A stretch of 64,000 nt of DNA from Candidatus Poribacteria bacterium (GTDB lineage: Bacteria > Poribacteria > WGA-4E > WGA-3G). Where the stretch lies: positions 68,644 to 132,643 of the forward strand of contig JAJDTM010000046.1 of the NCBI GenBank assembly GCA_022827185.1, read 5' to 3'. This document shows positions 1 to 64,000 of this stretch, one piece after another. Within the stretch, counting starts at the first letter, position 1. Every line of letters begins with the position of its first letter. The notes under the pieces were generated by a model, which worked only from the letters and a program-made list of their open reading frames with translations, did no database searches and had not been told where the DNA came from. The translations under genes and the position numbers were made by a program.

Positions 1-145
1 TAAGACAGGCACCGTCAACGGCGATACTATCACCGACTGTCGCATCGGCGAGGGTGTCACTCGCCTGAATTTCGAGGATGACGCCTTGCGATAGCCGCTG
101 GATATTTCGGATTGTTCCGAGTTCTTCGACGATCCCGGTGAACAT
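1..145 (-). CDS. ribE: Riboflavin synthase alpha subunit, N-terminal part (gene continues beyond window start)
   Basis: The reverse complement of 1-145 translates from ATG at 145 as MFTGIVEELGTIRNIQRLSQGVILEIQASDTLADATVGDSIAVDGACL, matching the canonical RibE N-terminus (MFTGI[IV]EE.G). It lies directly downstream of ribD on the same strand. The ORF track missed it because it is truncated by the window edge. Confidence 0.6.
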   Translation of the reverse strand, partial: MFTGIVEELGTIRNIQRLSQGVILEIQASDTLADATVGDSIAVDGACL

Positions 146-164
146 ACTGTAGATACCTCTGTGA

Positions 165-199
165 GTTTTCAGTTTTCAGTTATCAGTTTTCAGTTAAAG
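165..199 (-). promoter_or_regulatory. Tandem heptamer repeat (AGTTTTC x ~4.7 on + strand; GAAAACU on the mRNA) in the ribE 5' leader
   Basis: Units AGTTTTC/AGTTTTC/AGTTATC/AGTTTTC/AGTTAAA are read directly from the sequence, immediately upstream of the ribE RBS and start. A similar GT(T/C)(G/T)TCA heptad array sits upstream of the thrC-like gene at 12245-12272. Confidence 0.4.
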
Positions 200-374
200 A
201 AGTTTGTAGAGTGTTCTGAAGTTAGGGAAGTCCGTAAAGTTTTCAACTTTGAAACTTTAGCACACTTCACAACTTTCTTACTGACCACTCTCATTGCGAG
301 GCAAACTGCTGATTGACAATTACTTTATCTGATTGTTGTTTCTGTGTGGTCGGTGCTTCAGTTGTACCTACCTT

Positions 375-480
375 ATAAACCCCCTAAATCCCCCTTATCA
401 GGTGGACTTTGATAGGTACCCTTCAATATAAACCCCCTAAATCCCTCTTATCAGGGGGACTTTGATAGGTACCCTTCAAT
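375..480. repeat. 53-bp tandem duplication (375-427, 428-480); each unit holds a family-A hairpin element plus 17 bp matching the ribD 3' end
   Basis: Two near-identical units ATAAACCCCCTAAATCCC(C/T)CTTATCAGG(T/G)GGACTTTGATAGGTACCCTTCAAT. Copy 2 supplies the last codons (IEGYLSKSP) and the TGA stop of ribD. Confidence 0.7.
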
Positions 481-1566
481 TAGGAAATCGGCATCGGGCA
501 TTGGCGTGATGCTAATCCTTTGCAAATGCGGTACGTCCTTCAAGCTGGAGACCCCTTCGCCGCCGATGGGTCCCGGTGCGTTCCGTCCACCGATGAGTTT
601 AGGTGCCACGAAGCACATAACCTTATCAACGATTCCGGCTGCAATGGCGGAGGCGTTGATTTCGCCGCCGCCTTCTATCAACACGCTTGTTATCTCACGT
701 TTTCCCAATATTTCCATCAAGCTTTTAAAACAGACTTGGTTTCCGTGTGCTGCTGGCGTGGTTACCACTTCCGCGCCTGCCTTTTCGAGTGCTTTAACAT
801 TCGCCATCGGTGCGTCAGGTGTTACAGCAACGATAACATCGGCACTGCTTTCGACGTTGAAAATGCGTGCGTCCGTCGGTGTCCTTCCGTGTGAATCCAG
901 CACAATCCGGGTTGCGTCTTGGCCTTCTCTATCCTGAAGCCGCGTCGTTAGTGCGGGATTATCACGTGCAACTGTGCCTCTGCCGACGAGGATCGCATCT
1001 ACTACGTCTCGGATTTCATGTCCGCGCTGTCGTGATGCTTCAGATGTAATCCATTGCGATTCGCCGGAGGTGGTCGCTATCTTCCCGTCAAGACTCATCG
1101 CAGTTTTGAGGATGACAAACGGCGTACCGGTTTGGATGTATTTCCTATGGACTTCGTTTAGTTCTGCTGCTGCCTGCGTACAGATACCTGCTTGGACGCG
1201 GATACCTGCCTTCTGAAGTTGGCGAATACCTTTGCCTGCGACGCTCGGATTCGGATCGACTTCTGCGATGTAGACGTTCGCGATGCCAGCCTGAATCACT
1301 GCCGCTGTGCAGGGCGGTGTGCGTCCCCAATGGCAACACGGCTCAAGGTTCGTGTAGAGTGTCGCACCTTTGGCATTTTCGCCTGCGGCGTTCAGGGCAT
1401 GGATTTCGGCGTGCGGGGTTCCCGCTTTTTGATGGTAACCTTCACCGATAACCTTACCGTCTTTTACGATGACTGCACCGACGAGTGGATTGGGACTAGT
1501 GCGTCCGTTTGCTTGTTTTGCCAATGCCAGTGCGCGTTGCATGAAGGTTATATGTACTTCGTTCAT
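451..1566 (-). CDS. ribD: Bifunctional diaminohydroxyphosphoribosylaminopyrimidine deaminase / 5-amino-6-(5-phosphoribosylamino)uracil reductase
   Basis: 371 aa. The N-terminal CMP/dCMP-type deaminase motifs HAEIHAL and PCxxC(LEPCCHWGRTPPC) are followed by a C-terminal RibD reductase domain. It is followed by ribE. Confidence 0.9.
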   Translation of the reverse strand: MNEVHITFMQRALALAKQANGRTSPNPLVGAVIVKDGKVIGEGYHQKAGTPHAEIHALNAAGENAKGATLYTNLEPCCHWGRTPPCTAAVIQAGIANVYIAEVDPNPSVAGKGIRQLQKAGIRVQAGICTQAAAELNEVHRKYIQTGTPFVILKTAMSLDGKIATTSGESQWITSEASRQRGHEIRDVVDAILVGRGTVARDNPALTTRLQDREGQDATRIVLDSHGRTPTDARIFNVESSADVIVAVTPDAPMANVKALEKAGAEVVTTPAAHGNQVCFKSLMEILGKREITSVLIEGGGEINASAIAAGIVDKVMCFVAPKLIGGRNAPGPIGGEGVSSLKDVPHLQRISITPMPDADFLIEGYLSKSP

Positions 1567-1634
1567 GCTGAAAACCGAAAACCTTTGCTTGTATAGTATA
1601 TCATATTTTTTTTGGAAATCAAATCATTTATTCA

Positions 1635-1721
1635 GGACTTACGCATTTTTCCCTGATAACGGACATCCTATGCCCTGCGTTCGGGGTTTCAAACCCCGCC
1701 TGCAAGGGTGCTGCGTAAGTC
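1635..1721. repeat. Family-B palindromic MITE/REP-like element (GGACTTACGCA ... TGCGTAAGTC termini, internal GGGGTTTCAAACCCC hairpin)
   Basis: One of at least 6 copies with 11-bp inverted termini and an internal hairpin; the other full copies are at 26184, 36949, 54146 and 57472. It lies in the 3' flank of the prx-like gene. Confidence 0.6.
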
Positions 1722-1727
1722 TTATTA

Positions 1728-2225
1728 TTAAGGTTTCGCTGTTGCTTTCAAGGATTCGAGGATTTCTGACTGATTGACGAGATCGAATTGATGTGTGCCG
1801 ATGTACATGTATCTGATAATCCCTGTTTTGTCAATGATAAACGTTGACGGACGTGCGATGTTGTAAGCCTCAAGGCTGAGCCAGTGATAGACACCGTAGT
1901 TTTTGATGACACTCCGCGTTTTGTCTACCAATAACGGGAATGTGATACCGTTTTTATCGGCATAGCCGCGGAGTTCACGGGGCCACTGCCCGGCAATGGC
2001 AAGCGGTGTCGCTGTGTACTCGGCGTAGGTGTCAACATTTTCTTGGACAGCCGACAACTGACGGCGACTGTTCGGTCACCATGTCCCTCGGAAGAAGGTT
2101 AAGACGACGTGTTGGGTGTCTCGGTACGTTTCAAGCGAGACCTCTTCTCGCTGGTGCGATGGCAGCGTGAAGAGGGGTGCGGTATCGCCGATGTTGAGAA
2201 TTTTGTTTTTACGCGGCATGTGCAT
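1728..2225 (-). CDS. Peroxiredoxin-like (AhpC/TSA-redoxin, PRX_like2-type) thiol peroxidase with in-frame TGA at the catalytic Cys position; candidate selenoprotein
   Basis: A single minus-strand frame reads MHMPRKNKILNIGDTAPLFTLPSHQREEVSLETYRDTQHVVLTFFRGTW-[TGA at 2076-2078]-PNSRRQLSAVQENVDTYAEY...KATAKP*. The segment FFRGxW(U)Pxxrrql aligns to the FYRGxWCPxC active site of Prx-like proteins. The ORF track splits it at the TGA (its 1728..2057 ORF uses a TTG start just downstream of the TGA). A modest hairpin follows the TGA. Confidence 0.5.
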
Positions 2226-2463
2226 ATTGTACGAGATATTTCGTTTGATGTCAAGTTTTTAGGAATTGGCGGTCGGTAGTCGGCTGTCGGGGGTCAGCCA
2301 TCATCGGTGGGCAGTTGGTGGGCGTGGTTTTATGTCTTCTATTTACGAGTGGCTTGAATAGCTGCATAATGCAGCAGAGGTAGATTGGATTGAGGATCTC
2401 ACACATACCGTCATTCCCCTCTTTGATAACACCATAGGTGGCGAGTTCACTGATGATGTCATT

Positions 2464-2490
2464 CCCCGCCCCTTATCAGGGGGACTTTAA
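2464..2490. repeat. Family-A element, degenerate copy (CCCCGCCCCTTATCAGGGGGACTTTAA)
   Basis: It shares the CCCCTTATCAGGGGGACTTTAA core with the copies at 14322, 18494, 19765 and 30544. Confidence 0.55.
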
Positions 2491-2514
2491 TCAGACGCGT
2501 TTTTACAATAGCCT

Positions 2515-5500
2515 TTACTTTTGCTTCTGCTTGGTTGAAGAGGGGAGTGCGTACATGCTTCGGCGAACTTTCACAATTTCATCGGTATTGACGAGCCGCT
2601 TGAGTTCATTTTTTATTGAGCCTGGATGTCCTTTAATGGTGTCAATGAGTTCAGATGTTTTTTTCTCGCCTGTGGCGAGTAGGGCGAAGATCTGATCACG
2701 GAGTGGGACCCGGAGAGGTTTCCCGCCTCTAAGCTTCATCAATATCCGGTTTGCTTGGCTTCTGGAGATACCTAAGACCTGTTCTACTTTTTCTCTACTG
2801 GATTCGGCAGTGAGGTTGTCGCGTTCTGTCTCAAACTGCTCACGTATGGCGATGGTTTCAGGGAGTTTATCTAACCCGCCAGCGACCTCAAAATCTTCCC
2901 AATCAAAAAACGAGGTTTCAGGTCGATCGGTGATGTTAGGCAGTGATAGACTTGTGAGCAAGACTATTGTCTTGTTTGACAAGCTGTTCAATCTGGCTCG
3001 CCCGATAATCTGTGAAAGTAAGCCTATAGCGTTCTGTTCATACACATACCGGATGCGTTCGTCTTTGTAGATGCCGAATTCTGCTTCTCCATCATAACAG
3101 ATCGGTTTTTCGTCGTTTCCGAAGAGAATCTGTGTCTTTCGCCAAGTGATGGCTGGTGACCAGTAGGGTGCGCCGACGATCCAAATGATATTTGCTGCTT
3201 CAAAATCGGCATCTTTTAACGCTTCGGTCCGTTTGAAACCCTCCACGAAACAGACATTCTCCTTTGCTGCGATGTTCTGCAGATGTCCTATTATTGGTGC
3301 GCTGGTGATAATAGCGTGCTGAACGTTTGGATTCTTGTCAATTTCGGTTTGGATACCGAGAAAAATGCGCTGTCCTATTTCGGACATGCCGAGTGCCCGC
3401 CAGTCAGTGTCGTAGTTTAAAATTGATTGTCGCGGATAGATACCTGTGCGAATCTGAAAGACCCGATTCCCCGTGATCCATGCTGTCGGTTTGATGTTAT
3501 GGACTTCAATCTCCTCATCTGGGAAGGCTCGGCGTAAATCCTGCTCAGAGAGCGTTGACGACATAAACAAGAGTCGTTTGACGCTTGGATGCAACACCGG
3601 CGGTACCCAGAACCGCATTTCTTTGCCGGTCCATAATATCGGTGCGTCGGCATCCCGTGTGTAATATTCAAAGAAACGCGTGAGTTGATGCCAAAGCGTC
3701 CAGTTCGGATTTGGATAGGCAGTTGGAAGTGCTCGAATTTTCGGGACAGTTGATGTATCCAAGATGCCCAATTCAATGGCTTGTGTCATTGACATCGGGA
3801 TTTTCATGTCTTGGTTCAATTCAAGAGCCTCAAGTTGAAAAACAGGGAGTCCTTTTGCCGTGAGTCTATCCGCGGTGTCAGTATCCATAGGAATGTAGGC
3901 ATCGGCACCGCCTTCAAATTCAATAGCAAAATGTGCCAACACTTTTTCGGTTTCATCATCTACAAACTCGCGCGGTACCACTCTACCGATTATATTAACT
4001 TGACCCATCTGCTGGATAAGTGTTGCTTCTTGCGCTTGAAATGCTTGCACAGCTGCACGGATCCGTCTGACAGGATTATCATCAACGCCGCCTTTGGTTT
4101 CTAATGCGTTTAGTAAGGCGTTGGCAAAATTCCCTAAGGTACTTTCGTGCCAGTTCACGCGCCATTCCTCTAAGATGTCTTTTGATACCTCACATTTTAC
4201 AAACAGTTTATCTGCTTCTGCTCTATCAACGATACAAAGTCGCTCAGTGCCGTCCGCGGCTTCAAGTGTTTCTGCTGCCACTTTTGCGTGTTGTGGATCC
4301 AAAAACAATCTAACAGGATTTAATATTTGTGCCTTAGTACTTTTTAATGTGGCGAATTGCGACAGATACCCACGCTGCTGACATTCTGTATAGACGGGAC
4401 ACTGTGGACAAATACTCTCGCTCGGATTTCCACCCTTTTTTTCAAGTGCATCACACCGCTTTGGATCCTCACAGACATTACCGTGTTGAAAGGGGTTCGC
4501 CATCCGTACCTCAACGGGTATTTCTTTCACCTGTTCCCATAAGTAGTGCCGAGGTCTCCTGGGTGCGACAGATGACACGTTTCGATTTTGAAAGCGTTGT
4601 TCTGTGTCTTTAGTTAGCAAGGATTTCGCAGCTAAACTGATTACGCCGCCGTTGATAACATAGGATTCTGCTGCATAACTCTTTCCGGCACCTGCTTCAG
4701 CAATGAGTCCGAGAATTCGTGCATCCCGGTTGAAAACCTGCTGCATCTGAACAGCATTTTCTTCAGGTGTTCGGTAACGGCTGTTTTCGCCTTCCAGTTT
4801 GTGTAGCACCGAAGCTGGACGTTTAATTCCCAATGGACTCAGTTCAGCTTCCCGCACGGCAAGGATCTCATCCGTTACAGGCAATCCAGTCGTCGGTACT
4901 GGTGGCAGAATACCGGTATCATCCCAGATATCTGTTATATGCGTTGCTTCGGTTGGGAGTCCAGTATCAGGTATAGCAGCGCGAACCCGGACCTCTCCGT
5001 CTTGCTCCCATAGCAAAACGTCTCCATCAGCAACGTTTCTGTCGGGGTGAGCCCAATGGTGAATGCCATCTTTTTCTTGTAGATAGGAAAACCCGCGCTT
5101 CAAGAACGCCACTCTTGCGAGATTAAGGTTGCTTGAACCGAGCGATGTCTGCAGAATAGACGTAGTTTGCGTAGCGGGTTCCGATGCCGTTTCTCCGGAG
5201 GGTGCGGGTTGGTGAAGCGTATCCCGAAGCGTGTCAATGGCGGCAAAGAGGACCTCTTTGGCAATGATCGGCGGATTTAGTAGATTTCCGATCAAAATTT
5301 CGTAACGCGCGTCCCAACGGCTATATCCTTTGTCCCCCAAGATTTCGAGATACACATCGCGATGGTGTAGATTTTCGGGAGTCGGTGTATGTTTATAGGT
5401 ATACTGCTTCGCTTCATTGGTGTTGGGATGGAGATAATTTTGAACTCTACAGGAAAAACGCAACCCACCAGACTTTGTCAGGGTCAACAAGGGGTTTGCT

Positions 5501-5943
5501 ACAGCGTTAGCGAGTGCCTCGATACAGGTTAGAACAACATCAGGTGCGTCGCAAATAGCAGCATACTTAAAATTGATGTCGTGCCATTGGGCGCCATCAC
5601 ACTCTGAAGGGACACCTGTATACACCTGAACACCCCAGGATCTGTGCCATATAGCACTGTGCCAGTCTTCTGTGCTTTGGCGTTTCAAAAACCGTTCACC
5701 TTCAAAATCCCACGGGCCGTGGTCGTGATAAGGTGCGTGTCCTATCGGCATGAAAGAGATGTCCGCCTGCTCAAGTTCATAAAGCCTTATAGGATATCTC
5801 CACGCGCAATAGGCCCTGAAATGATAAGGGAGCCCTTTGTAGAGTGCTGGTGTTATCTTTGTCTTCCGCTGCCGAAGCGGCTTTTCGTGTCGTTGGTGAC
5901 AACGCTGAATAATATCTTTTAAGGAATTCATAATTATACTCAT
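2515..5943 (-). CDS. Large multidomain replication-type protein: N-terminal Prim-Pol (bifunctional primase-polymerase)-like domain, central P-loop NTPase (GLIAEAGAGKSYA), Cys4 zinc-ribbon, C-terminal HTH; probable relic of a plasmid/phage/integrative element
   Basis: 1142 aa. The N-terminus has Prim-Pol-like motifs (..VYTGVPSE..HDINF..TKSGGLRFSCRV, cf. T.sGG.H.yf). A Walker A motif (AGAGKS) and a CxxC...CPQCP Zn-ribbon follow. The C-terminus has a winged-helix-like GISRSQANRILMKL. Confidence 0.5.
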   Translation of the reverse strand: MSIIMNSLKDIIQRCHQRHEKPLRQRKTKITPALYKGLPYHFRAYCAWRYPIRLYELEQADISFMPIGHAPYHDHGPWDFEGERFLKRQSTEDWHSAIWHRSWGVQVYTGVPSECDGAQWHDINFKYAAICDAPDVVLTCIEALANAVANPLLTLTKSGGLRFSCRVQNYLHPNTNEAKQYTYKHTPTPENLHHRDVYLEILGDKGYSRWDARYEILIGNLLNPPIIAKEVLFAAIDTLRDTLHQPAPSGETASEPATQTTSILQTSLGSSNLNLARVAFLKRGFSYLQEKDGIHHWAHPDRNVADGDVLLWEQDGEVRVRAAIPDTGLPTEATHITDIWDDTGILPPVPTTGLPVTDEILAVREAELSPLGIKRPASVLHKLEGENSRYRTPEENAVQMQQVFNRDARILGLIAEAGAGKSYAAESYVINGGVISLAAKSLLTKDTEQRFQNRNVSSVAPRRPRHYLWEQVKEIPVEVRMANPFQHGNVCEDPKRCDALEKKGGNPSESICPQCPVYTECQQRGYLSQFATLKSTKAQILNPVRLFLDPQHAKVAAETLEAADGTERLCIVDRAEADKLFVKCEVSKDILEEWRVNWHESTLGNFANALLNALETKGGVDDNPVRRIRAAVQAFQAQEATLIQQMGQVNIIGRVVPREFVDDETEKVLAHFAIEFEGGADAYIPMDTDTADRLTAKGLPVFQLEALELNQDMKIPMSMTQAIELGILDTSTVPKIRALPTAYPNPNWTLWHQLTRFFEYYTRDADAPILWTGKEMRFWVPPVLHPSVKRLLFMSSTLSEQDLRRAFPDEEIEVHNIKPTAWITGNRVFQIRTGIYPRQSILNYDTDWRALGMSEIGQRIFLGIQTEIDKNPNVQHAIITSAPIIGHLQNIAAKENVCFVEGFKRTEALKDADFEAANIIWIVGAPYWSPAITWRKTQILFGNDEKPICYDGEAEFGIYKDERIRYVYEQNAIGLLSQIIGRARLNSLSNKTIVLLTSLSLPNITDRPETSFFDWEDFEVAGGLDKLPETIAIREQFETERDNLTAESSREKVEQVLGISRSQANRILMKLRGGKPLRVPLRDQIFALLATGEKKTSELIDTIKGHPGSIKNELKRLVNTDEIVKVRRSMYALPSSTKQKQK

Positions 5944-6031
5944 AACCGAAAAAGTATTAATTAAGCCTTTCGTACCATATCACAAATTTTTCTTTTTTGT
6001 CAAGTTTTTATACGGAGGCTGTCTACTACTT

Positions 6032-7156
6032 TCACATCAATTCGACGAAGACTTCGTTTGCGAGGAAAAGTCCACGGCGGGTGAGTCGGAGATGGGTGGC
6101 GGTGCGTTCAAGTAATTGAAGGTCTATCCATTTTTTGAGGATGTCTCCGAACGCAGCTTCAATTTCTTCACCGAAGCGGTTTTGGTAATCTTCAAGAGAG
6201 ATGCCTTCCCGTTTGCGGAGGGCGAGCATGAGGGTTTCTGCCTTTTCCGCGTTTCCGGTCAGGTGTTCTGTGTTGGCGATGGGTTTGTTGCGTTTGGAGA
6301 GTTTGTTAATGTAAGGGGCGATGCCTCGAATATTGGTGTAGCGCACGCCGTTGATATACCCACACGCGCCCGCACCGAGTCCTATGCACGGTTGGTTGTT
6401 CCAGTAGACGAGATTGTGTTTTGCATAATGGTCGGGTCTGGCGAAGTTACAGATCTCGTAGTGGGTGTACCCGTGCGCGGTGAGTGTCTTAATAGTATAT
6501 TGGAACATATCCGCTTCAGTGTCCTCAGTCGGGATGTGAAGTTCACCGGCTTGCCACCATTCATAAAATGGGGTATCCTGCTCCATGACGAGATTATAGG
6601 CTGAAATGTGGGCGGGGTTGAGAGAGATGACTTCATTGAGTGTGTGGTGCCATGCTTCCATCTTCTGGTCGGGCAGCGCGAAGATGAGATCGATGTTGAT
6701 GTTCTCAAATCCGCTTTCGCGGGCGAGATAGTAACTTTCAAGGAACTCGGTAACGGTGTGGGTTCTGCCTAACTGTTTCAGGGTCTCATCTTGCATCGCT
6801 TGCAAACCGAAACTGAGCCGATTCACACCGTTGTTTTTCATCACGTTAAGCTTCTCGTTGTCAACGGTGCCCGGATTACATTCTACGGTGATTTCAGCGT
6901 CCGGTGTTATTTGGAAATGCTGCTGGATGTCGATGAAAAGCTGTGCTAAGGCATTAGTAGAGAGGATGGAAGGGGTGCCGCCGCCGATGAAAACCGTTTG
7001 TAGGGGTTCGGTCTCTGAGGCGTAGAGTTCCATCTCTGTGCGAAGTGCTTGTAGGTATGCTTTCGCCTGTTCTTTGTGAAAAGTGTATGTATTGAAGGCG
7101 CAATAATAGCATTTCGTGGCGCAAAATGGGATATGGATGTATACGGAAGATGCCAT
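6032..7156 (-). CDS. hemW: Radical-SAM heme chaperone HemW / coproporphyrinogen-III oxidase-like protein
   Basis: The CxxxCxxC radical-SAM motif (FCATKCYYCAF) and the HemN/HemW C-terminal domain are present. I trimmed the start to ATG at 7156 (MASSVYIHIPFC); the ORF-track start at 7333 would overlap the upstream ADH by 176 nt. Confidence 0.8.
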   Translation of the reverse strand: MASSVYIHIPFCATKCYYCAFNTYTFHKEQAKAYLQALRTEMELYASETEPLQTVFIGGGTPSILSTNALAQLFIDIQQHFQITPDAEITVECNPGTVDNEKLNVMKNNGVNRLSFGLQAMQDETLKQLGRTHTVTEFLESYYLARESGFENINIDLIFALPDQKMEAWHHTLNEVISLNPAHISAYNLVMEQDTPFYEWWQAGELHIPTEDTEADMFQYTIKTLTAHGYTHYEICNFARPDHYAKHNLVYWNNQPCIGLGAGACGYINGVRYTNIRGIAPYINKLSKRNKPIANTEHLTGNAEKAETLMLALRKREGISLEDYQNRFGEEIEAAFGDILKKWIDLQLLERTATHLRLTRRGLFLANEVFVELM

Positions 7157-7157
7157 A

Positions 7158-8261
7158 TTATTCTGTAAATTCCAATCCGATTCGGATGGCTGAGCCTGTG
7201 TCTGCGTAGGAGAAGGCTTCGTTAATGTCGCTGAATGGGAAGGTGTCCGAGATGATTTTGTGGAACGGATATTTGTCGCGTGTACGCACGAGAAAATCGA
7301 GGGCGCGCGGGATAACCCACGGTTCGTAGACAATCACGCCGCGAATTGCTTTGCTACAGCGGACGATGTTGCCCGGGTCAATCTCTGTGGGGAATCCGAG
7401 GTTGATGTTTCCGATCCAGAGGTAGCGTCCACCCCAACGGAGCATTTCTATGCCTTCCGCAAGGACACGCGGCGAACCGACAAACTCCGCGACGAGATCC
7501 GCGCCGATGCTACTTGTCTGATCGAGTACGTATTCCACCCGTGATTTCATATCGATTTCGTCAACGTTGAGCGTCTCATCCGCACCGAACTCCCGTGCCA
7601 GAGATAGGCGTGCGGGCAACCGGTCGAAAACGATGATTTTTCCTGCACCCATCTCGCGTGCGACGGCTGTTGCGTAGAGCCCGAGTCCACCCGCCCCTTG
7701 GATAACGACGGTATCGCCGAGGGTAATGCCGATCTGATTGAGTCCGTAGATGACTTCGGATAAGGCGCAGTTGATCGGGGATACCAGCGCGTCTGAAAGT
7801 TCGTCGGGGACCTTGAACACCCAATGCCCGGGTTTCATGTAGTAGTATTCGCCGTAGGCACCGTGGAAATGCGGCGGTTGCTCGCTGGAGACACCGAGCC
7901 AATCTCTGTAGCGGTTCGGGCACCCGGGTTTCCCGTTGAGGCACATCCAGCAGTGCTGACACGGTTTGAAATAGGAGTAGGCGATCCGATCGCCTTCGGT
8001 AAGCGGTTGTCCGATGCTATCGGTTGTGATGTTACGTCCCATCGCTTCAATCGTGCCGATCATTTCATGTCCCAACACTTGCGGGATACCGCTCTCGATT
8101 TTGGGTCCGTGTCCGCGCCAGAAATGCAGGTCGGAGCCGCAGATATTCGCCATACGGATTCGCACAAGCATGTCGTCGGGTGTGACGGCTGGGACTGGGT
8201 ACTCCCGGAATTCCATCGGGGTTTGCGGTTGTGTGAAGATGGCGACTTTTCCGGTTTTCAT
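7158..8261 (-). CDS. Zinc-dependent alcohol dehydrogenase family (MDR; threonine/sorbitol dehydrogenase-like)
   Basis: Catalytic Zn motif GHEMIG, a structural Zn Cys cluster (CQHCWMCLNGKPGC) and a Rossmann GAGGLG. I trimmed the start to ATG at 8261 (MKTGKVAIF), which is preceded by AAGGAAAT RBS. Confidence 0.8.
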   Translation of the reverse strand: MKTGKVAIFTQPQTPMEFREYPVPAVTPDDMLVRIRMANICGSDLHFWRGHGPKIESGIPQVLGHEMIGTIEAMGRNITTDSIGQPLTEGDRIAYSYFKPCQHCWMCLNGKPGCPNRYRDWLGVSSEQPPHFHGAYGEYYYMKPGHWVFKVPDELSDALVSPINCALSEVIYGLNQIGITLGDTVVIQGAGGLGLYATAVAREMGAGKIIVFDRLPARLSLAREFGADETLNVDEIDMKSRVEYVLDQTSSIGADLVAEFVGSPRVLAEGIEMLRWGGRYLWIGNINLGFPTEIDPGNIVRCSKAIRGVIVYEPWVIPRALDFLVRTRDKYPFHKIISDTFPFSDINEAFSYADTGSAIRIGLEFTE

Positions 8262-8452
8262 TTTTTTAGATTTCCTTGCGGTTCGGTTAGATACGTCTGG
8301 AATTTGAGGGGCTGTTCCGTAGACCCGCTTTCCACTTCGTTTCAAGCTACATCCTTCTCCCGAAAATTTGATGTTCAACTCCGTAGATTCGTCACAAACA
8401 TTGTTTTGGAATTCGCAACTGTGCCTTTGATGATGAACTTTTCCTTCAAGAA

Positions 8453-8776
8453 CTAAACAGTGACGACTCGTTGTTGTCCCTTCCTATTTTCTGAGGGAAT
8501 AATACGGATTTCAATATCGCGGTTCAATTGGTTCAGAAACGTCAACAATCGCTCTACACTATAATGATTAAACCTTCCCTGTTTTAGCCGGGAGATCTCA
8601 GGCTGCTTCACACCTAAAATCTTTGCCGCTTCAGCCTGGGTTAACTTGCGATCTTCTATAATTTGGAACACCTCAAATCCAAGTTTCGCTTTAAGAAATA
8701 GTTCCTCCGCGTCCGGCAAATCTAAATCCTTAAAGACATTGCCTGAGCTCTTTTCAAATTTAATCTTCTTGCTCAT
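8453..8776 (-). CDS. higA: HigA-like XRE-family HTH antitoxin
   Basis: 107 aa with an HTH LTQAEAAKILGVKQPEISRL. It overlaps the upstream toxin ORF by 17 nt, the typical HigB-HigA order. Confidence 0.7.
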   Translation of the reverse strand: MSKKIKFEKSSGNVFKDLDLPDAEELFLKAKLGFEVFQIIEDRKLTQAEAAKILGVKQPEISRLKQGRFNHYSVERLLTFLNQLNRDIEIRIIPSENRKGQQRVVTV

Positions 8777-9134
8777 AGTTTTCCTCCAGTTCTTGCGCCA
8801 TTTTGAGGCGTCTCTTGATAAGGTCCACCTCTTTCTTGGGAGTTTTAATTCCGCGCTTCGATTTTTTTTGAAAACAATGCAGCACGTAAACTCGCTCTCC
8901 GATTTTCACCGCATATACGGCGCGATAAGTATTGGTCCGATAATCCGATCGTATCTCGAAAACCCCTGAGCCAGCGCCTTTAAATGGTTTAGCTGCTGGA
9001 GACATGCTTCCGGCCTGGACAATAAATAAAGCGTCCCCAATGTCTTTTTGGACAGGCGGCGGAAATTCCTTTAGTCTTGCCTTGGAGTCTCCGATCCATA
9101 CGGCTTCTCTTAAGTTTATCCTCTTATGATCCAT
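8760..9134 (-). CDS. higB: HigB/RelE-superfamily (Gp49-like) type II toxin
   Basis: 124 aa. The segment VYVLHCFQKKSKRGIKTPKKEVDLIKRRLK is typical of the Gp49/HigB addiction-module killer family. Confidence 0.65.
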   Translation of the reverse strand: MDHKRINLREAVWIGDSKARLKEFPPPVQKDIGDALFIVQAGSMSPAAKPFKGAGSGVFEIRSDYRTNTYRAVYAVKIGERVYVLHCFQKKSKRGIKTPKKEVDLIKRRLKMAQELEENYEQED

Positions 9135-9220
9135 GATATATTATAACCAAATGGATATAATTTTTTCAAGGATAATGATCTCCATGAAGCCCAATGATTG
9201 TATATTTACGTATAGGCTTC

Positions 9221-9610
9221 TTAATATTCATCAAAATTGATAACTTTCCAGCGTCCATCAATTTCTTCGGTGTGGATTACGACTTTTCGGGTGTGGGTTG
9301 TTGTGCCACGGATTTCGATAGTAAGTTTGTAGTTAAAGAGTACGTGCGTTGCCTCTTCTTTACCGGTGAGCTCGTATTCAATCTTTGGCATTTCGTCAAA
9401 TTGTTGCCCTGGGACGCGGACTTCACTGACGCGTTCGATTTCGTCTTTGAGTTTTTCTGCGGCGAGACCGTGGCAGAGTTGTAGGGCTGCCGTTTGGTCT
9501 GCGCGCTGGTAATAGTTATAGATAAAGTCTTCACAAACTGCTTGCGGGGTATTCCTATTTGAACACGCGAGTATTAACAAAATAGACAGTAGGAGATATT
9601 GTGGTTTCAT
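9221..9610 (-). CDS. Small lipoprotein of unknown function
   Basis: A signal peptide with a lipobox (LILACS). I see no recognisable catalytic motif. Confidence 0.45.
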   Translation of the reverse strand: MKPQYLLLSILLILACSNRNTPQAVCEDFIYNYYQRADQTAALQLCHGLAAEKLKDEIERVSEVRVPGQQFDEMPKIEYELTGKEEATHVLFNYKLTIEIRGTTTHTRKVVIHTEEIDGRWKVINFDEY

Positions 9611-10926
9611 CTCTTTTTTCCGCGAACCATTGCAATGTTGAAGATGCGGCGCTCATGGCCGTGAGCGGGGCTGTTCACAACATCGCCTAATGCCCAGAGT
9701 GTTGAGGAGCTTCCGCCGTCGAAATTGATAGCGTGTTTGATACCGAGTTCACTGAAAAATTTCCCCATATCGTAGAGGGTCATCCCCATGCTATACCCGT
9801 GCTGCCTACCGTCGATAGCGATGAGGAAGAGTTTGTCGTCGTTGAATCCTAATGCGCTGCGGGGGTGGCGCGAGGCACCGTTGCTATGTGCGGATGCGCT
9901 GCGGCCTCGTGATTTTCCGAACCTAATTAATTCGTGTTCAATCTTCCCATTTCTGACGAGCCTTAGATTTCCGCCAATCCCTTGCTGAACGCGTTGCCAT
10001 TTTGTAGGTGTGAGCGCGATCTCCAAAGTGCCTTTTGTGGATGTTGCGATTTTCTTTGCCCAATTGCGTCCCCTGCGAGATTCTATTGCGATGACGACAC
10101 CGTCAGACGGGATAACGCTGTTGCCGCGCGGGTTGACCTCAGTAACAATAAATCGGCTTGTGTATTTTCCGGTGATTGGGAGTTTGAGTTTCTTAAGCGT
10201 GAATTCGTAGCATCGGCGCGTCAGCGTCCTGTGTCCGAAGCGTGGCGTGAAAAGTACGACGGGACACGACGAGCCACAGATTTGGTTGATGGCATCAATT
10301 GAGAGTGTATCGGTGTTTCTGTTGCCGATACGGAGTTCTCCATTAAGTTGTACTCTTTCCAAGAGAAACTCGCCTTCAGGGGTTACGCCGAAACTCGTCT
10401 CGCCCCATGGCGATGGCGGCGAATATCCCCATCTATCAAGTGCTATGGGGATGCTGACGAGTTCGCCGTTTTGAATGTGTAGATTAAAAGTCATACCGCC
10501 GCGTCCATAAGAGTCGCCTCGGATGCCGAAACTTCCGTTAACACCCGCGAGCGGTAATATCTTTTTTCTCTTGAGTCGTCGGGTAGCGTTTGTGACGGTT
10601 TCACGTCCTATGATCTGATTGTTGGCGAGTTCGACATCGAATTGGAGATTTTTCGCTGTGCGATCCATTTCTGCTATATAAACGGCAGCCCCGCCAGTCC
10701 ACCAGTAGCGGTGGAGTCGAAACCCTTCTGGCCAACGTTTGCGATTGATTTCGTCGCGCCGTATGACGGTGTCAGGGAGTTTCTCTCGTGATTTGCTGGT
10801 AGCGGCATTGCTGTAGGAGAATGGGTGTTCAACACCGCGGAGCGCGCTGATGACCAAAATAGATAGCAGAATAAGCACGCATACTATCGCTAAGCGTGTG
10901 AGGTAAGATCTGTTTTCTTGAACCAT
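9607..10926 (-). CDS. Phosphodiester glycosidase family protein (DUF2233/NAGPA-like), membrane-anchored
   Basis: An N-terminal TM helix. The C-terminal IAIDGRQHGYSMGMTLYDMGKFFSELGIKHAINFDGGSSSTL is characteristic of the phosphodiester glycosidase family. Confidence 0.6.
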   Translation of the reverse strand: MVQENRSYLTRLAIVCVLILLSILVISALRGVEHPFSYSNAATSKSREKLPDTVIRRDEINRKRWPEGFRLHRYWWTGGAAVYIAEMDRTAKNLQFDVELANNQIIGRETVTNATRRLKRKKILPLAGVNGSFGIRGDSYGRGGMTFNLHIQNGELVSIPIALDRWGYSPPSPWGETSFGVTPEGEFLLERVQLNGELRIGNRNTDTLSIDAINQICGSSCPVVLFTPRFGHRTLTRRCYEFTLKKLKLPITGKYTSRFIVTEVNPRGNSVIPSDGVVIAIESRRGRNWAKKIATSTKGTLEIALTPTKWQRVQQGIGGNLRLVRNGKIEHELIRFGKSRGRSASAHSNGASRHPRSALGFNDDKLFLIAIDGRQHGYSMGMTLYDMGKFFSELGIKHAINFDGGSSSTLWALGDVVNSPAHGHERRIFNIAMVRGKKR

Positions 10927-10934
10927 CTTTTAAA

Positions 10935-11130
10935 CTTTCCTTACGGTTCGGTGAAGTGGGTCTGTAATTTCGGAGTGCCTCTCCGTAGAGTCGCATGCGC
11001 CGTTGTTGCATGCTGCTTTTTCTGAATTGGAGCAAAAATCCATAACTTTCCTTACGGTTCGGTGAAGTGGGTCTGTAATTTCGGAGTGCCTCTGTTGCAT
11101 GCTGCTTTTTCTGAATTGGAGCAGAAACCC
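10935..11130. repeat. Tandem direct duplication (~111 bp + ~85 bp units) in the upstream region of the glycosidase gene
   Basis: Two copies of CTTTCCTTACGGTTCGGTGAAGTGGGTCTGTAATTTCGGAGTGCCTCT...GTTGCATGCTGCTTTTTCTGAATTGGAGCA(A/G)AAA. Copy 1 carries a 22-bp insertion (CCGTAGAGTCGCATGCGCCGTT). Confidence 0.75.
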
Positions 11131-11135
11131 AATAT

Positions 11136-12239
11136 TTAAAAACTTGCTTTTAAGCCGATGCCTGTGAGGATTGATACCACTTGGTCCCCTGATGTTATGA
11201 TGCCTGCTTGTAGAAACTTTTGATATGCTTTGACAACTACAGCTGAAGTCGGTTCGACATAGATGCCTTTGGCTGCGAGCGTTGCCAATCCTGTTTTAAT
11301 GTCTGTATCCTCAACAGTGGTAAATGCGCCGTTTGTGGCACTGATAGCCTCCAAAATCATCTGCCCTCGGATCGGGAGTTCGGCGGTAATTCCTTCGGCG
11401 AGTGTTTTATCGGTTTGCGGCATTCTTGAGACGGCTTCTGTTTTATTAACGTGGGCATTGTAAATCGGGCAACAGACATTGGGTTGAACGCCAAGAAGGC
11501 GCGGGACGTTTACGATGATCCCTTGTGCTTGTAATTCGCGGAAGCCGATAAAGAGGCCTAAATAGATACTTCCGAATCCGACGGGACAGATAACATGTGT
11601 GGGTGCGCGCCAACCGAGTTGTTCAACGATTTCATAGGCAAGCGTTTTTGTGCCTTCCAAGAAAAACGGGTGCCAATTGTGAGATGCATAACAGGTGGTC
11701 TCTGCTGCGAGTTTCACTGCCTCCGTTGTCGCCATTCGGTTTCCGGGTACCAATTTTAACTCGGCACCGTAAGCGGAAATTTGTTTTAGTTTGCCTTGTG
11801 AGGTAGACTCAGGGCAATAGATGGTACAATGGATGCCTGCTCTCGCACTATAAGCGGCTATTGCGGCGCCCGCATTGCCCGATGAATCTTCAACGATTTC
11901 CTCAACACCGAGTGCTTTGAGATGGGTGAGGAGAACGGACGCACCTCTATCCTTATAGGAGCCGGTTGGACAGAGGTAGTCCAATTTTAGAAAATGTTCC
12001 GGTGTATCAACATCAATCGGAACAAGCGGGGTCATGCCTTCACCGAGGGTAACAATATCTGTATCCGCGTCGATTGGCAGTGCCTCTCGATACCGCCATA
12101 ATGACATCGCTGCCGGAACTTGTGCGTTCGGCAAGATATGCGAATTCTTGATGAGATTCAGCGCGTTGCCGCAGTCGCACTTATAGCGTAACGGCGAGAT
12201 TTTATAGGTTTTGTTACATTTGTTACACAGATAATTCAT
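11136..12239 (-). CDS. thrC: Threonine synthase-like PLP-dependent enzyme (short ThrC/cysteate synthase type) with N-terminal zinc ribbon
   Basis: PLP-lysine motif GSYKDRG, glycine-rich SSGNAGAA, and an N-terminal CNKCNK...KCDCG. Confidence 0.55.
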   Translation of the reverse strand: MNYLCNKCNKTYKISPLRYKCDCGNALNLIKNSHILPNAQVPAAMSLWRYREALPIDADTDIVTLGEGMTPLVPIDVDTPEHFLKLDYLCPTGSYKDRGASVLLTHLKALGVEEIVEDSSGNAGAAIAAYSARAGIHCTIYCPESTSQGKLKQISAYGAELKLVPGNRMATTEAVKLAAETTCYASHNWHPFFLEGTKTLAYEIVEQLGWRAPTHVICPVGFGSIYLGLFIGFRELQAQGIIVNVPRLLGVQPNVCCPIYNAHVNKTEAVSRMPQTDKTLAEGITAELPIRGQMILEAISATNGAFTTVEDTDIKTGLATLAAKGIYVEPTSAVVVKAYQKFLQAGIITSGDQVVSILTGIGLKASF

Positions 12240-12244
12240 TATTG

Positions 12245-12272
12245 GTTGTCAGTCGTCAGTTTTCAGTTGTCA
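12245..12272 (-). promoter_or_regulatory. Tandem heptamer repeat GT(T/C)(G/T)TCA x4 in the thrC-like 5' leader
   Basis: GTTGTCA/GTCGTCA/GTTTTCA/GTTGTCA lies immediately upstream of the thrC-like start at 12239. It is the same repeat type as at 165-199. Confidence 0.4.
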
Positions 12273-12320
12273 GTTCGCTATTTGAGAGGATGATTGTTCG
12301 TAGTAAGAATGATATAAATG

Positions 12321-14123
12321 CTATTTCAAAATAAGCATCCGTCTTGTTTGTTGGAAAGATGGCGTTACCAATTGAAAGAAATAAACTCCACTTGCCACAG
12401 GTTCACCTAAGGTATTACGTCCGTCCCAATACGCCGCACGTTCGCGACTATTATAGAAACCTGCGGATTGGAAACCGAGTGAAAGGGTACGAATCAACTT
12501 ACCTGCTGTATCATAAATGGATATCGATACCAAACTATCTTTGGAAAGTTGGTACGGGATCCATGTTTCAGGGTTAAATGGGTTCGGATAGTTCTGAAGC
12601 AGACGGTTCCGTTTTGGGGTGCCGATGCTATTAAGCGTTACGTTCATAACAGCGTTTTCAAGATCAGCAGTGTTCACCGTGAAGTTGAATTTTTCTGAGA
12701 CAATATTTCCATTTGTATCGGTGACAATTAATTCCATCGTGTCCCCGATTGCTACGACGCTGCGGTAGTTGAGATTGGCGGTGGCAGCGGCGAAATAATT
12801 ATCGCGAACTTGAGAGGTCATGACGGTATTTGTCCGGAGGTTTCGGACTTGGACGCTGTAACCGTTAAAGTGCTGCAAACTTTCTAAGTGTCCGCTGACA
12901 ACGAATGCCCACATCTGGTTGGCGTTAGTGCCCGGTGCTGCAGCGACCTGTGTCTGATTCGTCCATCCTGTCCCGGTGAAGACGATGTCGCGTGCCGTTG
13001 GTAGATTGACGATGTACCCTTTTGCCCCTTCTATGGGAAATCCATCGTCAGGTGCGTTTGGTGTCCATGCCAAAAACTCCTGGTTTGCGGCATCAAGCGT
13101 AATGACGGTTGTCGCCCCCGTCTTGATTGCGAGCGAGCGTGCTGTCGTATGGACAGTCGGTTTCAACGGTACGGACAACATGTTCAAACCTGTAGAAAGG
13201 TGCATGAAGAAAATATTGCCGAAACCTTCTCCGTTAGGTCTACCGAGGAAACCGTGTCTCCGTCCATCTGGTAGGTCATAATAACCGATAATACTTCCAT
13301 CCTGATTAACATTTCGGACGACGGTACTCACACTGCCTGGGAGCCGCACTTCATAGAGGGTGCCATCTGGCAGGAGGATATAGGAGCGCAGAATATCATT
13401 TACAGCTTTGGCTCTGAAGCCGATCACACCGGCATCGGTGATAGTGTTCACAAATAGGAATTGAAGATTCGGCATCTCTGGAAGGTCAATAGTGGTGAAA
13501 CTGCCGTCGGGGTTCCGTATGAACCCATGGGGCATTCCATCAGCATCCACGTAGCTGCCGACGACAGCACCTGCAGCGTTGACAAAGTCCCCATAAGTAT
13601 TGATTGCGCCTGGGAATGTAATTGTCAGTTCCCCTGAGAAGGCGTGGGTGACTCCTGCTGCATCGACGATGTTCCCACTCAGTGCCCCTGTTTCATCGCT
13701 AATACCGTAGATGTGGGTTTCGGCTGCCCCAGGGAAATCATATTGCCGTAGTTCGCCATTTTCTAAGATGACACCATGATACAGACCGTTGCTATCCTTG
13801 TAGTGTCCAGCAGCGTTCCCGTTATTACCGAGCGCGTAGAAATAAGTGTTCTGTGAGCCGGGGAAGTCATACGCGCTGAAGACACCATCTATCAATGTGA
13901 AGCCGATGGTTTTCTCGCCATTGGGGCTCCGGGTGTTCCCCGCATAATCCCCGAAGTCGTTACTGGCAGCCACCTCCAGAAAATCGACACCGGGAACTTC
14001 GATAGTCTCAAAGGTGTAATCTGCAATTGGTGTTTCGGGACTAACTTGTGCAACGGCGTGCCCTGTGAAACAGATGGTTAGACCTATAGACAGAATAAGT
14101 GCGATTTTTATGTAATGATGCAT
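12321..14123 (-). CDS. Secreted repeat protein (YDFPG.../GHY repeats) with C-terminal Por_Secre_tail/FlgD-Ig-like sorting domain
   Basis: Signal peptide, then repeated ...YDFPGSQNTYFYALGNNG.AAGHY.DS.GL.HGV.LE.GELRQYDFPGA.. units. The C-terminus QNYPNPFNPETWIPYQL...IYD..GKL.RTL..G....G.Y.....AAYWDGRN..GE.VASGVYF.QL matches the TIGR04183-like consensus. Confidence 0.6.
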   Translation of the reverse strand: MHHYIKIALILSIGLTICFTGHAVAQVSPETPIADYTFETIEVPGVDFLEVAASNDFGDYAGNTRSPNGEKTIGFTLIDGVFSAYDFPGSQNTYFYALGNNGNAAGHYKDSNGLYHGVILENGELRQYDFPGAAETHIYGISDETGALSGNIVDAAGVTHAFSGELTITFPGAINTYGDFVNAAGAVVGSYVDADGMPHGFIRNPDGSFTTIDLPEMPNLQFLFVNTITDAGVIGFRAKAVNDILRSYILLPDGTLYEVRLPGSVSTVVRNVNQDGSIIGYYDLPDGRRHGFLGRPNGEGFGNIFFMHLSTGLNMLSVPLKPTVHTTARSLAIKTGATTVITLDAANQEFLAWTPNAPDDGFPIEGAKGYIVNLPTARDIVFTGTGWTNQTQVAAAPGTNANQMWAFVVSGHLESLQHFNGYSVQVRNLRTNTVMTSQVRDNYFAAATANLNYRSVVAIGDTMELIVTDTNGNIVSEKFNFTVNTADLENAVMNVTLNSIGTPKRNRLLQNYPNPFNPETWIPYQLSKDSLVSISIYDTAGKLIRTLSLGFQSAGFYNSRERAAYWDGRNTLGEPVASGVYFFQLVTPSFQQTRRMLILK

Positions 14124-14321
14124 AGCTATCCTTTTTTCATGTGTATTTGGAAATCGTGAGTCAACGGTTTTTGTTCAAATGAACTATCCAAACCGATACC
14201 AAGATGAATTCTCTATGGATATTATAGCACTTTTTTTTGATATTGACCATTTTTAATTTTTTGAGGACACGGACATTTATGGTAGATTTTAGAATTACTT
14301 GGACACTCTTAAGGCAAAATC

Positions 14322-14356
14322 AACCCCCTAAATCCCCCTTATCAGGGGGACTTTAA
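14322..14356. repeat. Family-A hairpin element (AACCCCCTAAATCCCCCTTATCAGGGGGACTTTAA)
   Basis: A perfect 6-bp stem CCCCCT/AGGGGG with a 4-nt loop. It is intergenic, between the two paralogous secreted-protein genes. Confidence 0.7.
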
Positions 14357-14434
14357 AAAGATAGGCTTAAAAAAGATGTCACAGTTATACCGATGGCATA
14401 ACTGTGACACTTGTAAGTTTTATACGGATTGACG

Positions 14435-17164
14435 CTATTTTACGATGACGAGTCGTCGTGTTTGCTGGAAGGTGGGTGTCGTCAATTGGTAAAAATAGGT
14501 ACCACTCGCAACGCGTTCACCGAGGGCATTGCGTCCATCCCAATAAGCGGCACGTTCGCGACTGTTATAGAAGCCTGCGGATTGGAAACCGAGCGAAAGT
14601 GTGCGAACCAACTTCCCAGTTGTATCGTAAATGGATACGGATACAGAACTGTCTTGTGCGAGTTGATAGGGAATCCATGTTTCAGGGTTAAACGGATTCG
14701 GGTAGTTCTGGAGCAACAGATTCTGATTCGGTTTACCGATCCCATCAAGCTTGACAGATAAAACGGCGTTTGCCAAGTGTTCAGGTGTCACTGTGAAACT
14801 AACGGTTTGTGATTCAACATTGCCATCGGGACCGATGACGCGTACTTCAACGACATCTCCGGCTTGGACGACGCTGCGTCGCGTCAAGTCGGCAGTTGCA
14901 GCGGCGAAGTAATCCCCTTGCACTGGTGCGGTTATGACGGTGTTTGTTCTCAGGTTGCGGACGCTGACCTGATAACCGTCTGATGTGGGTTTGCCTTCCA
15001 AGTGTCCACTGACCACGAACGCCCATGCTTCTTGGGTAACCCCCCTATCCCCCCTTATCAAGGGGGTAATAGCAGAAGGTGCTGCAGGTGTTTCATCGGC
15101 TGGATCTGTCCAAGGTGCGCCGATGAATGCGAAGTTGCGTGCTTCTGGGACATTGACGATATAGCCGTTGCCCCCTTCAATTGGAAAGCCGTCATCGGGT
15201 GCGCTGGGTGTCCATGCGACGAACTGCTGACTTGCCCTATCAAGTGTGATGACGGTTGTCGCGCCTGTCAAAGCAACAAGCGTCTTGGCAGTCATCGGTT
15301 TTGGTGGTGCCAAAGGCACAGCGAGCATGTTCAACCCTTTCGTGAGTGTAGCAGTGTAGAAGTTGCTAAAATGTGTGCTTTCTGCTTTGGTAGAGAGTTT
15401 TGCGATAAACCCGTGTCTGCGTCCATCGGGTGAGTCGTAGTGTCCGACGACAGAACCGTCCTGATTGATATTCCATCCCTCCGTGCCAACGCTGCCTGGA
15501 AAGTCCAACTCATGTAGCCCGTATAGGTATGAGCCGACATAAGAGCGCGGACGGTCCCCGGCTGCTTTGGCACGGGCAATCACAAACACCCCGCTACCTT
15601 CTGCATCGTTAATCCCGTGCAAAAAAAAGTATTCCAGATTGGACGGATCCAGATAGTCCAGAATGATAAACCTGCCACTCGGGGTACGCGCGAATGCATG
15701 ATATAGGCCGTCAGCATCTACGAAGCTGCCTATGATAGAGCCTGCTGCATTCACAAAATCAGCGTATGTTGCTGTTGCCTCGGGTGCCTCAATTATTTCG
15801 TCTCCTGAGAAGCCGCGGCGAACGCCAGAAGCGTCAATAAAATTCCCCGTCATAGCACCCGTCGCATCGCTAAAACCGTATATGAAGGTTTCGACGGCAC
15901 CCGGAAAATCGTATTGGCGCAACTCGCCATTTTCTAAGACGACACCGTGGAACAGCCCCTCGCTATCTTGATAGTGTCCGGCAGCTATTCCATTATTGCC
16001 AAGTGCATAGAAATAAGTGCCTTGTGATCCGGGGAAATCGTGGCGCGTAAAAACGCCATCAATGAGTGTAAATCCGACAATTTTTTCGCCATCAGCACTC
16101 CGCGTGTTTCCGGCGTAATCCTCGAAGTCGCTACTCGCTGCCAACTCTAAAAAGTCTACGCCCGGAACATCAATACTCTCATAAGTATAGTTGAATTCAG
16201 GGGGTGGGAGATAAGCGATATTTCTGAATTTTGTAGCGGTTTCCGCGGTGGGTTTTGCGATAAACCCGTGTCTACGTCCATCGGATAAGTCGTAGTACCC
16301 GACGGCAGAACCGTCCTGATTGATATTGTAGCCTTCTGTGCTAACGCTGCCTGGGAACTCCAATTCAGATAATCCGTGCTGGGATGTGCCGACATAGGAG
16401 CGCGGAATGTCACCTTTCGCTTTAGCGCGGGCGACGATAATCCTCGTATCAGTGATACCGTGCACAAAAAAGTATTCCAGCATTGATGAGTCCAGATATT
16501 CATGAAATACAAATGTGCCATTTGAGGTGCGCACATAAGAATAATATAGGCCGTCAGCGTCTATGTAGCTTCCTGTAACAGCACCACTTGCGTTCACAAA
16601 ATCAGCATAAGTTGCGGTTGCATCAGGTACTTCAATGATTATGTCCCCTGAGAATCCACGTCGAATGCCGGAGGCATCTATAAAATTACCTGTTAATACG
16701 CCTCTCGAATCACTGTACCCGTATATCTCTGTTTGAACGGCTCCTGGAAAATCGTATTGGCGCAACTCACCATCTTCTAAGATGACACCGTGGAACAGCC
16801 CCTCGCTATCTTCGTAGTGTCCCGCGGCTAATCCATTATTACCGAATGCATAGAAGTAAGTGTTCTGTGAACCGGGGAAGTCATAGGTTGTAAAAACGCC
16901 ATCAATGAGTGTAAATCCGACGATTTTTTCGCCATCAGCACTCCGCGTGTTTCCGGCGTAATCCTCAAAATCGCTACTCGCCGTCAACTCTAAAAAGTCC
17001 ACGCCCGGAACCTCGATACTCTCGTAAGTGTAGGTGAATTCAGCGGATGGGGGAGTTGGGGCATTATCGGTTTGTGCATCGGTGTTGCTTAGGAAAAAGG
17101 AATTGAGACATACAAACAACGTGAAGGTATAAAACAAAAAACTGGTTTTAATATGAGTGTGCAT
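14435..17164 (-). CDS. Secreted repeat protein, paralog of 12321..14123 with an internal ~285-aa tandem duplication and the same C-terminal sorting domain
   Basis: 909 aa with a signal peptide. Two ~855-bp near-identical modules lie at approximately 16190-17044 and 15335-16189. The C-terminal 300 aa are ~85% identical to the upstream paralog. It contains an in-frame family-A repeat insertion at 15038-15072. Confidence 0.6.
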   Translation of the reverse strand: MHTHIKTSFLFYTFTLFVCLNSFFLSNTDAQTDNAPTPPSAEFTYTYESIEVPGVDFLELTASSDFEDYAGNTRSADGEKIVGFTLIDGVFTTYDFPGSQNTYFYAFGNNGLAAGHYEDSEGLFHGVILEDGELRQYDFPGAVQTEIYGYSDSRGVLTGNFIDASGIRRGFSGDIIIEVPDATATYADFVNASGAVTGSYIDADGLYYSYVRTSNGTFVFHEYLDSSMLEYFFVHGITDTRIIVARAKAKGDIPRSYVGTSQHGLSELEFPGSVSTEGYNINQDGSAVGYYDLSDGRRHGFIAKPTAETATKFRNIAYLPPPEFNYTYESIDVPGVDFLELAASSDFEDYAGNTRSADGEKIVGFTLIDGVFTRHDFPGSQGTYFYALGNNGIAAGHYQDSEGLFHGVVLENGELRQYDFPGAVETFIYGFSDATGAMTGNFIDASGVRRGFSGDEIIEAPEATATYADFVNAAGSIIGSFVDADGLYHAFARTPSGRFIILDYLDPSNLEYFFLHGINDAEGSGVFVIARAKAAGDRPRSYVGSYLYGLHELDFPGSVGTEGWNINQDGSVVGHYDSPDGRRHGFIAKLSTKAESTHFSNFYTATLTKGLNMLAVPLAPPKPMTAKTLVALTGATTVITLDRASQQFVAWTPSAPDDGFPIEGGNGYIVNVPEARNFAFIGAPWTDPADETPAAPSAITPLIRGDRGVTQEAWAFVVSGHLEGKPTSDGYQVSVRNLRTNTVITAPVQGDYFAAATADLTRRSVVQAGDVVEVRVIGPDGNVESQTVSFTVTPEHLANAVLSVKLDGIGKPNQNLLLQNYPNPFNPETWIPYQLAQDSSVSVSIYDTTGKLVRTLSLGFQSAGFYNSRERAAYWDGRNALGERVASGTYFYQLTTPTFQQTRRLVIVK

Positions 17165-17183
17165 AACGAAACCTTTCTTAAAT

Positions 17184-17244
17184 GGGACTTACGCAGTCCC
17201 CGTGCAGTCGGGGTTTGAAACTCTTCGCGACGCATCGCGAGGCG
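17184..17244. repeat. Family-B element, partial/degenerate copy
   Basis: GGGACTTACGCAGTCCCCGTGCAGTCGGGGTTTGAAAC... retains the left terminus and the hairpin left arm. Confidence 0.4.
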
Positions 17245-17415
17245 ATTGACACATCTATTCAGTTAGAATGGGTCAAATCTTATTTTTATTTGAAAAAAAA
17301 TAAAAAGGCTTATATCTGACTATGAATTATAAGATACTTTCGGGGAAAAAGCAAATTATATCGCTTGAAAATACCTTTGGGCTAAGGGATTGGTTAGGAA
17401 ACGGCGGCGTGAAAG

Positions 17416-18417
17416 TTATTCGTCCCAAGGCAATGGCACGCCTAATCGTTCACTGACTTCGCGTGCGGATTCCTGTTCTGCTTCCCCGTAGCGGATACCT
17501 TCGCGGCGATGCTGTTCTGTACGTTCCGTTTCAATTGCACCCGGTAGTAACGCCTTCTCGGTGCCAGGCAGCGGTTCGTAGGTTTCACGAACATCATGCA
17601 CCATGCGGTCGACTTCAGTGTGGAAAACATCAGGTGGCACAACGGATTCGATATTTATTGCGAGTACCATGCTGCCTTGTGGCGGTTGCCATTTTGCGGT
17701 GTCCTCCGGTGGGGGTTCGGTGAAGCCGGTCAATGCCCCACCGAGCAGATGTGCTATAGCGGTATAGCCGATGCTCTTGAAGAAAGCAGCGGGGATCATT
17801 GAAAGCAGCGCGTCGAAATCAGGACCGCGTTGGTAATCCGCCATAATACAGGTCGCTGCGTCGAGTACAACCGGTGGTTCATCGCCGGAGGGGATCGCGA
17901 AACAGATGGGTGGATTGCCGAAATAACCGAGCTGGGGTTTAGGGTCTCGGTTTCCGGCGTTGCCGTGGTTCCGTGATCCCTGTACCGAGAAACCGATACA
18001 TCCAGCCTCGTTGCACAAACGCGCGTAGTGACCTGCAGACCCGTAGTGTCCGATGTAACGCACCAGCCCCATCCCAATGCCTACTTCTTTCGCTTTGGCG
18101 ATGGCGTGTTCAGTGGCACGCACCATCGGCAGGTAGCCGAGGGTGCCGTTTCCGTCAAGCACGACGGCGGTTGGTGTTTCATGGATGACGCGGATATTCG
18201 GGTTTGGGTTGAGACCTCCGTTTTCAAAGCCTCTACAATATCGGTTAACAGTCTGTGTGCCGTGACTACGGACCCCGCGTAAGTCGGAGTTGACGAGTAA
18301 TCGGCTGATGAGTGTGGCGTGTTCGTGTGTGAGGCCGGCTTTCTCAAAGCAAGCGGTAGAGAAGTTGAGAAGCCTTTCCTCATCTACTAAGACGAAATTT
18401 TCTGGTGGTCTGTTCAT
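17416..18417 (-). CDS. Ldh_2 family oxidoreductase (malate/L-lactate/ureidoglycolate/sulfolactate dehydrogenase family)
   Basis: Contains GVRSHG and GMGLVRYIGHYGSAGHY, typical of the Ldh_2 family. It is a tandem paralog of 18585..19589. Confidence 0.7.
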   Translation of the reverse strand: MNRPPENFVLVDEERLLNFSTACFEKAGLTHEHATLISRLLVNSDLRGVRSHGTQTVNRYCRGFENGGLNPNPNIRVIHETPTAVVLDGNGTLGYLPMVRATEHAIAKAKEVGIGMGLVRYIGHYGSAGHYARLCNEAGCIGFSVQGSRNHGNAGNRDPKPQLGYFGNPPICFAIPSGDEPPVVLDAATCIMADYQRGPDFDALLSMIPAAFFKSIGYTAIAHLLGGALTGFTEPPPEDTAKWQPPQGSMVLAINIESVVPPDVFHTEVDRMVHDVRETYEPLPGTEKALLPGAIETERTEQHRREGIRYGEAEQESAREVSERLGVPLPWDE

Positions 18418-18493
18418 GTTTTTTCCTTTAAGAATGTGAGTTTTAAAAAAGTATTAGAAGTCAGGACAGGTGCAAATTAAATTTTAGTGATTT

Positions 18494-18528
18494 AACCCCC
18501 TAAATCCCCCTTATCAGAGGGACTTTAA
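18494..18528. repeat. Family-A hairpin element
   Basis: AACCCCCTAAATCCCCCTTATCAGAGGGACTTTAA lies between the tandem Ldh_2 genes. Confidence 0.65.
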
Positions 18529-18584
18529 GCGATAGTGTGTCCGCCCCAAGTATTTATCAAACTCACATTTTAAGAATGTAGTGG

Positions 18585-19589
18585 CTATTCGTCCCAAGGG
18601 AGTGGTACGCCTAATCGTTCACTGACCCCGCGTGCTGATTCCTGTTCCATTTCCCCGTAACGGATGCCTTCGCGGCGGTGATGTTCTGTGCGTTCCGTTT
18701 CAATTGCACCCGGCAGTAGTGCCCTATCGGTTCCCGGCAACGGTTCATAAGTTTCGCGGACATCGTGCGCCATGCGATCGACTTCTGCGTTGAAAACAGC
18801 GGTTGGTACAACGGATTCAATGTCTATTGCGAGTACCATCCCGCCCATTCTACTGCCGCTCCATTTTGCGGTGTCTTCCGGTGGTGGTTCAGTAAATCCT
18901 GTCAATGCGCCGCCGAGTAGGCTTGCCACGGCGGTATAGCCGATACTCTTGAAGAAAGCAGCAGGTATCACTGAAAGGAGCGCATCGAAATCAGGACCGC
19001 GCTGGTAGTCTGCCATAATACAGGTCGCTGCATCGAGTACAACCGGCGGTTCCTCACCGGAAGGAATCGCGAAACAGATGGGTGGGTTGCCGTAGTAGCC
19101 GAGCTGGGGTTTGGGATCTTGGTTTCCAGCGTTGCCTTGGTTCTGGTATCCTTGCACTGAAAAACCGATGCAACCGTTTTCGTTACAGAGACGCGCATAA
19201 TGTCCTGCGGATCCGTAGTGTCCGATATAACGGACGAGTCCCATCCCGATGCCGACCTCTTTCGCTTTGGCAATTGCGTGCTCAGTCGCACGTACCGTCG
19301 GAAGGTAGCCGAGGGTACCGTTTCCGTCAAGTACGACAGCGGTCGGTGTTTCGTGGATGATTCGGATATCCGGATTAGGGTTAAAACTCCCGTTTTCAAA
19401 GCCGCCGCAATATCCGTTGACGGTCCGAGTGCCGTGGCTGCGGACACCGCGTAGGTCGGAATTGACGAGCAGTCGGCTGATGAGTGCGGCGTGCTCGTGT
19501 GTGATACCGGCTTTCTCAAAGCAGGCGGTAGAGAAGTTAAGAAGCCGTTCTTCGTCTACAAGGACGAAATCTTCTGGCGGTCGATTCAT
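18585..19589 (-). CDS. Ldh_2 family oxidoreductase (tandem paralog)
   Basis: Roughly 85-90% amino-acid identity to 17416..18417, with the same motifs. Confidence 0.7.
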   Translation of the reverse strand: MNRPPEDFVLVDEERLLNFSTACFEKAGITHEHAALISRLLVNSDLRGVRSHGTRTVNGYCGGFENGSFNPNPDIRIIHETPTAVVLDGNGTLGYLPTVRATEHAIAKAKEVGIGMGLVRYIGHYGSAGHYARLCNENGCIGFSVQGYQNQGNAGNQDPKPQLGYYGNPPICFAIPSGEEPPVVLDAATCIMADYQRGPDFDALLSVIPAAFFKSIGYTAVASLLGGALTGFTEPPPEDTAKWSGSRMGGMVLAIDIESVVPTAVFNAEVDRMAHDVRETYEPLPGTDRALLPGAIETERTEHHRREGIRYGEMEQESARGVSERLGVPLPWDE

Positions 19590-19698
19590 ATTTTACTCCT
19601 TCGCAGCGAAATCCGACAGGTGTCTGAGTCGTAAATGGATTTGTTGGCCTGATTCACGGGACCCTGCCCAACAAGATTGTGTTTAGGCGATAGATTTA

Positions 19699-19818
19699 GG
19701 ACTTACGCAAATTTAGCAGAAAACGGATATTTTGCACATAAAAAGTAAATATTCAAACGTTTTTAACCCCCTAAATCCCGCTTATCAGGGGGACTTTAAG
19801 AGGAGATGCGTAAATTCT
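19699..19818. repeat. Composite element: family-B left terminus (GGACTTACGCA) + family-A hairpin (19765-19799) + degenerate right terminus (GATGCGTAAATTC)
   Basis: Read directly from the sequence. The nesting is analogous to the composite at 30524-30596. Confidence 0.5.
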
Positions 19819-19900
19819 AAGATTTTATTTAATAAATATATCACAAAACTTGTTGGATGTCACGTTTTTTTAATTACTGCGTTTCGGTAAAGATTTCGAT

Positions 19901-21871
19901 TCATTCGTTCTTTAGAATGGGTGGAATCTCCCAAAGTAGCACTGTGTGATCGAAATTTTCACTTGCGAGCGTGCGTCCATCGGGTGAATAGATGAGAGAA
20001 GTGACGCTGGAGTATCCTGTGAAAGTTGTTTTGTGTTTTCCGGTGTCAGCATCCCACAACCGGATCGTGCGATCGATGCTTCCTGTAGCAATCGTGTTGC
20101 CATCGAGTGAATAGGCGATAGCAGTAACCCCATCGCTATGTCCGGTCAATGTAATATTATTTTTCCGTGTGTTAATATCCCACAAACGGACAATATTGTT
20201 ATTTCTTCTGCTGGTAGCGAGCGTCCTTCCATCAGGCGAGTATACTAATGCTCTGACATCGCTTGTGTGCTGAGTTGTGATTGTACTTTCGAGCTCGCCC
20301 GTCACAGGATTCCAGAACCGGATCTTACCGCCCAAATCGCCACTGGCGATTGTTCTGCCATCCGGCGAGAAGATCACAGCGGAGCGATAATTGTGGCCTT
20401 CGTATATAACTTTACGTTTCCCCGTTCGGACGTGCCACAAATAGATCGTCCCTTCATCGTGTGTGTAGTATTCTCCAACGGTAACGAGCGTGTTTCCATC
20501 GGGCGAGAACACCACCCGGGATATATCGTATTCGCGATCTGTGAACAGCAGATGCATCCAGTTCGTATGCTTAAGTGTCGTTTTTCGTTTGCCTGTTTTC
20601 GCGTCCCCTAACTGCACGGTGTCGTTCCAATAATTTTCGATAGCGAAAGTATTCGCTTCCGGGGAATAGGCAATCGGCGTGCCTTTGACAGTAAGCGTGG
20701 TTTTTCGTTTGCCTGTCCTTGCGTCCCACACTCCGAAACCTCCTGATTCTCCTGTGGCAAGCGTGTTTCCATCGGGTGAATATGCAAGCAGTTCGATACG
20801 GTTGTGCTTTATGATGGTGGCTTTAGGTGTGCCGGTCTGTGCGTCCCATAACTCAGCTGTGCCGTCCCGACTTACAGTGGCAAACGTATTTCCATCGGGT
20901 GAATATGCTATGGAGGAGACACCCGCCGCGTGTGCGGTGAGCTGCGTTTTGCGTCGCATCGTCCGCGCATCCCACAACCGAACCTTACCGTTCCGGGTTC
21001 CGGTAGCGAGCGTCCTTCCATCGGGTGAGTATGCTATGGACGTAACAGCGTTATGATACCTACTCCAAGGGAGTGCGGCGTTAATCCCTTGTGTATGTTT
21101 CAGAGTGGATTTATGTTTTCCGGTGTCAGTGTGCCACAACCGCACAGTGCTGTCCCGACTTGCAGTGGCGATGGTATTTCCATCAGGTGAATACGCTATA
21201 GCAGTGATCCGCTTCGTGTGTCCCGCGAGCTTGGCTTTGCGTTTCCCTGTGAATGCATCCCACAATTGGACAGTGTTATCTTTATCATCTCTCCGACCGG
21301 TTATCCAACCGCCGCCGGTAGCGATAGTTGTGCCATCGGGTGCGTATGCTACAGCGGTGACACCGCTTGTATGAGGTCCGCTGAGTGTACCGATGCGTTG
21401 GTATGTTTCAGCGTCCCAGACCCGTACGCCACCGTCCGTATTTCCACTAACAATTGTGGTGCCATCCGGTGAATAAGCGATAGAAGTAACCCTGTGTCCA
21501 TACTTTGTAAGCGTGCCTCTGCGTTGCTTTGTGGAAACATCCGATAACAGCACCTTGCTGTCGCTGATTGCTCTGGCGATTATGGTCCCATCGGGTGAAT
21601 ATGCGAATGTAAAAGTAGAAGTACAGTCGGTTTGCGGTAGCAGATCGAGTGCTTTGCCGGTATCTGGATCATAGAACCAAATCCCGACAGAACTGGAAAT
21701 TGCGAGCCGACTGCCATCGGGAGAGAATTGAACTTCACCTATATCTCCCTTACCGAGCCGTGCTTTCGCACCTTCGGGTAGACTGAATTCTGTGTAGTCT
21801 TGGGCGACGCTTGGAAGGCAGCAGATTGAGATTATCAGGAACATCCGTATTAAGAGAACGGAAATTTTCAT
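19901..21871 (-). CDS. Secreted WD40-repeat beta-propeller protein
   Basis: A signal peptide (start trimmed to ATG at 21871, MKISVLLIRMFLIIS) and more than 12 WD40 units (..AYSPDG.T.A.....T.RLWD..TG...). Confidence 0.75.
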   Translation of the reverse strand: MKISVLLIRMFLIISICCLPSVAQDYTEFSLPEGAKARLGKGDIGEVQFSPDGSRLAISSSVGIWFYDPDTGKALDLLPQTDCTSTFTFAYSPDGTIIARAISDSKVLLSDVSTKQRRGTLTKYGHRVTSIAYSPDGTTIVSGNTDGGVRVWDAETYQRIGTLSGPHTSGVTAVAYAPDGTTIATGGGWITGRRDDKDNTVQLWDAFTGKRKAKLAGHTKRITAIAYSPDGNTIATASRDSTVRLWHTDTGKHKSTLKHTQGINAALPWSRYHNAVTSIAYSPDGRTLATGTRNGKVRLWDARTMRRKTQLTAHAAGVSSIAYSPDGNTFATVSRDGTAELWDAQTGTPKATIIKHNRIELLAYSPDGNTLATGESGGFGVWDARTGKRKTTLTVKGTPIAYSPEANTFAIENYWNDTVQLGDAKTGKRKTTLKHTNWMHLLFTDREYDISRVVFSPDGNTLVTVGEYYTHDEGTIYLWHVRTGKRKVIYEGHNYRSAVIFSPDGRTIASGDLGGKIRFWNPVTGELESTITTQHTSDVRALVYSPDGRTLATSRRNNNIVRLWDINTRKNNITLTGHSDGVTAIAYSLDGNTIATGSIDRTIRLWDADTGKHKTTFTGYSSVTSLIYSPDGRTLASENFDHTVLLWEIPPILKNE

Positions 21872-21902
21872 GATGGCTTTTATTCCTTTTTCGTGTTTAG
21901 GT

Positions 21903-23618
21903 CTACTCTTTCTGTAAAGTTGCTTTTCTTTCCATGATGAGCACAGTGCCATTTTGATGCACCTGTGCAGTCGTCGTACCATCGGGGGAATGCAACAATC
22001 TCTTGGAACCCCTTGGGATGTCAGCAGGGGTTGGGGTAAGTTTCCGCCCTGTCTCGGCATCCCACACGCGCACCTTATTTTTCCAATCTCCGGTAGCGAT
22101 TATTCTTTTCCCATCTTTTGAAAATACCACAGTCCGAACAGCCCCTGGTCCTTTAAATATGACCCTTTTGCGTATTCCTGTCCTTGCATCCCACAAATAC
22201 ACCGTTCCTTTTTCGACGGTATAATAATCTCCACCCGTAACGATGGTCTTACCATCGGGAGAATAAGCGATAGGCCCTATATCATACTCACGATTTTGAA
22301 GTATCAAAAAGATGGTGTCAATCAAACCAAAATGCTCGAGTGTTACTTTATGTTTGCCTGTTTTCGCATCCCGTAACAGCACTCGATCATTGTATGAACT
22401 CACCACAGCGATCGTTTTGCCATCGGGAGCATACGTGATGTTAAAGATGATACCTCTATCTCCAGTAAAAGTGTTTTTAAGTTCTCCAGTGGACACATCC
22501 CAAAAGTGTACCTTTCCGGCTTGATTTCCCGTGACAATTGTTTGACTGTCGGGAGAATATGCGGCGGTGTTGATGCGCTTATATCCTGTGAGTATCGCTT
22601 TGGATTTACCTGTGGTGGCATCCCACAATCGCACTGTACCATCTGAACTGGCGGTAGCGATGGTCTTTCCATCGGGTGAATATATAACGGATTTGGTTCT
22701 CTTTGTATGTCCAGTGAAAGTGGATTTAAGTTTCGTTGTCCGTGTGTCCCACAATTGTACGTCACCGTTCCCCGTTCCACAGACGATGGTGTTTCCATTC
22801 GGAGAATATCCGATAGATGTTACACTTTCTTTGTCTGACGTGAGTGTCGTTTTGTGAGTTCCGGTGGTAGCATCCGACAACCGAATTGTCCCATCGTAGC
22901 TGCCAGTCGCGATGGTCTTACTATCTGGAGAATATGCTGCGCAAGAAACTTGTTCTGAATGTCCAGTAAGCGTGATTTTGTGCTTGCCAGTTTTTCCATC
23001 CGCCAAGTGTACCGTGTTATCCGCTGCAGGGGCAGCGTAAGTTGTCCCATCCGGAGAGAATATAACAAAAGTATCCCATGGCATCTGCATTCTACTTGTG
23101 AAAATATTTTGTCCTGTTTGTGTGTCCCATAATCGGATTGTATTGTCACGATGCCATCCACTGGCAGCGATGGTCTCTCCATCTGGAGAGTACGCGATTG
23201 AATTAACACGCGTTGTGTGCCCCATGAGTATTGCTTTATCTTCTCCAGTAGCGACATCCCATACCTCTACTGCAAACATACCACCTCCACGCGTCCGTTT
23301 AGGTTTACCCCAACTTGTACTCGCAATTGTTTTGCCGTCAGGGGCATACGCGAAAGTGTAAGGACGCGTAATGTGTGAACGCTTTAATAATTCCAACGTT
23401 TTTCCTGTTTCGGGATCGTGGAGCCAGATACCGATAGAAGTTGAAATCGCCAGTTTACTCCCATCTGGAGAGAAGTGGACTTCACCGAGGGTGCCTTTGC
23501 CAATACGTGCTATGAGACCTTCCGGTAAGCCGATTTGTGGGTTATCTTGTGCGGTTAATGGGGAACAGCAGACTAAAGCGATAATTATCGTGAATATGAA
23601 AGAAAAGGAAGTTTTCAT
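21903..23618 (-). CDS. Secreted WD40-repeat beta-propeller protein
   Basis: A signal peptide (MKTSFSFIFTIIIALVCCSPLTAQ) and multiple WD40 units. Confidence 0.75.
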   Translation of the reverse strand: MKTSFSFIFTIIIALVCCSPLTAQDNPQIGLPEGLIARIGKGTLGEVHFSPDGSKLAISTSIGIWLHDPETGKTLELLKRSHITRPYTFAYAPDGKTIASTSWGKPKRTRGGGMFAVEVWDVATGEDKAILMGHTTRVNSIAYSPDGETIAASGWHRDNTIRLWDTQTGQNIFTSRMQMPWDTFVIFSPDGTTYAAPAADNTVHLADGKTGKHKITLTGHSEQVSCAAYSPDSKTIATGSYDGTIRLSDATTGTHKTTLTSDKESVTSIGYSPNGNTIVCGTGNGDVQLWDTRTTKLKSTFTGHTKRTKSVIYSPDGKTIATASSDGTVRLWDATTGKSKAILTGYKRINTAAYSPDSQTIVTGNQAGKVHFWDVSTGELKNTFTGDRGIIFNITYAPDGKTIAVVSSYNDRVLLRDAKTGKHKVTLEHFGLIDTIFLILQNREYDIGPIAYSPDGKTIVTGGDYYTVEKGTVYLWDARTGIRKRVIFKGPGAVRTVVFSKDGKRIIATGDWKNKVRVWDAETGRKLTPTPADIPRGSKRLLHSPDGTTTAQVHQNGTVLIMERKATLQKE

Positions 23619-23789
23619 GGTGAGGTATCTCCTTTTTGGAATCGCAAACAGTTCATTTCAAAAAGCCCGTTGGTTCGCTTCCTAACGTTACTTTTGTTGT
23701 AATATGTTTCGGCTTCTTTCAGAAAAATCAAGCTTGCTAAACATTGGAGACTAAACACGCATAAAAACTTCCTATTATATCTACTACTT

Positions 23790-24947
23790 TTATGGGGCAA
23801 TTTGCTTAAAGAACTGCTTTTGACCATCTTTGATGGTGAAGATTACCGCGCTTTTGGTGGGATGGCGGTTTTCGTCATAACTGGCGACCCGCGTTGCACC
23901 GATGTAGTTCTCAGTAGCAGCGAGTTGATCGCGTATTTCTTCTGGATCCAGGCTGCCGGCGCGTTCAACGGCTTCAAAGAGCAGTTTGACTGCGTCATAA
24001 CTGACAGCAACACCGCCAGTCGGTGTGGATTCATAGATGGATTCATAGGTGTTGACGAATGCTTGCGCGTTCGGTTCATCTGTGTCTGGCGAGAAGTGTC
24101 CACTGAAAAAACTGCCTTCTATTTCGGCGTTTTCGTTATCAAATAGGAGTTCGCTGTCCCATGAATCTGCACCGAGGAAGATCGTAGGGTCTCCCTCAGT
24201 GCTTTGCAATGGAATTGCCCGTGCCTGTTGTGTTATTAACGCGATGTCTTGAACAAAACCGGATGTGAAAAGGACATCGGGCTTTGCGGCTGCAATGTTT
24301 GTAAGTTGTGCTGTAAAGTCTGAGGTATCTCCTTCGTAAAATTCGTGGGCGACGATTTCGCCACCAAATTTGCTGAAATTGCGTGCGAAGAATTCGGAAA
24401 TACCTTCCGTGTAAAGATCACCGCTTCGTGTGATGAGAGCAGCGGTGGAAGTACCGAGGTCCGATTTGGCAAACTGTGCCATGACTGCCCCTTGAAAACT
24501 ATCTGTGAAAGATGCCATAAAGACGAAGTTGCCAGCATTGGTTACATTCGGGTTCGTAGCGGTTGTCGTAATCATCGGGATTCCGTGGCGTTGTGCGATT
24601 GGACCGACCTCAACAGCGTGGGAAGAGCGGTTGGGTCCGATGAGCGCGATAATTTTCTCTTCAACGATGAGTTGCTCCGCGATTTGGATGGAGACTTCCG
24701 GTCCGGCTTCTTTGTTAATATGTCCAATCAATTCGACGGGTGTGCCGAGCAGGCCGCCGCGTTGATTAATTTCTGTGACAGCCATCTCTGCGCCGTTTGG
24801 ATAGGTAACGCGTTCACCAGCGACGACGAAACCGATCTTGAGGGTTTCTTGTTGTTGTTGAGGCGTAACAATCTTTCCGACCCTGTCACACCCGATGGAC
24901 GCTACAAGTAATACGCTAAAACTGATGAGTGCTAAGAATTTATACAT
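23790..24947 (-). CDS. ABC transporter substrate-binding lipoprotein, branched-chain amino-acid (Liv/Peripla_BP_6) family
   Basis: A lipobox (ASIGC) and a type-I periplasmic binding fold (..LKIGFVVAGERV..). I trimmed the start to ATG at 24947. Confidence 0.65.
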   Translation of the reverse strand: MYKFLALISFSVLLVASIGCDRVGKIVTPQQQQETLKIGFVVAGERVTYPNGAEMAVTEINQRGGLLGTPVELIGHINKEAGPEVSIQIAEQLIVEEKIIALIGPNRSSHAVEVGPIAQRHGIPMITTTATNPNVTNAGNFVFMASFTDSFQGAVMAQFAKSDLGTSTAALITRSGDLYTEGISEFFARNFSKFGGEIVAHEFYEGDTSDFTAQLTNIAAAKPDVLFTSGFVQDIALITQQARAIPLQSTEGDPTIFLGADSWDSELLFDNENAEIEGSFFSGHFSPDTDEPNAQAFVNTYESIYESTPTGGVAVSYDAVKLLFEAVERAGSLDPEEIRDQLAATENYIGATRVASYDENRHPTKSAVIFTIKDGQKQFFKQIAP

Positions 24948-25250
24948 GGTGATAAAGTCCTTGTAAAAAATGGTTTCCTTTGTTTTAGATATTTGATACA
25001 ATGTTTTGAATCGCATGGGAAACTGCCATAGGTGGCAATGACATCTCAATGCGAATAGAAGTTATGTAATGCGACATCTTAGGTTCGCATATGTATATAA
25101 TATAATATTAAATATTGAAAATAAACAAGTCAATTTGATAGGACTATTTAGTTATACATAAATTACCGGATTTTCTAAATTTTTGAATCTTCTTTTTCAG
25201 GTTTCCCGGTGCGGTTCATGAAGATTAATTTTTTAATTCGGTAATTTCTT

Positions 25251-25295
25251 GGGGCAGTCCGGTGCGGTTCCAAACCGCACCTACCGGACCTGGGG
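25251..25295. repeat. Family-C palindrome (GGGGCAGTCCGGTGCGGTTCCAAACCGCACCTACCGGACCTGGGG)
   Basis: Near-perfect inverted repeat CCGGTGCGGTT/AACCGCACC(TA)CCGG. Related copies are at 50423-50465 (inverted orientation) and 50704-50741. It lies in the divergent promoter region between 24947 and 25417. Confidence 0.6.
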
Positions 25296-25416
25296 AAAAT
25301 ATAGAATTACCGAGAAAACACCAGACACGGCTCGTGTTACAGTCTGTTTTAGGACTTGAAATGTTTCTTTAAGTGAATATGTAAAACTAAATGACCCTGT
25401 GTAACACACATTTATT

Positions 25417-26175
25417 ATGGAAAATTTAATCACAGTGATTGGTCGCGGGCACTCTGGGACGCGTGCTATTTCGCATACGTTATACGCCAGTGGTGTTTTC
25501 ATGGGGAGTCAACTGAACCCTTCTGGCGATAAGATACCACCACACGCGATGTATGATGCTTGCCGAGTGATGGCGCAATATGTCAAATGGGAGGGTGGAC
25601 TCTCGTGGGATTTTGATCCGCTTTGGACGATGCCGATTGATCCAGAGTTTGAACGGCTTATTAATACCTACCTTGAGGATGTACTGAAGGATCCGGCATC
25701 TCACAAAGGTTGGAAGATTCCAGAGACGACGCTCGTCTATCCATGGATAATTCGGATGTTCCCTGATATAAAATATATCCACTGGATTCGGGATCCGCGA
25801 GATTGTATTCGGGGCAGCCACAAAACGGACGACCTTCGGGATTTTGGGGTCCCGTATCCTGAAACGGACGACATCTATGAGAGACGCGCCATTTCTTGGA
25901 TCTATCAATATAAACTCATGCAAGCGACACCGATGCCTAAGCATGTTATCCAGATCCGTTTTGAGGATTTTGTTTTGGGACAGGAGCGGATACTCAAGGC
26001 GCTTGAGGCGTTTTTAGGTATCCCGTTAGGTAGGATTATCGTGCGTCCTGACGCAGTGGATCGGTGGAAGAAAGATGTCGCGGCATTGGAACCGGGTGCG
26101 TCGTTACCGCACTACGAATTTGAGTTTCTGAAAAGAGCAATCGTTGAAAACGGTTATCCTTTAACAGCAACCTAA
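25417..26175 (+). CDS. Sulfotransferase-family protein
   Basis: An N-terminal PAPS 5'-PSB-like loop VIGRGHSGTRAIS and a sulfotransferase-like size and fold signature. Moderate confidence only. Confidence 0.45.
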   Translation: MENLITVIGRGHSGTRAISHTLYASGVFMGSQLNPSGDKIPPHAMYDACRVMAQYVKWEGGLSWDFDPLWTMPIDPEFERLINTYLEDVLKDPASHKGWKIPETTLVYPWIIRMFPDIKYIHWIRDPRDCIRGSHKTDDLRDFGVPYPETDDIYERRAISWIYQYKLMQATPMPKHVIQIRFEDFVLGQERILKALEAFLGIPLGRIIVRPDAVDRWKKDVAALEPGASLPHYEFEFLKRAIVENGYPLTAT

Positions 26176-26183
26176 CAGAGACA

Positions 26184-26272
26184 GGACTTATGCATTTTTC
26201 TATGATGATAACTATAGATTACGCACTGCAGGGGGGTTTAAAACCCCCCCTGCAAGGGGAGCTGCGTAAGTC
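26184..26272. repeat. Family-B element, full copy
   Basis: GGACTTATGCATTTTTCTATGATGATAACTATAGATTACGCACTGCAGGGGGGTTTAAAACCCCCCTGCAAGGGGAGCTGCGTAAGTCC: 11-bp inverted termini and a perfect 11-bp internal stem. Confidence 0.7.
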
Positions 26273-26291
26273 CTAAAAAAAAGGAACTATT

Positions 26292-27311
26292 ATGTCAACT
26301 ACTTATCGTGTTGGACTTGTTGGAACAGGTGGAATTGCAAATGCACACGGCAATGCGTGTCAACAAGCACCGAGTGCTGAATTGGCGGCGATCTGTGATG
26401 TGTCTGAAGGTGCGTTAGCCAATTTCGGTGAACGGTTTGATGTAGCACCTGAGCACCGGTATCTCTCTTTAGACGAGATGTTAGAGACTGAAAACTTGGA
26501 CATCGCTATTATCTGTACGTGGGGTGCGTTCCACGCTGAGGTTGGTATCCAGCTTTCTGAATCTCGCCAGGTCAAGGCGATCTTGTGTGAGAAGCCGTTC
26601 ACGTCAACCGCAGCGGAGGCGGAAGCGTTCGTGGGTGCAGCACAAGCGAACGGTGTTCTCGTAGCGGAAGCGTTTAAATTCCGGCATCATCCGATGCACC
26701 TCAAGGCGAAAGAATTAATTGATTCGGGAGCTATCGGGGAGTTTAAGGCACTCCGTAGCACCTTCTGCACGGGTGGTGGCGGCGGTGGACCAGAAACACG
26801 TAAACCTGAGGCGAATTGGCGGTTTAATAAAGCGAAGGGTGGCGGCAGTATCTACGATTTGGCGTGTTACAATATCCACCATGCGCGGTTTATGTTCGGT
26901 GCTGAACCGATTCGGGTATCGGGAATGTCTCAAGCAGGATTAGAAGTAGATGACGGTTCCTACCTACAGTTAGTATTTCCCGGTGAACGGGTCGCCCAGA
27001 TTTCCACCGGTTTTAATTGTGCTGGTGGACAGTACGCTGAAATGGCTGGGTTGGGGGGTATGCTTAGAATTGAGACGGCGTGGAATAATGAGAATTCAGC
27101 TGTCAATATTGTGCTTACCACACGAGAGGGCAGAGAAGTTATCGAGTTTGAACCGTGTTTCCAGTTCGCATTACAATTGGAACATATGTGCGAAGTTTTA
27201 ACAACTGGTGAACCGCATCGGATCTCACCGGAGAGCTGCGTGAATCAGATGCGCACCATTGATGCCGCCTTTGAAGCGATGGCGACGGGACGGACGGTCG
27301 AATTAGGATAG
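26292..27311 (+). CDS. Gfo/Idh/MocA family NAD(P)-dependent oxidoreductase
   Basis: An N-terminal Rossmann VGLVGTGGIANAH and the EKP motif (CEKPF). Confidence 0.8.
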   Translation: MSTTYRVGLVGTGGIANAHGNACQQAPSAELAAICDVSEGALANFGERFDVAPEHRYLSLDEMLETENLDIAIICTWGAFHAEVGIQLSESRQVKAILCEKPFTSTAAEAEAFVGAAQANGVLVAEAFKFRHHPMHLKAKELIDSGAIGEFKALRSTFCTGGGGGGPETRKPEANWRFNKAKGGGSIYDLACYNIHHARFMFGAEPIRVSGMSQAGLEVDDGSYLQLVFPGERVAQISTGFNCAGGQYAEMAGLGGMLRIETAWNNENSAVNIVLTTREGREVIEFEPCFQFALQLEHMCEVLTTGEPHRISPESCVNQMRTIDAAFEAMATGRTVELG

Positions 27312-27425
27312 CAGGTTTAAATGGCTTTCGGCTGTCGGCTATCGGCTTTCAGCAAAGACGCAAGCGTTACATAAACGTTTCTTTGCTGACGGCTGATGGC
27401 TAATCTGCTGACAGCCGACGGCTGA

Positions 27426-28148
27426 TTGCTGACTGCTATTATAATTATTATGGCGAATTTTGCAGAGACGAAAGCACTTACGTTTGACCTATTCGGCACA
27501 ATTTTGGATTTAGGTGGCAGTCTTACGCCGTTCATTAGTGAATCGCTGGATGCCCACGCTGCGGTGGATGTGTCTGCGGACGAATTTTGGGCGCAGTGGC
27601 GTTACAGGCAGCGAATTGAGCAGTATCAGGACACAATTACAATGCTTGGGCATAGCGGTTATTTGGAAACGGTGCGGCGCGCTTTGCACTACACGCTGAG
27701 ACGCAACGGTATTGATGCCGCATCCGATACCGTGCAAGCGTTTATGCGCGGGTGGCAGCAGCTTTCTCCCTTTCCAGAGGTTTTGGCTGCGCTTTCGCGG
27801 CTACAGGCTCGGTATCAGTTAGTGGTGTTGTCTAATGGGGATCCATCGTTTTTAGAATATCTCGTTACAGAACGGGTCGTCTGGGATTTTGACGATGTGA
27901 TCTCGGTTACATCAGTCGGTGCGTTTAAACCACATCCGGCGGTCTATCGTGGTGCTGCGGGCAAGTTAGGACTTGAGGTCAACGAGTGTCTGATGGTGTC
28001 AGCGAATTCGTTTGACATCATGGGAGCGCGGGCGTGTGGCTATAAAGGTGCTTTTGTCAATCGTTATGAATTGCCGTATGAGGATACCTCGTACCAACCT
28101 GATGTAACGGTGCTCGATTTTACGGCGTTGGCGGAGGCATTGCTGTGA
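27426..28148 (+). CDS. HAD-superfamily hydrolase (haloacid dehalogenase type II-like)
   Basis: Motif I FDLFGTILD, plus motif III/IV-like residues. Confidence 0.7.
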   Translation: MLTAIIIIMANFAETKALTFDLFGTILDLGGSLTPFISESLDAHAAVDVSADEFWAQWRYRQRIEQYQDTITMLGHSGYLETVRRALHYTLRRNGIDAASDTVQAFMRGWQQLSPFPEVLAALSRLQARYQLVVLSNGDPSFLEYLVTERVVWDFDDVISVTSVGAFKPHPAVYRGAAGKLGLEVNECLMVSANSFDIMGARACGYKGAFVNRYELPYEDTSYQPDVTVLDFTALAEALL

Positions 28149-28170
28149 CGGCGGTTGCAGTGTGAGGGTG

Positions 28171-29520
28171 CTACCGATCCTTTTCAACCCGCGGACGAAA
28201 ACTGTGTCCCTTACTGTCAGTTAGGATCATCTCGGATAAATGCACTTTTATGGGTTTGACATCAATAACCTCAAAAGTGAGAGTGGCTAATCTACGGTTC
28301 GCGTTGCCGGCATGTGAAAGCGTGTAAGCGGCAAGTTTCACACGATTTGCAGACACAACTGGCGGTGTAAAAGATGATCTATCCGGTGGATAGTTGTCTT
28401 TATAGTTGACATATCGGAGAACTGTGGCATCAAACTCTACAGTTGCTTGATACGCCACCACGCTCGTTTTGCCTGAAGCGTTAAGAGTGAAAGTTAATAG
28501 TTCACCGACTTTTGGGGATTGAAGTGGGGTTGGTGAAATGCTCACAAGGGTCTGTTTTGCGGGGACAAGTGCCCACAATCCTACCGTGCCATCATCTCCT
28601 GCACTGGCAAGAGTTTTCCCATCTGGACTGAATGCAACATATTCAACCAGTGATGTATGTCCTGTGAAGGTTTTCAAGTGTGTGCTGTTAGCGGTATCCC
28701 ATAACCGAATCGTTTTATCTTTCTTGCCGCCTGTACTGGCAAGAGTTTTTCCGTCTGGACTGAATGCGACACTCAAAACATCAGATGTGTGTCCTTTGAG
28801 GGTCTTCAGATGTTTGCCAGTGGCGACATCCCACAGGCGGATGGTCCAGTCCCAACTGCCACTTGCGATTGTTTTTCCATCTGGACTGAATGCGATACTG
28901 GTGACACTTAATGTATGCCCTTCAAGGGTTTTCAACTGCACACCTGTGGCAATATCCCACACACGAATTATTTTATTCTTACCTCCGCTTGCAAGAATTT
29001 TACTATCTGGACTGAACGCTATTCCCCTAATATCATCCTTGTGTCCGATGAGAGTTTTCAAGTATTTACCTGTGGTAGTATCCCATAGGCGAATTGTAGC
29101 ATCCCAGCTGCCACTTGCGATTGTTTTCCCATCCGGGCTGAACGCAACGTGCCAGACCCTTGCCGTGTGTCCTTTGAGGATTTTCAGTAACTCGCCTGTG
29201 TCAGCGTCCCACAAACGGACGGTATTATCGCCACTACTACTCGCAATTATTTGCCCGTTGGGACTAAAAGCAACACTATAAACTGTATCTGTATGTCCTT
29301 TAAATCTTCTCGGTTGAGTGCCCGCGACAAGATTCCATACCCAAATTCTTTGGTCCCATCCACCACTTACGATTGTATTTCCATCTGGACTGAACGCAAC
29401 ACTCCTCACCCAAGACGTGTGTCCAAAAAGGAAATGTTGGTTTGTGGAATGTTGGCTGAATGCACATGGCGGGAAGGAGAGGATTGTTATCACCAAGATA
29501 CAAAGAAGTGTTGTTTTCAT
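28171..29520 (-). CDS. Secreted WD40-repeat protein with C-terminal cohesin-like beta-sandwich domain
   Basis: A signal peptide (start trimmed to ATG at 29520), seven canonical WD40 units (GHT..V.SVAFSPDG.TIASGS.D.TIRLWD), and a C-terminal domain homologous to the cohesin-like region of 30808..33687. Confidence 0.7.
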   Translation of the reverse strand: MKTTLLCILVITILSFPPCAFSQHSTNQHFLFGHTSWVRSVAFSPDGNTIVSGGWDQRIWVWNLVAGTQPRRFKGHTDTVYSVAFSPNGQIIASSSGDNTVRLWDADTGELLKILKGHTARVWHVAFSPDGKTIASGSWDATIRLWDTTTGKYLKTLIGHKDDIRGIAFSPDSKILASGGKNKIIRVWDIATGVQLKTLEGHTLSVTSIAFSPDGKTIASGSWDWTIRLWDVATGKHLKTLKGHTSDVLSVAFSPDGKTLASTGGKKDKTIRLWDTANSTHLKTFTGHTSLVEYVAFSPDGKTLASAGDDGTVGLWALVPAKQTLVSISPTPLQSPKVGELLTFTLNASGKTSVVAYQATVEFDATVLRYVNYKDNYPPDRSSFTPPVVSANRVKLAAYTLSHAGNANRRLATLTFEVIDVKPIKVHLSEMILTDSKGHSFRPRVEKDR

Positions 29521-29543
29521 GTTTGATTGTTTTCTTACTTGGT

Positions 29544-30509
29544 TCAAGGCTTCGTCTCGGTTTTCATCTTACCCCACGACGTAGTTAAGAGTTGTAGCGA
29601 GGGAGAGACAGGTAACTGCCTCGGATCGAACCAATTGCCGGAATGATTACCGCCATCTTTTGTGAGTTGTATGACCTTATGACGCTTCAAGTCGATTTTG
29701 AAGATTTGTGAATTGTTTCCAACGACACCCTCTGTATAAATAAGTTCATCGCCAGCGGGTGCCCAAGCAGGTGTGTTTGCGATCAACGATGTCATCCGGC
29801 TGAGATAACTCCCATCGCGATTAACAATGAATACGGACTGTTGCTGTTCTGCGGGTCGAAACCAGACGAAGGCGATTCTATTGTCAACGGGTGACCAGGC
29901 GGGATGAAACATTCTGGGGAAATCGTCGCGAAGCAGCGTCTCTTGTTTGTAGGTTTCTAAGTCGATAAATCGGATTTGGCGGCTTGCCCAGTGAATCTCA
30001 TCTGCTACAACAAAAGCGATTTCTGTTCCATCTGACGACCACGTTGGATACCCACTATGGACGTTCTTTAGATGTACAATCGGCTTTGCTGAAGTAGCGT
30101 CTGCCTTGGCAATATAAATGTTTATACTGCCTAAGTTGTGCTGTGAATAGGCAATACTTTTTCCATCTGGTGACCATGCAGGGTGGGTTCTATATGCCCG
30201 CGCGTTAGGGAAGAGTGGACGCACATTTCTTCCGTCCACGTCCATTAGATGAAGGTCCTGCGTTCCGTCGCGGTCGGATGTAAAGAGAATCTTATCGCCA
30301 GTTGGTGAGATGACGGGTTCTCGATCGACAGCACGGTCATAGGTTAATCTCTCCTGTCGAGTGCCATCGGGGTTCATCATGTAGATTTCCCAATTCCCAT
30401 CGCGATTTGATGAAAACACAATCTTTTCGGTCCTGAGCTGCTTGGCTGAAACAGGACATAGCAATCCGAGGATGAGGCAACAACAGATGAAAATGTTTCG
30501 CAATTTCAT
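29544..30509 (-). CDS. TolB-like periplasmic beta-propeller (PD40 repeat) protein
   Basis: A signal peptide and PD40 repeats (..PAWSPDGKSIAYS.. / ..PTWSSDGTEIAFV..). Confidence 0.65.
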   Translation of the reverse strand: MKLRNIFICCCLILGLLCPVSAKQLRTEKIVFSSNRDGNWEIYMMNPDGTRQERLTYDRAVDREPVISPTGDKILFTSDRDGTQDLHLMDVDGRNVRPLFPNARAYRTHPAWSPDGKSIAYSQHNLGSINIYIAKADATSAKPIVHLKNVHSGYPTWSSDGTEIAFVVADEIHWASRQIRFIDLETYKQETLLRDDFPRMFHPAWSPVDNRIAFVWFRPAEQQQSVFIVNRDGSYLSRMTSLIANTPAWAPAGDELIYTEGVVGNNSQIFKIDLKRHKVIQLTKDGGNHSGNWFDPRQLPVSPSLQLLTTSWGKMKTETKP

Positions 30510-30523
30510 GAGAGAACCCTTTA

Positions 30524-30596
30524 GGACTTACGCAAATTTATTTAACCCCCTAAATCCCGCTTATCAGGGGGACTTTAAGAGGCAATGCGTAAGTCC
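30524..30596. repeat. Composite element: family-A hairpin (30544-30578) nested between family-B inverted termini (GGACTTACGCA ... TGCGTAAGTCC)
   Basis: Read directly from the sequence. It is intergenic, between the TolB-like and the large WD40 gene. Confidence 0.65.
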
Positions 30597-30807
30597 TATC
30601 CTTTATATCACTTATTCTGTTGATGTTCAAGTACGTTTGGTAGGTAGGTATTGAGAAATGGATAGGTGCCGCTTGAAAATAAGGTTTATGCCCTCAATTG
30701 CGAAGATAATAACATATTCGTCAAAAAAAAGTCAAGAAAAAGTCAAATAATTCTTTTTCTTGACGGATTCTACTGAAAAACATATCTTTGGTTGTCGCTA
30801 ATGGACG

Positions 30808-33687
30808 TTACTTCATAATCAACATCTTTCGGGTTGCTGTGAAGTCTCCTGCTGTTAATGTATAGAAATATATACCGCTCGCAACGGGTTCACCGAGTTC
30901 ATTTTTGCCATCCCAATACGCTGCACGTGTCCGATCGTGATAGATACCTAACGGTTGATGTCCGAGAGTTAAGGTTCGCACGAGTTTTCCGTCTGCTGCA
31001 TGGATCGTAAGCGTGACATCCGCGGGTGCTGCCAACTGGTAGGGTATCCATGTCTCTGGATTGAATGGATTTGGATAGTTTGGGAGCAGTGTGGTCTCTT
31101 CTGGAGTTAGTGCTGCGAGGAGTTGTTGGAGGATTAAAATGCCGCGTTGGAAGGTTGGGTTTACAAGTCCGACCTGTTGTGCTTCACGTAGCCACTGTTG
31201 TACATCTTTTCCTGTGAACGGAATTGTCGTATTGCTTCTCCACGCTGCCGGCGCGCCTGCGGTGTCGGTTATTGCACCTGCGACCAAAGTGAGGTCAACG
31301 ATATTGACGATTCCATCTCCATTGACATCTGCTAAATTTTCACCTGTCTGCGAAAAGTTTGAGGCAACGAGTACTAAGTCTTGGATGTCAACCACACCAT
31401 TGCCATCCACATCGCCTACTGCAAGCGACGGTTCCGTTATTTGTCCGGTTTTAACGCGCGCGTACGAGATCCGACTTGTGCTATCAGTGAGAAGCACATC
31501 AGATAAGGTTAGCATAGATGCTTTAGGGGCGATGACCTCAAACGTAATGGTGGCGAGTGTCCCGGAACCGCTGACTTCGCCAGCAAAAGATGTTGCCGCG
31601 AGTGTCACTCTATTCTCTGTAGCAAGAACGGGTATAGCGAACGCGTCCGATAGCAGATAGTCGCCATTCGTACTTTCAAGATAACGGATGGCAGCGGGAT
31701 CAAACCGGATGGTTAATTGATAACCTGCCACAGCACTTCCGTCTGCGATATTGAGGGAAAAAGTTAATTGTTCGCCGATAGCGGGTGATTGTACTGGAGC
31801 TGGTGAAAAACTCACGGTTGCGTACATATTGGTTGGCGGCGTAAAGTTCCAAAGAAGCACTGTGCCATCTAAACTCCCACTTGCGAGCGTGTTTCCATCT
31901 GGACTGAAGGCGATGCTCAGGATACGATTTGTGTGTCCGGTGAGTGTTTGAACCTGTTCACCAGAAATCGTATCCCACAGCCCAATGGTGTCATCCCAGC
32001 TGGCACTTGCGAGCGTGTTCCCATCTGGACTGAAGGCGATATTAAGGACATAGTCCGTATGTCCAGTGAGGGTTCGCTTGTGTTCGCCGAAGACGGCATC
32101 CCATAGGCGGATGGTGCCGTCGTCACTCCCACTTGCGAGTGTATTCCCATCAGGGCTGAACGCAATGCTTCTGACATAATCCGTGTGTCCAATGAGTGTC
32201 TGCTGATGCTGCCCGGAGACAACATTCCATAGATGAATGATGCCATCAGCGTTGCTGCTTGCGAGTGTATTTCCATCAAGGCTGAATGCGATGCCTAAGA
32301 TGGCATTTGTATCCCTAACGAGTGTCCGCTGATATTCACCTGTGGTAGCATTCCATAAGCGGATTGTGTTATCTGAACTGCCACTTGCGAGCGTCCTACC
32401 ATCAGGGCTGAACGCGATATCTCTGACGGTATCTGTATGTCCGGTGAGTATTTGCGGGTCCTGCCCGGCGGTAATATTCCATAGACGAATAGTGCCGTCG
32501 TCACTTGCACTTGCGAGTGTATTTCCATCAGAGTTGAACGCAACTGCCCCGACCCAATCGGTATGTCCGGTCAGGATCTGCTGAGATACACCGGAGGTAG
32601 CATCCCACAGATGCACAGTGCCGTCCACGCTCCCACTTGCGAGCGTTTCTCCATCCGTACTAAATGCGACGCTACTGATATAATCCGTATATCCTGTGAG
32701 TGTTTGTCTGATACTTCCAAAGACAGCATCCCGCAGGAAGATTGTTCCATCTGCCCCAGCACTCGCAAGTGTTCCGCCGCTCGAGTTGAATGCAACGCTC
32801 AGTACAGTATCCGTATGTCCGGTGAGTGTTTGCTGACGCTGCCCCGAGGTTGTATCCCACAAATGGATAGTGGTATCAGCACTCCCGCTTGCGAGTGTAT
32901 TTCCATCAGGGCTGAATACGATGCTTAGGACAGCACGCGTATGTCCAGGCAACGCTCTCTGAAGCACGCCAAACGTAGCGTTCCATAAACGAATATTGCC
33001 ATCTCTGCTCCCGCTTGCGAGGTTCCCGCCAGTAGCATTGAAAGTGACACTATAAACCTCGTCCGTATGTCCTGGTAATACCCGGTGTTCCCCGGTGGTG
33101 ACGTTCCACAGACGGACAGTGCTGTCAGCACTTCCACTGGCAAGTGTTCCACCGGTTGCATTGAAAGCGATGCTGTAAACAGCATCCGTGTGTCCTGAGA
33201 ATGTCTGGTATTCACCTGTAGTAGTATTCCATAAGCGAATAGTGCTATCAGCACTTCCACTGGCAAGTGTCAGATTATCCGTGCCAAAAGCGACGCTATA
33301 AACCGCGCCCGTGTGTCCTGAGAATGCCTGTTGATGTTCACCTGTGGCGGCATTCCACAGATGGACGGTACCATCCCGACTACCACTTGCGAGCGTGGTG
33401 TTATCAGTGCTGAATGCGATGCTGCTGGCATCCTCTGTATGCCTCGTGAGCAGTGCGACTTCCTCATAAGTCTGTGTATTATAGAGCCAAATACCGATAG
33501 AGGTTGCGATTGCCAAACGCGTACTATCTGGCGAATACTTTAGTTCGTTGATCCACCCTTTACCGAGGCGTACTTTGGCACCTTGCGGTAAATTAAATGT
33601 TGAAGCCTCTTGGGCAAAACTGTTCAGTGGGTATGTGCTTAAACAGATCAATAACATCAAAAAAATCGAAAATAATATTTTTTTCAT
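30808..33687 (-). CDS. Secreted multi-WD40 (~14 repeats) protein with cohesin-like domain, dockerin (double Ca-binding loop) and Por_Secre_tail/FlgD-Ig-like C-terminal domain
   Basis: A signal peptide and repeated LTGHTD.V.SVAFS.DG.TLASGS.D.TIRLW units. The cohesin-like segment is G.QLTFSLNIADGSAVAGYQLTIRFDPAAI. The dockerin is DVDGNGVVDIQDLVLVA...DVNGDGIVNIVDLTLVAG. The C-terminus is LPNYPNPFNPETWIPYQL....YWDGKNELGEPVASGIYFY. Confidence 0.75.
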   Translation of the reverse strand: MKKILFSIFLMLLICLSTYPLNSFAQEASTFNLPQGAKVRLGKGWINELKYSPDSTRLAIATSIGIWLYNTQTYEEVALLTRHTEDASSIAFSTDNTTLASGSRDGTVHLWNAATGEHQQAFSGHTGAVYSVAFGTDNLTLASGSADSTIRLWNTTTGEYQTFSGHTDAVYSIAFNATGGTLASGSADSTVRLWNVTTGEHRVLPGHTDEVYSVTFNATGGNLASGSRDGNIRLWNATFGVLQRALPGHTRAVLSIVFSPDGNTLASGSADTTIHLWDTTSGQRQQTLTGHTDTVLSVAFNSSGGTLASAGADGTIFLRDAVFGSIRQTLTGYTDYISSVAFSTDGETLASGSVDGTVHLWDATSGVSQQILTGHTDWVGAVAFNSDGNTLASASDDGTIRLWNITAGQDPQILTGHTDTVRDIAFSPDGRTLASGSSDNTIRLWNATTGEYQRTLVRDTNAILGIAFSLDGNTLASSNADGIIHLWNVVSGQHQQTLIGHTDYVRSIAFSPDGNTLASGSDDGTIRLWDAVFGEHKRTLTGHTDYVLNIAFSPDGNTLASASWDDTIGLWDTISGEQVQTLTGHTNRILSIAFSPDGNTLASGSLDGTVLLWNFTPPTNMYATVSFSPAPVQSPAIGEQLTFSLNIADGSAVAGYQLTIRFDPAAIRYLESTNGDYLLSDAFAIPVLATENRVTLAATSFAGEVSGSGTLATITFEVIAPKASMLTLSDVLLTDSTSRISYARVKTGQITEPSLAVGDVDGNGVVDIQDLVLVASNFSQTGENLADVNGDGIVNIVDLTLVAGAITDTAGAPAAWRSNTTIPFTGKDVQQWLREAQQVGLVNPTFQRGILILQQLLAALTPEETTLLPNYPNPFNPETWIPYQLAAPADVTLTIHAADGKLVRTLTLGHQPLGIYHDRTRAAYWDGKNELGEPVASGIYFYTLTAGDFTATRKMLIMK

Positions 33688-33807
33688 TATGAGGTATAGA
33701 TGCTCCTATGTTTGGCTGCCGTGGTGTGTTGGCATACAAATTATAGACTCTTTTTCTAAGTGTGGCACGAAAGATAGTGTGGTATCAATTTTTGGTTTGA
33801 GGTAGAT

Positions 33808-34659
33808 TCAGGACCAGACGAACACTTCGTTATCGTCGGGAGAATATCCGATAAAAACCGCCAAGACGATTCGGGCGCGCGTGCCTTGCACAGGTGGTAC
33901 TTCATGGATACATCGCGTGTTGAAAAAGTAGAGATCGCCTTGCTGTAGATCGACCTGATAGTTCTCTATCCCATTTTCAGCGGCGTACCTGTCAAAGGTT
34001 TCCTCGGCGATATGGGGTTGAATTTCCTCGGACCAGAGGCACCGATGTAGGATGGCTTGTGTGCCTTTTCCGTTTTCGTCGGCGTTTTGGACGCATAGTA
34101 CGCCAGCAAACTGGTGTTCAAAACGATAAACTTCATAATTAGTGCGCTGCTCGCGGTACTTGACGTGATCGATGTGTGGCTTATAACTATGCGTTTCGTA
34201 ATGGACTCTGAAGATGGCGGGCCCGTAGCGTGCGCCATCGGGTTCACGCGCAGTTTTTACCTCTTTTCCCGGTGAAAGTGCTGTGAGCGAGTTGTAGATG
34301 AGATCGACTGGATCATCAAATCCATCAAATAGGAAGCTAAAGAGGTGTTCTGTTGCTTGCGCGTGTGCCAAAAATTTTGCCTTATCACTGCCACGATTAC
34401 CGAGGCTGGTGCCGATGTCAATGCGGGTGCGGTTATCAACGGAGTTGGTATCGGCTTCGTCGCGCATCAAGCCCATATTTGTGAACCGATGGATAAGCCC
34501 TTGGCACTGTGTCGGTGAATATGCATTTCGGAGAATGATGGCTGGCACTTCGGCTTGGGAGAGCGCGTAAATTGGATCGCTATAGGTTTGGCAAACTGTT
34601 TCAAGATCAGGCTCCGCTGGGAGCCAATTGCTTTGGGTACTCATGGGAACCTCCGTCAT
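33808..34659 (-). CDS. 2-oxoglutarate/Fe(II)-dependent oxygenase superfamily protein (putative)
   Basis: An HxD...H facial triad candidate (HIDHV ... IHEV). Otherwise there is little similarity I can name. Confidence 0.4.
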   Translation of the reverse strand: MTEVPMSTQSNWLPAEPDLETVCQTYSDPIYALSQAEVPAIILRNAYSPTQCQGLIHRFTNMGLMRDEADTNSVDNRTRIDIGTSLGNRGSDKAKFLAHAQATEHLFSFLFDGFDDPVDLIYNSLTALSPGKEVKTAREPDGARYGPAIFRVHYETHSYKPHIDHVKYREQRTNYEVYRFEHQFAGVLCVQNADENGKGTQAILHRCLWSEEIQPHIAEETFDRYAAENGIENYQVDLQQGDLYFFNTRCIHEVPPVQGTRARIVLAVFIGYSPDDNEVFVWS

Positions 34660-34714
34660 GAACTCCGTAGTAGGGTCGAGGTAACCTCGCCCCTACAGGT
34701 GCCGCTGCATACAT

Positions 34715-35554
34715 TTAGAAGCGCGGGTTGAAGAGATAATCGTAATCGTCTATTTTTTCTTTAGCGAAGTCAATAAACTCGGCATTATGGTCGAGATCAC
34801 TATTTTCAAAGGCGGCTTCGCATCCAGTTTTATACTTCAGTTTACGGTTGGATCCGAGCCAAGAGACACGGTGAATCATTGCTATCATGTGGCGAGGCTT
34901 GTCGGACGGGTTGGGGACACCTCGGTGCCAGAGTCGCATGTCTCGAATCAGGATGCTTCCCTTCTTCGCATTTCCACGAATGGGTGGCGCGATTTTACGG
35001 CGTGCCTCCTCTTCTTCAGCCTCTATGCCGCGCCCACTGACCACCAGATGTGAGCCTGGCCAGAGTTCAACACTGCCATTCTCCTCCGCTGTATCCTGAG
35101 GTGAAATATTAACAACGACCTCTGTGGTCGGGTGTGCGACCTCCTGATCTGGCCACAGATGGGCACCGTCTCTGTGGAGTGGTTGGGTTGTGCTACCGGG
35201 ACAGTTCGTATTGCCGTTGTAAAAGTTGTTATAGAGGCCGGGACCGAGAAGTTCTGTCGTTACTTGTATGACATAAGGATTCGCAACGATGTCTCTAAAG
35301 ATATAGGGTGCGAAAGGTGGGGGGCCCTGCTGAAGGTGCCCCTTAAGTCCGCCCGCCCCACCCCATTTTTCGGCTTTAATGAGGATCTGCGAATCTGCGT
35401 CCATCCGTTTGTGGAGAATGTCCAAGTGTTCATGGCTAACGACGTTTTCTAAGACCACATAGCCGTCGACGCGAATCGCCTTGACGGCTTGTTCCACATG
35501 GGCATCTGTCAATTTTTCTGCTTCTAATTCTTTCGGTTGAACGGTTATCTCCAT
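34715..35554 (-). CDS. Phytanoyl-CoA dioxygenase (PhyH) family 2OG/Fe(II) hydroxylase
   Basis: HxD (LHRDGAH) plus a distal His (LWHRG), and a size (~279 aa) consistent with PhyH/EctD-like enzymes. Confidence 0.6.
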   Translation of the reverse strand: MEITVQPKELEAEKLTDAHVEQAVKAIRVDGYVVLENVVSHEHLDILHKRMDADSQILIKAEKWGGAGGLKGHLQQGPPPFAPYIFRDIVANPYVIQVTTELLGPGLYNNFYNGNTNCPGSTTQPLHRDGAHLWPDQEVAHPTTEVVVNISPQDTAEENGSVELWPGSHLVVSGRGIEAEEEEARRKIAPPIRGNAKKGSILIRDMRLWHRGVPNPSDKPRHMIAMIHRVSWLGSNRKLKYKTGCEAAFENSDLDHNAEFIDFAKEKIDDYDYLFNPRF

Positions 35555-35568
35555 AATGTTGTTTTCCT

Positions 35569-36921
35569 TTACCCAAAAAATTCAACATAGAGGGCTTGAA
35601 CAGCGGTCTCCATATCTTCGGATTTTATACCGAACATCATGCTGACTTCGTTGGAACCTTGATTAATCATCTCAATGTTCACATCGGCACCGGCTAACGC
35701 ACTTGTGGCGCGGGAGGCGATGCCGACAGTGTGACGCATGCCTTCACCGACAACCATAATCAGAGCCAGGTTTCGTTCTACGAAGACGTCTTCAGGTGCA
35801 AGTGTTTGTCGAATTTGTTCAATAACCCTTTTTTCTTTCTGCACTGACAGGTTTTCTTCGCGGATAATGACTGACATGTTATCTATACCAGACGGAACGT
35901 GCTCAAAAGAGATTTCTTCGGCTTCCAGTATCTGCAATAATCGTCGGCCGAACCCGATTTGACGGTTCATCAGGTATTTGCTGAGATATATACAGCAGAC
36001 GTTCTCCATTGCAGCGATACCAACGACCGGAATGTCTGTTGATTTGCGGTTCGGGAGGATTCGGGTGCCATCTGCGTCTGGATTGTTAGTGTTTCGGATG
36101 TTAACAGGTACGTGTGCGCGATAGACGGGTTCAAGTGCTTCATCATGGAAGACAGAGAATCCGGCGTAAGAGAGTTCACGCATTTCACGATAGGTTAACT
36201 CGGCGATCGGTGTGGGGTTTTTAACGATAGACGGATTCGCCGCAAACACAGAATCGACATCGGTAAAATTCTCATACACCGCCGCCCGAACAGCACTTGC
36301 AAGGATAGCACCTGTGATGTCTGAACCGCCGCGCGAAAAGGTGACGATGTTTCCCTGTCTTGAGTAACCGAAGAAGCCGGGGAAGATAGTGATACCCGGA
36401 TGTTCTTGCAGCGTCCGCAGGCGATTATACGCTTCCGGTAAGACTTGTGCATTACCGGGTTCATCGGAAAGCAATAAACCCGCGTCCTTCGGATTCACAT
36501 AATGTGCATCTACACCGCGTGCCTGCAGCACTTGTGCGATAAGGCGTGCGCAGTTGTCTTCACCCCCTGCTTTCATTGTGTCCATATAGAGATCCGCATC
36601 AGTTGTACTATGTTCCAACCGTTCCGTCAGATCGCGGGCGATGGGTTCAACAACCTCTGCGGAGAGTCCTAATTCAGCGGCGATGCTTCGGTAACGTTCA
36701 ATCACTTCGGCGCATTCCGAGGCACCAAGTTTTCCAGCGAGACGTTGTGATGCTGCGGCAATGAGCAGATCGGTCACTTTGATGTCTTGGCTGTGCCGTT
36801 TTCCGGGTGCGGAGACGACGATGAGGCGGCGTCCCGGGTCAGCGGTGATGATGTCGCAAACTTGGCGCACTTGTTCCGCTGATGCGAGGGAACTCCCGCC
36901 AAACTTTGATACTTTTAACAA
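35569..36921 (-). CDS. lysC: Aspartate kinase
   Basis: An N-terminal KFGGSS motif, the amino-acid kinase fold and C-terminal ACT-like regions. Confidence 0.85.
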   Translation of the reverse strand: MLKVSKFGGSSLASAEQVRQVCDIITADPGRRLIVVSAPGKRHSQDIKVTDLLIAAASQRLAGKLGASECAEVIERYRSIAAELGLSAEVVEPIARDLTERLEHSTTDADLYMDTMKAGGEDNCARLIAQVLQARGVDAHYVNPKDAGLLLSDEPGNAQVLPEAYNRLRTLQEHPGITIFPGFFGYSRQGNIVTFSRGGSDITGAILASAVRAAVYENFTDVDSVFAANPSIVKNPTPIAELTYREMRELSYAGFSVFHDEALEPVYRAHVPVNIRNTNNPDADGTRILPNRKSTDIPVVGIAAMENVCCIYLSKYLMNRQIGFGRRLLQILEAEEISFEHVPSGIDNMSVIIREENLSVQKEKRVIEQIRQTLAPEDVFVERNLALIMVVGEGMRHTVGIASRATSALAGADVNIEMINQGSNEVSMMFGIKSEDMETAVQALYVEFFG

Positions 36922-36948
36922 TCCGGATCCTCCAATCTTTTATTTTCA

Positions 36949-37036
36949 GGACTTAAGCATTTTTCTATGATAACCTATGTATTACGCACTGCAGGTGGGG
37001 TTTCAAACCTCACCTGCAGTGGGGGCTGCGTAAGTC
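36949..37036. repeat. Family-B element, full copy
   Basis: GGACTTAAGCATTTTTCTATGATAACCTATGTATTACGCACTGCAGGTGGGGTTTCAAACCTCACCTGCAGTGGGGGCTGCGTAAGTCC. The stem is mutated relative to 26184 but complementarity is preserved. Confidence 0.7.
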
Positions 37037-37086
37037 CTAATTTTTTGTGACACCGTGAAGTCGTTTAGGGTTTCAGCGTGAATAAA

Positions 37087-37806
37087 CTATTTTTTTAGAT
37101 GTGAAACATGTGTGCCTTCGGCTGGCTCAAACTGTTGTGAATTTTCGCCTTTGTAATGGCATATAAAACTCCGCCGCCATCGGTCGTGCGTCTTGTTCAT
37201 ATAGGAGCCGTGGATAACCTTACCATCAAAGAAAAGCGCGTCCCCGGGCGACATGTCGATGCCCAATTCTTTAGCGTTCTTCGGTTTGACGGCTTGTACA
37301 TTTGTAAACGAAATAGCGGTATCCGCCGCTTCAACGGAGAACAGTCCATGTTGATGGGAACGTGGAATCAGCACCATACGTCCAACAGCGTCGTCGGATG
37401 TATCCAATGCGACCCAAACGCCGATGAGGGGGTCTATGGTGATGTACTGCTCATCTTGATGGAGTGCCTGACCGCGTGCACCGGGCGGTTTGAAGTAGAT
37501 CATTGTTTGTAACAGCACTGGCGTATCGTCAATGAGTTGTTCCGTAATGTTAAGCAGGTTGGTATCTGCTGCCCATTCTTGGGTGAGTTCGTCCCAGTTG
37601 TGCATATTAATCATGCGTGGGAATTGGTGATTTGGGTCATCGGCGTGGTCGGTTGTGCCGCCGGAGTCGCCGGGTTTCGGACCTTCTGCACGGCGTTTCA
37701 TGTAGTGCTCGCGCATTGACGTTACTGTGGCTGGGTCAAAAAGATTTGGAACGACCACGAAGCCTTGTTCTTTGTAGTGGTTTTGTTGTAGATGGGTTAG
37801 GTGCAT
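37087..37806 (-). CDS. PhyH-family 2OG/Fe(II) dioxygenase (ectoine-hydroxylase-like)
   Basis: HxD (ALHQDEQ) and a distal His (VIHGSY). Confidence 0.55.
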   Translation of the reverse strand: MHLTHLQQNHYKEQGFVVVPNLFDPATVTSMREHYMKRRAEGPKPGDSGGTTDHADDPNHQFPRMINMHNWDELTQEWAADTNLLNITEQLIDDTPVLLQTMIYFKPPGARGQALHQDEQYITIDPLIGVWVALDTSDDAVGRMVLIPRSHQHGLFSVEAADTAISFTNVQAVKPKNAKELGIDMSPGDALFFDGKVIHGSYMNKTHDRWRRSFICHYKGENSQQFEPAEGTHVSHLKK

Positions 37807-37990
37807 GGAAAGTGCTCCCGCAGATTGCCGATCCGTTTTGGATGCTGTTTTCGAGTCTATCTTTTAATTTTATGGTAATTTCGGATATTTGTCAAAGTTT
37901 TTTCTCTCTATGTGTGGAAGGTTTGGTTTCTTGTGATAGCACCCAAACCAATTAACGCTCACCACCCGTGAAATCAACAAACTCTATGCC

Positions 37991-40900
37991 ATGCCAGCAC
38001 TCCTAATTTTTCAGCACGGGCAGTCCTTGACCTTCGCTATTATCAACCGTAGACCGAGTCAGCGAGACGGGGCCCGCTATGTGCTTGAAAAGATGGTACT
38101 TATCAAGGATATTGACGTTGCCACTCCGCACCGCGCACACCTTGACATCTTGGCAGACCTGTCGCTTGATGCCCTCTATCACCGGCACGAATTCACGAAC
38201 TTCTTGGAGCTCCATCAGGCGTGGCAGCGGACGTTGGACACCTCCGAACTCAACAGACGTTTCTTCAAAGAGATTGCCGATTGGTATTTCTGGGCAGTTG
38301 ATAAGGTGACGTTTCCATCGGATGCAGGCGACGACAAGACTGTTCGTAACGCGACCTGCATCATCCGTTTGATTACACGGCTGATCTTCGTCTGGTTTCT
38401 CAAAGAGAAAAACCTTGTGCCGGACGCGCTTTTTAACGAGGAAGCTATTGCGGAACTGCTCACAAGTCTGGATGCTCAGGAAAGCACCTATTACAAAGCC
38501 GTTCTCCAAAACCTATTTTTTGCAACCTTGAATCAGGAGATGAACACACCTGAAAAACCGAACACCCGCAAGTTCCGAGGGGAGGGCCGGCAGCACTATA
38601 ACATCACTTCGCTCTACCGCTATAAGCGTTATTTCAAGGATCCAGACGCGGCACTGCGGCTGTTTGAGACGGTCCCGTTCCTCAACGGTGGTCTGTTTGA
38701 GTGTCTGGATAAATCCGCACCGGATGATGCGAAAACGATCTTGCGTATAGACGGTTTCTCTGATAGAGACGACAACCCGCTCTATGTGCCAAACGAACTC
38801 TTCTTCTCCGAACCACAGGCGGTCAATCTCAACGCCGTCTATGGCACGAAAAATAGCAGGTATACCGTGCGTGGATTAATCCATATCCTCAACCGCTACA
38901 AATTTACGATTGCAGAGAACACACCGATAGAGGAAGAAGTCGCATTGGATCCCGAATTGCTCGGACAGGTCTTTGAAAACCTGCTTGCGGCGTTCAACCC
39001 CGAAACCGGCACGACTGCGCGTAAACAGACGGGTTCGTTCTATACACCCCGCGAAATCGTCAACTACATGGTGGACGAATCCCTCATCGCTTATCTCAAA
39101 AACACAGTTCGTAGTAGGGCAATTCATTGCCCGTCGGAAACCAAACTCCGTCATCTCCTATCCTACAACGACGAACCCCACCAATTCACCGATACTGAAG
39201 TTGAACATCTCATCAACGCCATAGACACACTGAAGATTCTGGATCCCGCCTGCGGCTCTGGTGCGTTCCCGATGGGCATCCTGCACAAACTCGTCTTCCT
39301 GCTCGGTAAACTTGACCCGCGCAACGCTCAGTGGCGACAACGGCAAATTGACCGCGTCCAAGCTGCCATTGCTACATCAGAGAAGATTGACGATAGCACC
39401 TTCCGTGAAAGTGCTATTGCTGAACTGGAACGCGAAATAGAGAGCATCAACGATGCATTTGAACGCAATGCACTCGACTACGGCAGAAAGCTCTATCTCA
39501 TAGAGAACTGCATCTACGGTGTGGACATCCAACCTATCGCGACACAGATCGCTAAACTCCGGTTTTTTATCTCGCTGATCGTTGAGCAGAAAATTGACGA
39601 TACGCGCGAAAACCGCGGGGTGCGTCCGTTGCCGAATTTGGAGACGAAGTTTGTCGCAGCGAATACGCTCCTCGGTGTAGAGAAACCCGAACAGATGATG
39701 CTTCGCAACCCAGGGATAGACAGCAAAGAGAAGGCATTAGCGGAGGTGCGCCGTCGGCACTTCACTGCGCGAACACCACGCACGAAAGATCGCTACAGAC
39801 AACGCGATGCGGAACTCCGCGCCGAAATCAGCGGATTGCTCAAACGGGACGGGTTTCCGAGTGAGACGACTGAAAAGATTGCTCATTGGGATCCATACAA
39901 CCAGAACGCCTCCGCAGATTTCTTTGACCCAGAATGGATGTTCGGTATTACGGAGGGGTTTGATGTCGTGATTGGCAACCCGCCTTACGTCCGTCAAGAG
40001 AAAATCAAGCATCTCAAACCCACGTTGAAAAAGCACTATACCTGTTACACAGGCGCAGCCGACCTCTACGTCTATTTCTATGAGCGCGGGCTGCAACTGC
40101 TGAGTCCAAGCGGTATCCATACGTTTATCTGTTCTAACAGTTGGCTGGATGTCAACTACGGCGCGCCGTTACAGAAGTATCTCTTAGATAACACAGCGGG
40201 TGCGGTTATCTGCCATAGCGAAGCGGAACGCGAATTTGAGAGTGCCGACATCAACACCATCGTTAGCCTTCTCCAAAACGGCACCCCCGATGCCGATTCT
40301 CACTTCCGCTTTCTCACCTTCAAGACGTTCATCGGCGATCCAGATATAGAAAATCGTCGAGAGCGGACACGCACGTATACCGAGTTGGGACAAGCAGGCA
40401 CGCGGGACAACAGATACACAGGCGACAAATGGGGTGGGAAATACCTCCGCGCCCCGGACATCTACTGGACGATTTTAGAGAAAGGCAAAGATAAACTGGT
40501 ACGCCTCGGTGATGTTGCCGAGGTGAGGCGAGGGTTCACAACCGGTGCAAATGAATTTTTCTATCTTGACGCGGATCGGGTTCAGGAATGGGGTATTGAA
40601 TCGGAATATCTGAGGCACGTTATCAAAAGTCCGCGTGAGTGCAAAAGTATCCGTGTGGATCCGAGTCAGTTGCAGTTCAAGTTGTTTATGTGCCATGCAG
40701 ACAAGGCAGCATTGACAGGCACTGCGGCGTTAGAATACATCAAATGGGGTGAATCGCAAGGGTATCATCAGCGACCGAGTTGTAAAGGACGGGTGCGTTG
40801 GTGGGATTTGGGTGAAGAGTCTGGAAATAGTATTTTTGTTAAAGAAGCAGATGAAACTTCGGCGGTATTTTACAACCCTGACAACTATCTCGTTGATTGC

Positions 40901-41275
40901 CGTCTCTACTATGCGAATCTTTCTAATCACGTCCTTTTGTTCTTAAATTCTGTCATTGGCGCAATGTTCTTTGAGCTATACAGCCGTTCAGGACTTGGCA
41001 AAGGTGCAAGAAGTATGATGGTTTCGGATTATGAGGATGTTCCAACTTTAGAGAATATAAATGTAGATAAGAAAGCGACTGAGTTGGTTTTAAGGCAAAT
41101 TTGCCCTTTGTCTCCCCGAAAATTTGCTAATTCTGAATCTGAGTGGTCTACCCTTGACGCAATCATCTTTGATGCCCTTGATCTCACACAAGGTGAACGG
41201 GATGGTGTGTATGAAGCGGTTGTTAATCTGGTGGAATCTCGGTTGCGGAAGGCGCGGAGTTTGAAGGGGAAATAG
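37991..41275 (+). CDS. Eco57I/MmeI/PglX-like gamma-class N6-adenine DNA methyltransferase with its own C-terminal TaqI_C-type target-recognition region; no recognisable nuclease domain
   Basis: 1094 aa. The N-terminal helical region carries PFLNGGLFE. Motif X is GSFYTPREIV, motif I is LDPACGSGAFPMG, and motif IV is VIGNPPYV. The C-terminal TRD-type region reads VRLGDVAEVRRGFTTGANEFFYL ... RWWDLGEE ... LLFLNSVIGAMFFEL. Confidence 0.75.
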   Translation: MPALLIFQHGQSLTFAIINRRPSQRDGARYVLEKMVLIKDIDVATPHRAHLDILADLSLDALYHRHEFTNFLELHQAWQRTLDTSELNRRFFKEIADWYFWAVDKVTFPSDAGDDKTVRNATCIIRLITRLIFVWFLKEKNLVPDALFNEEAIAELLTSLDAQESTYYKAVLQNLFFATLNQEMNTPEKPNTRKFRGEGRQHYNITSLYRYKRYFKDPDAALRLFETVPFLNGGLFECLDKSAPDDAKTILRIDGFSDRDDNPLYVPNELFFSEPQAVNLNAVYGTKNSRYTVRGLIHILNRYKFTIAENTPIEEEVALDPELLGQVFENLLAAFNPETGTTARKQTGSFYTPREIVNYMVDESLIAYLKNTVRSRAIHCPSETKLRHLLSYNDEPHQFTDTEVEHLINAIDTLKILDPACGSGAFPMGILHKLVFLLGKLDPRNAQWRQRQIDRVQAAIATSEKIDDSTFRESAIAELEREIESINDAFERNALDYGRKLYLIENCIYGVDIQPIATQIAKLRFFISLIVEQKIDDTRENRGVRPLPNLETKFVAANTLLGVEKPEQMMLRNPGIDSKEKALAEVRRRHFTARTPRTKDRYRQRDAELRAEISGLLKRDGFPSETTEKIAHWDPYNQNASADFFDPEWMFGITEGFDVVIGNPPYVRQEKIKHLKPTLKKHYTCYTGAADLYVYFYERGLQLLSPSGIHTFICSNSWLDVNYGAPLQKYLLDNTAGAVICHSEAEREFESADINTIVSLLQNGTPDADSHFRFLTFKTFIGDPDIENRRERTRTYTELGQAGTRDNRYTGDKWGGKYLRAPDIYWTILEKGKDKLVRLGDVAEVRRGFTTGANEFFYLDADRVQEWGIESEYLRHVIKSPRECKSIRVDPSQLQFKLFMCHADKAALTGTAALEYIKWGESQGYHQRPSCKGRVRWWDLGEESGNSIFVKEADETSAVFYNPDNYLVDCRLYYANLSNHVLLFLNSVIGAMFFELYSRSGLGKGARSMMVSDYEDVPTLENINVDKKATELVLRQICPLSPRKFANSESEWSTLDAIIFDALDLTQGERDGVYEAVVNLVESRLRKARSLKGK

Positions 41276-41340
41276 ATTAAATTCAGTTGATATTTGTTCA
41301 CCAGATGTGGTATTATTAACCCAAAAGAGAGGATTAGGTA

Positions 41341-43398
41341 ATGGCGAAAAAAATATCAAAGCGTGTTAAAACACTAAGTGGGTTTATGAAATGGGTGGAA
41401 CAATTCAACGATGGGCAATATCTGTTTCGAGGTGTTTCAAAACACACTCACAAATTGGAAGCATCTGCTTATCGTCGTCTGCCAGAAGCGGAAAGAAATA
41501 ATCAAAATAAACTCCTCAAAATCAATCAGGAGTTGATAGATAAAGCACGTCTTCTGGGGCACGATCAGAAAGATGGACATTACCTTTCTGATTTAGAACT
41601 GTTGGCAGAACTTCAGCACTTTGGTGCTGCTACCTGCTTGATAGATTTCACACGTAGCGCGCAGATCGCACTATGGTTTGCTTGCCAACAGAGTTCGACT
41701 GGAGAAGCAAATGGAAAAGTCTTCGCTGTGCGTTCTGACGATCCCGTACTCTTTAGAACCATTACCCCTAAATTGGTAGTCGAAAAAGACATTGGTTACT
41801 TTTTTGAAGAGGATGAGAGCGGGATATCTCCGCTATATCAATGGCAACCCAAGCAACAGAATAATCGTGTTATCGGCCAGCAATCCATTTTTATATTCGG
41901 TGGATCTCAAATTGAGGTGGCAGCAGAATGTGTAATTCTAAAAAGTAGTAAATCAGAAATTCTGGATTCTTTGGACAACTCTGCAGGTATCACTGAAGCG
42001 AGTATATATCCTGATTTTGACGGTTTCGCGCGTCTACATGCCCAAAATAAGCCATACATTGAACCGAATGTTCAAAGTTATCTGCAACGCGGGACCGAAG
42101 CACACTTAGAAGGCAAGCTTGATGATGCAATTGCCTACTACAGTGAAGTTATATCACTACAGCCAAACACTTCTACGCTAACTATAGCTTACCAAGGTCG
42201 TGGTTTTGCGTACTTTTTCAAACGTGAGTTTGACCCCGCTATTAAAGACTTTACCAAGGCAATAAATTCTAATTCCAAAGATGCCGTAACTTATTACAGT
42301 CGTGGGACAGTCTATAGTCTTACACGCGAATTTGATCTCGCTATCGCTGACTATACTAAAGCTATAGAACTTAATCCTGAGTTTGCTGAAGTCTACGTTC
42401 ATCGTGGTGCTGCTTACATTGACAATAACAAAGTTGATTTGGCCCTCAAGGACTATAACAAAGCGATGGAGCTTAAACCCGATGACCCTGTTACTTATGT
42501 CAGGCAAGGTATTGCTTACGGCAAAAAGGGGGAAATTGACACAGCTATTAAAAATCTTGGTAAGGCAATAGAACTCAATCCAAAATTTGCAGAAGCCTAC
42601 GCTACTCGTGGTGCTGCTTACATTGACAAAAAGGAACTTGATTTGGCTATTAGCGACTGTACGAAGGCGATAGAATTAGACCCAACTGATGCTACAGTAT
42701 ATTGCTACCGCGGTCGTGCTTACAACGAAAAAGGCATTTTTAACGAGGCGATTGATGACTTGACTCAAGCGATAGAACTGGATCCACATCTTGCCGAAGC
42801 TTACCTGAACCGTGGTAATGCCTACGATCATAAGAAAGATTTCAACAAGGCGATTGGTGATTATACTAAAGCGATAGAACTGGATCCAGATGACACTGAC
42901 TTCTACTGCTATCGCGGTTTTGCTTACCAACGCAAAGGTGATCTCAATTTGGCAATTGATGACTTTACCGAAGCGATAAAGAGAAATCCGAACTTTGCTG
43001 AAGCTTATCTGGATCGTGGATGTATTTATGGAGAAATAAGAGATTTTGACAAGGCGATTAATGATTTCACCAAATTGGTACAACTCAGACCTGATGATAG
43101 CAGAGCATACACTGCTCGCGGTGTTACTTACCGCAGGAAAGGTAATTTTAACTTAGCGATTAATGACTTTAGTAGAGGAATAAAAGTAGATCCAGATGAT
43201 GCTAAAGCTTATTACCACCGGGCCGATCTACGATTACACTTAAGGGAATTCAAAAAAGCCAAATCAGACCTAACAACTGCCAGAGACATGGGGGTAAATA
43301 TTATCGCTGCATTCCATAATAGCTACGAAAGCATTGAAGATTTTGAGCAGAAAACCGATATTCAGTTACCAGAAGACATCGCCGCGCTCTTGACCTAG
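41341..43398 (+). CDS. FRG-domain protein fused to ~13 TPR repeats and a conserved C-terminal module
   Basis: An N-terminal FRG motif (QYLFRGVSKHTHKLEASAYRR) and 34-aa TPR units (..A..Y..A..LDP..A.AY..RG.AY...). The C-terminal ARDMGVNIIAAFHNSYESIEDFEQKTDIQLPEDIAALL is shared with three neighbouring TPR proteins. Confidence 0.65.
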   Translation: MAKKISKRVKTLSGFMKWVEQFNDGQYLFRGVSKHTHKLEASAYRRLPEAERNNQNKLLKINQELIDKARLLGHDQKDGHYLSDLELLAELQHFGAATCLIDFTRSAQIALWFACQQSSTGEANGKVFAVRSDDPVLFRTITPKLVVEKDIGYFFEEDESGISPLYQWQPKQQNNRVIGQQSIFIFGGSQIEVAAECVILKSSKSEILDSLDNSAGITEASIYPDFDGFARLHAQNKPYIEPNVQSYLQRGTEAHLEGKLDDAIAYYSEVISLQPNTSTLTIAYQGRGFAYFFKREFDPAIKDFTKAINSNSKDAVTYYSRGTVYSLTREFDLAIADYTKAIELNPEFAEVYVHRGAAYIDNNKVDLALKDYNKAMELKPDDPVTYVRQGIAYGKKGEIDTAIKNLGKAIELNPKFAEAYATRGAAYIDKKELDLAISDCTKAIELDPTDATVYCYRGRAYNEKGIFNEAIDDLTQAIELDPHLAEAYLNRGNAYDHKKDFNKAIGDYTKAIELDPDDTDFYCYRGFAYQRKGDLNLAIDDFTEAIKRNPNFAEAYLDRGCIYGEIRDFDKAINDFTKLVQLRPDDSRAYTARGVTYRRKGNFNLAINDFSRGIKVDPDDAKAYYHRADLRLHLREFKKAKSDLTTARDMGVNIIAAFHNSYESIEDFEQKTDIQLPEDIAALLT

Positions 43399-43416
43399 CC
43401 AACGGACGAAAAAGAT

Positions 43417-43697
43417 CAACAAACCAAGAGTTTTCGCAGACTTCCACAACGCAGATGCAAAAGGCAGGGGTCCGATTGAACTGTGCCGGACAGCGGCGGA
43501 CCTTGAACGTCAGAAAATTATGCTGCGAAATGGATAGGCTCTTATTATCTATAGTGAAGAGTTGGAGGTTGAACGCATTGTTTGCTACTCCGAAAAAGAA
43601 AAGTTGTGGACAGGGGTGATTGATTGGGATGCCATTCAAGAGATAAAACCTGTCCCCTCTCAAATAACTCCGCAAATCCGTGACATAGCGCGGTAAT
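43417..43697 (+). pseudogene. Degenerate copy of the small protein gene found intact at 50794..51078 (no start codon, in-frame TAG)
   Basis: Nucleotide homology to 50806-51078 is ~90%, but ...CTGCGAAATGGATAGGCT has a TAG where the intact copy has CAG (Q), and there is no in-frame ATG. Confidence 0.45.
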
Positions 43698-43926
43698 GTG
43701 ATATACGCCTACACCTGATGAGATGGCTTCTTTTCAACTAATGCCTTAAGCATAGCATCGGGACGCGGTATTGTCTCATCGCGGATTGCACAGATTTCGC
43801 AGATTTTTTGAATCTGTATCATCTAGCATTATAGGTGACCGGTATGAAATCCGCGTCATCCGTACTATCTGTGCAAATCCGAGATTCAGACGATTGCGAG
43901 ATTTCATCCTCAAAGAAATTGGGATT

Positions 43927-46581
43927 ATGGAGAAAAAGCCGGTGAGTAAACCGTTAAAAGTGTTTATTACCTATTCACATAAAAATACAGCAGAAAAGGA
44001 CGAATTGATAACACGTCTTGCCCTTCTCAAACGTGAAGGCATAATAAGCATTTGGCATGACAACGAAATTCTGCCAGGTGACAAGTGGCGTGATGCTATC
44101 TTCAGCAATCTTGCGGATTCCGACCTTCTGCTCTATCTTACCTCTGCTGATAGCCTTGAATCTGAAAACTGTAATAAAGAATTAGCAGCGGCGTTAAACA
44201 CAGAGATAAGGGTGATTCCAATTATCCTTGAGCATTGTGATTGGCAAAACTATCAACTTAGTGACTTCCAAGCTCTTCCTGACAGAGGTAATCCTATTGA
44301 CGAATGGCAACCTGAGAGTAAAGGGTGGCAAAATGTAGTGGATGGTGTCCGAAAAGTTGTTGAAAGGCAGTCTGAGAATTGGTTTTCTGAAACCTTTGAG
44401 AAAGAACTTCGTGCTGAATCAGAGTTCCACCGTGGGAATGTTCAACAGCTGCTTGGGCAGCTAGAAATGGCAATAGAAGCCTATTCACAGTCCATTGACC
44501 TTAAACCTCGTGTTGCTAGTTCTTATAACAATCGCGGTGCTGCTTACCAGAAAAAAGGAAATTTTGATCGCGCCATTGAAGATTTTAACATGGCAATTGA
44601 ACTGAAAAACAACTATAGCCAAGCTTATTACAATCGTGGGCTCACTTACGACGAAAACGGTGAAATTGAAAAAGCCCTTGAAAACTATAATAAAGCGATA
44701 AAACTCAAACCTGATTATGCTGAAGCATATAGCAATCGAGGCAATATTTATAAGAAAGAAAGCAAGTTTGATAGAGCTGTCGCAGACTATAACATAGCGA
44801 TAAAACTCAGACCAGACCTTGCCGAGGTTCATTACAATCGCAGTGTAATTTACGAAAATGAAGGCGATTATGATAGGGCCATCCAAGATTGTAACACAGC
44901 GATAAAACTCAAACCCGATTTTCCCGAAGCGTATAACAATCGCGGTAACGCTTACATAGGAAAAGGTGAATTTGGCAATGCTATCGTGGATTATAATACG
45001 GCGATAAAACTCAAACCCGATTTTCCCGAAGCGTATTACAGCCGTGGTACTACTTATGGTATAACTGGCGATTCTAATAGCGCAATTAAAGACTTTGACA
45101 AAGCGATAAAACTCAAACCTGATTTTCCCGAGGCATACAGTAATCGCGGTAACGCTTACGTCTTTGAAGGCAAGTTGGAAAACGCTCTCAAAGACTACAC
45201 TGAAGCAATACAACTTAAACACGACTATGTTGATGCTTACTGTAATCGCGGAGCAGTTTATGGCATAACAGGCAATTATGACAGGGCAATCAAAGATTAT
45301 ACCGAAGCGATAAAACTCAATCCACACCATGCCAACGCCTATAATAATCGTGGAATGGCTTGGTTACACCTGCAAGAGTGGGATAGAGCCAAAACCGACT
45401 TCACAACTGCTAAACAGTTAGGCGTTGACATCATTGCAATGTTCCATAATTCCTACAAGGATGTTGAGACGTATCAAAAGAATCGGCTCGTCAAATTGCC
45501 GGAGGACCTTGCACTGCTGCTGACGCAACGCAGGCGGGATCGCTATCCGAAGCTGCAGAAAGTGTTGGATGCTGACGGCAATCCGCTGGAATTGCCGGAC
45601 GTGGTGAATTTACGCGAGCAGCTACGCAATGCTGGTCCCCAGCTAAGCGAGTACATCAATGCGAAGTCTGCCTTCGGTATTAATACGACCCCAACCGAGG
45701 TATTTGTGGTAGACAAAACGACACGGGATGAACTCATTGGGGCACATCCCGCATCTGCTGATATTTTGAAGCCGTTTTTGCACGGACAGGATATCAGACG
45801 TTGGTACGTTGATACACCGCAGCACTGGTTAATTTTTACCCACCGCGGTATAGCAATAGACGACTACCCGGCAATTTTGAAGTATTTGGAGAGTCATAAG
45901 GAGAGCCTACAGAAAAGAAAGGGTAAACAAGCATGGTACGAGTTACCGGCGTCTCTTGACCATGCGGAACGTTTTGCACAACCGAAACTGGTTTGTCCAA
46001 ACACCTATAACCATCACACTTTTGCGGTTGATACAGAGAGTTTTTATTACGGGAATACGTCTTACCTTATCCCAACCGAGGAAAAATGGCTTTGTGGGCT
46101 TCTCAATTCCCGGACTGTAGAGTGGTTCTATTCACAGGTGTCGAACCAATTGACGATTGATCCGCTTCGGGCGCGCAGCGGGTATATCCAACAGATTCCG
46201 ATTCCCGACATCACGCCAGTTCACAAAGCACTCATTGCTAAAATCGTTGACTACCTGATCTCTCTGCAGCAGCAACCGGAGATAAACAGCAAAGATTTGA
46301 AGTACGCCCGCGACCATGTGATGCTTGGATACTTTGAGCGCGTTATTGATGGATTGATTTATGAGGCTTACCTACCTGCGGAACTTCATAAGAGCGATAA
46401 AGTCTTCTTGCAACCGTTATTGGACGAAGGGTTGCCACTCATTGAAGAGATTCAGGGCAATAAAATGACTGCTTTCCGGGACATCTTTGAGCGGCTATAT
46501 GACAGGATGCATCTTGTCCGACGCCACCTTTATTATCTGGATGTTATAAAACCTATCCGCATTATTCAGGGGAAACTGTGA
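43927..46581 (+). CDS. TIR-domain protein fused to TPR array, the shared post-TPR module, and a C-terminal TaqI_C/Eco57I-C-like DNA target-recognition domain
   Basis: The TIR reads KVFITYSHKNTAEKDELITRL...ISIWHDNEILPGDKW...SENCNKEL. About nine TPR units follow. The shared module is AKQLGVDIIAMFHNSYKDVETYQKNRLVKLPEDLALLL. The C-terminus has GINTTPTEVFVV...GQDIRRWYV...HWLIFTHRG..YPAILKYLESHKESLQKRK..QAWYELP...KLVCPNTYNHHTFAVD..YY.NTSYLIP...LCGLLNSRTVEWFY...IQQIPIPD. I trimmed the start to ATG at 43927 (MEKKPVSKPLKVFITYSHKN). Confidence 0.65.
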   Translation: MEKKPVSKPLKVFITYSHKNTAEKDELITRLALLKREGIISIWHDNEILPGDKWRDAIFSNLADSDLLLYLTSADSLESENCNKELAAALNTEIRVIPIILEHCDWQNYQLSDFQALPDRGNPIDEWQPESKGWQNVVDGVRKVVERQSENWFSETFEKELRAESEFHRGNVQQLLGQLEMAIEAYSQSIDLKPRVASSYNNRGAAYQKKGNFDRAIEDFNMAIELKNNYSQAYYNRGLTYDENGEIEKALENYNKAIKLKPDYAEAYSNRGNIYKKESKFDRAVADYNIAIKLRPDLAEVHYNRSVIYENEGDYDRAIQDCNTAIKLKPDFPEAYNNRGNAYIGKGEFGNAIVDYNTAIKLKPDFPEAYYSRGTTYGITGDSNSAIKDFDKAIKLKPDFPEAYSNRGNAYVFEGKLENALKDYTEAIQLKHDYVDAYCNRGAVYGITGNYDRAIKDYTEAIKLNPHHANAYNNRGMAWLHLQEWDRAKTDFTTAKQLGVDIIAMFHNSYKDVETYQKNRLVKLPEDLALLLTQRRRDRYPKLQKVLDADGNPLELPDVVNLREQLRNAGPQLSEYINAKSAFGINTTPTEVFVVDKTTRDELIGAHPASADILKPFLHGQDIRRWYVDTPQHWLIFTHRGIAIDDYPAILKYLESHKESLQKRKGKQAWYELPASLDHAERFAQPKLVCPNTYNHHTFAVDTESFYYGNTSYLIPTEEKWLCGLLNSRTVEWFYSQVSNQLTIDPLRARSGYIQQIPIPDITPVHKALIAKIVDYLISLQQQPEINSKDLKYARDHVMLGYFERVIDGLIYEAYLPAELHKSDKVFLQPLLDEGLPLIEEIQGNKMTAFRDIFERLYDRMHLVRRHLYYLDVIKPIRIIQGKL

Positions 46582-48017
46582 AAATAACCAATATTAAGAT
46601 TAAAAATTTCAGAGCTTTTCCGCAAATCTATCACATCAATCTTCATAATGCGGGGAAGAACTTACTTGTTTATGGAGAAAATGGGAGCGGAAAATCGTCA
46701 CTGTATCTCGCCCTAAAGTATTTTCTTGAATCCGGTGTGCCCGAAAATAGCGAGGATGACAGGAACCGGGCGTTTGAAACCCATCAAAATATCTTTACCG
46801 AGGATCTTGGTCATATCAAACTTCATTTCCGTTCAGAGCCTCAACGAGAGAAAGATACCTATGAGTGGTCAAGAGATGTTAAACAGACAACTGACGAGCT
46901 GATTATTGAAACGTCAAAGGCGAAAGGCTTTCTGGACTACAAGGTGCTATTGGAAACACACTATCTTCATCGTGAAAACGATATTGTGAATTTGTTCGAT
47001 CTGTTGGTTGAAGTGCTGCTGGCAAACACTATCAACCCCAGGACAGATAGACCTCTCACAGCGGACTGGAACGCCATTCAGCCTCCGTTTCCTCGCAGAG
47101 GTGCAAAACACCAAATTGCGGACCTGGAAAGACAGATAGTCAACTTCAACAGGGAGTTAGCAAACAGGTTAGCAGAATTAAGTCCGAAGGTGTCCGAAAT
47201 TCTCAACAAGTTTGGATACAAAGTCGCGCTTGACTTTGATTTTCAAGGCGTTACGTACAACCAGGGTGAGAAAACGCTTGATAACCGAGAGATTCTCTTA
47301 AAAGTTGAATTTTTTGATACAGATATACCTTCACATCACCGATTCCTGAACGAGGCAAAGCTGTCAGCAATTGCGATTGCTATCTATCTTTCGTCAATCT
47401 TGTGCTTGCCAGAACCAAAAGAAGGCATGAAAATTCTTGCGCTTGACGATGTGCTGATAGGTTTGGATATGTCAAACCGTCTGCCGGTTCTTGACATTCT
47501 GAACGAGTACTTCTCAGATTACCAAATCTTCTTGACGACTTACGATAAGGCGTGGTATGAGATTGCTAAACAACGGACAGACCAAAAAGACTGGAAATAT
47601 GCTGAATTCTATTTCTCCCAAACCGATGAGTATGAAATTCCGGTCTATGCAGAAGATAAGGCATACCTTGAAAAGGCGCGGGAATATCTTGATTTGAATG
47701 ACTACAAAGCCTGTGCAATTTACGTCCGAACCGCTTTTGAAGCGGTAATCAAACGATACTGTGAGAAAAGGAATCTTGCCATTAAGTATCGTGAAAATCC
47801 GAAAGACTTGAGAAGTGAAGATTTTTGGGTACCGATAAAAATGGAAATGGACGAAGCGGGCGACCTCCTTTTAGATCTAAGAGTTGTTGACAAAATTGAA
47901 TTGGCACGAAAATTTATCCTAAATGAACTCAGTCATGATACCTTCGTGAATATCTACAGAAAGGAACTTGAGGATGCAATTGACGCGGTTGCGGAACTTG
48001 AAGCTGCTTTAGCATAG
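46578..48017 (+). CDS. SMC/RecF-like ABC ATPase (AAA_15/AAA_21-type), translationally coupled to the TIR gene
   Basis: A GTG start overlaps the TIR-gene TGA (GTGA). The N-terminus reads IKIKNFRAF..., Walker A is GENGSGKSS, the D-loop/Walker B is ILALDDVLIGLD, and the signature/His region reads QIFLTTYD. Confidence 0.7.
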   Translation: MKITNIKIKNFRAFPQIYHINLHNAGKNLLVYGENGSGKSSLYLALKYFLESGVPENSEDDRNRAFETHQNIFTEDLGHIKLHFRSEPQREKDTYEWSRDVKQTTDELIIETSKAKGFLDYKVLLETHYLHRENDIVNLFDLLVEVLLANTINPRTDRPLTADWNAIQPPFPRRGAKHQIADLERQIVNFNRELANRLAELSPKVSEILNKFGYKVALDFDFQGVTYNQGEKTLDNREILLKVEFFDTDIPSHHRFLNEAKLSAIAIAIYLSSILCLPEPKEGMKILALDDVLIGLDMSNRLPVLDILNEYFSDYQIFLTTYDKAWYEIAKQRTDQKDWKYAEFYFSQTDEYEIPVYAEDKAYLEKAREYLDLNDYKACAIYVRTAFEAVIKRYCEKRNLAIKYRENPKDLRSEDFWVPIKMEMDEAGDLLLDLRVVDKIELARKFILNELSHDTFVNIYRKELEDAIDAVAELEAALA

Positions 48018-48044
48018 AGCTAAGCCGCGCTAAGATAATTCATA

Positions 48045-48266
48045 ATGATTCAGAATAATCAAGAACTTGAAACAACGTTGGAACGCATTGAACGCTTTCA
48101 AAAGATAGTTGAGAAACTCAAAGCGTCTGAAACAAATCCACGGAATTATGAGTTATCCACGGGCGGTTTCCTTGCGGAAATCGACCGGATGAAACTGGAA
48201 GTGAGAAAGTATCTATCCATTCATTCGAGCGAATTGATAGAACAAATTGCTGAAGGCAGTACCTAA
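48045..48266 (+). CDS. Small coiled-coil protein of unknown function
   Basis: A 73-aa ORF between the ATPase and the next TPR gene with no clear SD. It may be a real small adaptor or may be spurious. Confidence 0.3.
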   Translation: MIQNNQELETTLERIERFQKIVEKLKASETNPRNYELSTGGFLAEIDRMKLEVRKYLSIHSSELIEQIAEGST

Positions 48267-48337
48267 AAATAAGCAAAATCAATCCGCGTCATCCGTGAAA
48301 TCCGCGAAAATTCGCGATTTGCGGCGTACTCGCCCAA

Positions 48338-49663
48338 ATGCGACCTGCATTCAGACAAGCAAAAAGTCAAATTCCTCAAGTCACTTGCATCTTGGAGAAA
48401 AACATGGGAAAAAAACACAGTCAAAAACGCGCCGAGATGTATTACAAGCACGGGTTCGCTCAAAGGAAAAAAGCGGATTATGAGCGTGCTATTGTAGACT
48501 TTACCAAAGCGATAGAACACAATCCAGAAGATGTCTTTGCCTATACGAATCGGGGTGTAGTTTATTACAACAAGGGTAAGTTTTACCGTGCAGTCGATGA
48601 CTTTAGCAAAGTCATAAGCCTCACACCTGATGATGCATTTGCCTACTATGGCCGCGGGATGGCTTACCGCAATCTGCTGATTTTTGAGAAAGCCATCCAA
48701 GACTTTAGCACGGCGATACGTCTTAAACCCGATACGGCTGCTGATGCCTATACCGAGCGCGGTGTAACTTATCACACCAAAGGTGATGTAGACCATGAAG
48801 GTGATGTAGACCATGCTATTGAAGACTATAATGCTGCGATAGCACTGGATCCAGCGTTTGCACAGGCTTGGACGGCGCGCGGTAAAGCTTATCGTGATAA
48901 AGGCGAGATTGACAAGGCAATTGAAAATTACAACAAGGCGATTGAACTCAACCCAGAACTCGCTGAGCCTTATACCTACCGCGGTCTTATCTACACCGAA
49001 CAAGGCGCGGTAGACAAAGCGATTGAAGATCATAGCAAAGCGATCACGTGCAACCCAGAGTTTGCCGAAGCGTACGTTAATCGAGGGCAGGCTTACTACG
49101 CCAAAAACGAATTGGACCAGGCGATAGCAGATTATGACAAAGCCATAGAGATCGATTCAGAACTTGTGGAGGCATACACGTATCGGGGCAACGCGTATCG
49201 CGCTAAAGTCGAGTTAGACAGCGCAATTGCGGATTATACCGAGGCACTAAAACTCAGACCAAAGATTGCTGAATTCTATTACACACGGGGTGAGGCTTGG
49301 TTGCTTGCGAAAGGTTGGGAAGAGGCGAAGACCGACTTGACAGCTGCGCTCCTACAAGACATGGATGTCGCCGCTGCGTTTCACAATATCCACGGGAGCA
49401 TTGCTGCCTTTGAGGAGAAGATAGGGAGTCGTTTGCCGAGAGAGATTGTAGTATTATTGACACCGCGGAGCGAACCGTTTGAAATTGATAAAGATGCGCG
49501 GATCGCGTTGGGAATGAAGTATTATGGAAACGACGAACTCAGCAGTGGACTCGCAGCGCGCCTTGCAGGTGTCCCACGCGAAGATTTCTGGTACCTAATG
49601 GGGGATTACGGTCTCTCTCTCCTTACCCTTGATGAAGAAGAGCACGCCAAGAGCGGATTTTAA
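48338..49663 (+). CDS. TPR-repeat protein with shared post-TPR module and C-terminal UPF0175-type antitoxin domain
   Basis: TPR units are followed by AAFHNIHGSIAAFEEKIGSRLPREIVVLL. The C-terminal ALGMKYYGNDELSSGLAARLAGVPREDFWYLMGDYGLSL matches the UPF0175 antitoxin fold pattern. An alternative start is ATG at 48404. Confidence 0.6.
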   Translation: MRPAFRQAKSQIPQVTCILEKNMGKKHSQKRAEMYYKHGFAQRKKADYERAIVDFTKAIEHNPEDVFAYTNRGVVYYNKGKFYRAVDDFSKVISLTPDDAFAYYGRGMAYRNLLIFEKAIQDFSTAIRLKPDTAADAYTERGVTYHTKGDVDHEGDVDHAIEDYNAAIALDPAFAQAWTARGKAYRDKGEIDKAIENYNKAIELNPELAEPYTYRGLIYTEQGAVDKAIEDHSKAITCNPEFAEAYVNRGQAYYAKNELDQAIADYDKAIEIDSELVEAYTYRGNAYRAKVELDSAIADYTEALKLRPKIAEFYYTRGEAWLLAKGWEEAKTDLTAALLQDMDVAAAFHNIHGSIAAFEEKIGSRLPREIVVLLTPRSEPFEIDKDARIALGMKYYGNDELSSGLAARLAGVPREDFWYLMGDYGLSLLTLDEEEHAKSGF

Positions 49664-49666
49664 AGA

Positions 49667-50158
49667 ATGCCGATACAACCAGTTGTTAGCAATAACAGTC
49701 CGCTTGTGGGACTTTTGGGGATCAATCTGCTTTCTCTGTTGCGAGATCTTTATACAGAGGTATGGATTCCACGAAAAGTTGAAAAGGAGTTTCTCAGAAA
49801 GGATCCGATAGTCCGCCGGGAGGCACTCGAAAATGCTCCCTGGATTAAAACTGTTGATTTAACGGATCCGCGAACCGCTGCGGTTCATGCGGAACTTGAT
49901 GAGGGTGAAGCCGAGGCATTGGCTCTTGCTAATGAACATGACGCTCGTCTCGTTCTTCTTGATGAAAAGAAAGGAAGACAGAAAGCCAAGCAAATTGGAT
50001 TAACGGCTATGGGGATAGTAGGCGTTTTGCAAGAGGCGAAGGAAGAAGGCTTGATTGATGCCATCAAGCCGCTTTTAATTCGGTTGCAGGATAACGGAAT
50101 CCACCTGAGCGAATCGCTCATCAATAACGCCCTACAAGACGCAGGTGAGGCAGATTAG
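49667..50158 (+). CDS. DUF3368-type PIN-domain protein (toxin partner of UPF0175)
   Basis: The conserved acidic residues of the DUF3368/PIN fold are present (VVSNNSPLVGLLGI..., ...DEGEAEALALA..., LVLLDEKKGRQKA). It starts 3 nt after the TPR-UPF0175 stop. Confidence 0.65.
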   Translation: MPIQPVVSNNSPLVGLLGINLLSLLRDLYTEVWIPRKVEKEFLRKDPIVRREALENAPWIKTVDLTDPRTAAVHAELDEGEAEALALANEHDARLVLLDEKKGRQKAKQIGLTAMGIVGVLQEAKEEGLIDAIKPLLIRLQDNGIHLSESLINNALQDAGEAD

Positions 50159-50397
50159 CAGGCGGGTTTACAACGCACACTCACGTTGTATGGAAGTGAC
50201 AGAATAAATTAATTGCTACCAGATATTGCCGAAATGTTGACGTAGTAGTAGGAGCAAAGCCTAATCCACCGCTTCAAAACCGCTGCCAGTTTCAAGTAGG
50301 AGAGCATTCTGTCTGCACGATTTATCCCAGCAATCCTTTAATCCTGATTCAGACAATATTATACATACCGCTCTGCTGGAGGAGAAGGAAAAACGAC

Positions 50398-50790
50398 CAT
50401 AGTTGTCAATTTAGGGATCCGCCAGGTCCGGTAGGTTCGGTTTCCCAACCGAACCGGACTGCCCCAAGACCGGCGGATGCTTTCTCTCAAGGGATGTGTC
50501 GGTTGAGTTTGTGTGTATAACCCGGGGCAGTTAGGAAACTACACCATAGGTGTCAATTTAGGGTTTTTTCACGGCATTTGGGAATGGTTAATAAACATGC
50601 CGCCCTTACAGGGCTTGGTTTTTGCTTGAACATGCTGCTATAAACATATCGTCCCTCCGGGACTAAAGAGGGTTATGAAGTCTTCAAGGTTTTCGCGTCG
50701 TATCCGGTTCGGTTAGTAAACCGAACCTACCGGGTCCGGGGCTGAGGTGGTTATTTTTTTAAAATTGACACTTATGGGTCAGAAGAAAAA
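50398..50790. repeat. Repeat-rich intergenic block: family-C palindromes (50423-50465 and 50704-50741, mutually inverted), 21-bp direct repeats ACCATAG(T/G)TGTCAATTTAGGG (50398-50418, 50543-50563) and an inverted partial copy (50765-50780)
   Basis: Read directly from the sequence. It separates the two TPR-UPF0175/PIN modules. Confidence 0.6.
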
Positions 50791-50793
50791 ACG

Positions 50794-51078
50794 ATGATGA
50801 ATAAACCAAGAGTTTTCACAGACTTCCACAACGCGGATGCAAAAGGTAGGGTCCGATTGAATTGTGCTGAAACTGCGGCGGACCTTGAACGTCAGAAAAT
50901 TATGCTGCGAAATGGACAGGTTCTTATTATCTATAGCGAAGAGTTAGAGGTTGAAGGCATTGTTTGCTACTCCGAAGAGGAAAAGTTGTGGACAGCGGTA
51001 ATTGATTGGAATGCTATTCAAGAGATAGAACCTGTCGCCTCCCAAATAACTCCGCAAATCCGTGACATAGCGGGGTAA
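50794..51078 (+). CDS. Small conserved hypothetical protein (94 aa); intact copy of the pseudogene at 43417..43697
   Basis: The ORF is MMNKPRVFTDFHNADAKGRVRLNCAETAADLERQKIMLRNGQVLIIYSEELEVEGIVCYSEEEKLWTAVIDW... Both copies immediately precede a TPR-module gene. Confidence 0.4.
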   Translation: MMNKPRVFTDFHNADAKGRVRLNCAETAADLERQKIMLRNGQVLIIYSEELEVEGIVCYSEEEKLWTAVIDWNAIQEIEPVASQITPQIRDIAG

Positions 51079-51133
51079 TGTGATATACTTCTACACTACC
51101 TTTGAGAAACCTGCCTTGTGAAGGAGAGAACTG

Positions 51134-52543
51134 ATGCAAGAACTGATCCAGGGTTCTGTGGATACTTATTACAACAGCGATTTTGCCGAGGTGAAAAGAG
51201 AAGACGACGCAGCAAGACATAACACCCAAGGCATCGCTTATAGTAAAAACGGTGAGCACGCACGCGCAATCGCAGCCTTCAACAAGGCGGTAAAACTGGA
51301 TCTACATTTTGCCGAGGCTTATTACAATCGCGGATGCGCTTATGACGGCAAAGGCGATTATGAAAAAGCAATTGAAGACTATTGCGCAGCGATCAAGCAC
51401 AATCCCAATTTTGCTGAGGCATACAACAACCGCCGTAACACATATAAGAAAAAAGGCACCGCATATAAAACCTACGGAGATTATAGTATAGCGATAAAGT
51501 TGGCTCCACAACTGACTGAGGCATATTACAATCGAGGGACCGACTCTCTCAAAGAAGGTTCCTATAACGATGCGATTAGAGATTATGACACGGCAATAGA
51601 ACGCCAGCCAAAGTTTCCGCAATTTTATAATGCTCGCGGTGTCGCTTACGAAAATGACAGCGAGATTTTGGCTGTGCTTTCACGCTATAAGGTAGCAGTA
51701 GGGCTGGAGGCGAGAGTCCCTAAAGTCCGTATATCTTACGGAGAGGAATACTACAGTGAAGCGGAACTCCGTGCTGCTATTGAAGACTATAGCACAGCGA
51801 TCGATTTGAAACCGAATTATGCCGAGGCGTATTTCAATCGTGGGAGAGCACACTTCAAAAAAGGTGAGAGTGATGCCGCTATCAAAGACTATAGTACAGC
51901 AATCGCTTTGAAATCAGATTACGCCGAGGCGTATCTCAACCTTGGTGTGGCTTATGACAGCAGAGATGAGTTTGACGCTGCACTCGAAAACTATAATATA
52001 TCCGTATCCCTCGCCTCTGATCTCCCGATTGCTTACAGTCATCGAGGTGCTGCTTCCCTCCGTAAAGGTAAAGTAAAATCAGCGATTGAAGACTATAACA
52101 CAGTCCTATCTCTCAATCCCGATTACACAGCGGTGTATTACAAGCGCGGGATAGCATGGTTATATGTGAGAGAGTGGGAGAAAGCGAAAACCGACCTGAT
52201 TGCCGCCAAAGATAGAGGTATGGCTATCATGCAGACGTTCCATGACGATTACAGAAACGTGGTAACGTTTGAACAGAAAACGGGTGTTCATTTACCTGAA
52301 GACATAACGGGATTGCTAATTCCACAAAAAGGGCTTGCCGAACTGGAAAAGGAAACTCGGCTGGCGTTGGCATTGAAATATTATAAAAGCGGCGCGATCA
52401 GTACCGGACTCGCTGCGCAATTGGTAGGTATATCCCGCGAAGCGTTCTGGTATCTTATGGGGGATTACGGGCTCTCTCTGTTTGAGCTAACTGAAGATCT
52501 ACTTGCGGAGCTCGATAATGCCTCCAAGACCAATTATCAGTAA
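51134..52543 (+). CDS. TPR-repeat protein with shared post-TPR module and C-terminal UPF0175-type antitoxin domain (second copy)
   Basis: A good RBS (GAAGGAGAG) precedes the start. The module reads TFHDDYRNVVTFEQKTGVHLPEDITGLL and the C-terminus reads ALALKYYKSGAISTGLAAQLVGISREAFWYLMGDYGLSL. Confidence 0.6.
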   Translation: MQELIQGSVDTYYNSDFAEVKREDDAARHNTQGIAYSKNGEHARAIAAFNKAVKLDLHFAEAYYNRGCAYDGKGDYEKAIEDYCAAIKHNPNFAEAYNNRRNTYKKKGTAYKTYGDYSIAIKLAPQLTEAYYNRGTDSLKEGSYNDAIRDYDTAIERQPKFPQFYNARGVAYENDSEILAVLSRYKVAVGLEARVPKVRISYGEEYYSEAELRAAIEDYSTAIDLKPNYAEAYFNRGRAHFKKGESDAAIKDYSTAIALKSDYAEAYLNLGVAYDSRDEFDAALENYNISVSLASDLPIAYSHRGAASLRKGKVKSAIEDYNTVLSLNPDYTAVYYKRGIAWLYVREWEKAKTDLIAAKDRGMAIMQTFHDDYRNVVTFEQKTGVHLPEDITGLLIPQKGLAELEKETRLALALKYYKSGAISTGLAAQLVGISREAFWYLMGDYGLSLFELTEDLLAELDNASKTNYQ

Positions 52544-53015
52544 TAATAGTCCGCTCGTTGCACTTTTAGGACTTGACCTTCTTTCTTTATTACGCGAACT
52601 TTACACTGAGGTATGGATTCCTGAAGAGGTCAAAGCGGAGTTTCTTGGGGTAGAAAGAATGCACCGCCTGCAGGCACTTAACGATGCTCCATGGATTAAA
52701 ACCGTTCATTTGACAGATGTAACGGACGTATCAACTTATGTGAGAAGCGGACTTGATCTTGGTGAAGCCGCCGTATTCGCGCTTGCCAAAGAACACGATG
52801 CTCAATTTGTCATTATTGATGAACTCAAGGCGCGACAGCATGCTGCGAGAATCGGATTATCTTTTAAAGGCACGCTTGGCATTTTGCTTGAGGCGAAGGA
52901 AGAAGGCTTGATTGATGCCATCAAGCCGCTTTTAATTCGGTTGCAGGATAACGGAATCCACCTGAGCGAATCGCTCATCAATAATGCCCTACAGGACGCG
53001 GGTGAGGTGGATTAA
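52518..53015 (+). CDS. DUF3368-type PIN-domain protein (second copy)
   Basis: It is paralogous to 49667..50158; the C-terminal 60 aa are nearly identical. I trimmed the start to ATG at 52518 (MPPRPIISNNSPLVALLG), which overlaps the upstream TPR gene end. Confidence 0.65.
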   Translation: MPPRPIISNNSPLVALLGLDLLSLLRELYTEVWIPEEVKAEFLGVERMHRLQALNDAPWIKTVHLTDVTDVSTYVRSGLDLGEAAVFALAKEHDAQFVIIDELKARQHAARIGLSFKGTLGILLEAKEEGLIDAIKPLLIRLQDNGIHLSESLINNALQDAGEVD

Positions 53016-53171
53016 CGGGCATGTTTACACAATCCTATAAATCTTGATTTAGAACAATAGAATATGCAATATGCCGCGGTTGTAGACCCACGTTATCGTT
53101 GGCAATTTAAGGTGACTTGAAAAGAAAGGTATGCTATACTTAGGCAAAATTTTATTGATGGAGTTTATTTT

Positions 53172-54110
53172 TTGATGAATAACGAATGGGTTGTTTACGA
53201 AGGGAACGAGGGGCCCGGGCAAGGTAAACATATTGTCCTTGTCAGTGGCGATGAAGAGTATCGCTCTGAAGAGGCGTTACCGATGTTGGGGAAGGTGTTA
53301 GCTACACATCACGGGTTTAAATGCACAGTGCTGTTTGCTATTAATCCCGATACAGGCGAGATTGATCCGGAAGTGCAGACCAATATTCCCGGACTTCATA
53401 ACTTAGAATCAGCAGATATGATGGTACTGTTCACGCGTTTCCGTGAACTGCCCGATGAACAGATGAAATATGTCGTTGACTATACGAATGCTGGTAAACC
53501 TGTGATGGGACTCCGGACAGCGACACACGCTTTTAGTTATAGCCGCGATCTTGAGAGTCCGTATGCAAAATATAGTTTCAATAGCAAAGATTTTGAAGGC
53601 GGCTACGGCAGACAGGTGCTCGGTGAGACGTGGGTTAATCACCATGGACATCACGGGAAAGAGAGCGCGCGCGGTGTCATTGATGAAGCCATGCAGGACC
53701 ATCCGATCCTCAAAGGTGTTGACGATGTTTGGGGTCCGTCCGATGTCTACGGCATTAATGATTTGACAGGCGATTCCGAAGTGCTTATCCACGGGCAGGT
53801 ACTGGTCGGTATGGATCCGACAGATGCGCCAAAACCGGATACTATCACAATGCCGATGGTGTGGATTAAAACCTATACAGGTGATGAAGGCAACACCTCA
53901 CGTGTCCTTAACACAACGATGGGTGCCTCTGTTGATTTGGAAAGCGAAGGACTTCGCCGTCTGCTTGTCAATGGTTGCTATTGGTGTATGGGAATGGAGG
54001 ACGCAATTCCTGATAAGAGTGTTGTCGATTATGTCGGCGATTATGAACCGACGTTCTTCGGTTTCGGCACTTTTACAAAAGGTGTCTGTCCGGGAGACCA
54101 TGCCTTGTAG
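53172..54110 (+). CDS. ThuA-like (class-I glutamine amidotransferase-like fold) protein
   Basis: ...GKPVMGLRTATHAF... and ...HPILKGV... resemble ThuA-family conserved blocks. Moderate confidence. Confidence 0.45.
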   Translation: MMNNEWVVYEGNEGPGQGKHIVLVSGDEEYRSEEALPMLGKVLATHHGFKCTVLFAINPDTGEIDPEVQTNIPGLHNLESADMMVLFTRFRELPDEQMKYVVDYTNAGKPVMGLRTATHAFSYSRDLESPYAKYSFNSKDFEGGYGRQVLGETWVNHHGHHGKESARGVIDEAMQDHPILKGVDDVWGPSDVYGINDLTGDSEVLIHGQVLVGMDPTDAPKPDTITMPMVWIKTYTGDEGNTSRVLNTTMGASVDLESEGLRRLLVNGCYWCMGMEDAIPDKSVVDYVGDYEPTFFGFGTFTKGVCPGDHAL

Positions 54111-54145
54111 TCCGATCTTTCGTCAGATATTAAATCGTGAAGGGT

Positions 54146-54235
54146 GGAACTCACGCAAATTACTTTGCAGGCGAGGTTTTAAACCTCGCCTGCGGCGTAT
54201 GGGCCGCAGGTTCTCATTAGAAAATGCGTAAGTCC
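54146..54235. repeat. Family-B element (degenerate left terminus, intact hairpin GGCGAGGTTTTAAACCTCGCC and right terminus)
   Basis: Read directly from the sequence. Confidence 0.55.
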
Positions 54236-54239
54236 TAAT

Positions 54240-57200
54240 CTATTCTTCTGCAAGCGCGATGTGAAATATCCCGCGATCTTTGATAGAACTATAGAGTTTA
54301 TCGTTAATAACGACGAGGGAAACGACTTCACCCAGAACTTCTGAAGAGATTCGCTCCCATCGACTCTTGGTATCCAAGCGATAGATTCCAATATCGCCAG
54401 CCCCATAAACTGTGGGACCATCCACAGCAAATCTGTCTATGATAGGAGGCGTACCGACACTATCGGTTAGCACGCGCCAGTGTGCGCCGGTTTCTGAACT
54501 CAAGACCCCTTCGTCTGTTGCGACATAAACTGTTGTATCTGCAAAGGTTATCTCGTTGAAACGGGTAAAGTGAAGCGGTAGACTGGGTGTAACATCTCTC
54601 CAGCTGCTTCCTCCATCAAACGACTGAAACAGTTTACCATCGCGTTTGCCGACATAGATGGTTTCGCCTGAAACCGCTAATTTGAGATCTTGGCTGTCAT
54701 CGTCATAAGACGCTTGGCTCATGTCTGTTAATCCTGTGCTTGTCCATTCCAGATCACCAAGTCTCCTCTTAAAAAGCCTACGTCCGTATTCAGCATAGAA
54801 CACATCGTCACAGACTACGACTGTTGTGCCTTTCACGTCACAGGCTACGACTGTTGTAGCTTCCTCGTCCTTTCCAAGGACAGGAGGTGGAATGATTGAT
54901 ACAATTGATTGATGCTCTTTTTCAGAACCGTCAGATAAGTAGGGCTCTTTCGCTTCATTGCTACCTGTCGGTAACTGATGGAGTGATGCTTCATCAAAAG
55001 TGGGTATGCTTTGAACTGGAGCGAGTATATTCCGGTCTGTAGATAAGCCGAAAATTTGCAAGCTGTTTTGCAAGTTGTCATCTATATCTACATGTGAAAG
55101 AAGATAAAGATTGTTGTCATCAGTTATCAATTTTGAGTTAAAGAAGTGAGAGATATGAGCACTGTCCGGTTTTGATTCTTCATTTGTAATTGTAGACACC
55201 TTCCCTAAAGACCCCTCGGCAATTGAGAGTTTTTTCCAAGACACACCTTCGTCAGTTGATTGATACACCGCATAACCATTATGCGCGTATAACCTGTCGT
55301 TGAACGCAACCAAATTCTCCAATCTTGTTCCCACCATTCCATCTATAAGTAATTGCCACGATTTCCCGCCATCAGTCGTACGATGAATTCCAAAGAGACC
55401 AACTTTGTAGAACGTCATCTCGTTTACTGCTACAGATGGAAGACTATTGGTCATGAACAGCTCCGAATCCCCCAAAAGTTCTGTCCAAGTTTTTCCGTTA
55501 TCTGTTGAGCGATGGCGTTGGTCGCCAGTTGACGCTAAAAGCACTTCACCAACAGCCAAAATCTTCATACCAGATGGTATGTATCGATCGTAAGATTTAT
55601 AACTGGGTGTTATTTCCGTCCATGATGTTCCCAAGTTAGCCGAATGGAAAATTTTGAGAACATGCGACTCATTTCTTGGCACTTCTTGTTCTACCTCGAT
55701 TGGCGTGAGTCCCAACAGATTGGGACCTGTTCCAACATAAAGATTATTCTCAGACGCTGCCAAGGCGTAGATGGCTCTGGATGTTTCCACCGGCAACTTT
55801 TTCCAAGTGCCTGAATCGAGACGATAGAGACCGCGTGCTGTGCCAGCAAACACTGTTTTTTCGACAGTAGCGACTGTGGAAATCGTTTTGTTTGCTAATC
55901 CGTCATTAAATAGGTGCCATTGTGTCCCACTGTCTGTAGATCGATAAATTCCTTCATCTCTGAGGGCAAGATACATCGTAGAACGGGCGTGTGTTGTTTC
56001 ATCCGTGATGATGAGACCAACAGCGTGTCCCTTGGGTCTGTGACCAATCGTCCGCCACGTTTCGCCGCTATCACCTGAAGCAAATATTTCATCAGTGGAT
56101 ACTATGTAAAGCGTACCACCATACTCTGCCATTGGCATTAGCGATTCACCGATTGGAATATCTGTGTTGATGCGTGTCCACACCGTCGCATCTGTTCCTA
56201 ATTTGTGTATTCCTGCCGGAGCAACAGCATAGACGGTCCCTTCAGATGTAGCGAAAATATCGCGGACGTGCCCACCTGGTGGTGCGCTGCCCTGCGTCCA
56301 CTGCGAAGTAGAAAATTTGGCGGAATCCTCCAATGTAGCAGATGTTGTGGTAGTTGTAGAGACTTGTGTGCTAGTTCCGCTGCTTTTACCTACGGAAGCA
56401 GCCCGACCCGCTTGATTTCGCACAGCTGGTTTCACCGCAATATCGAGAATGATAGGTGTGTCAATGATCTCAATGGTAGGTTCGGATTGTGCTTCAAAAC
56501 TGTACGGCTTCTGAAAACGCGCAAGGTACGCGTTGCTCACACCGAGCAGCAGTATAACCAAAACAGCGGCAGTTCCAAAAGCCGCCCACGGTAGCAAAGG
56601 TTTGCCAACCGGAGGCGATATCGGTTTGATATTAGCCACTTCCTGCATAATGCGCTCAGTTACTTGGGCGGGGAATGGGATGCTCCCAAGTGTTTCGCTG
56701 ACCAATAGTTCTTCCTGCCGTTCCTGTAAACGCTCGCGTCCGCGGTGAAGTCGACTTTTAACTGTGTTGACTGACACACCTAAGAATTTCCCAATTTCCT
56801 TCGCCGTCATTTCTCCGAGATAAAAGAGTGTCACCACCGTGCGTTCGCTCTCCGGCAGCTTTGCCAAAAGTTTTTTGACGAGTTCATGGCGATTCTCAGT
56901 GATCTCTGTCTGCCGTTGTTCAGATAGGTGACGCGTATAAGAGAGTTTCTCAATTTCTTCTATAGGTGTGGCTTCCAGTGATTGCCTCACGATTTTATTT
57001 TTTTGAAGCCATTTACTGCAAAGTCGATCGGCAATTACATAAATCCATCCTGCAAACTGGTTCGGATTTTTTAGCTGAGCGAGGTTCTTGTATACTGAAA
57101 GGAAAGTGTCTTGCGTAATCTCTTCAGCAATGTGAAAATCGCCCACTTTTCGCCACGCCAGCGCGTGAATACTCTTTTGGTGTTTTTGGACTAAAACACT

Positions 57201-57263
57201 GAATGCTTCATCGTTACCTGATAAAATTCTACGAATCAATTGAACATCGTTTTCTCGTTCCAT
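54240..57263 (-). CDS. ECF (group 4) sigma-70 factor fused via a single TM helix to a large extracytoplasmic BNR/Asp-box (Sortilin/Ycf48-like) beta-propeller domain
   Basis: Sigma region 2 is ...DFHIAEEITQDTFLSVYKNL... and region 4 is ...LFYLGEMTAKEIGKFLGVSVNTVKSRLHRGR... The hydrophobic segment is LLPWAAFGTAAVLVILLLGV. More than eight S/T-x-D-x-G-x-T/S-W BNR motifs follow (STDSGTQW, STDNGKTW, TTDGGKSW, STDEGVSW, SFDGGSSW...). Confidence 0.75.
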   Translation of the reverse strand: MERENDVQLIRRILSGNDEAFSVLVQKHQKSIHALAWRKVGDFHIAEEITQDTFLSVYKNLAQLKNPNQFAGWIYVIADRLCSKWLQKNKIVRQSLEATPIEEIEKLSYTRHLSEQRQTEITENRHELVKKLLAKLPESERTVVTLFYLGEMTAKEIGKFLGVSVNTVKSRLHRGRERLQERQEELLVSETLGSIPFPAQVTERIMQEVANIKPISPPVGKPLLPWAAFGTAAVLVILLLGVSNAYLARFQKPYSFEAQSEPTIEIIDTPIILDIAVKPAVRNQAGRAASVGKSSGTSTQVSTTTTTSATLEDSAKFSTSQWTQGSAPPGGHVRDIFATSEGTVYAVAPAGIHKLGTDATVWTRINTDIPIGESLMPMAEYGGTLYIVSTDEIFASGDSGETWRTIGHRPKGHAVGLIITDETTHARSTMYLALRDEGIYRSTDSGTQWHLFNDGLANKTISTVATVEKTVFAGTARGLYRLDSGTWKKLPVETSRAIYALAASENNLYVGTGPNLLGLTPIEVEQEVPRNESHVLKIFHSANLGTSWTEITPSYKSYDRYIPSGMKILAVGEVLLASTGDQRHRSTDNGKTWTELLGDSELFMTNSLPSVAVNEMTFYKVGLFGIHRTTDGGKSWQLLIDGMVGTRLENLVAFNDRLYAHNGYAVYQSTDEGVSWKKLSIAEGSLGKVSTITNEESKPDSAHISHFFNSKLITDDNNLYLLSHVDIDDNLQNSLQIFGLSTDRNILAPVQSIPTFDEASLHQLPTGSNEAKEPYLSDGSEKEHQSIVSIIPPPVLGKDEEATTVVACDVKGTTVVVCDDVFYAEYGRRLFKRRLGDLEWTSTGLTDMSQASYDDDSQDLKLAVSGETIYVGKRDGKLFQSFDGGSSWRDVTPSLPLHFTRFNEITFADTTVYVATDEGVLSSETGAHWRVLTDSVGTPPIIDRFAVDGPTVYGAGDIGIYRLDTKSRWERISSEVLGEVVSLVVINDKLYSSIKDRGIFHIALAEE

Positions 57264-57471
57264 CAGAATACTCCGTGATTATGATCCGCCGAGTTTGGAT
57301 AGACACAGCGGTAGATAGACAAGTTCTCTCAATATCAAGGCACTTTCCTATTGGAAAGTATACCAAACACAACAGTAAAATGAAACCCATAAATTTGAAA
57401 CATTATTTGGGCTGTCTATAATTATTAAAGATACGATTTTGAGGCGGAAAGGGTGCATAATCTGAAAAATA

Positions 57472-57559
57472 GGACTTACGCAATTTTCCTACGAATAGCG
57501 ATTATCATGCGCCGCTGGCAAGGTTTGAAACCTCGCCAGCGATGAAGCTGCGTAAGTCC
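57472..57559. repeat. Family-B element, full copy
   Basis: GGACTTACGCAATTTTCC...GCTGGCAAGGTTTGAAACCTCGCCAGCGATGAAGCTGCGTAAGTCC. Confidence 0.65.
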
Positions 57560-57561
57560 CG

Positions 57562-58290
57562 CTAATTTGGCGGCATCGGCTCTTTGAGGTGTTCTAAAGC
57601 CGCTTGTGCGCTCACAATCTGTTTCCTTGCGTGTTCAAAGTTTTTCTTACTGTATTCGATCTGCACTTTGGCGCGTTCGACTTGTTCCTTACTGCGTTCA
57701 ATGGTGCGTTCAATTTCCACTTTGGTGCCTTCAATCTCCGCTTTGGTGCCTTCAATGTCTACCAGCATGTTGATGTAAGCCGCTTTATAGGTTTCCCAGT
57801 CATCCGTCGGTGGAATATCAAGAACGCCTGACTGCCACAGATTCGGATTGTCTTCCAGCAATGCCAAAGCATGCCGTTGTGACAGATTGGACACATACTC
57901 GTAGAGGGTTCCTATGATGATGCCTCTGTCCAAAAGCAGCTGAAGCCACTCCGCCCGTGGATACCTTGCATCTATCTCACTTATTGTAAGGTTACTGCTA
58001 TAACTTTCAGTTTCTGTCCCGTTGCCCTTGCGCGATAGGCGGACTTCGGTTTTTGCGTGTCCCTTATTGTAATCCGCATCTAAAGCTTTCATCAGTTCCT
58101 TGGCATCTTGGGGACCGGTGTATTTCTTGTCGCTGGGCGGTGCTTTCTCGTTGAATTCAATGCTTACACGGAACCGCATACTCGGTGATATAATTTCAAG
58201 TTCAGTGGTTGTCATTGAAGATGTCCCGGATACCGAATGTACACAGAACCGCATTTCAAGAGCGTTTGCACTGTGAGAAGTCCTTTTCAT
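57562..58290 (-). CDS. Hypothetical protein with C-terminal coiled-coil heptad repeats
   Basis: 242 aa with repeated EGTKAEIEGTKVEIERTIERSKEQVERAKVQIE. No recognisable domain. Confidence 0.4.
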   Translation of the reverse strand: MKRTSHSANALEMRFCVHSVSGTSSMTTTELEIISPSMRFRVSIEFNEKAPPSDKKYTGPQDAKELMKALDADYNKGHAKTEVRLSRKGNGTETESYSSNLTISEIDARYPRAEWLQLLLDRGIIIGTLYEYVSNLSQRHALALLEDNPNLWQSGVLDIPPTDDWETYKAAYINMLVDIEGTKAEIEGTKVEIERTIERSKEQVERAKVQIEYSKKNFEHARKQIVSAQAALEHLKEPMPPN

Positions 58291-58439
58291 TTTCTTTCTC
58301 CTTCAGAGGCGTTATGTTGCCTCGTGTTTGAAGTTTAACCTTTGAACAATATTCGCCAAAAAAAGGCGAGGTATTTGCGTAACTCAATGAACGTTGCTGA
58401 TAATTCGGCGCTCATTAGTATGTCGTGTCGTACTTCGCG

Positions 58440-59855
58440 TCAAATATCTGACCGGAAGAATTTCAGAAACGCCAAAGTCGTCAACACCACCGCAAAGAAG
58501 CATAGGAAGAGCACATCCACCAGTGAGTGCCTTAACGTTTCATCTAAAGAAGGGACTGCTATAGGCGGTGGCTGCGCAATTGTGTCGAGATCATCCGGAT
58601 GGTAACTTCTTACGGAAGCGTGATCTACTATTTTACTGAACAGATCCGCGTGAAGTGCGCCATAATAACGATCCGCTGCTTCAAAGTAGTTGTGTTTCTT
58701 AACCTTTCCGGTCTGTGTCAAGTTCGTGGTGAGATAAATTAGGGAAGCGGTCGGTGTGATTCGTGAGAGGGTCTCGCCGACCTTTTCCTGTCGCGCTTTC
58801 TCGCGCTGATAGTTCCGATCTATCTGGTCGGTGCGATCCGCGAATTTCTGCTTATATGTGCCTTCAAGCGGTTGCACCAGTTTATCGAACTCCGCTCCTA
58901 CTGCAAACATCTGTTCATAGGAAGCTTTCGGACGATCTTTCCAGAATTCTTGGTGTATCTCCTTTTTTCTTTCTTCAAGTTCAGCATTGAAATTCTCGCG
59001 GAGTGCGGTCTTTTCGAGATAAACGCTCTGCGAGGTTTTTGTGGGTACGATTAATTTCGCCGCGACAAACCCGATGCGTGGCACAATCAGCACAGCGAAT
59101 ACCCAGACAGTGAAGGCGACGATGAGTGCTGTTTTAGCGTTATCTAAATAGGTGGAAATCACCGTGCCAATGGCGAAAAATACGCCGATGTAGAGCAGCG
59201 CGGCGAGCATCAGACTCATGACGCGTGGGAAAACCTCTGGCTCACCGAGGGGAAACCCTTGCCAGACGATGACGAGTAAACCGAAGAGAAACGCTACCAA
59301 AAACGGCACCACGAACACGATGTATCCGCCAATGAGTTTGCTCCATAAAAAGAGGTCGCGTGGGAGGGCGTTCGCTAAATTAATCCGCAACGTGCCGGCT
59401 TCTCTTTCCCCAGCAACTGCATCGAAGGTAAACAACAGCGCAAGCAAACTGAAGACGGTGCCGACGACAAACAGAAAATCGAGATGCCCTAAAAGGTGGG
59501 CAATAGAGTCGGAAACGGTCGCCGGTGGCCCTTGGGTAATCCCATTACGCGTCATCCCAAGATAACTTGGCAGTGCGTCCCCCAATCCATTTGCGAAAAC
59601 GCTCAAGGGTGTCGGTTTGAAGAAGAGTTTAGAGACTTCCAGCTCCGGTTCCAGTTCCATACTCGGATTTATGATCTTTTCTTCGACGTTTGACAGTTTA
59701 ATGGATTCTTGGTAATCCAAAAGGTTTTTACGATAGTTTTGATGATTGATAGAGAGGGTTAACGGAACAAGCAATAGACACATCAAAAGGAGCATAACGA
59801 ACCGGACGCTCAGAATATGATGCATCATCTCTTTTTGAATTAACGTCATTAACAT
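58440..59855 (-). CDS. ABC-2 family transporter permease-like membrane protein
   Basis: Multiple TM helices and the ABC-2 hallmark DAVAGEREAGTL after TM1, with a long soluble insertion. No cognate ATPase is adjacent. Confidence 0.5.
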   Translation of the reverse strand: MLMTLIQKEMMHHILSVRFVMLLLMCLLLVPLTLSINHQNYRKNLLDYQESIKLSNVEEKIINPSMELEPELEVSKLFFKPTPLSVFANGLGDALPSYLGMTRNGITQGPPATVSDSIAHLLGHLDFLFVVGTVFSLLALLFTFDAVAGEREAGTLRINLANALPRDLFLWSKLIGGYIVFVVPFLVAFLFGLLVIVWQGFPLGEPEVFPRVMSLMLAALLYIGVFFAIGTVISTYLDNAKTALIVAFTVWVFAVLIVPRIGFVAAKLIVPTKTSQSVYLEKTALRENFNAELEERKKEIHQEFWKDRPKASYEQMFAVGAEFDKLVQPLEGTYKQKFADRTDQIDRNYQREKARQEKVGETLSRITPTASLIYLTTNLTQTGKVKKHNYFEAADRYYGALHADLFSKIVDHASVRSYHPDDLDTIAQPPPIAVPSLDETLRHSLVDVLFLCFFAVVLTTLAFLKFFRSDI

Positions 59856-59945
59856 GTTGAATTCTCCTTATAGTTGCTCTTTCATTAGTCCTGTATAATT
59901 ATTAATGATCCGATTTGAAAGTGGAAAGGGTGCATAAAGTGAAAA

Positions 59946-60070
59946 ATTTGGGGCATGGAGAAGGAGGGGATTGTTCCTGATAACAGTATTGTCGATTATG
60001 TGGGAGATTATTCATCGACTTTCATTGGTTTTGGCACTTTCCAGAAGACGATACCTTGTTATAGGACGAT
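59946..60070 (+). pseudogene. Remnant of the 3' end of a ThuA-like gene (duplicate of 53995-54120)
   Basis: GGGCATGGAGAAGGAGGGGATTGTTCCTGATAACAGTATTGTCGATTATGTGGGAGATTATTCATCGACTTTCATTGGTTTTGGCACTTTCCAGAAG parallels ...GGAATGGAGGACGCAATTCCTGATAAGAGTGTTGTCGATTATGTCGGCGATTATGAACCGACGTTCTTCGGTTTCGGCACTTTTACAAAAGG. The reading frame is broken. Confidence 0.5.
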
Positions 60071-60188
60071 CTTTCGTGAGATATTAAATTATGAAGGGCG
60101 GATTTCGCATCCGCCCTATGCTATTGTCAGATAAACCTGAGGTTCGTACCAACCAAAGATGGAGTTTGTTTCTCCAACGTGGTGTTGC

Positions 60189-63182
60189 CTATTCTTCTTC
60201 AAGCGCGATATGAAATATTCCGCGATCTTCTATAGCACTATAGAGTTTATCGTTAATGACGGCGAGTGCAACAGTTTCGCCGAGTGCTTCTGAAGACATT
60301 TTTTTCCATTGATTACCGGTATCCAAGCGGTAGGCTCCGGTATCGCTAACACCATAGATTGTGGGACCATCCACAGCAAATCTGTCTATGATAGGACGCG
60401 TACCCGCATTATCGGTTAGCACGCGCCAGTGTACACCGGTTTCTGAACTCAAGACCCCTTCGTCTGTTGCGACATAAACTGTTGAATCTGCAAAGGTTAT
60501 CTCGTTGAAACGGGTAAAGTGAAGCGGTAGACTTGGCGTAACGTCTCTCCAGCTGCTCCCGCCATCAAGCGACTGAAACAGTTTACCATCGCGTTTCCCG
60601 ACATAGACGGTTTCTTCCAAAGCCGCTAATTTGAGTTCCATCCTGAGGTCTTCATAAGACCGTTGGTCCCTGTCCGTTAATCCTGTGTTTGTCCATTTCG
60701 GATCACCAAGTCTCCACTTAAAAAGCCTACGTCCCTGCTCAGCATAGAACACATCGTTACAGACTGCGACCATTCTGGCTTTCGCGTCCTTCTCACGTAT
60801 AGGCGGTGGAACGATTGGGACGACTGCGTGATGCGCTTTTTCGGGGCCCTCAGATAAGTGCGTCTCTTTCGCTGTCTCGCTACTTGTCTCTAACTTACGG
60901 AACAGTGCTTCATCATCAGAAGGGGGTATGCTTTGAACGGGACTGCGTATATCGACCTCTGTGGATAAACGGGCAATTTGCAAGTTGTCATCTTTAGGTG
61001 AAACAAAATAAAGATTGTTGTTATCAACTGCCAATTTTGAATGAAAAGAGGTGTAGACGCGAGCCTTGTCCGGCTTTGATGATTCAGTTGCAGTCGCCTT
61101 CATGAAAGATAGTTCGGCACTTGAGAGGTTTTTCCAAGACACACCTTCGTCAGTTGATTGATAGAGCGCGAAGCCAGTATGCGCGTATAATCTGTTGTTG
61201 AAGGCAACCAAATCCTGTAGCCTTGTTCCCACCATTCCATCTATAAGTAGGTGCCCCGACTCCCCACCATCAGTTGTGCGGAAAACACCGAAGGGGCCCG
61301 CTTTGTAAAATGTATTCTCATTCACCACCACGGCTGGCAGCCTATTCACCATGAGCATATCCGTATCTCCTATCATTTCTGTCCAAGTTTGTCCGTTATC
61401 TGTTGAACGATATCGGTGCTCGGCAGTCGAAGCTAAGAGGATGTCACGTCCAGCCGAAATCATCATGCCAGCGGGTACCACTCGATCATAGGCTTTATAA
61501 TTGGGTGTTATTTCAGTCCACGACGCGCCGAAGTCAGCCGAGTGGAAGATCTTGACCGCATACGCCTCAATTTTTGGTACTTCTCGTTCTGTTCCTATTG
61601 GCGTGAATCCCAACAGCTCCGGCCCTGTCCCAATGTAGAGGTTATTCTCAAACACCGCCAAGGCGTAGATGGCTCTTGATGTCTCCACCGGCAGCTTTTT
61701 CCAGGTGTCTGAATTGAGGTGATAGAGACCGCGCGCTGTACCCGCAAACACTGTTTTTCCAACAGCAGCGACTATAGAAATCTCTTTACTTGCTAATCCG
61801 TCGTTAAATGCGTCCCAATGTATTCCACCGTCTGTAGATCGATAAATTCCTTCATCTCTGAGGGCAAGATACATCGTCCGATGTGCTTGTGCGTAAGAGC
61901 GAGGTGCCCTCGCCGCTACTTCTTCATCCGTGATGATGAGACCGACAGCATCTCCCTTTGGTCTGGTACCGATTGTCCGCCATGTTTCACCCCTATCGCC
62001 CGACGTAAATATTTCATCGGTGGATACTATGTAAAGGGTGCCACTATGTTCTGCCATCGGCATTAGCGATTTACCAATTGGAATATCCGTGTTGATGCGT
62101 GTCCACGTGGTCGTATCTGTTCCTAATCTGTATATGCCTGTCGGAGCAATAGCATAGAGAGTCCCTTCAGATGTAGCGAAGATATCGCGGACGTGTCCAC
62201 CTGGTGGTGCGCCTCCCAGCGTCCACCGCCCGGTAGAAAATTTGGCAGGGTCCTCCACCGATGCTGTTGTAGTTGTAGCGACTTGTGTGCCGGTGCCGCT
62301 GCTTTTACCGGCGGTAGCAGCCTGTCCAACTCGGTTTCGTACTGCTGGTTTTGCCGTAGTATTGAGAATGATGGGTGTGTCAATGATTTCAATAGTCCGT
62401 TCAGATTGTGCTTCAAAACTGTACGGCTTCTGAAAACGGACAAGATATTGAGCGATCGCACCGAACAGCAATATGACCAAAACGGTAGCAGTTCCAAGAG
62501 CCACCCACGGTAGCAAAGGTTTGCCAACCGGAGGCGCGGTCGGGTTAATGTCAGCGACTTGCCGCATGATACGTTCGGTTACTTGGGCAGGGAATGGGAT
62601 ATTCCCGAGTGTTTCGCGTACTAACGGTTCTACCTGCTGTTCCTGTAAACGCTTGCGTCCCCTGCGAAGTCGGCTTTTAATCGTATTTACTGACACACCT
62701 AAAAATTTTCCGATCTCCTTCGCTGTCATTTCTCCGAGGTAGTGGAGGGACACTACCGTGCGTTCACTCTCAGGCAGTTTTGATAGCAGTTTTTTGACGA
62801 GTTCATGCCGATCCTCGGCGACCTCTGCCTGCCGTTGGTCTGCTACGTGATGCGTATAAGAGGATTTCTCGATTTCTTCCATAGGTGTGTCTTCCAATGA
62901 TTGCGTCGTGAATTTATTTTTTTGAAGCCACTTTAGACAGAACCGATTGGCAATTACATAAACCCAACCCGAAAACTGGTTCGGATTTTTCAGCTGCGCG
63001 AGGTTCTTGTATACCGAGAGGAAAGTGTCTTGTGTAATCTCTTCAGCGATGTGAAAATCGCCGACTTTCCGCCACACCAGCGCGTGAATACCCTTTTGGT
63101 GCCTACGGACTAAAACACTAAATGCCTCATCGTTGCCTGATAAAATTCTGCGAATCAGTTGAACATCGTTTTCTTTTTCCAT
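60189..63182 (-). CDS. ECF sigma factor-TM-BNR beta-propeller fusion (paralog of 54240..57263)
   Basis: 997 aa, ~85% identical to the first copy, with the same domain order and BNR motifs. Confidence 0.75.
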   Translation of the reverse strand: MEKENDVQLIRRILSGNDEAFSVLVRRHQKGIHALVWRKVGDFHIAEEITQDTFLSVYKNLAQLKNPNQFSGWVYVIANRFCLKWLQKNKFTTQSLEDTPMEEIEKSSYTHHVADQRQAEVAEDRHELVKKLLSKLPESERTVVSLHYLGEMTAKEIGKFLGVSVNTIKSRLRRGRKRLQEQQVEPLVRETLGNIPFPAQVTERIMRQVADINPTAPPVGKPLLPWVALGTATVLVILLFGAIAQYLVRFQKPYSFEAQSERTIEIIDTPIILNTTAKPAVRNRVGQAATAGKSSGTGTQVATTTTASVEDPAKFSTGRWTLGGAPPGGHVRDIFATSEGTLYAIAPTGIYRLGTDTTTWTRINTDIPIGKSLMPMAEHSGTLYIVSTDEIFTSGDRGETWRTIGTRPKGDAVGLIITDEEVAARAPRSYAQAHRTMYLALRDEGIYRSTDGGIHWDAFNDGLASKEISIVAAVGKTVFAGTARGLYHLNSDTWKKLPVETSRAIYALAVFENNLYIGTGPELLGFTPIGTEREVPKIEAYAVKIFHSADFGASWTEITPNYKAYDRVVPAGMMISAGRDILLASTAEHRYRSTDNGQTWTEMIGDTDMLMVNRLPAVVVNENTFYKAGPFGVFRTTDGGESGHLLIDGMVGTRLQDLVAFNNRLYAHTGFALYQSTDEGVSWKNLSSAELSFMKATATESSKPDKARVYTSFHSKLAVDNNNLYFVSPKDDNLQIARLSTEVDIRSPVQSIPPSDDEALFRKLETSSETAKETHLSEGPEKAHHAVVPIVPPPIREKDAKARMVAVCNDVFYAEQGRRLFKWRLGDPKWTNTGLTDRDQRSYEDLRMELKLAALEETVYVGKRDGKLFQSLDGGSSWRDVTPSLPLHFTRFNEITFADSTVYVATDEGVLSSETGVHWRVLTDNAGTRPIIDRFAVDGPTIYGVSDTGAYRLDTGNQWKKMSSEALGETVALAVINDKLYSAIEDRGIFHIALEEE

Positions 63183-63296
63183 CAGAATGCTCCATGATTA
63201 TACAGTAGTAAGTAGACGAATTCTCTCAATATCAAGTCACTTTCCTACCGGAAAGTATACCAAACACAACAGTAAAATGAAACCTTTAATATACCC

Positions 63297-64000
63297 TTAA
63301 AACTGCTTCAAGTTTCCCCAAGTGGTTGCAAGTTTTGTTCTCGGTGTTACAGATTTTGGAATATCGTCCCCGGTGGTGATGCTAAAGTTATCAAAAAGCA
63401 CGGAGTAATTTGAGACCCCGAAACCGACTTTACCCTTCGGATAGTCAGGAAACTCGACCTCCACGTGTTCAAATTTTTTCGCTTCTAAAATTACGGGTCC
63501 GAGAACTTGCTTGCCATTAATCCAAAAAGTCAAGTGTTTTCCATGAACGCTCAACTTCAGGTGAGACCATTTTTTGACGCTTAAGGAGCGATAAGGTTTC
63601 GTTTCATAGTCCAGAACAGCATTTCCATTCGGCAAGCGACGCCCAGAACAACGAGCCATGGATTTAGGTTCGGGTACCGGCATGTCTCCAATTGTACAGA
63701 GGACTCCCCATGTCTGATCTTTTTTGGTCTGATGAATCCGCGATGCAATCACAATATGGGCAGGTCCATGTTTTCGGAGCGGTTTAACGTCAACTTCAAT
63801 ATCGTAATCTTGCCACTCTTCATCCCCGATCACAAATAAACGCGTCACACGATCAGCACCAATTACTAAAGACTCGAGTTGACCGCCAGCAATTTTCCAA
63901 GAATGGACACCGGGAGGTCCATGAAATATTGTCAGTTCCTGCCACTGTTTTATAATATCTCTATCATCAAAAGTTTCCAGAAACACCTCTGCCCCTGCGG
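63297..64000 (-). CDS. DUF1080 (3-keto-disaccharide hydrolase / laminin-G-like) family protein; 5' end runs off the window
   Basis: ...HSWKIAGGQLESL... and ...HLKLSVHGKHLTFWINGKQVLG... match the DUF1080 pattern. The reading frame is open to position 64000. Confidence 0.5.
   Translation of the reverse strand, partial: AGAEVFLETFDDRDIIKQWQELTIFHGPPGVHSWKIAGGQLESLVIGADRVTRLFVIGDEEWQDYDIEVDVKPLRKHGPAHIVIASRIHQTKKDQTWGVLCTIGDMPVPEPKSMARCSGRRLPNGNAVLDYETKPYRSLSVKKWSHLKLSVHGKHLTFWINGKQVLGPVILEAKKFEHVEVEFPDYPKGKVGFGVSNYSVLFDNFSITTGDDIPKSVTPRTKLATTWGNLKQF

Follow-up and report, generated by a model that had tools for sequence, protein, structure and literature searches.

A Candidatus Poribacteria FRG-TPR protein with a shared C-terminal module, a candidate single-chain sensor-effector

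The gene at positions 41,341–43,398 (forward strand) of the window, the 64,000-nt stretch of a Candidatus Poribacteria contig analysed here, starts with an ATG, is intact and encodes a 685-aa protein. The protein has three parts: an FRG head (aa 1–243), a TPR array (aa 244–620) and a C-terminal module, called Cmod (aa 621–685). On sequence grounds we propose, with a probability of about 0.5, that this single chain could be a self-contained, immune-type sensor-effector made of an NAD-acting head, a TPR sensor and a Cmod cap. It is probably an anti-phage gene of this kind rather than a one-off oddity, because it belongs to a large cassette family whose members often lie in rows behind a restriction-type methyltransferase. 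This family is large and previously uncharacterised in the genomes of sponge-symbiont Poribacteria, and its Cmod tail is undescribed. We established directly the domains and their conservation, the selection acting on them, and the architecture and gene neighbourhoods of the family. From these we infer the enzymatic activity of the head, the sensor role of the TPRs, the trigger and the role in defence.

The head (41,341–42,069, forward strand) is an FRG domain, predicted to be an NAD-targeting member of the ADP-ribosyltransferase (ART) superfamily. The first-pass annotation had placed an FRG domain at the N-terminus, quoting the signature YLFRGVSKHTHKLEASAYRR (aa 27–46), and profile searches bear this out. 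Pfam FRG (PF08867) matches aa 26–120 with E 2.9e-15 and 57.4 bits, for a gathering cut-off of 25 (58.9 bits when the domain is scored alone), and 14 PDC-S15 models of PADLOC match as well, the best (PDLC04938, E 1.3e-30) at aa 7–231 and over 222 of its 276 positions. The Pfam and PADLOC spans therefore give a conserved domain of about 240 aa. It carries an LQH..T..D motif and the (F/Y)RG motif, here YLFRG (aa 27–31), with R30 and G31 invariant among 87 divergent relatives. Conserved residues are R30, G31, Q92, H93, T98, D102, R176, Q180 and D225. R30, H93, T98, D102, R176 and Q180 remain invariant or nearly so even in comparison with phage-borne FRG proteins of 26–35% identity; these are stand-alone proteins of about 240–290 aa lacking TPRs, found on 22 viral contigs. 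FRG is widespread in prophages and defence islands.

The TPR array (42,070–43,200, forward strand), presumed to be a ligand-binding sensor, directly follows the FRG domain at about aa 244. Thirteen repeats had been counted initially; the actual number is 11–12, judging from the 11 repeats matched by TPR_1 (PF00515, E 1.6e-98) and from the layout of the register. Two irregular units (aa 244–314) precede nine canonical 34-aa units (aa 315–620), and a last, degenerate capping unit (aa 621–654) forms the beginning of the C-terminal module. The 34-aa register is exact across aa 315–654. Pfam TPR-S (PF20308) is also matched (33.2 bits, cut-off 27.6), and NCBIfam gave generic TPR matches only. A MamA match in the latter scan (203 bits for a cut-off of 200) was discarded as a repeat artefact. 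Among relatives the array ranges in length between about 3 TPR units and over 13. Across the family, entropy peaks at TPR positions 5, 9, 12 and 13, which we take to be the classical concave-face, ligand-contacting positions, and also at positions 17, 19 and 22.

Cmod (43,201–43,395, forward strand) has no Pfam family. It consists of the degenerate last TPR and an extension of about 35 aa (GVNIIAAFHNSYESIEDFEQKTDIQLPEDIAALLT), and measures about 50 aa, or 65 aa as placed here; its invariant positions follow the pattern A..D..A...F.....LP....L. The first-pass annotation had this module in common with the C-terminus of a neighbouring TIR protein. The relationship stands (50% identity across 66 aa), but the TIR protein carries it internally, before a TaqI_C domain. 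Nor is it limited to the FRG and TIR proteins, since both TPR-UPF0175 proteins of the window (48,338–49,663 and 51,134–52,543) carry it too. Recent gene conversion between these paralogues as the source of the shared module was rejected because of their divergence, the Cmod copies showing 41–50% protein identity and the TPR units 60–78% DNA identity. Searching a set of 5.8 billion proteins with a profile of Cmod alone retrieved only fragments of less than 100 aa, uninformative on architecture, and the Cmod alignment is too variable to serve for a genome scan. The module would cap the TPR array and probably mediate self-association or docking.

All three parts, FRG, TPR and Cmod alike, are under purifying selection. 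Compared with orthologues, dN/dS is 0.20–0.26 for the whole gene, 0.08–0.15 for the FRG domain, 0.23–0.33 for the TPR array and 0.07–0.18 for Cmod; the array evolves 3–4 times faster than the FRG head. On these values, together with the invariant residues, which are still intact, we rejected the reading of the gene as a pseudogene.

Several neighbouring genes lie on the same strand. Upstream is an Eco57I-type (type IIG-like) N6-adenine methyltransferase gene (37,991–41,275), which is 5′-truncated and has no PD-ExK-like segment. Downstream, the gene at 43,927–46,581 encodes a TIR-TPR-Cmod-TaqI_C protein (TIR 43,927–44,406; Cmod 45,373–45,528; TRD 45,562–46,578), in which Cmod is followed by a 350-aa TaqI_C DNA-recognition domain. 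Methyltransferases of related loci have a homologous TRD (E 4e-29). An in-frame fusion to the remnant of a methyltransferase, arisen by accident, was considered for this protein and rejected: more than 100 protein clusters (58–92% identity), as well as loci L085 and L005, retain the Cmod+TRD junction. Further downstream are a gene for a TPR-Cmod-UPF0175 (antitoxin-like) protein with a DUF3368/PIN gene (48,338–50,158), and a second TPR-Cmod-UPF0175 gene with a DUF3368/PIN-like gene (51,134–53,015). The FRG, TIR and TPR-UPF0175 proteins of the window thus have one common TPR + Cmod chassis, and each time it is linked either with a putative toxic activity (FRG, TIR) or with what regulates one (UPF0175, antitoxin to a PIN toxin).

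FRG-TPR-Cmod relatives of 65–88% identity fill Candidatus Poribacteria genomes, with many paralogues per genome; outside this group the family is represented by a few Latescibacteria/Gemmatimonadota MAGs. Tblastn confirmed 223 loci. The fusion is no speciality of the island. It is the normal architecture of the clade and is common in public data: 77 of the 87 cluster representatives are FRG-TPR proteins, and one protein of 686 aa is 88% identical in its FRG domain. Related loci hold 52 FRG...Cmod ORFs and, besides, many split pairs. In the conserved split form, a 281-aa FRG gene overlaps a TPR-Cmod gene by 4 nt, which fits an effector/regulator pair; one natural split pair is that of L005 (10,001–10,846 and 10,843–11,829). 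Cassettes also occur in tandem, with up to 4–5 per array.

Of 80 related loci, 21 carry a homologous type IIG methyltransferase gene in the same orientation, always on the upstream side; it directly adjoins the FRG gene in 7 loci, and tandem FRG/TIR-TPR-Cmod cassettes often follow it. TIR genes are likewise present in 21 of the 80 loci, a frequency that we judge to be far above chance; a TIR (402 aa)+FRG-TPR pair occurs in 16 loci, some lacking the methyltransferase, and TIR-TPR-Cmod cassettes in 7. Co-occurrence of FRG-TPR with TIR genes, which the first-pass annotation had proposed to survey, is supported at family level, but most loci lack TIR. Its view of the two proteins as paralogues of the same system is supported for the paralogous TPR+Cmod chassis, not for an obligate common system. 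In about two-thirds of the loci, FRG-TPR-Cmod has no TIR gene or methyltransferase within 10 kb, and its neighbours are assorted housekeeping genes. That most relatives lack a conserved partner gene is consistent with a single-gene unit, as which PADLOC classes PDC-S15. The setting of these same loci, among housekeeping genes and outside recognisable defence islands, counts against an immune reading.

The mechanism that we propose would run as follows. The FRG head would be the effector, a divergent ART-superfamily domain most likely hydrolysing NAD+ or ADP-ribosylating a target. The TPR array would bind the ligand and so act as sensor and regulator, with concave-face positions that differ between paralogues. 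At rest the head would be kept inactive by the TPR-Cmod part; docking of an invader protein in the TPR groove would release or assemble it, and the active head would then deplete NAD+ or modify its target, so that infection is aborted. Within the family, a single TPR-Cmod chassis bears exchangeable heads (FRG, TIR) or tails (TaqI_C; UPF0175 antitoxin with a PIN toxin), and cassettes build up in rows 3′ of a type IIG-like methyltransferase.

Several known systems resemble parts of this design. The N-terminal 240 aa match several PDC-S15 models and, above its threshold, PF08867, and share the F/Y-R-G and LQH..T..D motifs, but PDC-S15 models mostly have 250–490 positions, whereas our protein adds 11–12 TPRs and Cmod; it also differs in this from the stand-alone phage FRG proteins. 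PDC-S15 is predicted to be a single-gene phage-defence system, and the searchable literature yielded no published function or phenotype for it, for the FRG domain or for PF08867. DSR2 joins a SIR2 head to a long sensor of helical repeats, to which a structural protein of the phage binds. Systems of the DSR2 type have in common with our protein an N-terminal NAD-targeting head (predicted in our case), a C-terminal alpha-solenoid, a single gene and no NTPase; here, however, the head is FRG/ART-like and not SIR2, the repeats are canonical TPRs, and there is no sequence relationship. Comparison can also be made with the TPR-S/WD40 repeat-sensor conflict systems with STAND NTPases (Kaur et al. 2020, as cited in PMC9503650). 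These and Avs-type NLR-like proteins similarly have an effector head and a diversifying TPR array, and PF20308 scores above cut-off. No P-loop STAND/NTPase family matched the 685-aa protein in Pfam or NCBIfam, so that the ATP-driven switch defining TPR-S/STAND systems is missing. As for UPF0175-DUF3368(PIN) toxin-antitoxin pairs, the chassis is fused to UPF0175 in two neighbours, each followed by a PIN gene, which suggests that the chassis regulates toxic activities; FRG-TPR-Cmod itself carries neither domain. In locus L036 the two form a single ORF of 1098 aa.

FRG had been described as a domain of unknown function, a label to be revised: the Aravind group assigns it to the ART superfamily and predicts that it is an NADase effector in prokaryotic immunity (PMC9503650). 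The assignment as NADase is itself a prediction. An AF2 model of the head built from a diverse alignment reached a pLDDT of 93.8 (a shallow alignment of homologues 65–87% identical gave 58 and was unusable). Foldseek against the PDB placed about 30 ARTs among the top 34 matches, including ExoA, PltA, ParT, Arr, cholix, RhsP2, pertussis toxin, TreTu and CARDS, none of them significant. Among PDB sequences no relative turned up, whether the query was a single sequence or a profile, five diverse FRG domains matched no ART family in relaxed Pfam scans, and PHROGs matches were to proteins of unknown function only. FRG might instead bind nucleic acid or protein, or catalyse something different, the protein being a scaffold or regulator. 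This would agree with the lack of a significant match to any characterised enzyme in these structure and sequence searches, and with sequence inspection, which revealed no canonical ART catalytic motif and no evident ExE or STS. We nevertheless consider it quite improbable: R30, H93, D102, R176 and Q180 form a polar set invariant in very distant relatives, as would be typical of an active site, the weak fold matches are dominated by ARTs, and the published superfamily assignment points the same way. In a comparison at sequence level with the catalytic triads of ARTs (R-S-E or H-Y-E type), R30, T98 and Q180, like H93, D102 and R176, are invariant or nearly so.

Alternatively, the protein could be a subunit of a larger system that also comprises the neighbouring TIR protein, the type IIG methyltransferase or both. 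In a Thoeris-like version, FRG would answer an ADPR-derived signal from TIR; in a restriction-linked version, Cmod would dock the TPR proteins on the methyltransferase/TRD and foreign DNA would fire the NAD-depleting heads. The upstream methyltransferases, the TIR402+FRG-TPR pairs kept even without them, and the direct fusion of Cmod to a methyltransferase-like TRD all speak for such a system. So does the match of the window's TIR domain to PADLOC ThsB (E 1.2e-29). Thoeris, in which a ThsB TIR sensor works with a ThsA effector, is similar also in that TIR genes recur beside FRG-TPR genes and both heads are tied to NAD+ chemistry (FRG by prediction). However, TIR genes are absent from most FRG-TPR loci, about two-thirds have neither partner nearby, and the FRG gene is under purifying selection beside a methyltransferase that is truncated and has no PD-ExK-like segment. 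Moreover, Pfam and PADLOC detect in FRG-TPR no ThsA-type domain (SIR2-SLOG or Macro) nor any other known nucleotide-signal sensor. Unrelated defence genes commonly cluster, and physical coupling need not follow. On balance we regard a multi-protein system as unlikely. A different role, in the sponge, is suggested by the hosts of the gene, sponge symbionts being known for 'eukaryote-like' repeat proteins and reported to be rich in TPR proteins. In that case a sponge protein would be the ligand of the TPRs, and the FRG/TIR heads would disturb host NAD+/TIR signalling, for example for phagocytosis avoidance. The near-confinement of the family to Candidatus Poribacteria, its many paralogues and the many copies among metabolic genes would suit such a role. 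We judge it improbable, since no signal peptide or secretion motif was seen by eye at the N-terminus, linkage on one strand to methyltransferase, toxin-antitoxin (UPF0175/PIN) and TIR genes is recurrent, the head comes from a family on prophages that is scored as a defence candidate, and the split toxin/regulator-like gene pair fits an intracellular role.

The self-contained sensor-effector that we favour would have the mechanism expected for such fusions, and its architecture is common. The family nonetheless offers a strongly conserved head with a handful of candidate catalytic residues, and natural fused and split forms. If FRG proves to be an NADase or ART, the whole PDC-S15 candidate class becomes interpretable. 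The shared TPR-Cmod chassis points to a plug-in sensor module of general use and to a route for immune diversification in uncultured sponge symbionts. More speculatively, and with the odds well against it, Poribacteria might possess an undescribed modular immune repertoire in which a hypervariable TPR+Cmod chassis bears interchangeable NAD heads or toxin-antitoxin/DNA-recognition tails, the cassettes stand behind a type IIG restriction-modification gene, and Cmod couples them physically to a methyltransferase/TRD, foreign DNA or protein leading to NAD+ depletion. In such a restriction system, abortive-infection heads would supplement the 'nuclease' arm or stand in for it.

A sigma-70-like promoter match, by consensus only (TTGATA-18-TATTAT with TG extension, 41,287–41,316, forward strand), lies 25 nt 5′ of the start codon; this evidence is weak, because the region overall holds fewer such matches than shuffled sequence. 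We found no functional study of Poribacteria TPR or restriction-modification genes in a literature search. An identical copy of the 685-aa protein is present on ENA scaffold KELL22-1...scaffold_129.

The gene at 41341-43398 (+) is an intact ORF with an ATG start, encoding 685 aa. Its FRG domain (PF08867, aa 26-120) is recognized by Pfam with E 2.9e-15 and 57.4 bits (cut-off 25), confirming the gene and the FRG signature proposed by the first-pass annotation. The PADLOC models for FRG-domain ‘phage defence candidates’ (PDC-S15) match aa 7-231 (E 1.3e-30). The conserved head is thus ~240 aa long, in agreement with the ~230 aa proposed. Pfam detects 11 TPR_1 repeats. From aa 315 to 654 the repeats keep exactly to a 34-aa register, with nine canonical TPR units and a degenerate cap, and two irregular units precede them at aa 244-314; this gives 11-12 units in total, and not the 13 initially counted. 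The last ~50 aa, ending ...EFKKAKSDLTTARDMGVNIIAAFHNSYESIEDFEQKTDIQLPEDIAALLT, form a conserved module, called here Cmod, for which no Pfam family was matched, even at E = 10.

The Frg domain was placed in the ADP-ribosyltransferase superfamily and predicted to be an NADase-type effector of prokaryotic immune systems by the Aravind group (PMC9503650). The AF2 model of the FRG head reached pLDDT 93.8 and pTM 0.90 with a diverse alignment (pLDDT 58 with a shallow one). Comparison of this model to the PDB with Foldseek gave no significant match (best E 0.23, TM 0.28). About 30 of the top 34 matches, none of them significant, are ADP-ribosyltransferases, including exotoxin A, PltA, ParT, Arr, cholix, RhsP2, pertussis toxin, TreTu and CARDS. 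These results are consistent with the assignment, and the modelled head plausibly belongs to the ADP-ribosyltransferase superfamily.

It had been suggested that the FRG-TPR protein shares its C-terminal module with the neighbouring TIR protein (43927-46581). Cmod is indeed common to both (50% identity over 66 aa), but in the TIR protein it is internal and followed by a 350-aa TaqI_C DNA-recognition domain (TRD; PF12950, E 8.7e-15). Downstream of the TIR gene, two genes (48338-49663 and 51134-52543) encode proteins where Cmod bridges a TPR array and a UPF0175 antitoxin domain, each followed by a DUF3368/PIN gene. Since Cmod is also found in the TIR and the two UPF0175 proteins, one TPR-Cmod chassis is present in four window proteins, with FRG, TIR or nothing as head and nothing, TaqI_C or UPF0175 as tail. 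The two UPF0175/PIN gene pairs (48338-50158 and 51134-53015) are paralogous modules, whose DUF3368/PIN genes (PADLOC PDC-S70) share 80% DNA identity and an identical hairpin at their 3′ ends; in effect, the antitoxin-like UPF0175 bears a long presumed TPR sensor.

An accidental origin of the TIR-TRD fusion was rejected, since the Cmod+TRD junction is conserved in the best 120 protein clusters, with 58-92% identity. Most of these clusters carry TPRs and PF12950, ~22 also carry TIR_2 and ~15 TaqI_C only. The junction thus points to a large, hitherto undescribed family of TPR proteins with a predicted DNA-recognition tail.

Relatives of the FRG head number in the hundreds at 65-88% identity, and an exhaustive HMMER search returned 3,372 cluster representatives at E <= 1e-3; among these is a 686-aa protein, 88% identical over the FRG domain. 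TPRs are present in 77/87 cluster representatives, so that FRG-TPR is the normal architecture of the clade. When one genome was scanned for each species, 223 confirmed loci were obtained, of which the best 80, often several per genome, are nearly all from Candidatus Poribacteria (two from Latescibacteria). The exact window FRG-TPR protein also occurs on a metagenome scaffold, and with the similarity of the neighbouring methyltransferase to a Poribacteria one (89% identity), a poribacterial origin of the window is very probable. The window gene belongs to a large family already present in public sequence data; no description of an FRG-TPR-Cmod family was found in the searchable literature. Two forms occur repeatedly, one fused as FRG-TPR(3 to >13)-Cmod and one split. 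In the latter, FRG (281 aa, including the first TPR-like hairpin) and TPR-Cmod are separate genes with an overlap of 4 nt. Distant FRG relatives on 22 viral contigs are stand-alone proteins of ~240-290 aa, without TPR or Cmod.

Gene neighbourhoods were analysed by HMM and phmmer searches with the window domains on six-frame ORFs of 85 related loci. Cmod lies 3′ of FRG on the same strand in most loci. Among 116 distinct Cmod-bearing ORFs, it is almost always 0-5 aa from the C-terminus, except in TaqI_C fusions (window, L085, L005) and UPF0175 fusions (window twice, L037, L036). A homologue of the window Eco57I-type methyltransferase (MTase) lies upstream in 21/80 loci, always on the same strand, directly adjoining the FRG gene in 7; it is often followed by tandem FRG-TPR-Cmod and TIR-TPR-Cmod cassettes. 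Locus L006 has four FRG cassettes, and in L015 the block MTase, TIR cassette, FRG cassette is present twice. The Poribacteria locus L036 (OY761015.1) keeps the window order (MTase, FRG-TPR-Cmod, TPR-Cmod-UPF0175, PIN) but lacks TIR-TRD and the ATPase. There, at 10001-13297, FRG-TPR-Cmod reads without a stop into TPR-Cmod-UPF0175 as one 1098-aa ORF, and a comparable 1107-aa TIR-Cmod-Cmod ORF is found in L033; cassettes can thus fuse end to end. In 16 loci, a different TIR gene (402 aa, PF13676) lies immediately upstream of a 415-aa FRG-TPR-Cmod subclade. This TIR_2 protein has a 260-aa C-terminal region (PADLOC PDC-S66, partial), and the gene pair (L004, 8673-11248, and 15 other loci) stays together even without a nearby methyltransferase.

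The proposal that the FRG-TPR and TIR proteins belong to the same system is partly supported. TIR and methyltransferase genes accompany FRG-TPR far more often than by chance, though not obligatorily: a TIR gene is present in 21/80 loci, either gene in 30/80, and in 20/62 loci with >=8 kb on both sides. In the remaining loci, the immediate neighbours are assorted housekeeping genes (GFO/IDH/MocA oxidoreductases, PhyH, ThiI, ABC transporters, sulfatases) and only few transposases.

Selection was estimated against three collinear orthologues (L036, L009, L006). With dS near saturation, the dN/dS values are approximate: the head gives 0.08-0.15, Cmod 0.07-0.18 and the TPR array a higher 0.23-0.33. 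The window gene keeps all residues invariant in 87 divergent relatives (R30, G31, H93, T98, D102, R176, D225), most of them (nearly) invariant even in phage-borne FRGs of 26-35% identity. In family TPR units, scaffold positions 4, 7, 8, 11, 20, 21, 23, 27, 28 and 32 are nearly fixed, and variation is greatest at positions 5, 9, 12 and 13, also 17, 19 and 22. Positions 5, 9, 12 and 13 of TPR helix A are the classical ligand-contacting positions of the concave face.

We propose, with a probability of about 0.5, that the FRG-TPR-Cmod protein is a self-contained sensor-effector. The TPR array would hold the head in check and bind a trigger, in the simplest case a phage protein; the head would use up NAD+ or ADP-ribosylate a target; Cmod would cap the repeats, with a possible role in oligomerisation or docking. 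Several observations suggest this. FRGs stand alone on prophages, head and TPR-Cmod are conserved as a split gene pair, and the chassis is also joined to TIR and to a PIN toxin's antitoxin. The TPRs evolve faster, with a focus on the surface, their number varies, paralogues form tandem arrays, and no partner gene is constant. Alternatively, the protein could be one subunit in a multi-protein system linked to TIR or the methyltransferase. Recurrent synteny and the very widespread Cmod-TaqI_C fusion argue for it, as does the homology (27% identity, E 4e-29) between the fused TRD and the TRDs of methyltransferases from related loci; this TRD is however not homologous to the C-terminus of the window MTase itself, and we consider such a subunit role unlikely. 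A role as ‘eukaryote-like’ host-interaction protein of sponge symbionts appears less likely still, and an FRG with a non-NAD function the least probable.

For a self-contained sensor-effector, the nearest functional analogue known to us would be the DSR2 type, an NADase head with a helical-repeat sensor and no NTPase. Pfam and PADLOC searches found neither a ThsA-type domain nor an NTPase, so the protein is not a member of Thoeris or of the STAND/Avs type. Specialists would expect both the architecture and the proposed logic of a candidate FRG/PDC-S15 effector on a TPR sensor chassis; more novel, and enough so to merit an experiment, are the chassis with its modularity, the rows of cassettes behind a methyltransferase and the relatives with a fused TRD.

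The window MTase (37991-41275, +) is 89% identical to a Poribacteria homologue and 5′-truncated: in alignment with the L004 homologue, its residue 2 corresponds to residue 134, and homology runs on upstream for ~15 codons, into stop codons (remnant 37930-37990). A PD-ExK-like motif (‘FCAVELKD’) is part of the missing segment. In L036 and L004, where the relatives are full-length, an HKD/PLD-SNF2 helicase gene (PADLOC C3a139, E 9e-126) comes before the MTase; it is absent in the window, where a PhyH gene abuts the MTase instead. An SMC/RecF-like ATPase gene at 46578-48017 (AAA_23, with weak matches to LmuB, mad3 and AriA) and the stop of the TIR-TRD gene overlap by 4 nt. None of the 85 related loci has a homologue of this ATPase, which thus seems to have been added specifically in the window. 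A 94-aa ORF (50794-51078), without Pfam, PHROG or NCBIfam match, has homologues within the cassette arrays of L033, L004, L035 and L026. A degraded copy (91-92% nt identity, ATG lost, an indel, an in-frame TAG) is located between the FRG and TIR genes, within their spacer (43414-43714). G+C is ~0.42-0.44 over the FRG, TIR and ATPase genes (41000-48000), compared to ~0.49-0.51 in the MTase and upstream genes, a drop that may point to foreign origin, or just to the K/N/Y/D/I-rich composition of TPRs. Upstream of the island, genes at 30808-37806 (-) encode a 959-aa WD40 repeat protein, a WelO5-like halogenase, two PhyH dioxygenases and an aspartate kinase, and may form a small secondary-metabolite or amino-acid-modifying cluster.

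What the first reader, a model, noticed from the sequence alone, without database searches (positions are those of the whole stretch)
41341..52543. Four paralogous TPR proteins share a conserved post-TPR module but carry different N- and C-terminal functional domains (FRG / TIR / none; none / TRD / UPF0175 antitoxin)
All four TPR genes (41341, 43927, 48338, 51134) end their TPR arrays with the same ~40-aa block (A(K/R)..G(V/M).II..FHN.Y......FE.K....LPEDI..LL). They then diverge: one stops, one continues into a DNA-recognition domain, and two continue into a UPF0175 antitoxin domain. The TPR units themselves are highly repetitive at the nucleotide level (for example GCGATAAAACTCAAACCCGATTTTCCCGAAGCGTAT at 44905, 45001 and 45101). 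This looks like a recombining, modular sensor family.
Basis: seen in the sequence. Interest (0 to 1): 0.65.

Follow-up and report, generated by a model that had tools for sequence, protein, structure and literature searches.

The report
Poribacterial defence-island TPR family end-cap
Four neighbouring repeat proteins share a previously undescribed 35-residue end-cap that marks a large family, found almost only in sponge-symbiont Poribacteria, in which one repeat scaffold is combined with different toxic or DNA-binding domains inside an anti-virus gene island.

Summary
Genes at 41341, 43927, 48338 and 51134 each end their TPR array with the same ~67-aa block: a degenerate last TPR plus a 35-aa tail. 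The Pfam domain calls (FRG, TIR, TaqI_C, UPF0175) are confirmed.

The tail is not a generic TPR cap:
- No Pfam or NCBIfam model matches it.
- AlphaFold gives three short helices (pLDDT 97) with no PDB match.
- A tail-only HMM hits 59 of 150 TPR-rich representatives; 90 do not hit at all.

The tail marks a family found in 47 Poribacteria assemblies, 3 Dehalococcoidia and 1 unclassified. In 69 loci there are 101 genes: FRG-TPR-tail 41, TIR-TPR-tail 19, TPR-tail only 36, +UPF0175 4, +TRD 4.

Each C-terminal add-on comes with a partner gene. UPF0175 is always followed by a DUF3368 PIN gene. The TRD is followed by an SMC-like ATPase with a 4-nt overlap in 7 of 7 cases where downstream DNA was available. 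In 19 of 68 loci an Eco57I-type RM gene lies directly upstream, as it does here.

The four window genes are old paralogs (36-43% identity), not recent recombinants. TPR arrays diverge faster than the flanking domains.

Best reading: a modular effector-sensor family of a defence island. Function is inferred, not shown. Verdict: a new variant of a known kind, of moderate interest.

The parts
37991..41275 (+). Eco57I/PglX-like type IIG RM-methyltransferase gene (1094 aa), 5'-truncated. It is the first gene of the + strand island.
   Evidence: Pfam Eco57I 1.4e-37 and N6_Mtase. PADLOC REase_MTase_IIG 7e-78. Homologs carry about 165 more N-terminal residues. A remnant 'TTREINKLYA' lies upstream of the ATG and is then broken by stop codons. 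The same kind of gene lies directly upstream of a family gene in 19 of 68 loci.
41341..43398 (+). Gene A: FRG domain (about 1-245), 11 TPR units, end module. Stops right after the tail.
   Evidence: (PDC-S15 1.3e-30). A keeps all 29 columns that are at least 90% conserved in 22 family FRG domains.
43195..43395 (+). End module of A (residues 619-685): degenerate last TPR plus a 35-aa three-helix tail (651-685).
   Evidence: AlphaFold pLDDT 97.
43414..43714 (+). Pseudogene copy of the 94-aa small gene at 50794-51078: 92% identical, with a frameshift and an in-frame TAG.
   Evidence: (D5, D8).
43927..46581 (+). Gene B (884 aa): TIR, 10 TPR units, end module, TaqI/BseCI-type target-recognition domain with no methyltransferase domain.
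   Evidence: ThsB-like TIR 1.1e-29; type IIG C-terminal matches 1.6e-21; M.BseCI TRD, 7qw5, 6.6e-11.
45325..45525 (+). End module of B. The tail is internal here and is followed by the TRD region (45526-46578).
46578..48017 (+). SMC/RecF-like ABC ATPase (479 aa). Its start overlaps B's stop by 4 nt. It is the conserved partner of TRD-bearing family members.
   Evidence: Pfam AAA_23, SMC_N, AAA_15. PADLOC LmuB, mad3 and AriA-like matches, mostly to the N-terminal ATPase part. More than 120 clusters at 70-94% identity; the named ones are Poribacteria. The pair is seen in L026, L030, L038, L074, L075 and L076.
48045..48266 (+). 73-aa ORF of unknown function. It recurs in related loci.
   Evidence: No family hit. 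Homologs in L025, L044 and L049.
48338..49663 (+). Gene C: 8 TPR units, end module, UPF0175 antitoxin domain. The true start may be the ATG at 48404, which follows GGAG.
   Evidence: 86% identical ortholog in L016, also followed by a PIN gene.
49262..49462 (+). End module of C.
49667..50158 (+). DUF3368 PIN-like toxin gene, partner of C.
   Evidence: Pfam DUF3368 1.1e-13. PADLOC PDC-S70 1.2e-44.
50794..51078 (+). 94-aa ORF of unknown function. It recurs in family loci.
   Evidence: Homologs in 9 loci. No family hit.
51134..52543 (+). Gene D: 9 TPR units, end module, UPF0175 antitoxin domain.
52121..52321 (+). End module of D.
52503..53015 (+). DUF3368 PIN-like toxin gene, partner of D. It overlaps D's 3' end.
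   Evidence: 67% identical to the other PIN protein, with the last ~45 aa nearly identical. A ~90-nt tract near the 3' end is 97-100% identical at DNA level.

Best explanation
The four genes are old paralogs of one multigene family that is almost confined to Candidatus Poribacteria. All are built on a common chassis with four parts:
1. An optional N-terminal effector: FRG, TIR, or rarely a trypsin-like protease.
2. A fast-evolving TPR array of variable length.
3. A conserved end module: a degenerate last TPR plus a 35-aa three-helix cap.
4. An optional C-terminal domain that plugs the chassis into a two-gene module. This is either a UPF0175 antitoxin with a downstream DUF3368 PIN toxin, or an MTase-less TaqI/BseCI-type DNA-recognition domain with a downstream SMC-like ATPase.

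The shared block is the family-specific C-terminal cap of this TPR solenoid. It is inherited by descent and reused as the junction for add-on domains.

The genes lie in a defence island that starts with an Eco57I-type RM gene.

Inferred mechanism: the TPR array binds a trigger, probably a phage protein or peptide, and thereby controls the attached output.
- In A and B the output is NAD+-directed activity of FRG or TIR.
- In C and D the output is release of the PIN toxin from the fused antitoxin.
- In B the TRD and ATPase add DNA sensing.

Shown here: the architecture, the family, its distribution, the partner genes, and the predicted fold. Inferred: the defence role, the sensing role of the TPR array, and any enzyme activity.
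For: **The tail is real and specific**
- The leave-out HMM hits only the four window ORFs.
- It hits 59 of 150 TPR-rich representatives, while 90 give no hit even at E 10.
- No Pfam or NCBIfam model covers it.
- AlphaFold pLDDT is 97, with three short helices after the last TPR.
- PDB Foldseek aligns only the TPR part. For the 67-aa module alone there is no hit at E <= 0.001.

**Family and modularity**
- 69 loci from 51 species-representative assemblies: 47 Poribacteria, 3 Dehalococcoidia, 1 unclassified.
- These hold 101 tail ORFs, often 2-4 per 8 kb.
- In 88 of 101 the tail ends within 9 aa of the stop codon.
- FRG and TPR-tail also occur as separate adjacent genes (L003, L011).

**Partner genes**
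- UPF0175 forms are followed by a PIN gene in 4 of 4 loci, in L072, and twice in the window.
- TRD forms are followed by the ATPase with a 4-nt overlap in 7 of 7 cases where downstream DNA was available.

**Link to RM genes**
- 19 of 68 loci, the window, L072 and L076 have an Eco57I-type gene directly upstream.
- These RM proteins are only 26-63% identical to the window's.

**Defence context**
- PADLOC gives PDC-S15, ThsB-like TIR, PDC-S70 and type IIG RM.
- Neighbouring genes in the loci include TIR, DUF262-like, PIN and OLD-like ATPase genes, judged from the sequences by eye.

**Sensor-like evolution**
- TPR arrays are 45-60% identical between orthologs, against 68-88% for the flanking domains.

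**Effectors look intact**
- Conserved residues are kept in both the FRG of A and the TIR of B.
- FRG is assigned to the ADP-ribosyltransferase (ART) superfamily and proposed as an NADase in PMC9503650.
Against: - No experiment and no expression data exist. The defence role rests on domain content and gene neighbourhood.
- The RM gene in this window is 5'-truncated, so any RM-coupled function may be lost here.
- The 19 RM-linked loci are not phylogenetically independent.
- The genome scan used two consensus peptide patterns. The apparent restriction to Poribacteria may therefore be overstated, and copies per genome are lower bounds.
- The library-wide size of the family is unknown, because generic TPR matches swamped the only full search.
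- Nothing shows what the tail itself does beyond capping. Its conservation (52% mean pairwise identity, against 32% for TPR units) suggests an extra role that this account does not explain.
Confidence: 0.6

Rival explanations
1. The tail is more than a cap. It is a dedicated docking or oligomerisation element, shared by all family members. It binds a common partner, binds other family members, or folds back on the TPR groove to keep the protein off. Candidate partners are the upstream RM enzyme or a host hub protein. This would make the island a hub-and-spoke network.
For: - The tail is the best conserved part of the chassis: 52% mean pairwise identity, against 32-33% for TPR units and 40% for the last TPR.
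- It keeps conserved acidic residues (FE.K, LPEDI).
- It is retained in every architecture, including when it is internal.
- Family genes cluster 2-4 per locus and follow RM genes.
Against: - No interaction data exist, and multimer modelling could not be run.
- Most conserved positions are hydrophobic (L, W, I, F), as expected for a packed cap.
- RM partners are divergent and are absent from most loci.
Confidence: 0.25
2. These are 'eukaryote-like' TPR/TIR proteins used by sponge symbionts to manipulate the host, for example by interfering with host TIR signalling or phagocytosis. They are not antiviral genes.
For: - The family is almost confined to sponge-associated lineages: Poribacteria and a few Dehalococcoidia MAGs.
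- The literature treats poribacterial TPR proteins as host-interaction candidates (PMC3909097).
Against: - The N-termini are FRG or TIR domains that begin within about the first 25 residues, leaving no room for a signal sequence.
- The genes are fused to antitoxins and to RM-type TRDs, and are paired with PIN toxins and ATPases.
- They follow RM genes.
- The TIR is ThsB-like.
Confidence: 0.1
3. The block is just the ordinary C-terminal capping helix found on unrelated TPR proteins.
For: The first tail helix packs after the last TPR, where a solvating helix would sit. The first 32 aa of the block are a TPR.
Against: - 90 of 150 strongly TPR-rich representatives have no tail match at all. Scores are bimodal: at least 29 bits or nothing.
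- There is no Pfam or NCBIfam match. NF047558 TPR_END_plus matches only internal TPR units, at profile positions 1-35.
- The 67-aa module has no PDB fold match.
- The tail co-occurs with a narrow set of domains and lineages.
Confidence: 0.04
4. The locus is an actively recombining cassette system. The conserved block and the repetitive TPR DNA serve as present-day recombination substrates that shuffle N- and C-terminal domains or change TPR copy number.
For: - A perfect 36-nt repeat occurs twice in gene B.
- A 92% identical ~300-nt duplicate of the small gene lies upstream of B and D.
- A 97-100% identical tract lies in the PIN 3' ends.
- A 16-mer is shared upstream of B and C.
- TPR number varies from 2 to 31 across the family.
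Against: - The four blocks have a mean column identity of only 57% at DNA level, and the proteins are 36-43% identical.
- Each architecture has conserved relatives in other genomes, so the shuffling is ancient.
- TPR units are only 60-77% identical at DNA level.
Confidence: 0.08

Closest known systems
PADLOC candidate system PDC-S15 (single-gene FRG-domain proteins; Pfam PF08867)
   Same: A's N-terminal ~230 aa match PDC-S15 models (1.3e-30) and Pfam FRG.
   Different: The models cover only the FRG part. Here FRG is fused to a long TPR array and the family tail, usually follows an RM gene, and can be split off as a separate gene.
Bacterial TIR defence proteins (Thoeris ThsB-type TIR; Pfam TIR_2)
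   Same: B's TIR matches ThsB1 (1.1e-29) and TIR_2, and keeps the conserved Glu of the NCNKEL motif.
   Different: There is no ThsA partner. The TIR is fused to TPR, tail and a DNA-recognition domain, and is coupled to an SMC-like ATPase.
UPF0175 / DUF3368-PIN toxin-antitoxin pairs (PADLOC PDC-S70)
   Same: C and D end in UPF0175, and each is followed by a DUF3368 gene with strong PDC-S70 matches.
   Different: Judged from the lengths of the UPF0175 and PDC-S70 profiles (75-94 positions), the antitoxin is normally a short stand-alone protein. Here it carries 300-400 aa of TPR plus tail, and in other genomes also a TIR.
Type IIG RM enzymes and gamma-class N6-adenine methyltransferases (Eco57I, TaqI, BseCI; BREX PglX)
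   Same: The upstream gene has Eco57I and N6_Mtase domains. B's C-terminus is homologous to the TRD of M.BseCI and to the TRDs of poribacterial RM enzymes (25-36% identity).
   Different: B has the TRD only, with no catalytic domain. Its TRD is not detectably similar to that of the neighbouring RM gene. No other BREX or DISARM genes are present.
Effector-plus-TPR conflict proteins (Pfam PF20308 TPR-S, 'Tetratricopeptide Repeats-Sensor')
   Same: The general logic is the same: effector domain plus TPR array. A passes the TPR-S cut-off (33.2 vs 27.6 bits).
   Different: There is no NTPase or ternary-system partner here. The conserved tail and the poribacterial expansion are not matched by any model in the Pfam-A or NCBIfam copies searched here.
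Generic TPR C-terminal caps (solvating helix of consensus TPR proteins such as 1na0; NCBIfam NF047558 TPR_END_plus)
   Same: Same position at the end of the array. The first tail helix follows the last TPR.
   Different: The tail has three short helices with a distinct conserved sequence. NF047558 does not match it, and structural alignments stop at the TPR part.

Membership tests
TPR repeat proteins (Pfam TPR_1/TPR_2/TPR_11) | Tandem 34-aa helix-turn-helix repeats that match the TPR profiles | tested here: met
   TPR_1 E 1.6e-98, 1.6e-92, 1.1e-68 and 9.6e-50. 102-nt DNA period. AlphaFold helix pairs.
FRG domain / PDC-S15 | Match to PF08867 above its cut-off, and to PDC-S15 models | tested here: met
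   A: 57.4 bits against a cut-off of 25. PDC-S15 1.3e-30.
FRG domain / PDC-S15 | NADase or ART-like activity, and anti-phage effect | not testable with these tools
   Only a literature proposal exists (PMC9503650). Conserved residues are retained.
Thoeris (ThsA + ThsB) | TIR protein ThsB | tested here: met
   B's N-terminus matches ThsB1 at 1.1e-29.
Thoeris (ThsA + ThsB) | Adjacent ThsA (SIR2/SLOG or Macro) effector gene | tested here: not met
   No such domain is present in any island gene. The locus is therefore not filed as Thoeris.
UPF0175-DUF3368 toxin-antitoxin pair (PDC-S70) | UPF0175 protein immediately upstream of a DUF3368/PIN gene | tested here: met
   C+49667-50158 and D+52503-53015. 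The same pairing occurs in L016, L050, L054, L071 and L072.
UPF0175-DUF3368 toxin-antitoxin pair (PDC-S70) | Toxicity of the PIN protein and its neutralisation by the antitoxin | not testable with these tools
   Needs expression experiments.
Gamma-class N6-adenine DNA methyltransferase / type IIG RM (for gene B) | TaqI_C-type target-recognition domain | tested here: met
   TaqI_C 57.4 bits. M.BseCI TRD 6.6e-11.
Gamma-class N6-adenine DNA methyltransferase / type IIG RM (for gene B) | Catalytic methyltransferase domain (N6_Mtase/Eco57I, NPPY motif) | tested here: not met
   B has no MTase family hit. PADLOC matches cover only the C-terminal parts of the RM models.
Type IIG RM (for gene 37991-41275) | Eco57I/N6_Mtase domain plus TRD in one polypeptide | tested here: met
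   (M_Eco57I_C).
Type IIG RM (for gene 37991-41275) | Intact N-terminal (nuclease) region | tested here: not met
   About 165 N-terminal residues present in homologs are missing. Whether that region is a nuclease was not established.
NCBIfam NF047558 TPR_END_plus (TPR end-of-group domain) | Match across the whole 56-position profile, including the post-TPR part | tested here: not met
   The best stretches are internal TPR units, at profile positions 1-35. The end modules scanned alone give no hit at E <= 10.
Lamassu / MADS / Gabija / PARIS (for the ATPase) | Full-length match to the ATPase model, plus the system's partner genes | tested here: inconclusive
   Weak matches (LmuB 1.3e-13, mad3 6.1e-13, AriA 2.5e-12), mostly to the first ~100 residues. 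No LmuA, GajB or AriB-type partner is present. The conserved partner is the TRD protein.

The most novel reading that the evidence does not exclude
The TIR-TPR-tail-TRD protein and its overlapping SMC-like ATPase, often placed behind an Eco57I-type RM gene, form a new sequence-guided abortive-infection system. In it, an RM-derived DNA-recognition domain without a methyltransferase reads foreign DNA and switches on a TIR NADase. More broadly, the conserved tail would be the shared docking element of a poribacterial immune network. A sizeable part of the 'eukaryote-like' TPR repertoire of sponge symbionts would then be antiviral rather than host-directed.
Probability: 0.2. Interest if true: 0.7.

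Novelty: new variant of a known kind. Interest (0 to 1): 0.5.

Why it matters
TPR proteins are among the most enriched 'eukaryote-like' genes of sponge symbionts, and they are usually read as host-interaction factors. This family shows that many poribacterial TPR genes carry NAD+-directed effectors or antitoxins and sit in RM/toxin-antitoxin islands. That points to virus defence instead.

The analysis also defines three things that can be tested directly:
- A conserved 35-aa cap that could become a new profile for annotation.
- TPR-extended UPF0175 antitoxins, which are candidate trigger-sensing toxin-antitoxin pairs.
- A conserved TIR-TPR-TRD + ATPase gene pair that would link DNA sequence recognition to a TIR effector.

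Tried and rejected
**Searches that underperformed or failed**
- The word-indexed protein search with the 67-aa block returned only 42 short proteins (38-117 aa). This looks like a candidate-selection bias, so it was not used for architecture statistics.
- The one exhaustive profile search was swamped by generic TPR proteins (58,696 hits). I rescued it with a local tail-only HMM on the 150 returned sequences. The total family size remains unknown.
- The first genome scan failed because the alignment had no conserved 7-10-column stretch. It was repeated with closer sequences, which biases the result toward consensus-like tails.

**Ideas tested and rejected**
- B's TRD as a recent copy of the neighbouring RM gene's TRD: BLAST E 0.76. 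It is related to other poribacterial RM TRDs instead.
- The tail as NF047558 TPR_END_plus, or as any Pfam family.
- Recent duplication of the four genes.

**Checks that added nothing**
- The promoter and terminator scan found no more sites than shuffled sequence.
- There are no Rfam families or tRNAs in the window, so there is no obvious integration site.
- The small ORFs of 94 and 73 aa got no family assignment.
- Literature searches found no description of this family.

Full report
**1. What is at the coordinates**

The window has a block of + strand genes from 37991 to 53015, flanked by - strand genes. In order, it holds:

| Coordinates | Gene |
|---|---|
| 37991-41275 | Eco57I-type RM-methyltransferase gene |
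| 41341-43398 | Gene A |
| 43414-43714 | Degraded copy of a small gene |
| 43927-46581 | Gene B |
| 46578-48017 | ATPase gene; its start overlaps B's stop by 4 nt |
| 48045-48266 | 73-aa ORF |
| 48338-49663 | Gene C |
| 49667-50158 | DUF3368 PIN gene |
| 50794-51078 | 94-aa ORF |
| 51134-52543 | Gene D |
| 52503-53015 | Second DUF3368 PIN gene |

- A has FRG.
- B has TIR_2 and TaqI_C.
- C and D have UPF0175.
- Each gene has 8-11 TPR units.

PADLOC adds defence-related labels:
- PDC-S15 for A's FRG part.
- ThsB-like for B's TIR.
- Type IIG C-terminal regions for B's C-terminus.
- PDC-S70 for both PIN genes.
- Type IIG RM for the first gene.

My translations from 43921 have two extra residues.

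**2. The shared block**

All four proteins carry the block at the end of the TPR array. It has two parts. The first ~32 aa are a degenerate TPR (Y..RG.AWL....W..AK.DL..A). The last 35 aa are non-TPR (G.DII..FHNDY.S...FE.K.G..LPEDIAALLT).

A tail HMM built only from sequences outside the window finds exactly these four ORFs in the window, at 32-76 bits.

At DNA level the blocks have a mean column identity of only 57%. The four proteins are 36-43% identical over TPR plus tail. Each has a closer relative elsewhere: A 70%, B 62%, C 86%, D 46%. They are therefore old paralogs.

The quoted 36-mer is exact at 44899 and 45001. A third copy at 45103 has four mismatches. Otherwise the TPR units are 60-77% identical at DNA level.

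**3. Is it just a TPR cap?**

No, on four grounds.
- Neither Pfam nor NCBIfam has a model that covers the tail. NCBIfam TPR_END_plus matches only internal TPR units, over its first 35 positions.
- AlphaFold models of A residues 550-685, and of the 67-aa module alone, are very confident (pLDDT 97). They show three short helices after the last TPR.
- PDB Foldseek aligns only the TPR part of the longer model. For the module alone there is no hit at E <= 0.001.
- Among the 150 best TPR-rich representatives from the exhaustive search, 59 contain the tail at 29 bits or more. One scores 13.5 bits, and 90 give nothing even at E 10.

**4. The family**

Tail-bearing representatives have these N-termini:
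- FRG: 27
- TIR: about 17
- Trypsin-like: 2

Their C-termini are as follows:
- Nothing after the tail: about 43
- A 351-353-aa TRD region: 5, plus one partial
- UPF0175: 3
- Rarer additions, including a second TIR with pentapeptide repeats

All mixed combinations occur: FRG+TRD, TIR+TRD and TIR+UPF0175.

A scan of species-representative genomes gave 69 loci from 51 assemblies: 47 labelled Poribacteria, 3 Dehalococcoidia and 1 unclassified. These loci hold 101 tail ORFs, often 2-4 per 8 kb:

| Architecture | ORFs |
|---|---|
| FRG-TPR-tail (one also has a TRD) | 41 |
| TIR-TPR-tail (one also has a TRD) | 19 |
| TPR-tail only (several follow a separate FRG gene) | 36 |
| with UPF0175 | 4 |
| with TRD | 4 |

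The TPR number ranges from 2 to 31. In 88 of 101 ORFs the tail ends within 9 aa of the stop. In L003 and L011 the FRG domain and the TPR-tail are separate adjacent genes (ATG TAA AAC ATG), so the modules can be split.

The window is most likely poribacterial. The closest relatives of its genes are in Poribacteria MAGs. The source contig is a 196-kb metagenome scaffold.

**5. Partner genes and context**

UPF0175-bearing members are always followed by a DUF3368 PIN gene (L016, L050, L054, L071, L072, and twice in the window).

TRD-bearing members are followed by the SMC-like ATPase with a 4-nt overlap. This holds for L026, L030, L038 (ATPase fragmented there) and the window. It also holds for three ATPase homologs picked without regard to their neighbours (L074, L075, L076). 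A fifth TRD gene, in L050, runs into the end of its locus and could not be checked.

The ATPase is highly conserved. More than 120 clusters are 70-94% identical, and the named ones are Poribacteria.

B's C-terminal region matches the TRD of M.BseCI (7qw5, E 6.6e-11). It also matches the TRDs of poribacterial Eco57I-type enzymes at 25-36% identity, but not the TRD of the RM gene next door. It has no methyltransferase domain.

In 19 of 68 loci an Eco57I-type ORF lies directly upstream on the same strand: 10 before TIR forms and 8 before FRG forms. The same holds in the window, in L072 and in L076. These RM proteins are only 26-63% identical to the window's. The link therefore spans divergent enzymes, although the loci are not independent.

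Outside Poribacteria, the one locus examined for this RM family (L073, Nitrospirae) has it after a PLD-SNF2 helicase gene.

Other neighbours in the loci include TIR, PIN, DUF262-like and OLD-like ATPase genes, judged from their sequences by eye.

**6. Evolutionary pattern**

Across 70 family members the tail is more conserved than the repeats:

| Region | Mean pairwise identity |
|---|---|
| Tail | 52% |
| Last TPR | 40% |
| Preceding TPR units | 32-33% |

Between orthologs the TPR arrays diverge fastest, at 45-60%. FRG is 87-88%, TRD 77% and TIR 68%. This is the pattern expected if the array is the recognition surface.

A keeps all 29 highly conserved FRG columns. B keeps the conserved TIR residues, including the Glu of NCNKEL. 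From general knowledge of TIR NADases, that Glu corresponds to the catalytic glutamate. FRG has been assigned to the ART superfamily and proposed as an NADase effector (PMC9503650).

**7. Most likely mechanism**

*Shown:* a common chassis (optional effector, TPR array, family-specific cap, optional partner-binding domain) that is reused across a defence island and across Poribacteria.

*Inferred:*
- The TPR array binds a trigger and controls the attached output.
- In A and B the output would be NAD+-directed activity.
- In C and D the fused antitoxin would release the PIN toxin.
- In B the TRD and ATPase would add DNA recognition.

The tail most simply caps the solenoid and serves as the junction for add-ons. 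Its higher conservation leaves room for a docking or self-association role (rival 1).

The host-manipulation reading common in the sponge literature fits the lineage restriction. It does not fit the domain fusions or the partner genes.

**8. Novelty and verdict**

The individual domains and the toxin-antitoxin pair are known kinds. What appears undescribed in the libraries and papers I could search:
- The conserved tail.
- The poribacterial expansion built on it.
- The TPR-extended UPF0175 antitoxins.
- The conserved TIR-TPR-TRD + ATPase pair.
- The recurrent placement behind Eco57I-type genes.

I rate it a new variant of a known kind, with interest 0.5.

**9. Limits**
- There is no functional or expression evidence.
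- The genome scan was biased toward consensus-like tails.
- The total family size is unknown.
- The RM gene in this window is 5'-truncated.

Noticed in passing
window 37800-38040 (start of the gene at 37991-41275): The Eco57I-type RM gene is 5'-truncated. Homologs have about 165 more N-terminal residues, with DUF4391-like similarity. A remnant 'TTREINKLYA' is still readable upstream of the ATG, before stop codons and unrelated sequence. An 87% identical relative (P0195) also starts at this Met.
   Followed up: partly
window 43414-43714 vs 50796-51096: The spacer between A and B holds a 92% identical but broken copy (frameshift plus TAG) of the 94-aa ORF that precedes D. This points to a recent segmental duplication inside the island. 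Homologs of this small ORF recur near family genes in 9 other loci. Its function is unknown.
   Followed up: partly
window 50040-50130 vs 52897-52987 (3' ends of the two PIN genes): The two DUF3368 genes are about 60-70% identical at DNA level over their 3' halves. They share a ~90-nt tract of 97-100% identity near the 3' end, which looks like gene conversion. The tract contains an 8-bp-stem inverted repeat, GGCTTGATTGATGCCATCAAGCC.
   Followed up: partly
window 43848-43863 and 48281-48296: An exact 16-mer, AATCCGCGTCATCCGT, lies 60-80 nt upstream of both B and C. It is embedded in AATCCGCG/CGCGGATT-like repeats. A 2-mismatch copy is at 18181-18196 on the - strand. It could be a shared operator or a dispersed repeat.
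   Followed up: no
L003 4873-6486 and L011 4347-5906: In two Poribacteria genomes the FRG domain and the TPR-tail part are separate, tightly coupled genes (…ATG TAA AAC ATG…). This is a natural split of the fusion seen in gene A.
   Followed up: partly
L076 423-8440; L074 and L075 3405-8443: The TIR-TPR-tail-TRD gene plus overlapping ATPase is a conserved pair across Poribacteria. In L076 it follows a full-length 1238-aa Eco57I-type gene. In L074 and L075 it sits at a different conserved chromosomal site and is followed by a ~100-aa TPR mini-protein, and in L075 also by a Fic gene.
   Followed up: partly
window 50158-50794: A 636-nt stretch between the first PIN gene and the 94-aa ORF has no ORF of 60 aa or more. 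It carries a 31-nt direct repeat (50386-50416 and 50533-50563, 84% identical). There is no Rfam match.
   Followed up: no
L073 (Nitrospirae MAG) 5645-11201: In this Nitrospirae locus, the only non-poribacterial one examined, a homolog of this RM family follows a PLD-SNF2 helicase gene and is split into fragments. That context differs from the poribacterial RM-TPR arrangement.
   Followed up: no

Follow-up and report, generated by a model that had tools for sequence, protein, structure and literature searches.

A TIR-TPR protein with a restriction-type target-recognition domain and its coupled ABC-HEPN ATPase in Poribacteria appear to be an undescribed branch of a common restriction-linked gene pair

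What might a bacterial TIR domain do on the same polypeptide as a DNA target-recognition domain (TRD), and why would such a protein be coupled to an ABC ATPase? This question is raised by two overlapping genes on the + strand of a 64,000-nt stretch of a Candidatus Poribacteria genome (contig JAJDTM010000046.1; hereafter the window), for which a sequence-only reading had proposed a candidate undescribed anti-phage system.

The first gene (gene 1; 43927..46581, + strand) encodes an 884-aa protein that Pfam and PADLOC profiles resolve into a TIR domain, TPRs, a TRD and a C-terminal tail. The start codon is the ATG at 43927, inside the open reading frame 43771-46581, and the product opens MEKKPVSKPLKVFITYSH. 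Homologues with 55-94% identity start at the same position and come from Poribacteria and Latescibacterota; these sponge-associated carriers of the TIR form are all uncultured MAGs. The TIR domain (43954..44376, + strand, aa ~10-150) matched Pfam TIR_2 over aa 12-117 (E 4.7e-16) and scored best against the ThsB TIR profile of PADLOC (PDLC00420, 1.1e-29), bearing out the N-terminal TIR domain of the sequence-only reading, while Pfam ThsB_TIR matches were obtained in homologues. Residues S79, C82, N83 and E85 of the motif S79-x-N-C82-N83-x-E85-L86 were unchanged in 25 homologues. The catalytic glutamate of TIR NADases is well established, and on this basis E85 is the putative catalytic residue. 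The TPR array that follows (44419..45438, + strand, aa ~165-504) had likewise been recognized, yet at about nine repeats it was undercounted: Pfam TPR_1 stretches and a purpose-built TPR HMM both gave ten repeats of 34 aa, and the underlying DNA has a 102-bp period with 72% match. Across the genome-locus census the copy number ranges from 3 to 21, with up to ~25 in locus L007.

The TRD core (45610..46233, + strand, aa ~562-769) is of the TaqI_C type (Pfam, aa 615-759, E 7.8e-15), and a profile of the TRD module had a sole match in the PDB, the TRD of M.BseCI (residues 322-570, E 6.8e-18), although the structure model of this region was poor (pLDDT 53). PADLOC type IIG profiles aligned only with their C-terminal parts, to aa 560-790, and the C-terminal 345 aa (TRD core and tail) share 32-45% identity with the C-termini of Eco57I-family enzymes of 950-1400 aa. 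The TaqI/Eco57I-type TRD proposed earlier thus stands; so does the stated absence of methyltransferase catalytic motifs, since a Pfam search of the 884-aa protein returned neither Eco57I nor N6_Mtase. The remaining residues form a C-terminal helical tail (46234..46578, + strand, aa ~770-884), which we predict to be an ATPase-coupling element.

The second gene (gene 2; 46578..48017, + strand) encodes an ABC ATPase of 479 aa that ends in a HEPN domain, as judged from Pfam, motifs and a structure model (pLDDT 67.7). The ATPase itself, as well as the quoted motifs GENGSGKSS, ILALDDV and QIFLTTYD, had been correctly identified, and Pfam matches comprised AAA_23, SMC_N and AAA_15 (E 1e-11 to 1e-13). 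The SMC/Rad50/RecF-like ABC head with its short helical arm (46578..47612, + strand, aa 1-345) contains the Walker A motif (G33-S41), a signature-like motif (N258-E259) and Walker B with D-loop (D290-D291 ... G295-L296-D297), while the H-loop histidine is replaced by Y322, so that ATP turnover may be slow. The HEPN-fold domain (47655..48014, + strand, aa ~360-479), which the sequence-only reading did not remark on, carries R384, E388, N449 and H453, all invariant over more than 12 phyla, and is therefore a second likely effector. Its predicted RNase activity is not assured, given that the canonical Rx4-6H spacing is replaced by R444-x4-N449-x3-H453 and that R444 is only 83% conserved.

The two genes are joined exactly as first read, with the TGA of gene 1 (46579-46581) overlapped by the GTG start of gene 2 at 46578 (...ctGTGAaa) and a GGGGA located 8 nt upstream of that GTG. 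A census of 79 homologous ATPase genes from species-representative genomes answered the call for a search of pair conservation: a TRD-bearing gene lies directly upstream in 61/79, and the overlap measures exactly 4 nt in 40 of these 61 pairs. The arrangement is not due to chance. The pair is seen both with and without neighbouring genes (L004, L009-L013), and a TRD-only gene paired with the ATPase occurs on a conjugative Nostoc plasmid; gene 1 and gene 2 are apparently a conserved, autonomous two-gene unit, whereas the six-gene cassette also considered earlier is not conserved as a unit.

The same census revealed the origin of gene 1 to which the sequences point. Outside Poribacteria, and in most phyla, the usual gene directly upstream of the ATPase is a complete type IIG restriction-modification enzyme with methylase and TRD (28 of the 79 copies), matching the PADLOC REase_MTase_IIG profiles, in L065 over essentially full length. 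The upstream partner was TIR-TPR-TRD in 13 cases and a TPR-TRD protein with another head or none in a further 13; in 15 cases cargo genes were inserted or no partner was present, and 3 ended at a contig edge. Relatives of the ATPase number at least 254 in species-representative genomes. Among partners from Poribacteria and Latescibacterota, exchangeable heads and 3-21 TPRs have taken the place of the nuclease-methylase half, while TRD and tail were kept. By this comparison, the window pair derives in a lineage-specific manner from a pair found widely, type IIG enzyme plus ABC-HEPN ATPase. Alternative heads comprise FRG, an HNH-like domain, a different TIR, or none. Relative to the window, L002 retains 93% identity in TRD and ATPase and only 63% in TIR; L087 shows 85% in TIR, on a gene lacking a TRD, and only 56% in TRD. 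That the TIR is one among several interchangeable heads, and the pair not an isolated invention, had escaped the sequence-only reading. PADLOC reported no known system, and no description was found in NCBIfam families or the searchable literature; it would seem to be a new side branch of a restriction-linked gene pair that is widespread but has no name.

Could gene 1 instead be a functionless remnant, a decaying type IIG fusion produced by recombination in TPR-rich DNA? Decay does occur around such loci: the neighbouring type IIG gene is truncated in the window and split in L002, a 101-aa TaqI_C fragment is found in L006, and split or frameshifted copies occur in L001, L029 and L035. However, intact reading frames of the same architecture persist at 55-94% identity in at least 26 genome loci with the 4-nt overlap kept, and the TIR catalytic motif, ATPase motifs and HEPN residues are invariant, which makes degeneration very improbable.

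The tail appears to be the element that links partner and ATPase. Among 75 TRD matches in directly adjacent partners, 74 had the ~110-aa segment, the single exception being a second partial TRD match in L034, whose protein does have the tail. The segment was absent from non-adjacent type IIG genes located upstream of an X-TPR-TRD or TRD-only gene. Identity to the window proteins co-varied between tail and ATPase (rho 0.94) and between TRD core and ATPase (rho 0.86), with rho 0.01 for TIR and ATPase. The co-occurrence and co-variation, in part a consequence of shared phylogeny, suggest that the TRD-tail protein and the ATPase may form a tail-mediated complex.

The pair resides in a variable, low-GC island with PDC-S15- and PDC-S70-type genes. 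Upstream lies a gene for a 685-aa FRG-TPR protein (41341..43398, + strand; Pfam FRG E 2.9e-15, 11 TPRs, PADLOC PDC-S15 1.3e-30) that lacks TRD and tail. It does not belong to the conserved pair and may be a head cassette that was displaced or is kept in reserve; in L087 the order is reciprocal, with FRG-TPR-TRD preceded by a TIR-TPR gene that has no TRD. Further upstream, a 1094-aa Eco57I-family type IIG-like methylase (37991..41275, + strand; Pfam Eco57I E 1.4e-37, PADLOC REase_MTase_IIG 7e-78) is N-terminally truncated, its 1268-aa orthologue in L003 having ~175 more N-terminal residues. The order type IIG, X-TRD, ATPase recurs in the window, L002, L003, L014, L020, L024, L033, L036, L083 and L087, and together with the precedent of MANTIS, in which ATPases load PglX-like methylases onto DNA, it would fit a pair that merely serves this type IIG system as alternative specificity or regulatory subunit and DNA-handling ATPase. 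We consider such dependence improbable: the methylase is a frequent yet dispensable neighbour, the pair often stands alone and remains intact where the type IIG gene is truncated or split, and no coupling tail is encoded by the type IIG genes upstream.

The methylase also bears on the mechanism first proposed, in which the TRD reads an unmodified motif on incoming DNA, the TIR replaces the nuclease as output and a cognate methylase protects self. The TRD is a genuine DNA-specificity domain by Pfam and PDB profile, an Eco57I-family methylase gene is often found upstream in Poribacteria, and the TRD core diverges faster than tail or ATPase, as specificity determinants do (core 29% and tail 56% in L027; core 44-45% and tail 56-57% in L021/L026). 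Yet many loci have no methylase, with none within 9 kb at L004, L009-L013 and L015-L018 and none with the Nostoc plasmid pair. A host genome of 5-6 Mb cannot be free of a 4-6 bp motif. Where a methylase is present, its TRD fits poorly: that of the window methylase is its own C-terminal domain, unrelated to the TRD of gene 1, with which the enzyme shares no similarity, and in seven loci with three genes the sensor TRD shares only 24-41% identity with that of the type IIG gene upstream, which ranks 12th-67th of ~75. Sensing of an unmodified motif is thus unsupported and, in our view, unlikely.

Carriage by sponge-associated Poribacteria and Latescibacterota invites one further explanation, a eukaryote-like TIR and TPR protein with which a symbiont manipulates host signalling. 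TPR-rich eukaryote-like proteins are a known trait of sponge symbionts, and bacterial TIR proteins can interfere with host TLR signalling. Against this role, gene 1 traces back to restriction enzymes and its translation is coupled to that of a cytoplasmic ABC-HEPN ATPase, its TIR swaps with FRG and HNH-like heads, the variable island holds toxin-antitoxin-like genes, and the best TIR score is to the Thoeris profile; we give host manipulation very little credence.

We consider it fairly probable that the two genes are a Poribacteria-type member of a large unnamed family of ABC-HEPN ATPase and TRD-tail pairs, and that they act in abortive infection as a module of restriction origin whose predicted effectors are two, a TIR NADase and an RNase of the HEPN type. 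We infer complex formation, both enzymatic activities, the trigger and a defence phenotype as follows. The tail would hold the TRD-tail protein and the ATPase in one complex, in which both effectors would be kept inactive at rest. Something that a phage or plasmid brings about at the TRD/ATPase sensor, perhaps foreign DNA being bound or, as in EcoprrI-PrrC, an anti-restriction factor attacking, would then cause ATP-dependent head engagement, which would free the HEPN RNase, while the TIR domains would assemble and consume NAD+, thereby aborting the infection.

Several known systems share individual features with the pair. The TIR of gene 1 resembles ThsB of Thoeris (ThsB TIR plus ThsA), including the conserved putative catalytic glutamate; in contrast to ThsB it is fused to TPRs and a TRD and coupled to an ATPase, and among nine neighbouring genes scanned with Pfam and PADLOC no ThsA-type effector (SIR2, Macro or TM with SLOG) was found. 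Lamassu combines an LmuA effector with the SMC-like ATPase LmuB, with or without LmuC, in a different gene order and coupling; gene 1 lacks an LmuA core (no DUF4297) and is conserved instead in TRD and tail, and gene 2 is short (479 aa), has a short arm instead of a long coiled coil, and carries HEPN. PARIS (AriA ABC ATPase and AriB Toprim) likewise consists of two genes including an ABC ATPase, and conceptually both may trap phage anti-restriction factors; however, AriA is of the OLD family and matched gene 2 only weakly (PADLOC, 2.5e-12, N-terminal 98 aa), gene 2 being SMC/Rad50/RecF-like and partnered with a TRD protein rather than a Toprim protein. In Hma/BREX-related type 1 systems, a HEPN-DUF499 ATPase acts with an N6-methylase and a helicase-nuclease, the HEPN being predicted as a back-up suicide RNase (PMC12839542). 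The pair shares with them the theme of a HEPN domain borne by the ATPase of a restriction-like system that includes a methylase, but their ATPase belongs to the STAND/ORC-type AAA+ proteins and has its HEPN at the N-terminus, whereas gene 2 is an ABC protein with C-terminal HEPN and no helicase.

Type IIG/IIL enzymes of the Eco57I/MmeI/TaqI kind share a related C-terminal TRD with gene 1, that of M.BseCI being solved (7qw5); gene 1 differs in having no methyltransferase or nuclease domain and an N-terminal half made up of TIR and TPRs. PrrC, finally, is an ABC NTPase with a HEPN RNase (triad Arg320-Glu324-His356); a linked restriction-modification enzyme keeps it silent until an anti-restriction peptide of a phage sets it free (PMC1484252; PMC3710099). 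Like gene 2, PrrC of EcoprrI (type Ic; relative RloC) unites an N-terminal Rad50/SbcC-like ABC NTPase and a C-terminal HEPN in one polypeptide, is embedded in or coupled to restriction-modification enzyme genes, and has a pattern, Arg320-x3-Glu324...His356 (PMC1484252), that recurs in the invariant R384-x3-E388...H453. The two lack significant similarity past the P-loop (AAA_13 covers just the P-loop region, and its 17 bits fall below the cut-off of 36), and while PrrC is partnered with type I HsdMSR, the ATPase family of gene 2 is partnered with a type IIG enzyme or a TRD remnant, which in gene 1, unlike the PrrC partner, bears a second predicted effector, the TIR domain.

Profile analysis of the 884-aa protein encoded at 43927-46581 (+), whose ATG at 43927 lies inside a plus-strand ORF of 43771-46581, revealed a clear modular organization. 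The N-terminal TIR domain proposed in the sequence-only reading was recovered both by Pfam TIR_2 (aa 12-117, E 4.7e-16) and by the ThsB TIR profile PDLC00420 of PADLOC (aa 12-151, 1.1e-29, TIR domain only), and its motif S-x-N-C-N-x-E85-L is invariant in 25 sequences. It is followed at aa ~165-504 by a TPR array, for which Pfam TPR_1 as well as a purpose-built TPR HMM returned ten repeats; the array had thus been read correctly, while the original count of about nine needs correction. The C-terminal module comprises a target-recognition domain (TRD, aa ~562-769) of the Eco57I/TaqI type, as previously suggested (TaqI_C, aa 615-759, Pfam E 7.8e-15), and a helical tail (aa ~770-884). Its sole solved relative in profile searches is the TRD of M.BseCI (residues 322-570, E 6.8e-18), and PADLOC type IIG profiles align to the protein only from profile position ~700-965 onward, i.e. 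with their C-terminal parts. An AlphaFold model of the TRD module reached a mean pLDDT of 53.3 with a core below 50, which is too low for fold comparison, and the TRD assignment rests on profile-sequence evidence. No Pfam or PADLOC match to a methyltransferase domain (Eco57I, N6_Mtase, MmeI_Mtase) was obtained within the 884 residues, in agreement with the reported lack of catalytic motifs.

The TGA stop codon of this gene (46579-46581) overlaps by 4 nt with the GTG start codon (46578) of a gene at 46578-48017 (+), which encodes the expected 479-aa ABC ATPase including all previously quoted motifs. An alignment of 71 homologues from more than 12 phyla (31-93% identity) showed that the Walker A motif, the signature-like N258-E259 and the Walker B/D-loop region (D290-D291 ... 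G295-L296-D297, R301) are invariant, with Tyr322 in place of the H-loop His. The same 71 homologues share a C-terminal HEPN domain with fully conserved residues R384, E388, N449 and H453, in which the canonical Rx4-6H spacing is absent and R444 is conserved in 83%. Judged from these residues, the HEPN domain is predicted to be a second effector that is carried by the ATPase.

The nearest homologues of both proteins, with up to 94% identity, were found in sponge-associated "Candidatus Poribacteria" assemblies. Upstream of every poribacterial ATPase examined lies a gene whose 3' end encodes the same TRD module; the two genes nearly always overlap by 4 nt, and the TPR copy number varies from 3 to ~25. 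At least some of the seemingly "standalone" TaqI_C proteins in Poribacteria turned out to be artefacts that arise where an assembly gap or a frameshift interrupts the TPR array, as illustrated by a gap of Ns within the array of locus L003 and a split TIR-TPR/TRD gene in L001. One poribacterial genome (L007) carries two complete pairs in tandem, the first (1-5502) consisting of a TPR(~25)-TRD protein of 1366 aa and an ATPase of 491 aa, the second (5560-9449) of a TIR-TPR-TRD protein of 814 aa and an ATPase of 482 aa; as the two ATPases are only ~49% identical, distinct paralogous lineages coexist.

Across 41-49 kb of the window the GC content amounts to ~0.42-0.45 vs 0.47-0.51 outside, in keeping with an island that was acquired horizontally or turns over rapidly. 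In the syntenic strain L002 the island is bordered, as in the window, by PhyH and aspartokinase at one end and by ThuA and a sigma-factor fusion at the other, but its content differs, with a TIR-only gene occupying the place of the FRG-TPR gene of the window. Two modules in which a TPR array is fused to a UPF0175 antitoxin-like domain and followed by a DUF3368 gene (PIN-like, PADLOC PDC-S70) are located on the plus strand at 48338-49663 with 49667-50158 and at 51134-52543 with 52503-53015, as opposed to one such module in L002; in this genome TPR arrays are hence attached to several conflict genes that are unrelated to each other. In addition, 43409-43715 and 50790-51096 both align to positions 9466-9772 of L002 (~72% and ~88% identity, respectively), whose small ORFs (93-114 aa) gave no Pfam match, and appear to be copies of one small element or gene that is repeated within the island. 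Two further genes on the minus strand (54240-57263 and 60189-63182), retained in L002, encode proteins of ~1000 aa that combine ECF-type sigma-70 regions 2 and 4 with large BNR/Sortilin-type beta-propeller regions, an unusual sigma-factor architecture.

A 1094-aa Eco57I-family type IIG-like protein is encoded farther upstream (37991-41275, +). The possibility that the TIR-TPR-TRD protein carries the detached TRD of this enzyme was rejected, as the 1094-aa protein possesses its own C-terminal TRD; no similarity between the two proteins was found. The upstream gene begins ~175 codons downstream of its orthologues in L003 (1268 aa) and L014 (1281 aa), with homology starting at 37963, and the missing N-terminus corresponds to the part weakly matching DUF4391 in relatives. 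In the syntenic L002 the Eco57I-family gene is broken into pieces of 279 and 692 aa, and the copy in the window may be a decaying or methylase-only gene. An Eco57I-family gene upstream of the pair was observed in the window and in L002, L003, L014, L020, L024, L033, L036 and L087, while L004, L009-L013 and L015-L018 carry the pair without it. As the pair occurs in both settings, neither the neighbouring type IIG gene nor the remainder of the six-gene cassette proposed earlier is obligatory. A role of these neighbours as cognate methylases was likewise rejected because the TRD cores of the adjacent type IIG genes do not match those of the sensor proteins: across seven three-gene loci the type IIG and sensor TRDs are only 24-41% identical. 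Given this divergence, the unrelated TRD of the neighbour in the window and the many loci devoid of a methylase, the proposed trigger, an unmodified DNA motif, lacks support. DNA recognition may still matter, since the TRD core diverges faster than the tail, as would be expected for a specificity determinant.

A scan of one genome per species uncovered at least 254 relatives of the ATPase in more than 12 phyla. ORFs were called in the best 80 of these loci, and the gene directly upstream was classified for 79 ATPases. Full-length Eco57I-family methylases with a TRD (1130-1400 aa) were the partner in 28 of the 79 cases, TIR-TPR-TRD proteins in 13 and TPR-TRD proteins with another head or none in a further 13, while inserted cargo genes or no partner accounted for 15 and contig edges for three. 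The full-length type IIG partners derive from Cyanobacteria, Bacteroidota, Planctomycetota, Acidobacteriota, Chloroflexota, Desulfobacterota, Chlorobiota, Saccharibacteria and Proteobacteria and match PADLOC REase_MTase_IIG profiles, that of L065 from residue 1 (E 1.3e-286). All TIR-TPR-TRD and TPR-TRD forms of the census belong to Poribacteria, Latescibacterota or unclassified MAGs; TRD-only partners were detected in Nostoc, Parabeggiatoa, Desulfonema and Aminicenantes. Cargo between the type IIG gene and the ABC-HEPN ATPase includes Schlafen/AlbA_2-HATPase_c_4 genes (L062, L063, L064, L067, L073), ABC-3C parts (L063), SF2 helicases (L068, L076) and Bro-N (L091); these insertions in non-poribacterial phyla recall type I restriction-modification operons that host abortive-infection genes.

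When the TRD module was searched exhaustively against 1.84 billion representative proteins, the outcome agreed with the census: the clade of TPR-TRD proteins with variable heads reaches down to ~45% identity, below which almost all of ten scanned matches were Eco57I-family type IIG enzymes aligned via their C-terminal TRD and tail, the exception being a 455-aa protein (P0258) with a TaqI_C domain only. Of three plasmid matches, the only true pair resides on a Nostoc conjugative plasmid, labelled in GenBank as "TaqI-like C-terminal specificity domain-containing protein" and "AAA family ATPase". Viral contigs yielded merely four weak matches, two at 27% identity and two spanning just the first ~45 residues. 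The pair of the window, an ABC-HEPN ATPase following with a 4-nt overlap a gene that ends in TRD and tail, fits this pattern, with identities of 31-93% when its tail and ATPase are compared with those of members in more than 12 phyla. We propose that restriction-linked ABC-HEPN ATPase pairs, in which the stop codon of the upstream gene mostly overlaps the start codon of the ATPase gene, constitute a new family.

A total of 75 TRD matches end no more than 120 nt away from the start of an ATPase; 74 of them extend to the last 16 residues of the module, and the lone exception is a second partial match in L034, whose protein does have the tail. For second type IIG genes located farther upstream in three-gene loci, the match ends before the tail. 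Identity to the window proteins is correlated between tail and ATPase (Spearman rho 0.94, n=52) and between TRD core and ATPase (rho 0.86, n=52), with shared phylogeny contributing to both values. Judged from this co-occurrence and co-variation, the tail is likely the element that couples the TRD protein to the ATPase. For TIR head and ATPase the corresponding value is 0.01 (n=14), from which it follows that the heads move independently of the remaining modules; in L002, for instance, TRD and ATPase are 93% identical to those of the window and the TIR domain just 63%. The nearest TIR domain (85%) was located in L087 on a TRD-less gene adjoining an FRG-TPR-TRD gene. The order in L087 (TIR-TPR at 2597-5419, FRG-TPR-TRD at 6437-9004) is reciprocal to that of the window, where a TRD-less FRG-TPR gene (41341-43398, +; PADLOC candidate PDC-S15; borderline TPR-S match, PF20308, 33 bits) lies directly upstream of the TIR-TPR-TRD gene. 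This reciprocity suggests that head cassettes are exchanged via recombination in the TPR arrays. FRG was seen as the head of TPR-TRD proteins in five loci; an HNH_5-like domain (E 6e-5) and a different TIR_2 also occur on this chassis, and other proteins have no or an unknown head.

The resulting model would distinguish three modules: a sensor and coupling unit (TRD and tail), a switch formed by the ABC heads, and TIR and HEPN as the two effectors. A precedent exists in the ABC-HEPN protein PrrC, which the type Ic enzyme EcoprrI holds in a latent state and which is freed when the phage T4 peptide Stp attacks EcoprrI (PMC1484252, PMC3710099), and a role as back-up effectors has been predicted for HEPN domains that are fused to the ATPase subunits of restriction-like systems (PMC3710099, PMC12839542). 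Because the modules parallel such restriction-linked suicide RNases, we propose that the ancestral pair consisted of a type IIG enzyme and a latent ABC-HEPN protein as its guard, and that in Poribacteria the enzyme half gave way to a TPR scaffold with a TIR, FRG or HNH-like head, yielding a restriction-independent abortive-infection module. It is conceivable, albeit rather unlikely in its entirety, that the TRD-tail protein serves as a catalytically dead "decoy restriction enzyme" whose type IIG DNA-recognition surface is a bait for anti-restriction factors of phages (e.g. DNA mimics, peptides like Stp), and that the ABC-HEPN ATPase turns this attack into NAD+ depletion by TIR and RNA cleavage by HEPN, i.e. 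a PrrC-like guard independent of a working restriction enzyme, with heads (TIR, FRG, HNH-like) exchanged by TPR-array recombination and adjacent TRD-less head-TPR genes kept as spare cassettes. Overall, the observation of the sequence-only reading stands, while its interpretation holds in part, namely for the architecture and the conserved pair and not for the unmodified-motif trigger or the six-gene cassette.

If confirmed, the ABC-HEPN ATPase would represent a partner of type IIG restriction enzymes that is widespread but has been overlooked, as annotation tools now call the methylase "RM type IIG" and ignore the ATPase, and the PrrC principle, in which a restriction enzyme carries along a latent RNase, would extend from type I to type IIG. 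The pair would also exemplify domain replacement, in which the catalytic half is swapped for a TPR scaffold bearing immune-effector heads (TIR, FRG, HNH-like) and the recognition and coupling half is kept, and thereby provide an evolutionary link between restriction-modification and TIR-based abortive infection. The system would moreover be tractable, as what such ATPases sense could be addressed in cultured carriers of either TRD-only plus ATPase pairs (Nostoc sp. UHCC 0252, Desulfonema magnum 4be13) or type IIG plus ATPase pairs (Shinella kummerowiae CCBAU 25048, Prosthecochloris vibrioformis DSM 260, Adhaeribacter rhizoryzae DK36).

Known systems were compared with the locus, and it is missing defining components of every one of them (Thoeris, Lamassu, PARIS, Septu, Gabija, MADS, MANTIS/Gao_RL, Hma). 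A ThsB-type TIR domain is present as in Thoeris, but the adjacent ThsA effector (SIR2, Macro or TM with a SLOG-type sensor) is absent: ThsA, SIR2 or SLOG models gave no match among the nine genes of 37991-57263, and related loci are also devoid of a ThsA-type effector. The Lamassu partner LmuA (DUF4297 core, variable effector) has no match in the TIR-TPR-TRD protein or its neighbours. AriA, PtuA and GajA match the ATPase weakly and in the N-terminal/P-loop part only (1e-8 to 1e-12); PARIS, Septu and Gabija pair an OLD-type ABC ATPase with a Toprim, HNH or helicase partner, whereas no Toprim, PtuB or GajB is found near the pair. For MADS, a mad3 profile match (6.1e-13, 1-324 of 374) was obtained, but mad3 is accessory and MAD6, MAD7 and MAD8 are mandatory in the authors' model (bioRxiv 10.1101/2023.03.30.534895), and the other mad genes are absent from the neighbourhood. 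MANTIS and Hma have AAA+ ATPases with different partners. No tested system fits, no NCBIfam model scores either protein above its cut-off, and full-text literature searches returned no description of a TIR-TRD fusion or a type IIG/ABC-HEPN pair, in line with the earlier suggestion of an undescribed system. We concluded that the pair is a real, conserved module of defence type that is apparently undescribed, and for which we infer a function in defence.

Parallels are also provided by type IIG enzymes and by PrrC/RloC. With Eco57I/MmeI-type enzymes the TIR-TPR-TRD protein shares the C-terminal TaqI_C/MmeI-type TRD, but it lacks their gamma-class N6-adenine methyltransferase domain (SAM-binding motif, NPPY), and TIR occupies the place of their N-terminal endonuclease domain. 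The fusion of an N-terminal ABC (Rad50/SbcC-like) NTPase to a C-terminal HEPN domain is common to PrrC/RloC and the ATPase, although Pfam AAA_13 (PF13166) scores the latter with 17.0 bits vs a cut-off of 36 and over aa 11-51 only; it matches 48 of 58 ATPase homologues at E up to 0.1 (best 5.6e-6). The experimentally defined PrrC triad Arg320-Glu324-His356 (PMC1484252) and R384/E388/H453 of the ATPase follow a common R-x3-E...H pattern, which we regard as an analogy because it is a shared pattern and not an alignment to PrrC. PrrC is linked to type I restriction-modification, whereas the pairs found here involve type IIG enzymes or the TRDs that remain of them. With its presumed function and trigger, the logic of the pair would be a variant of restriction-linked, ATPase-switched abortive-infection systems rather than a wholly new principle.
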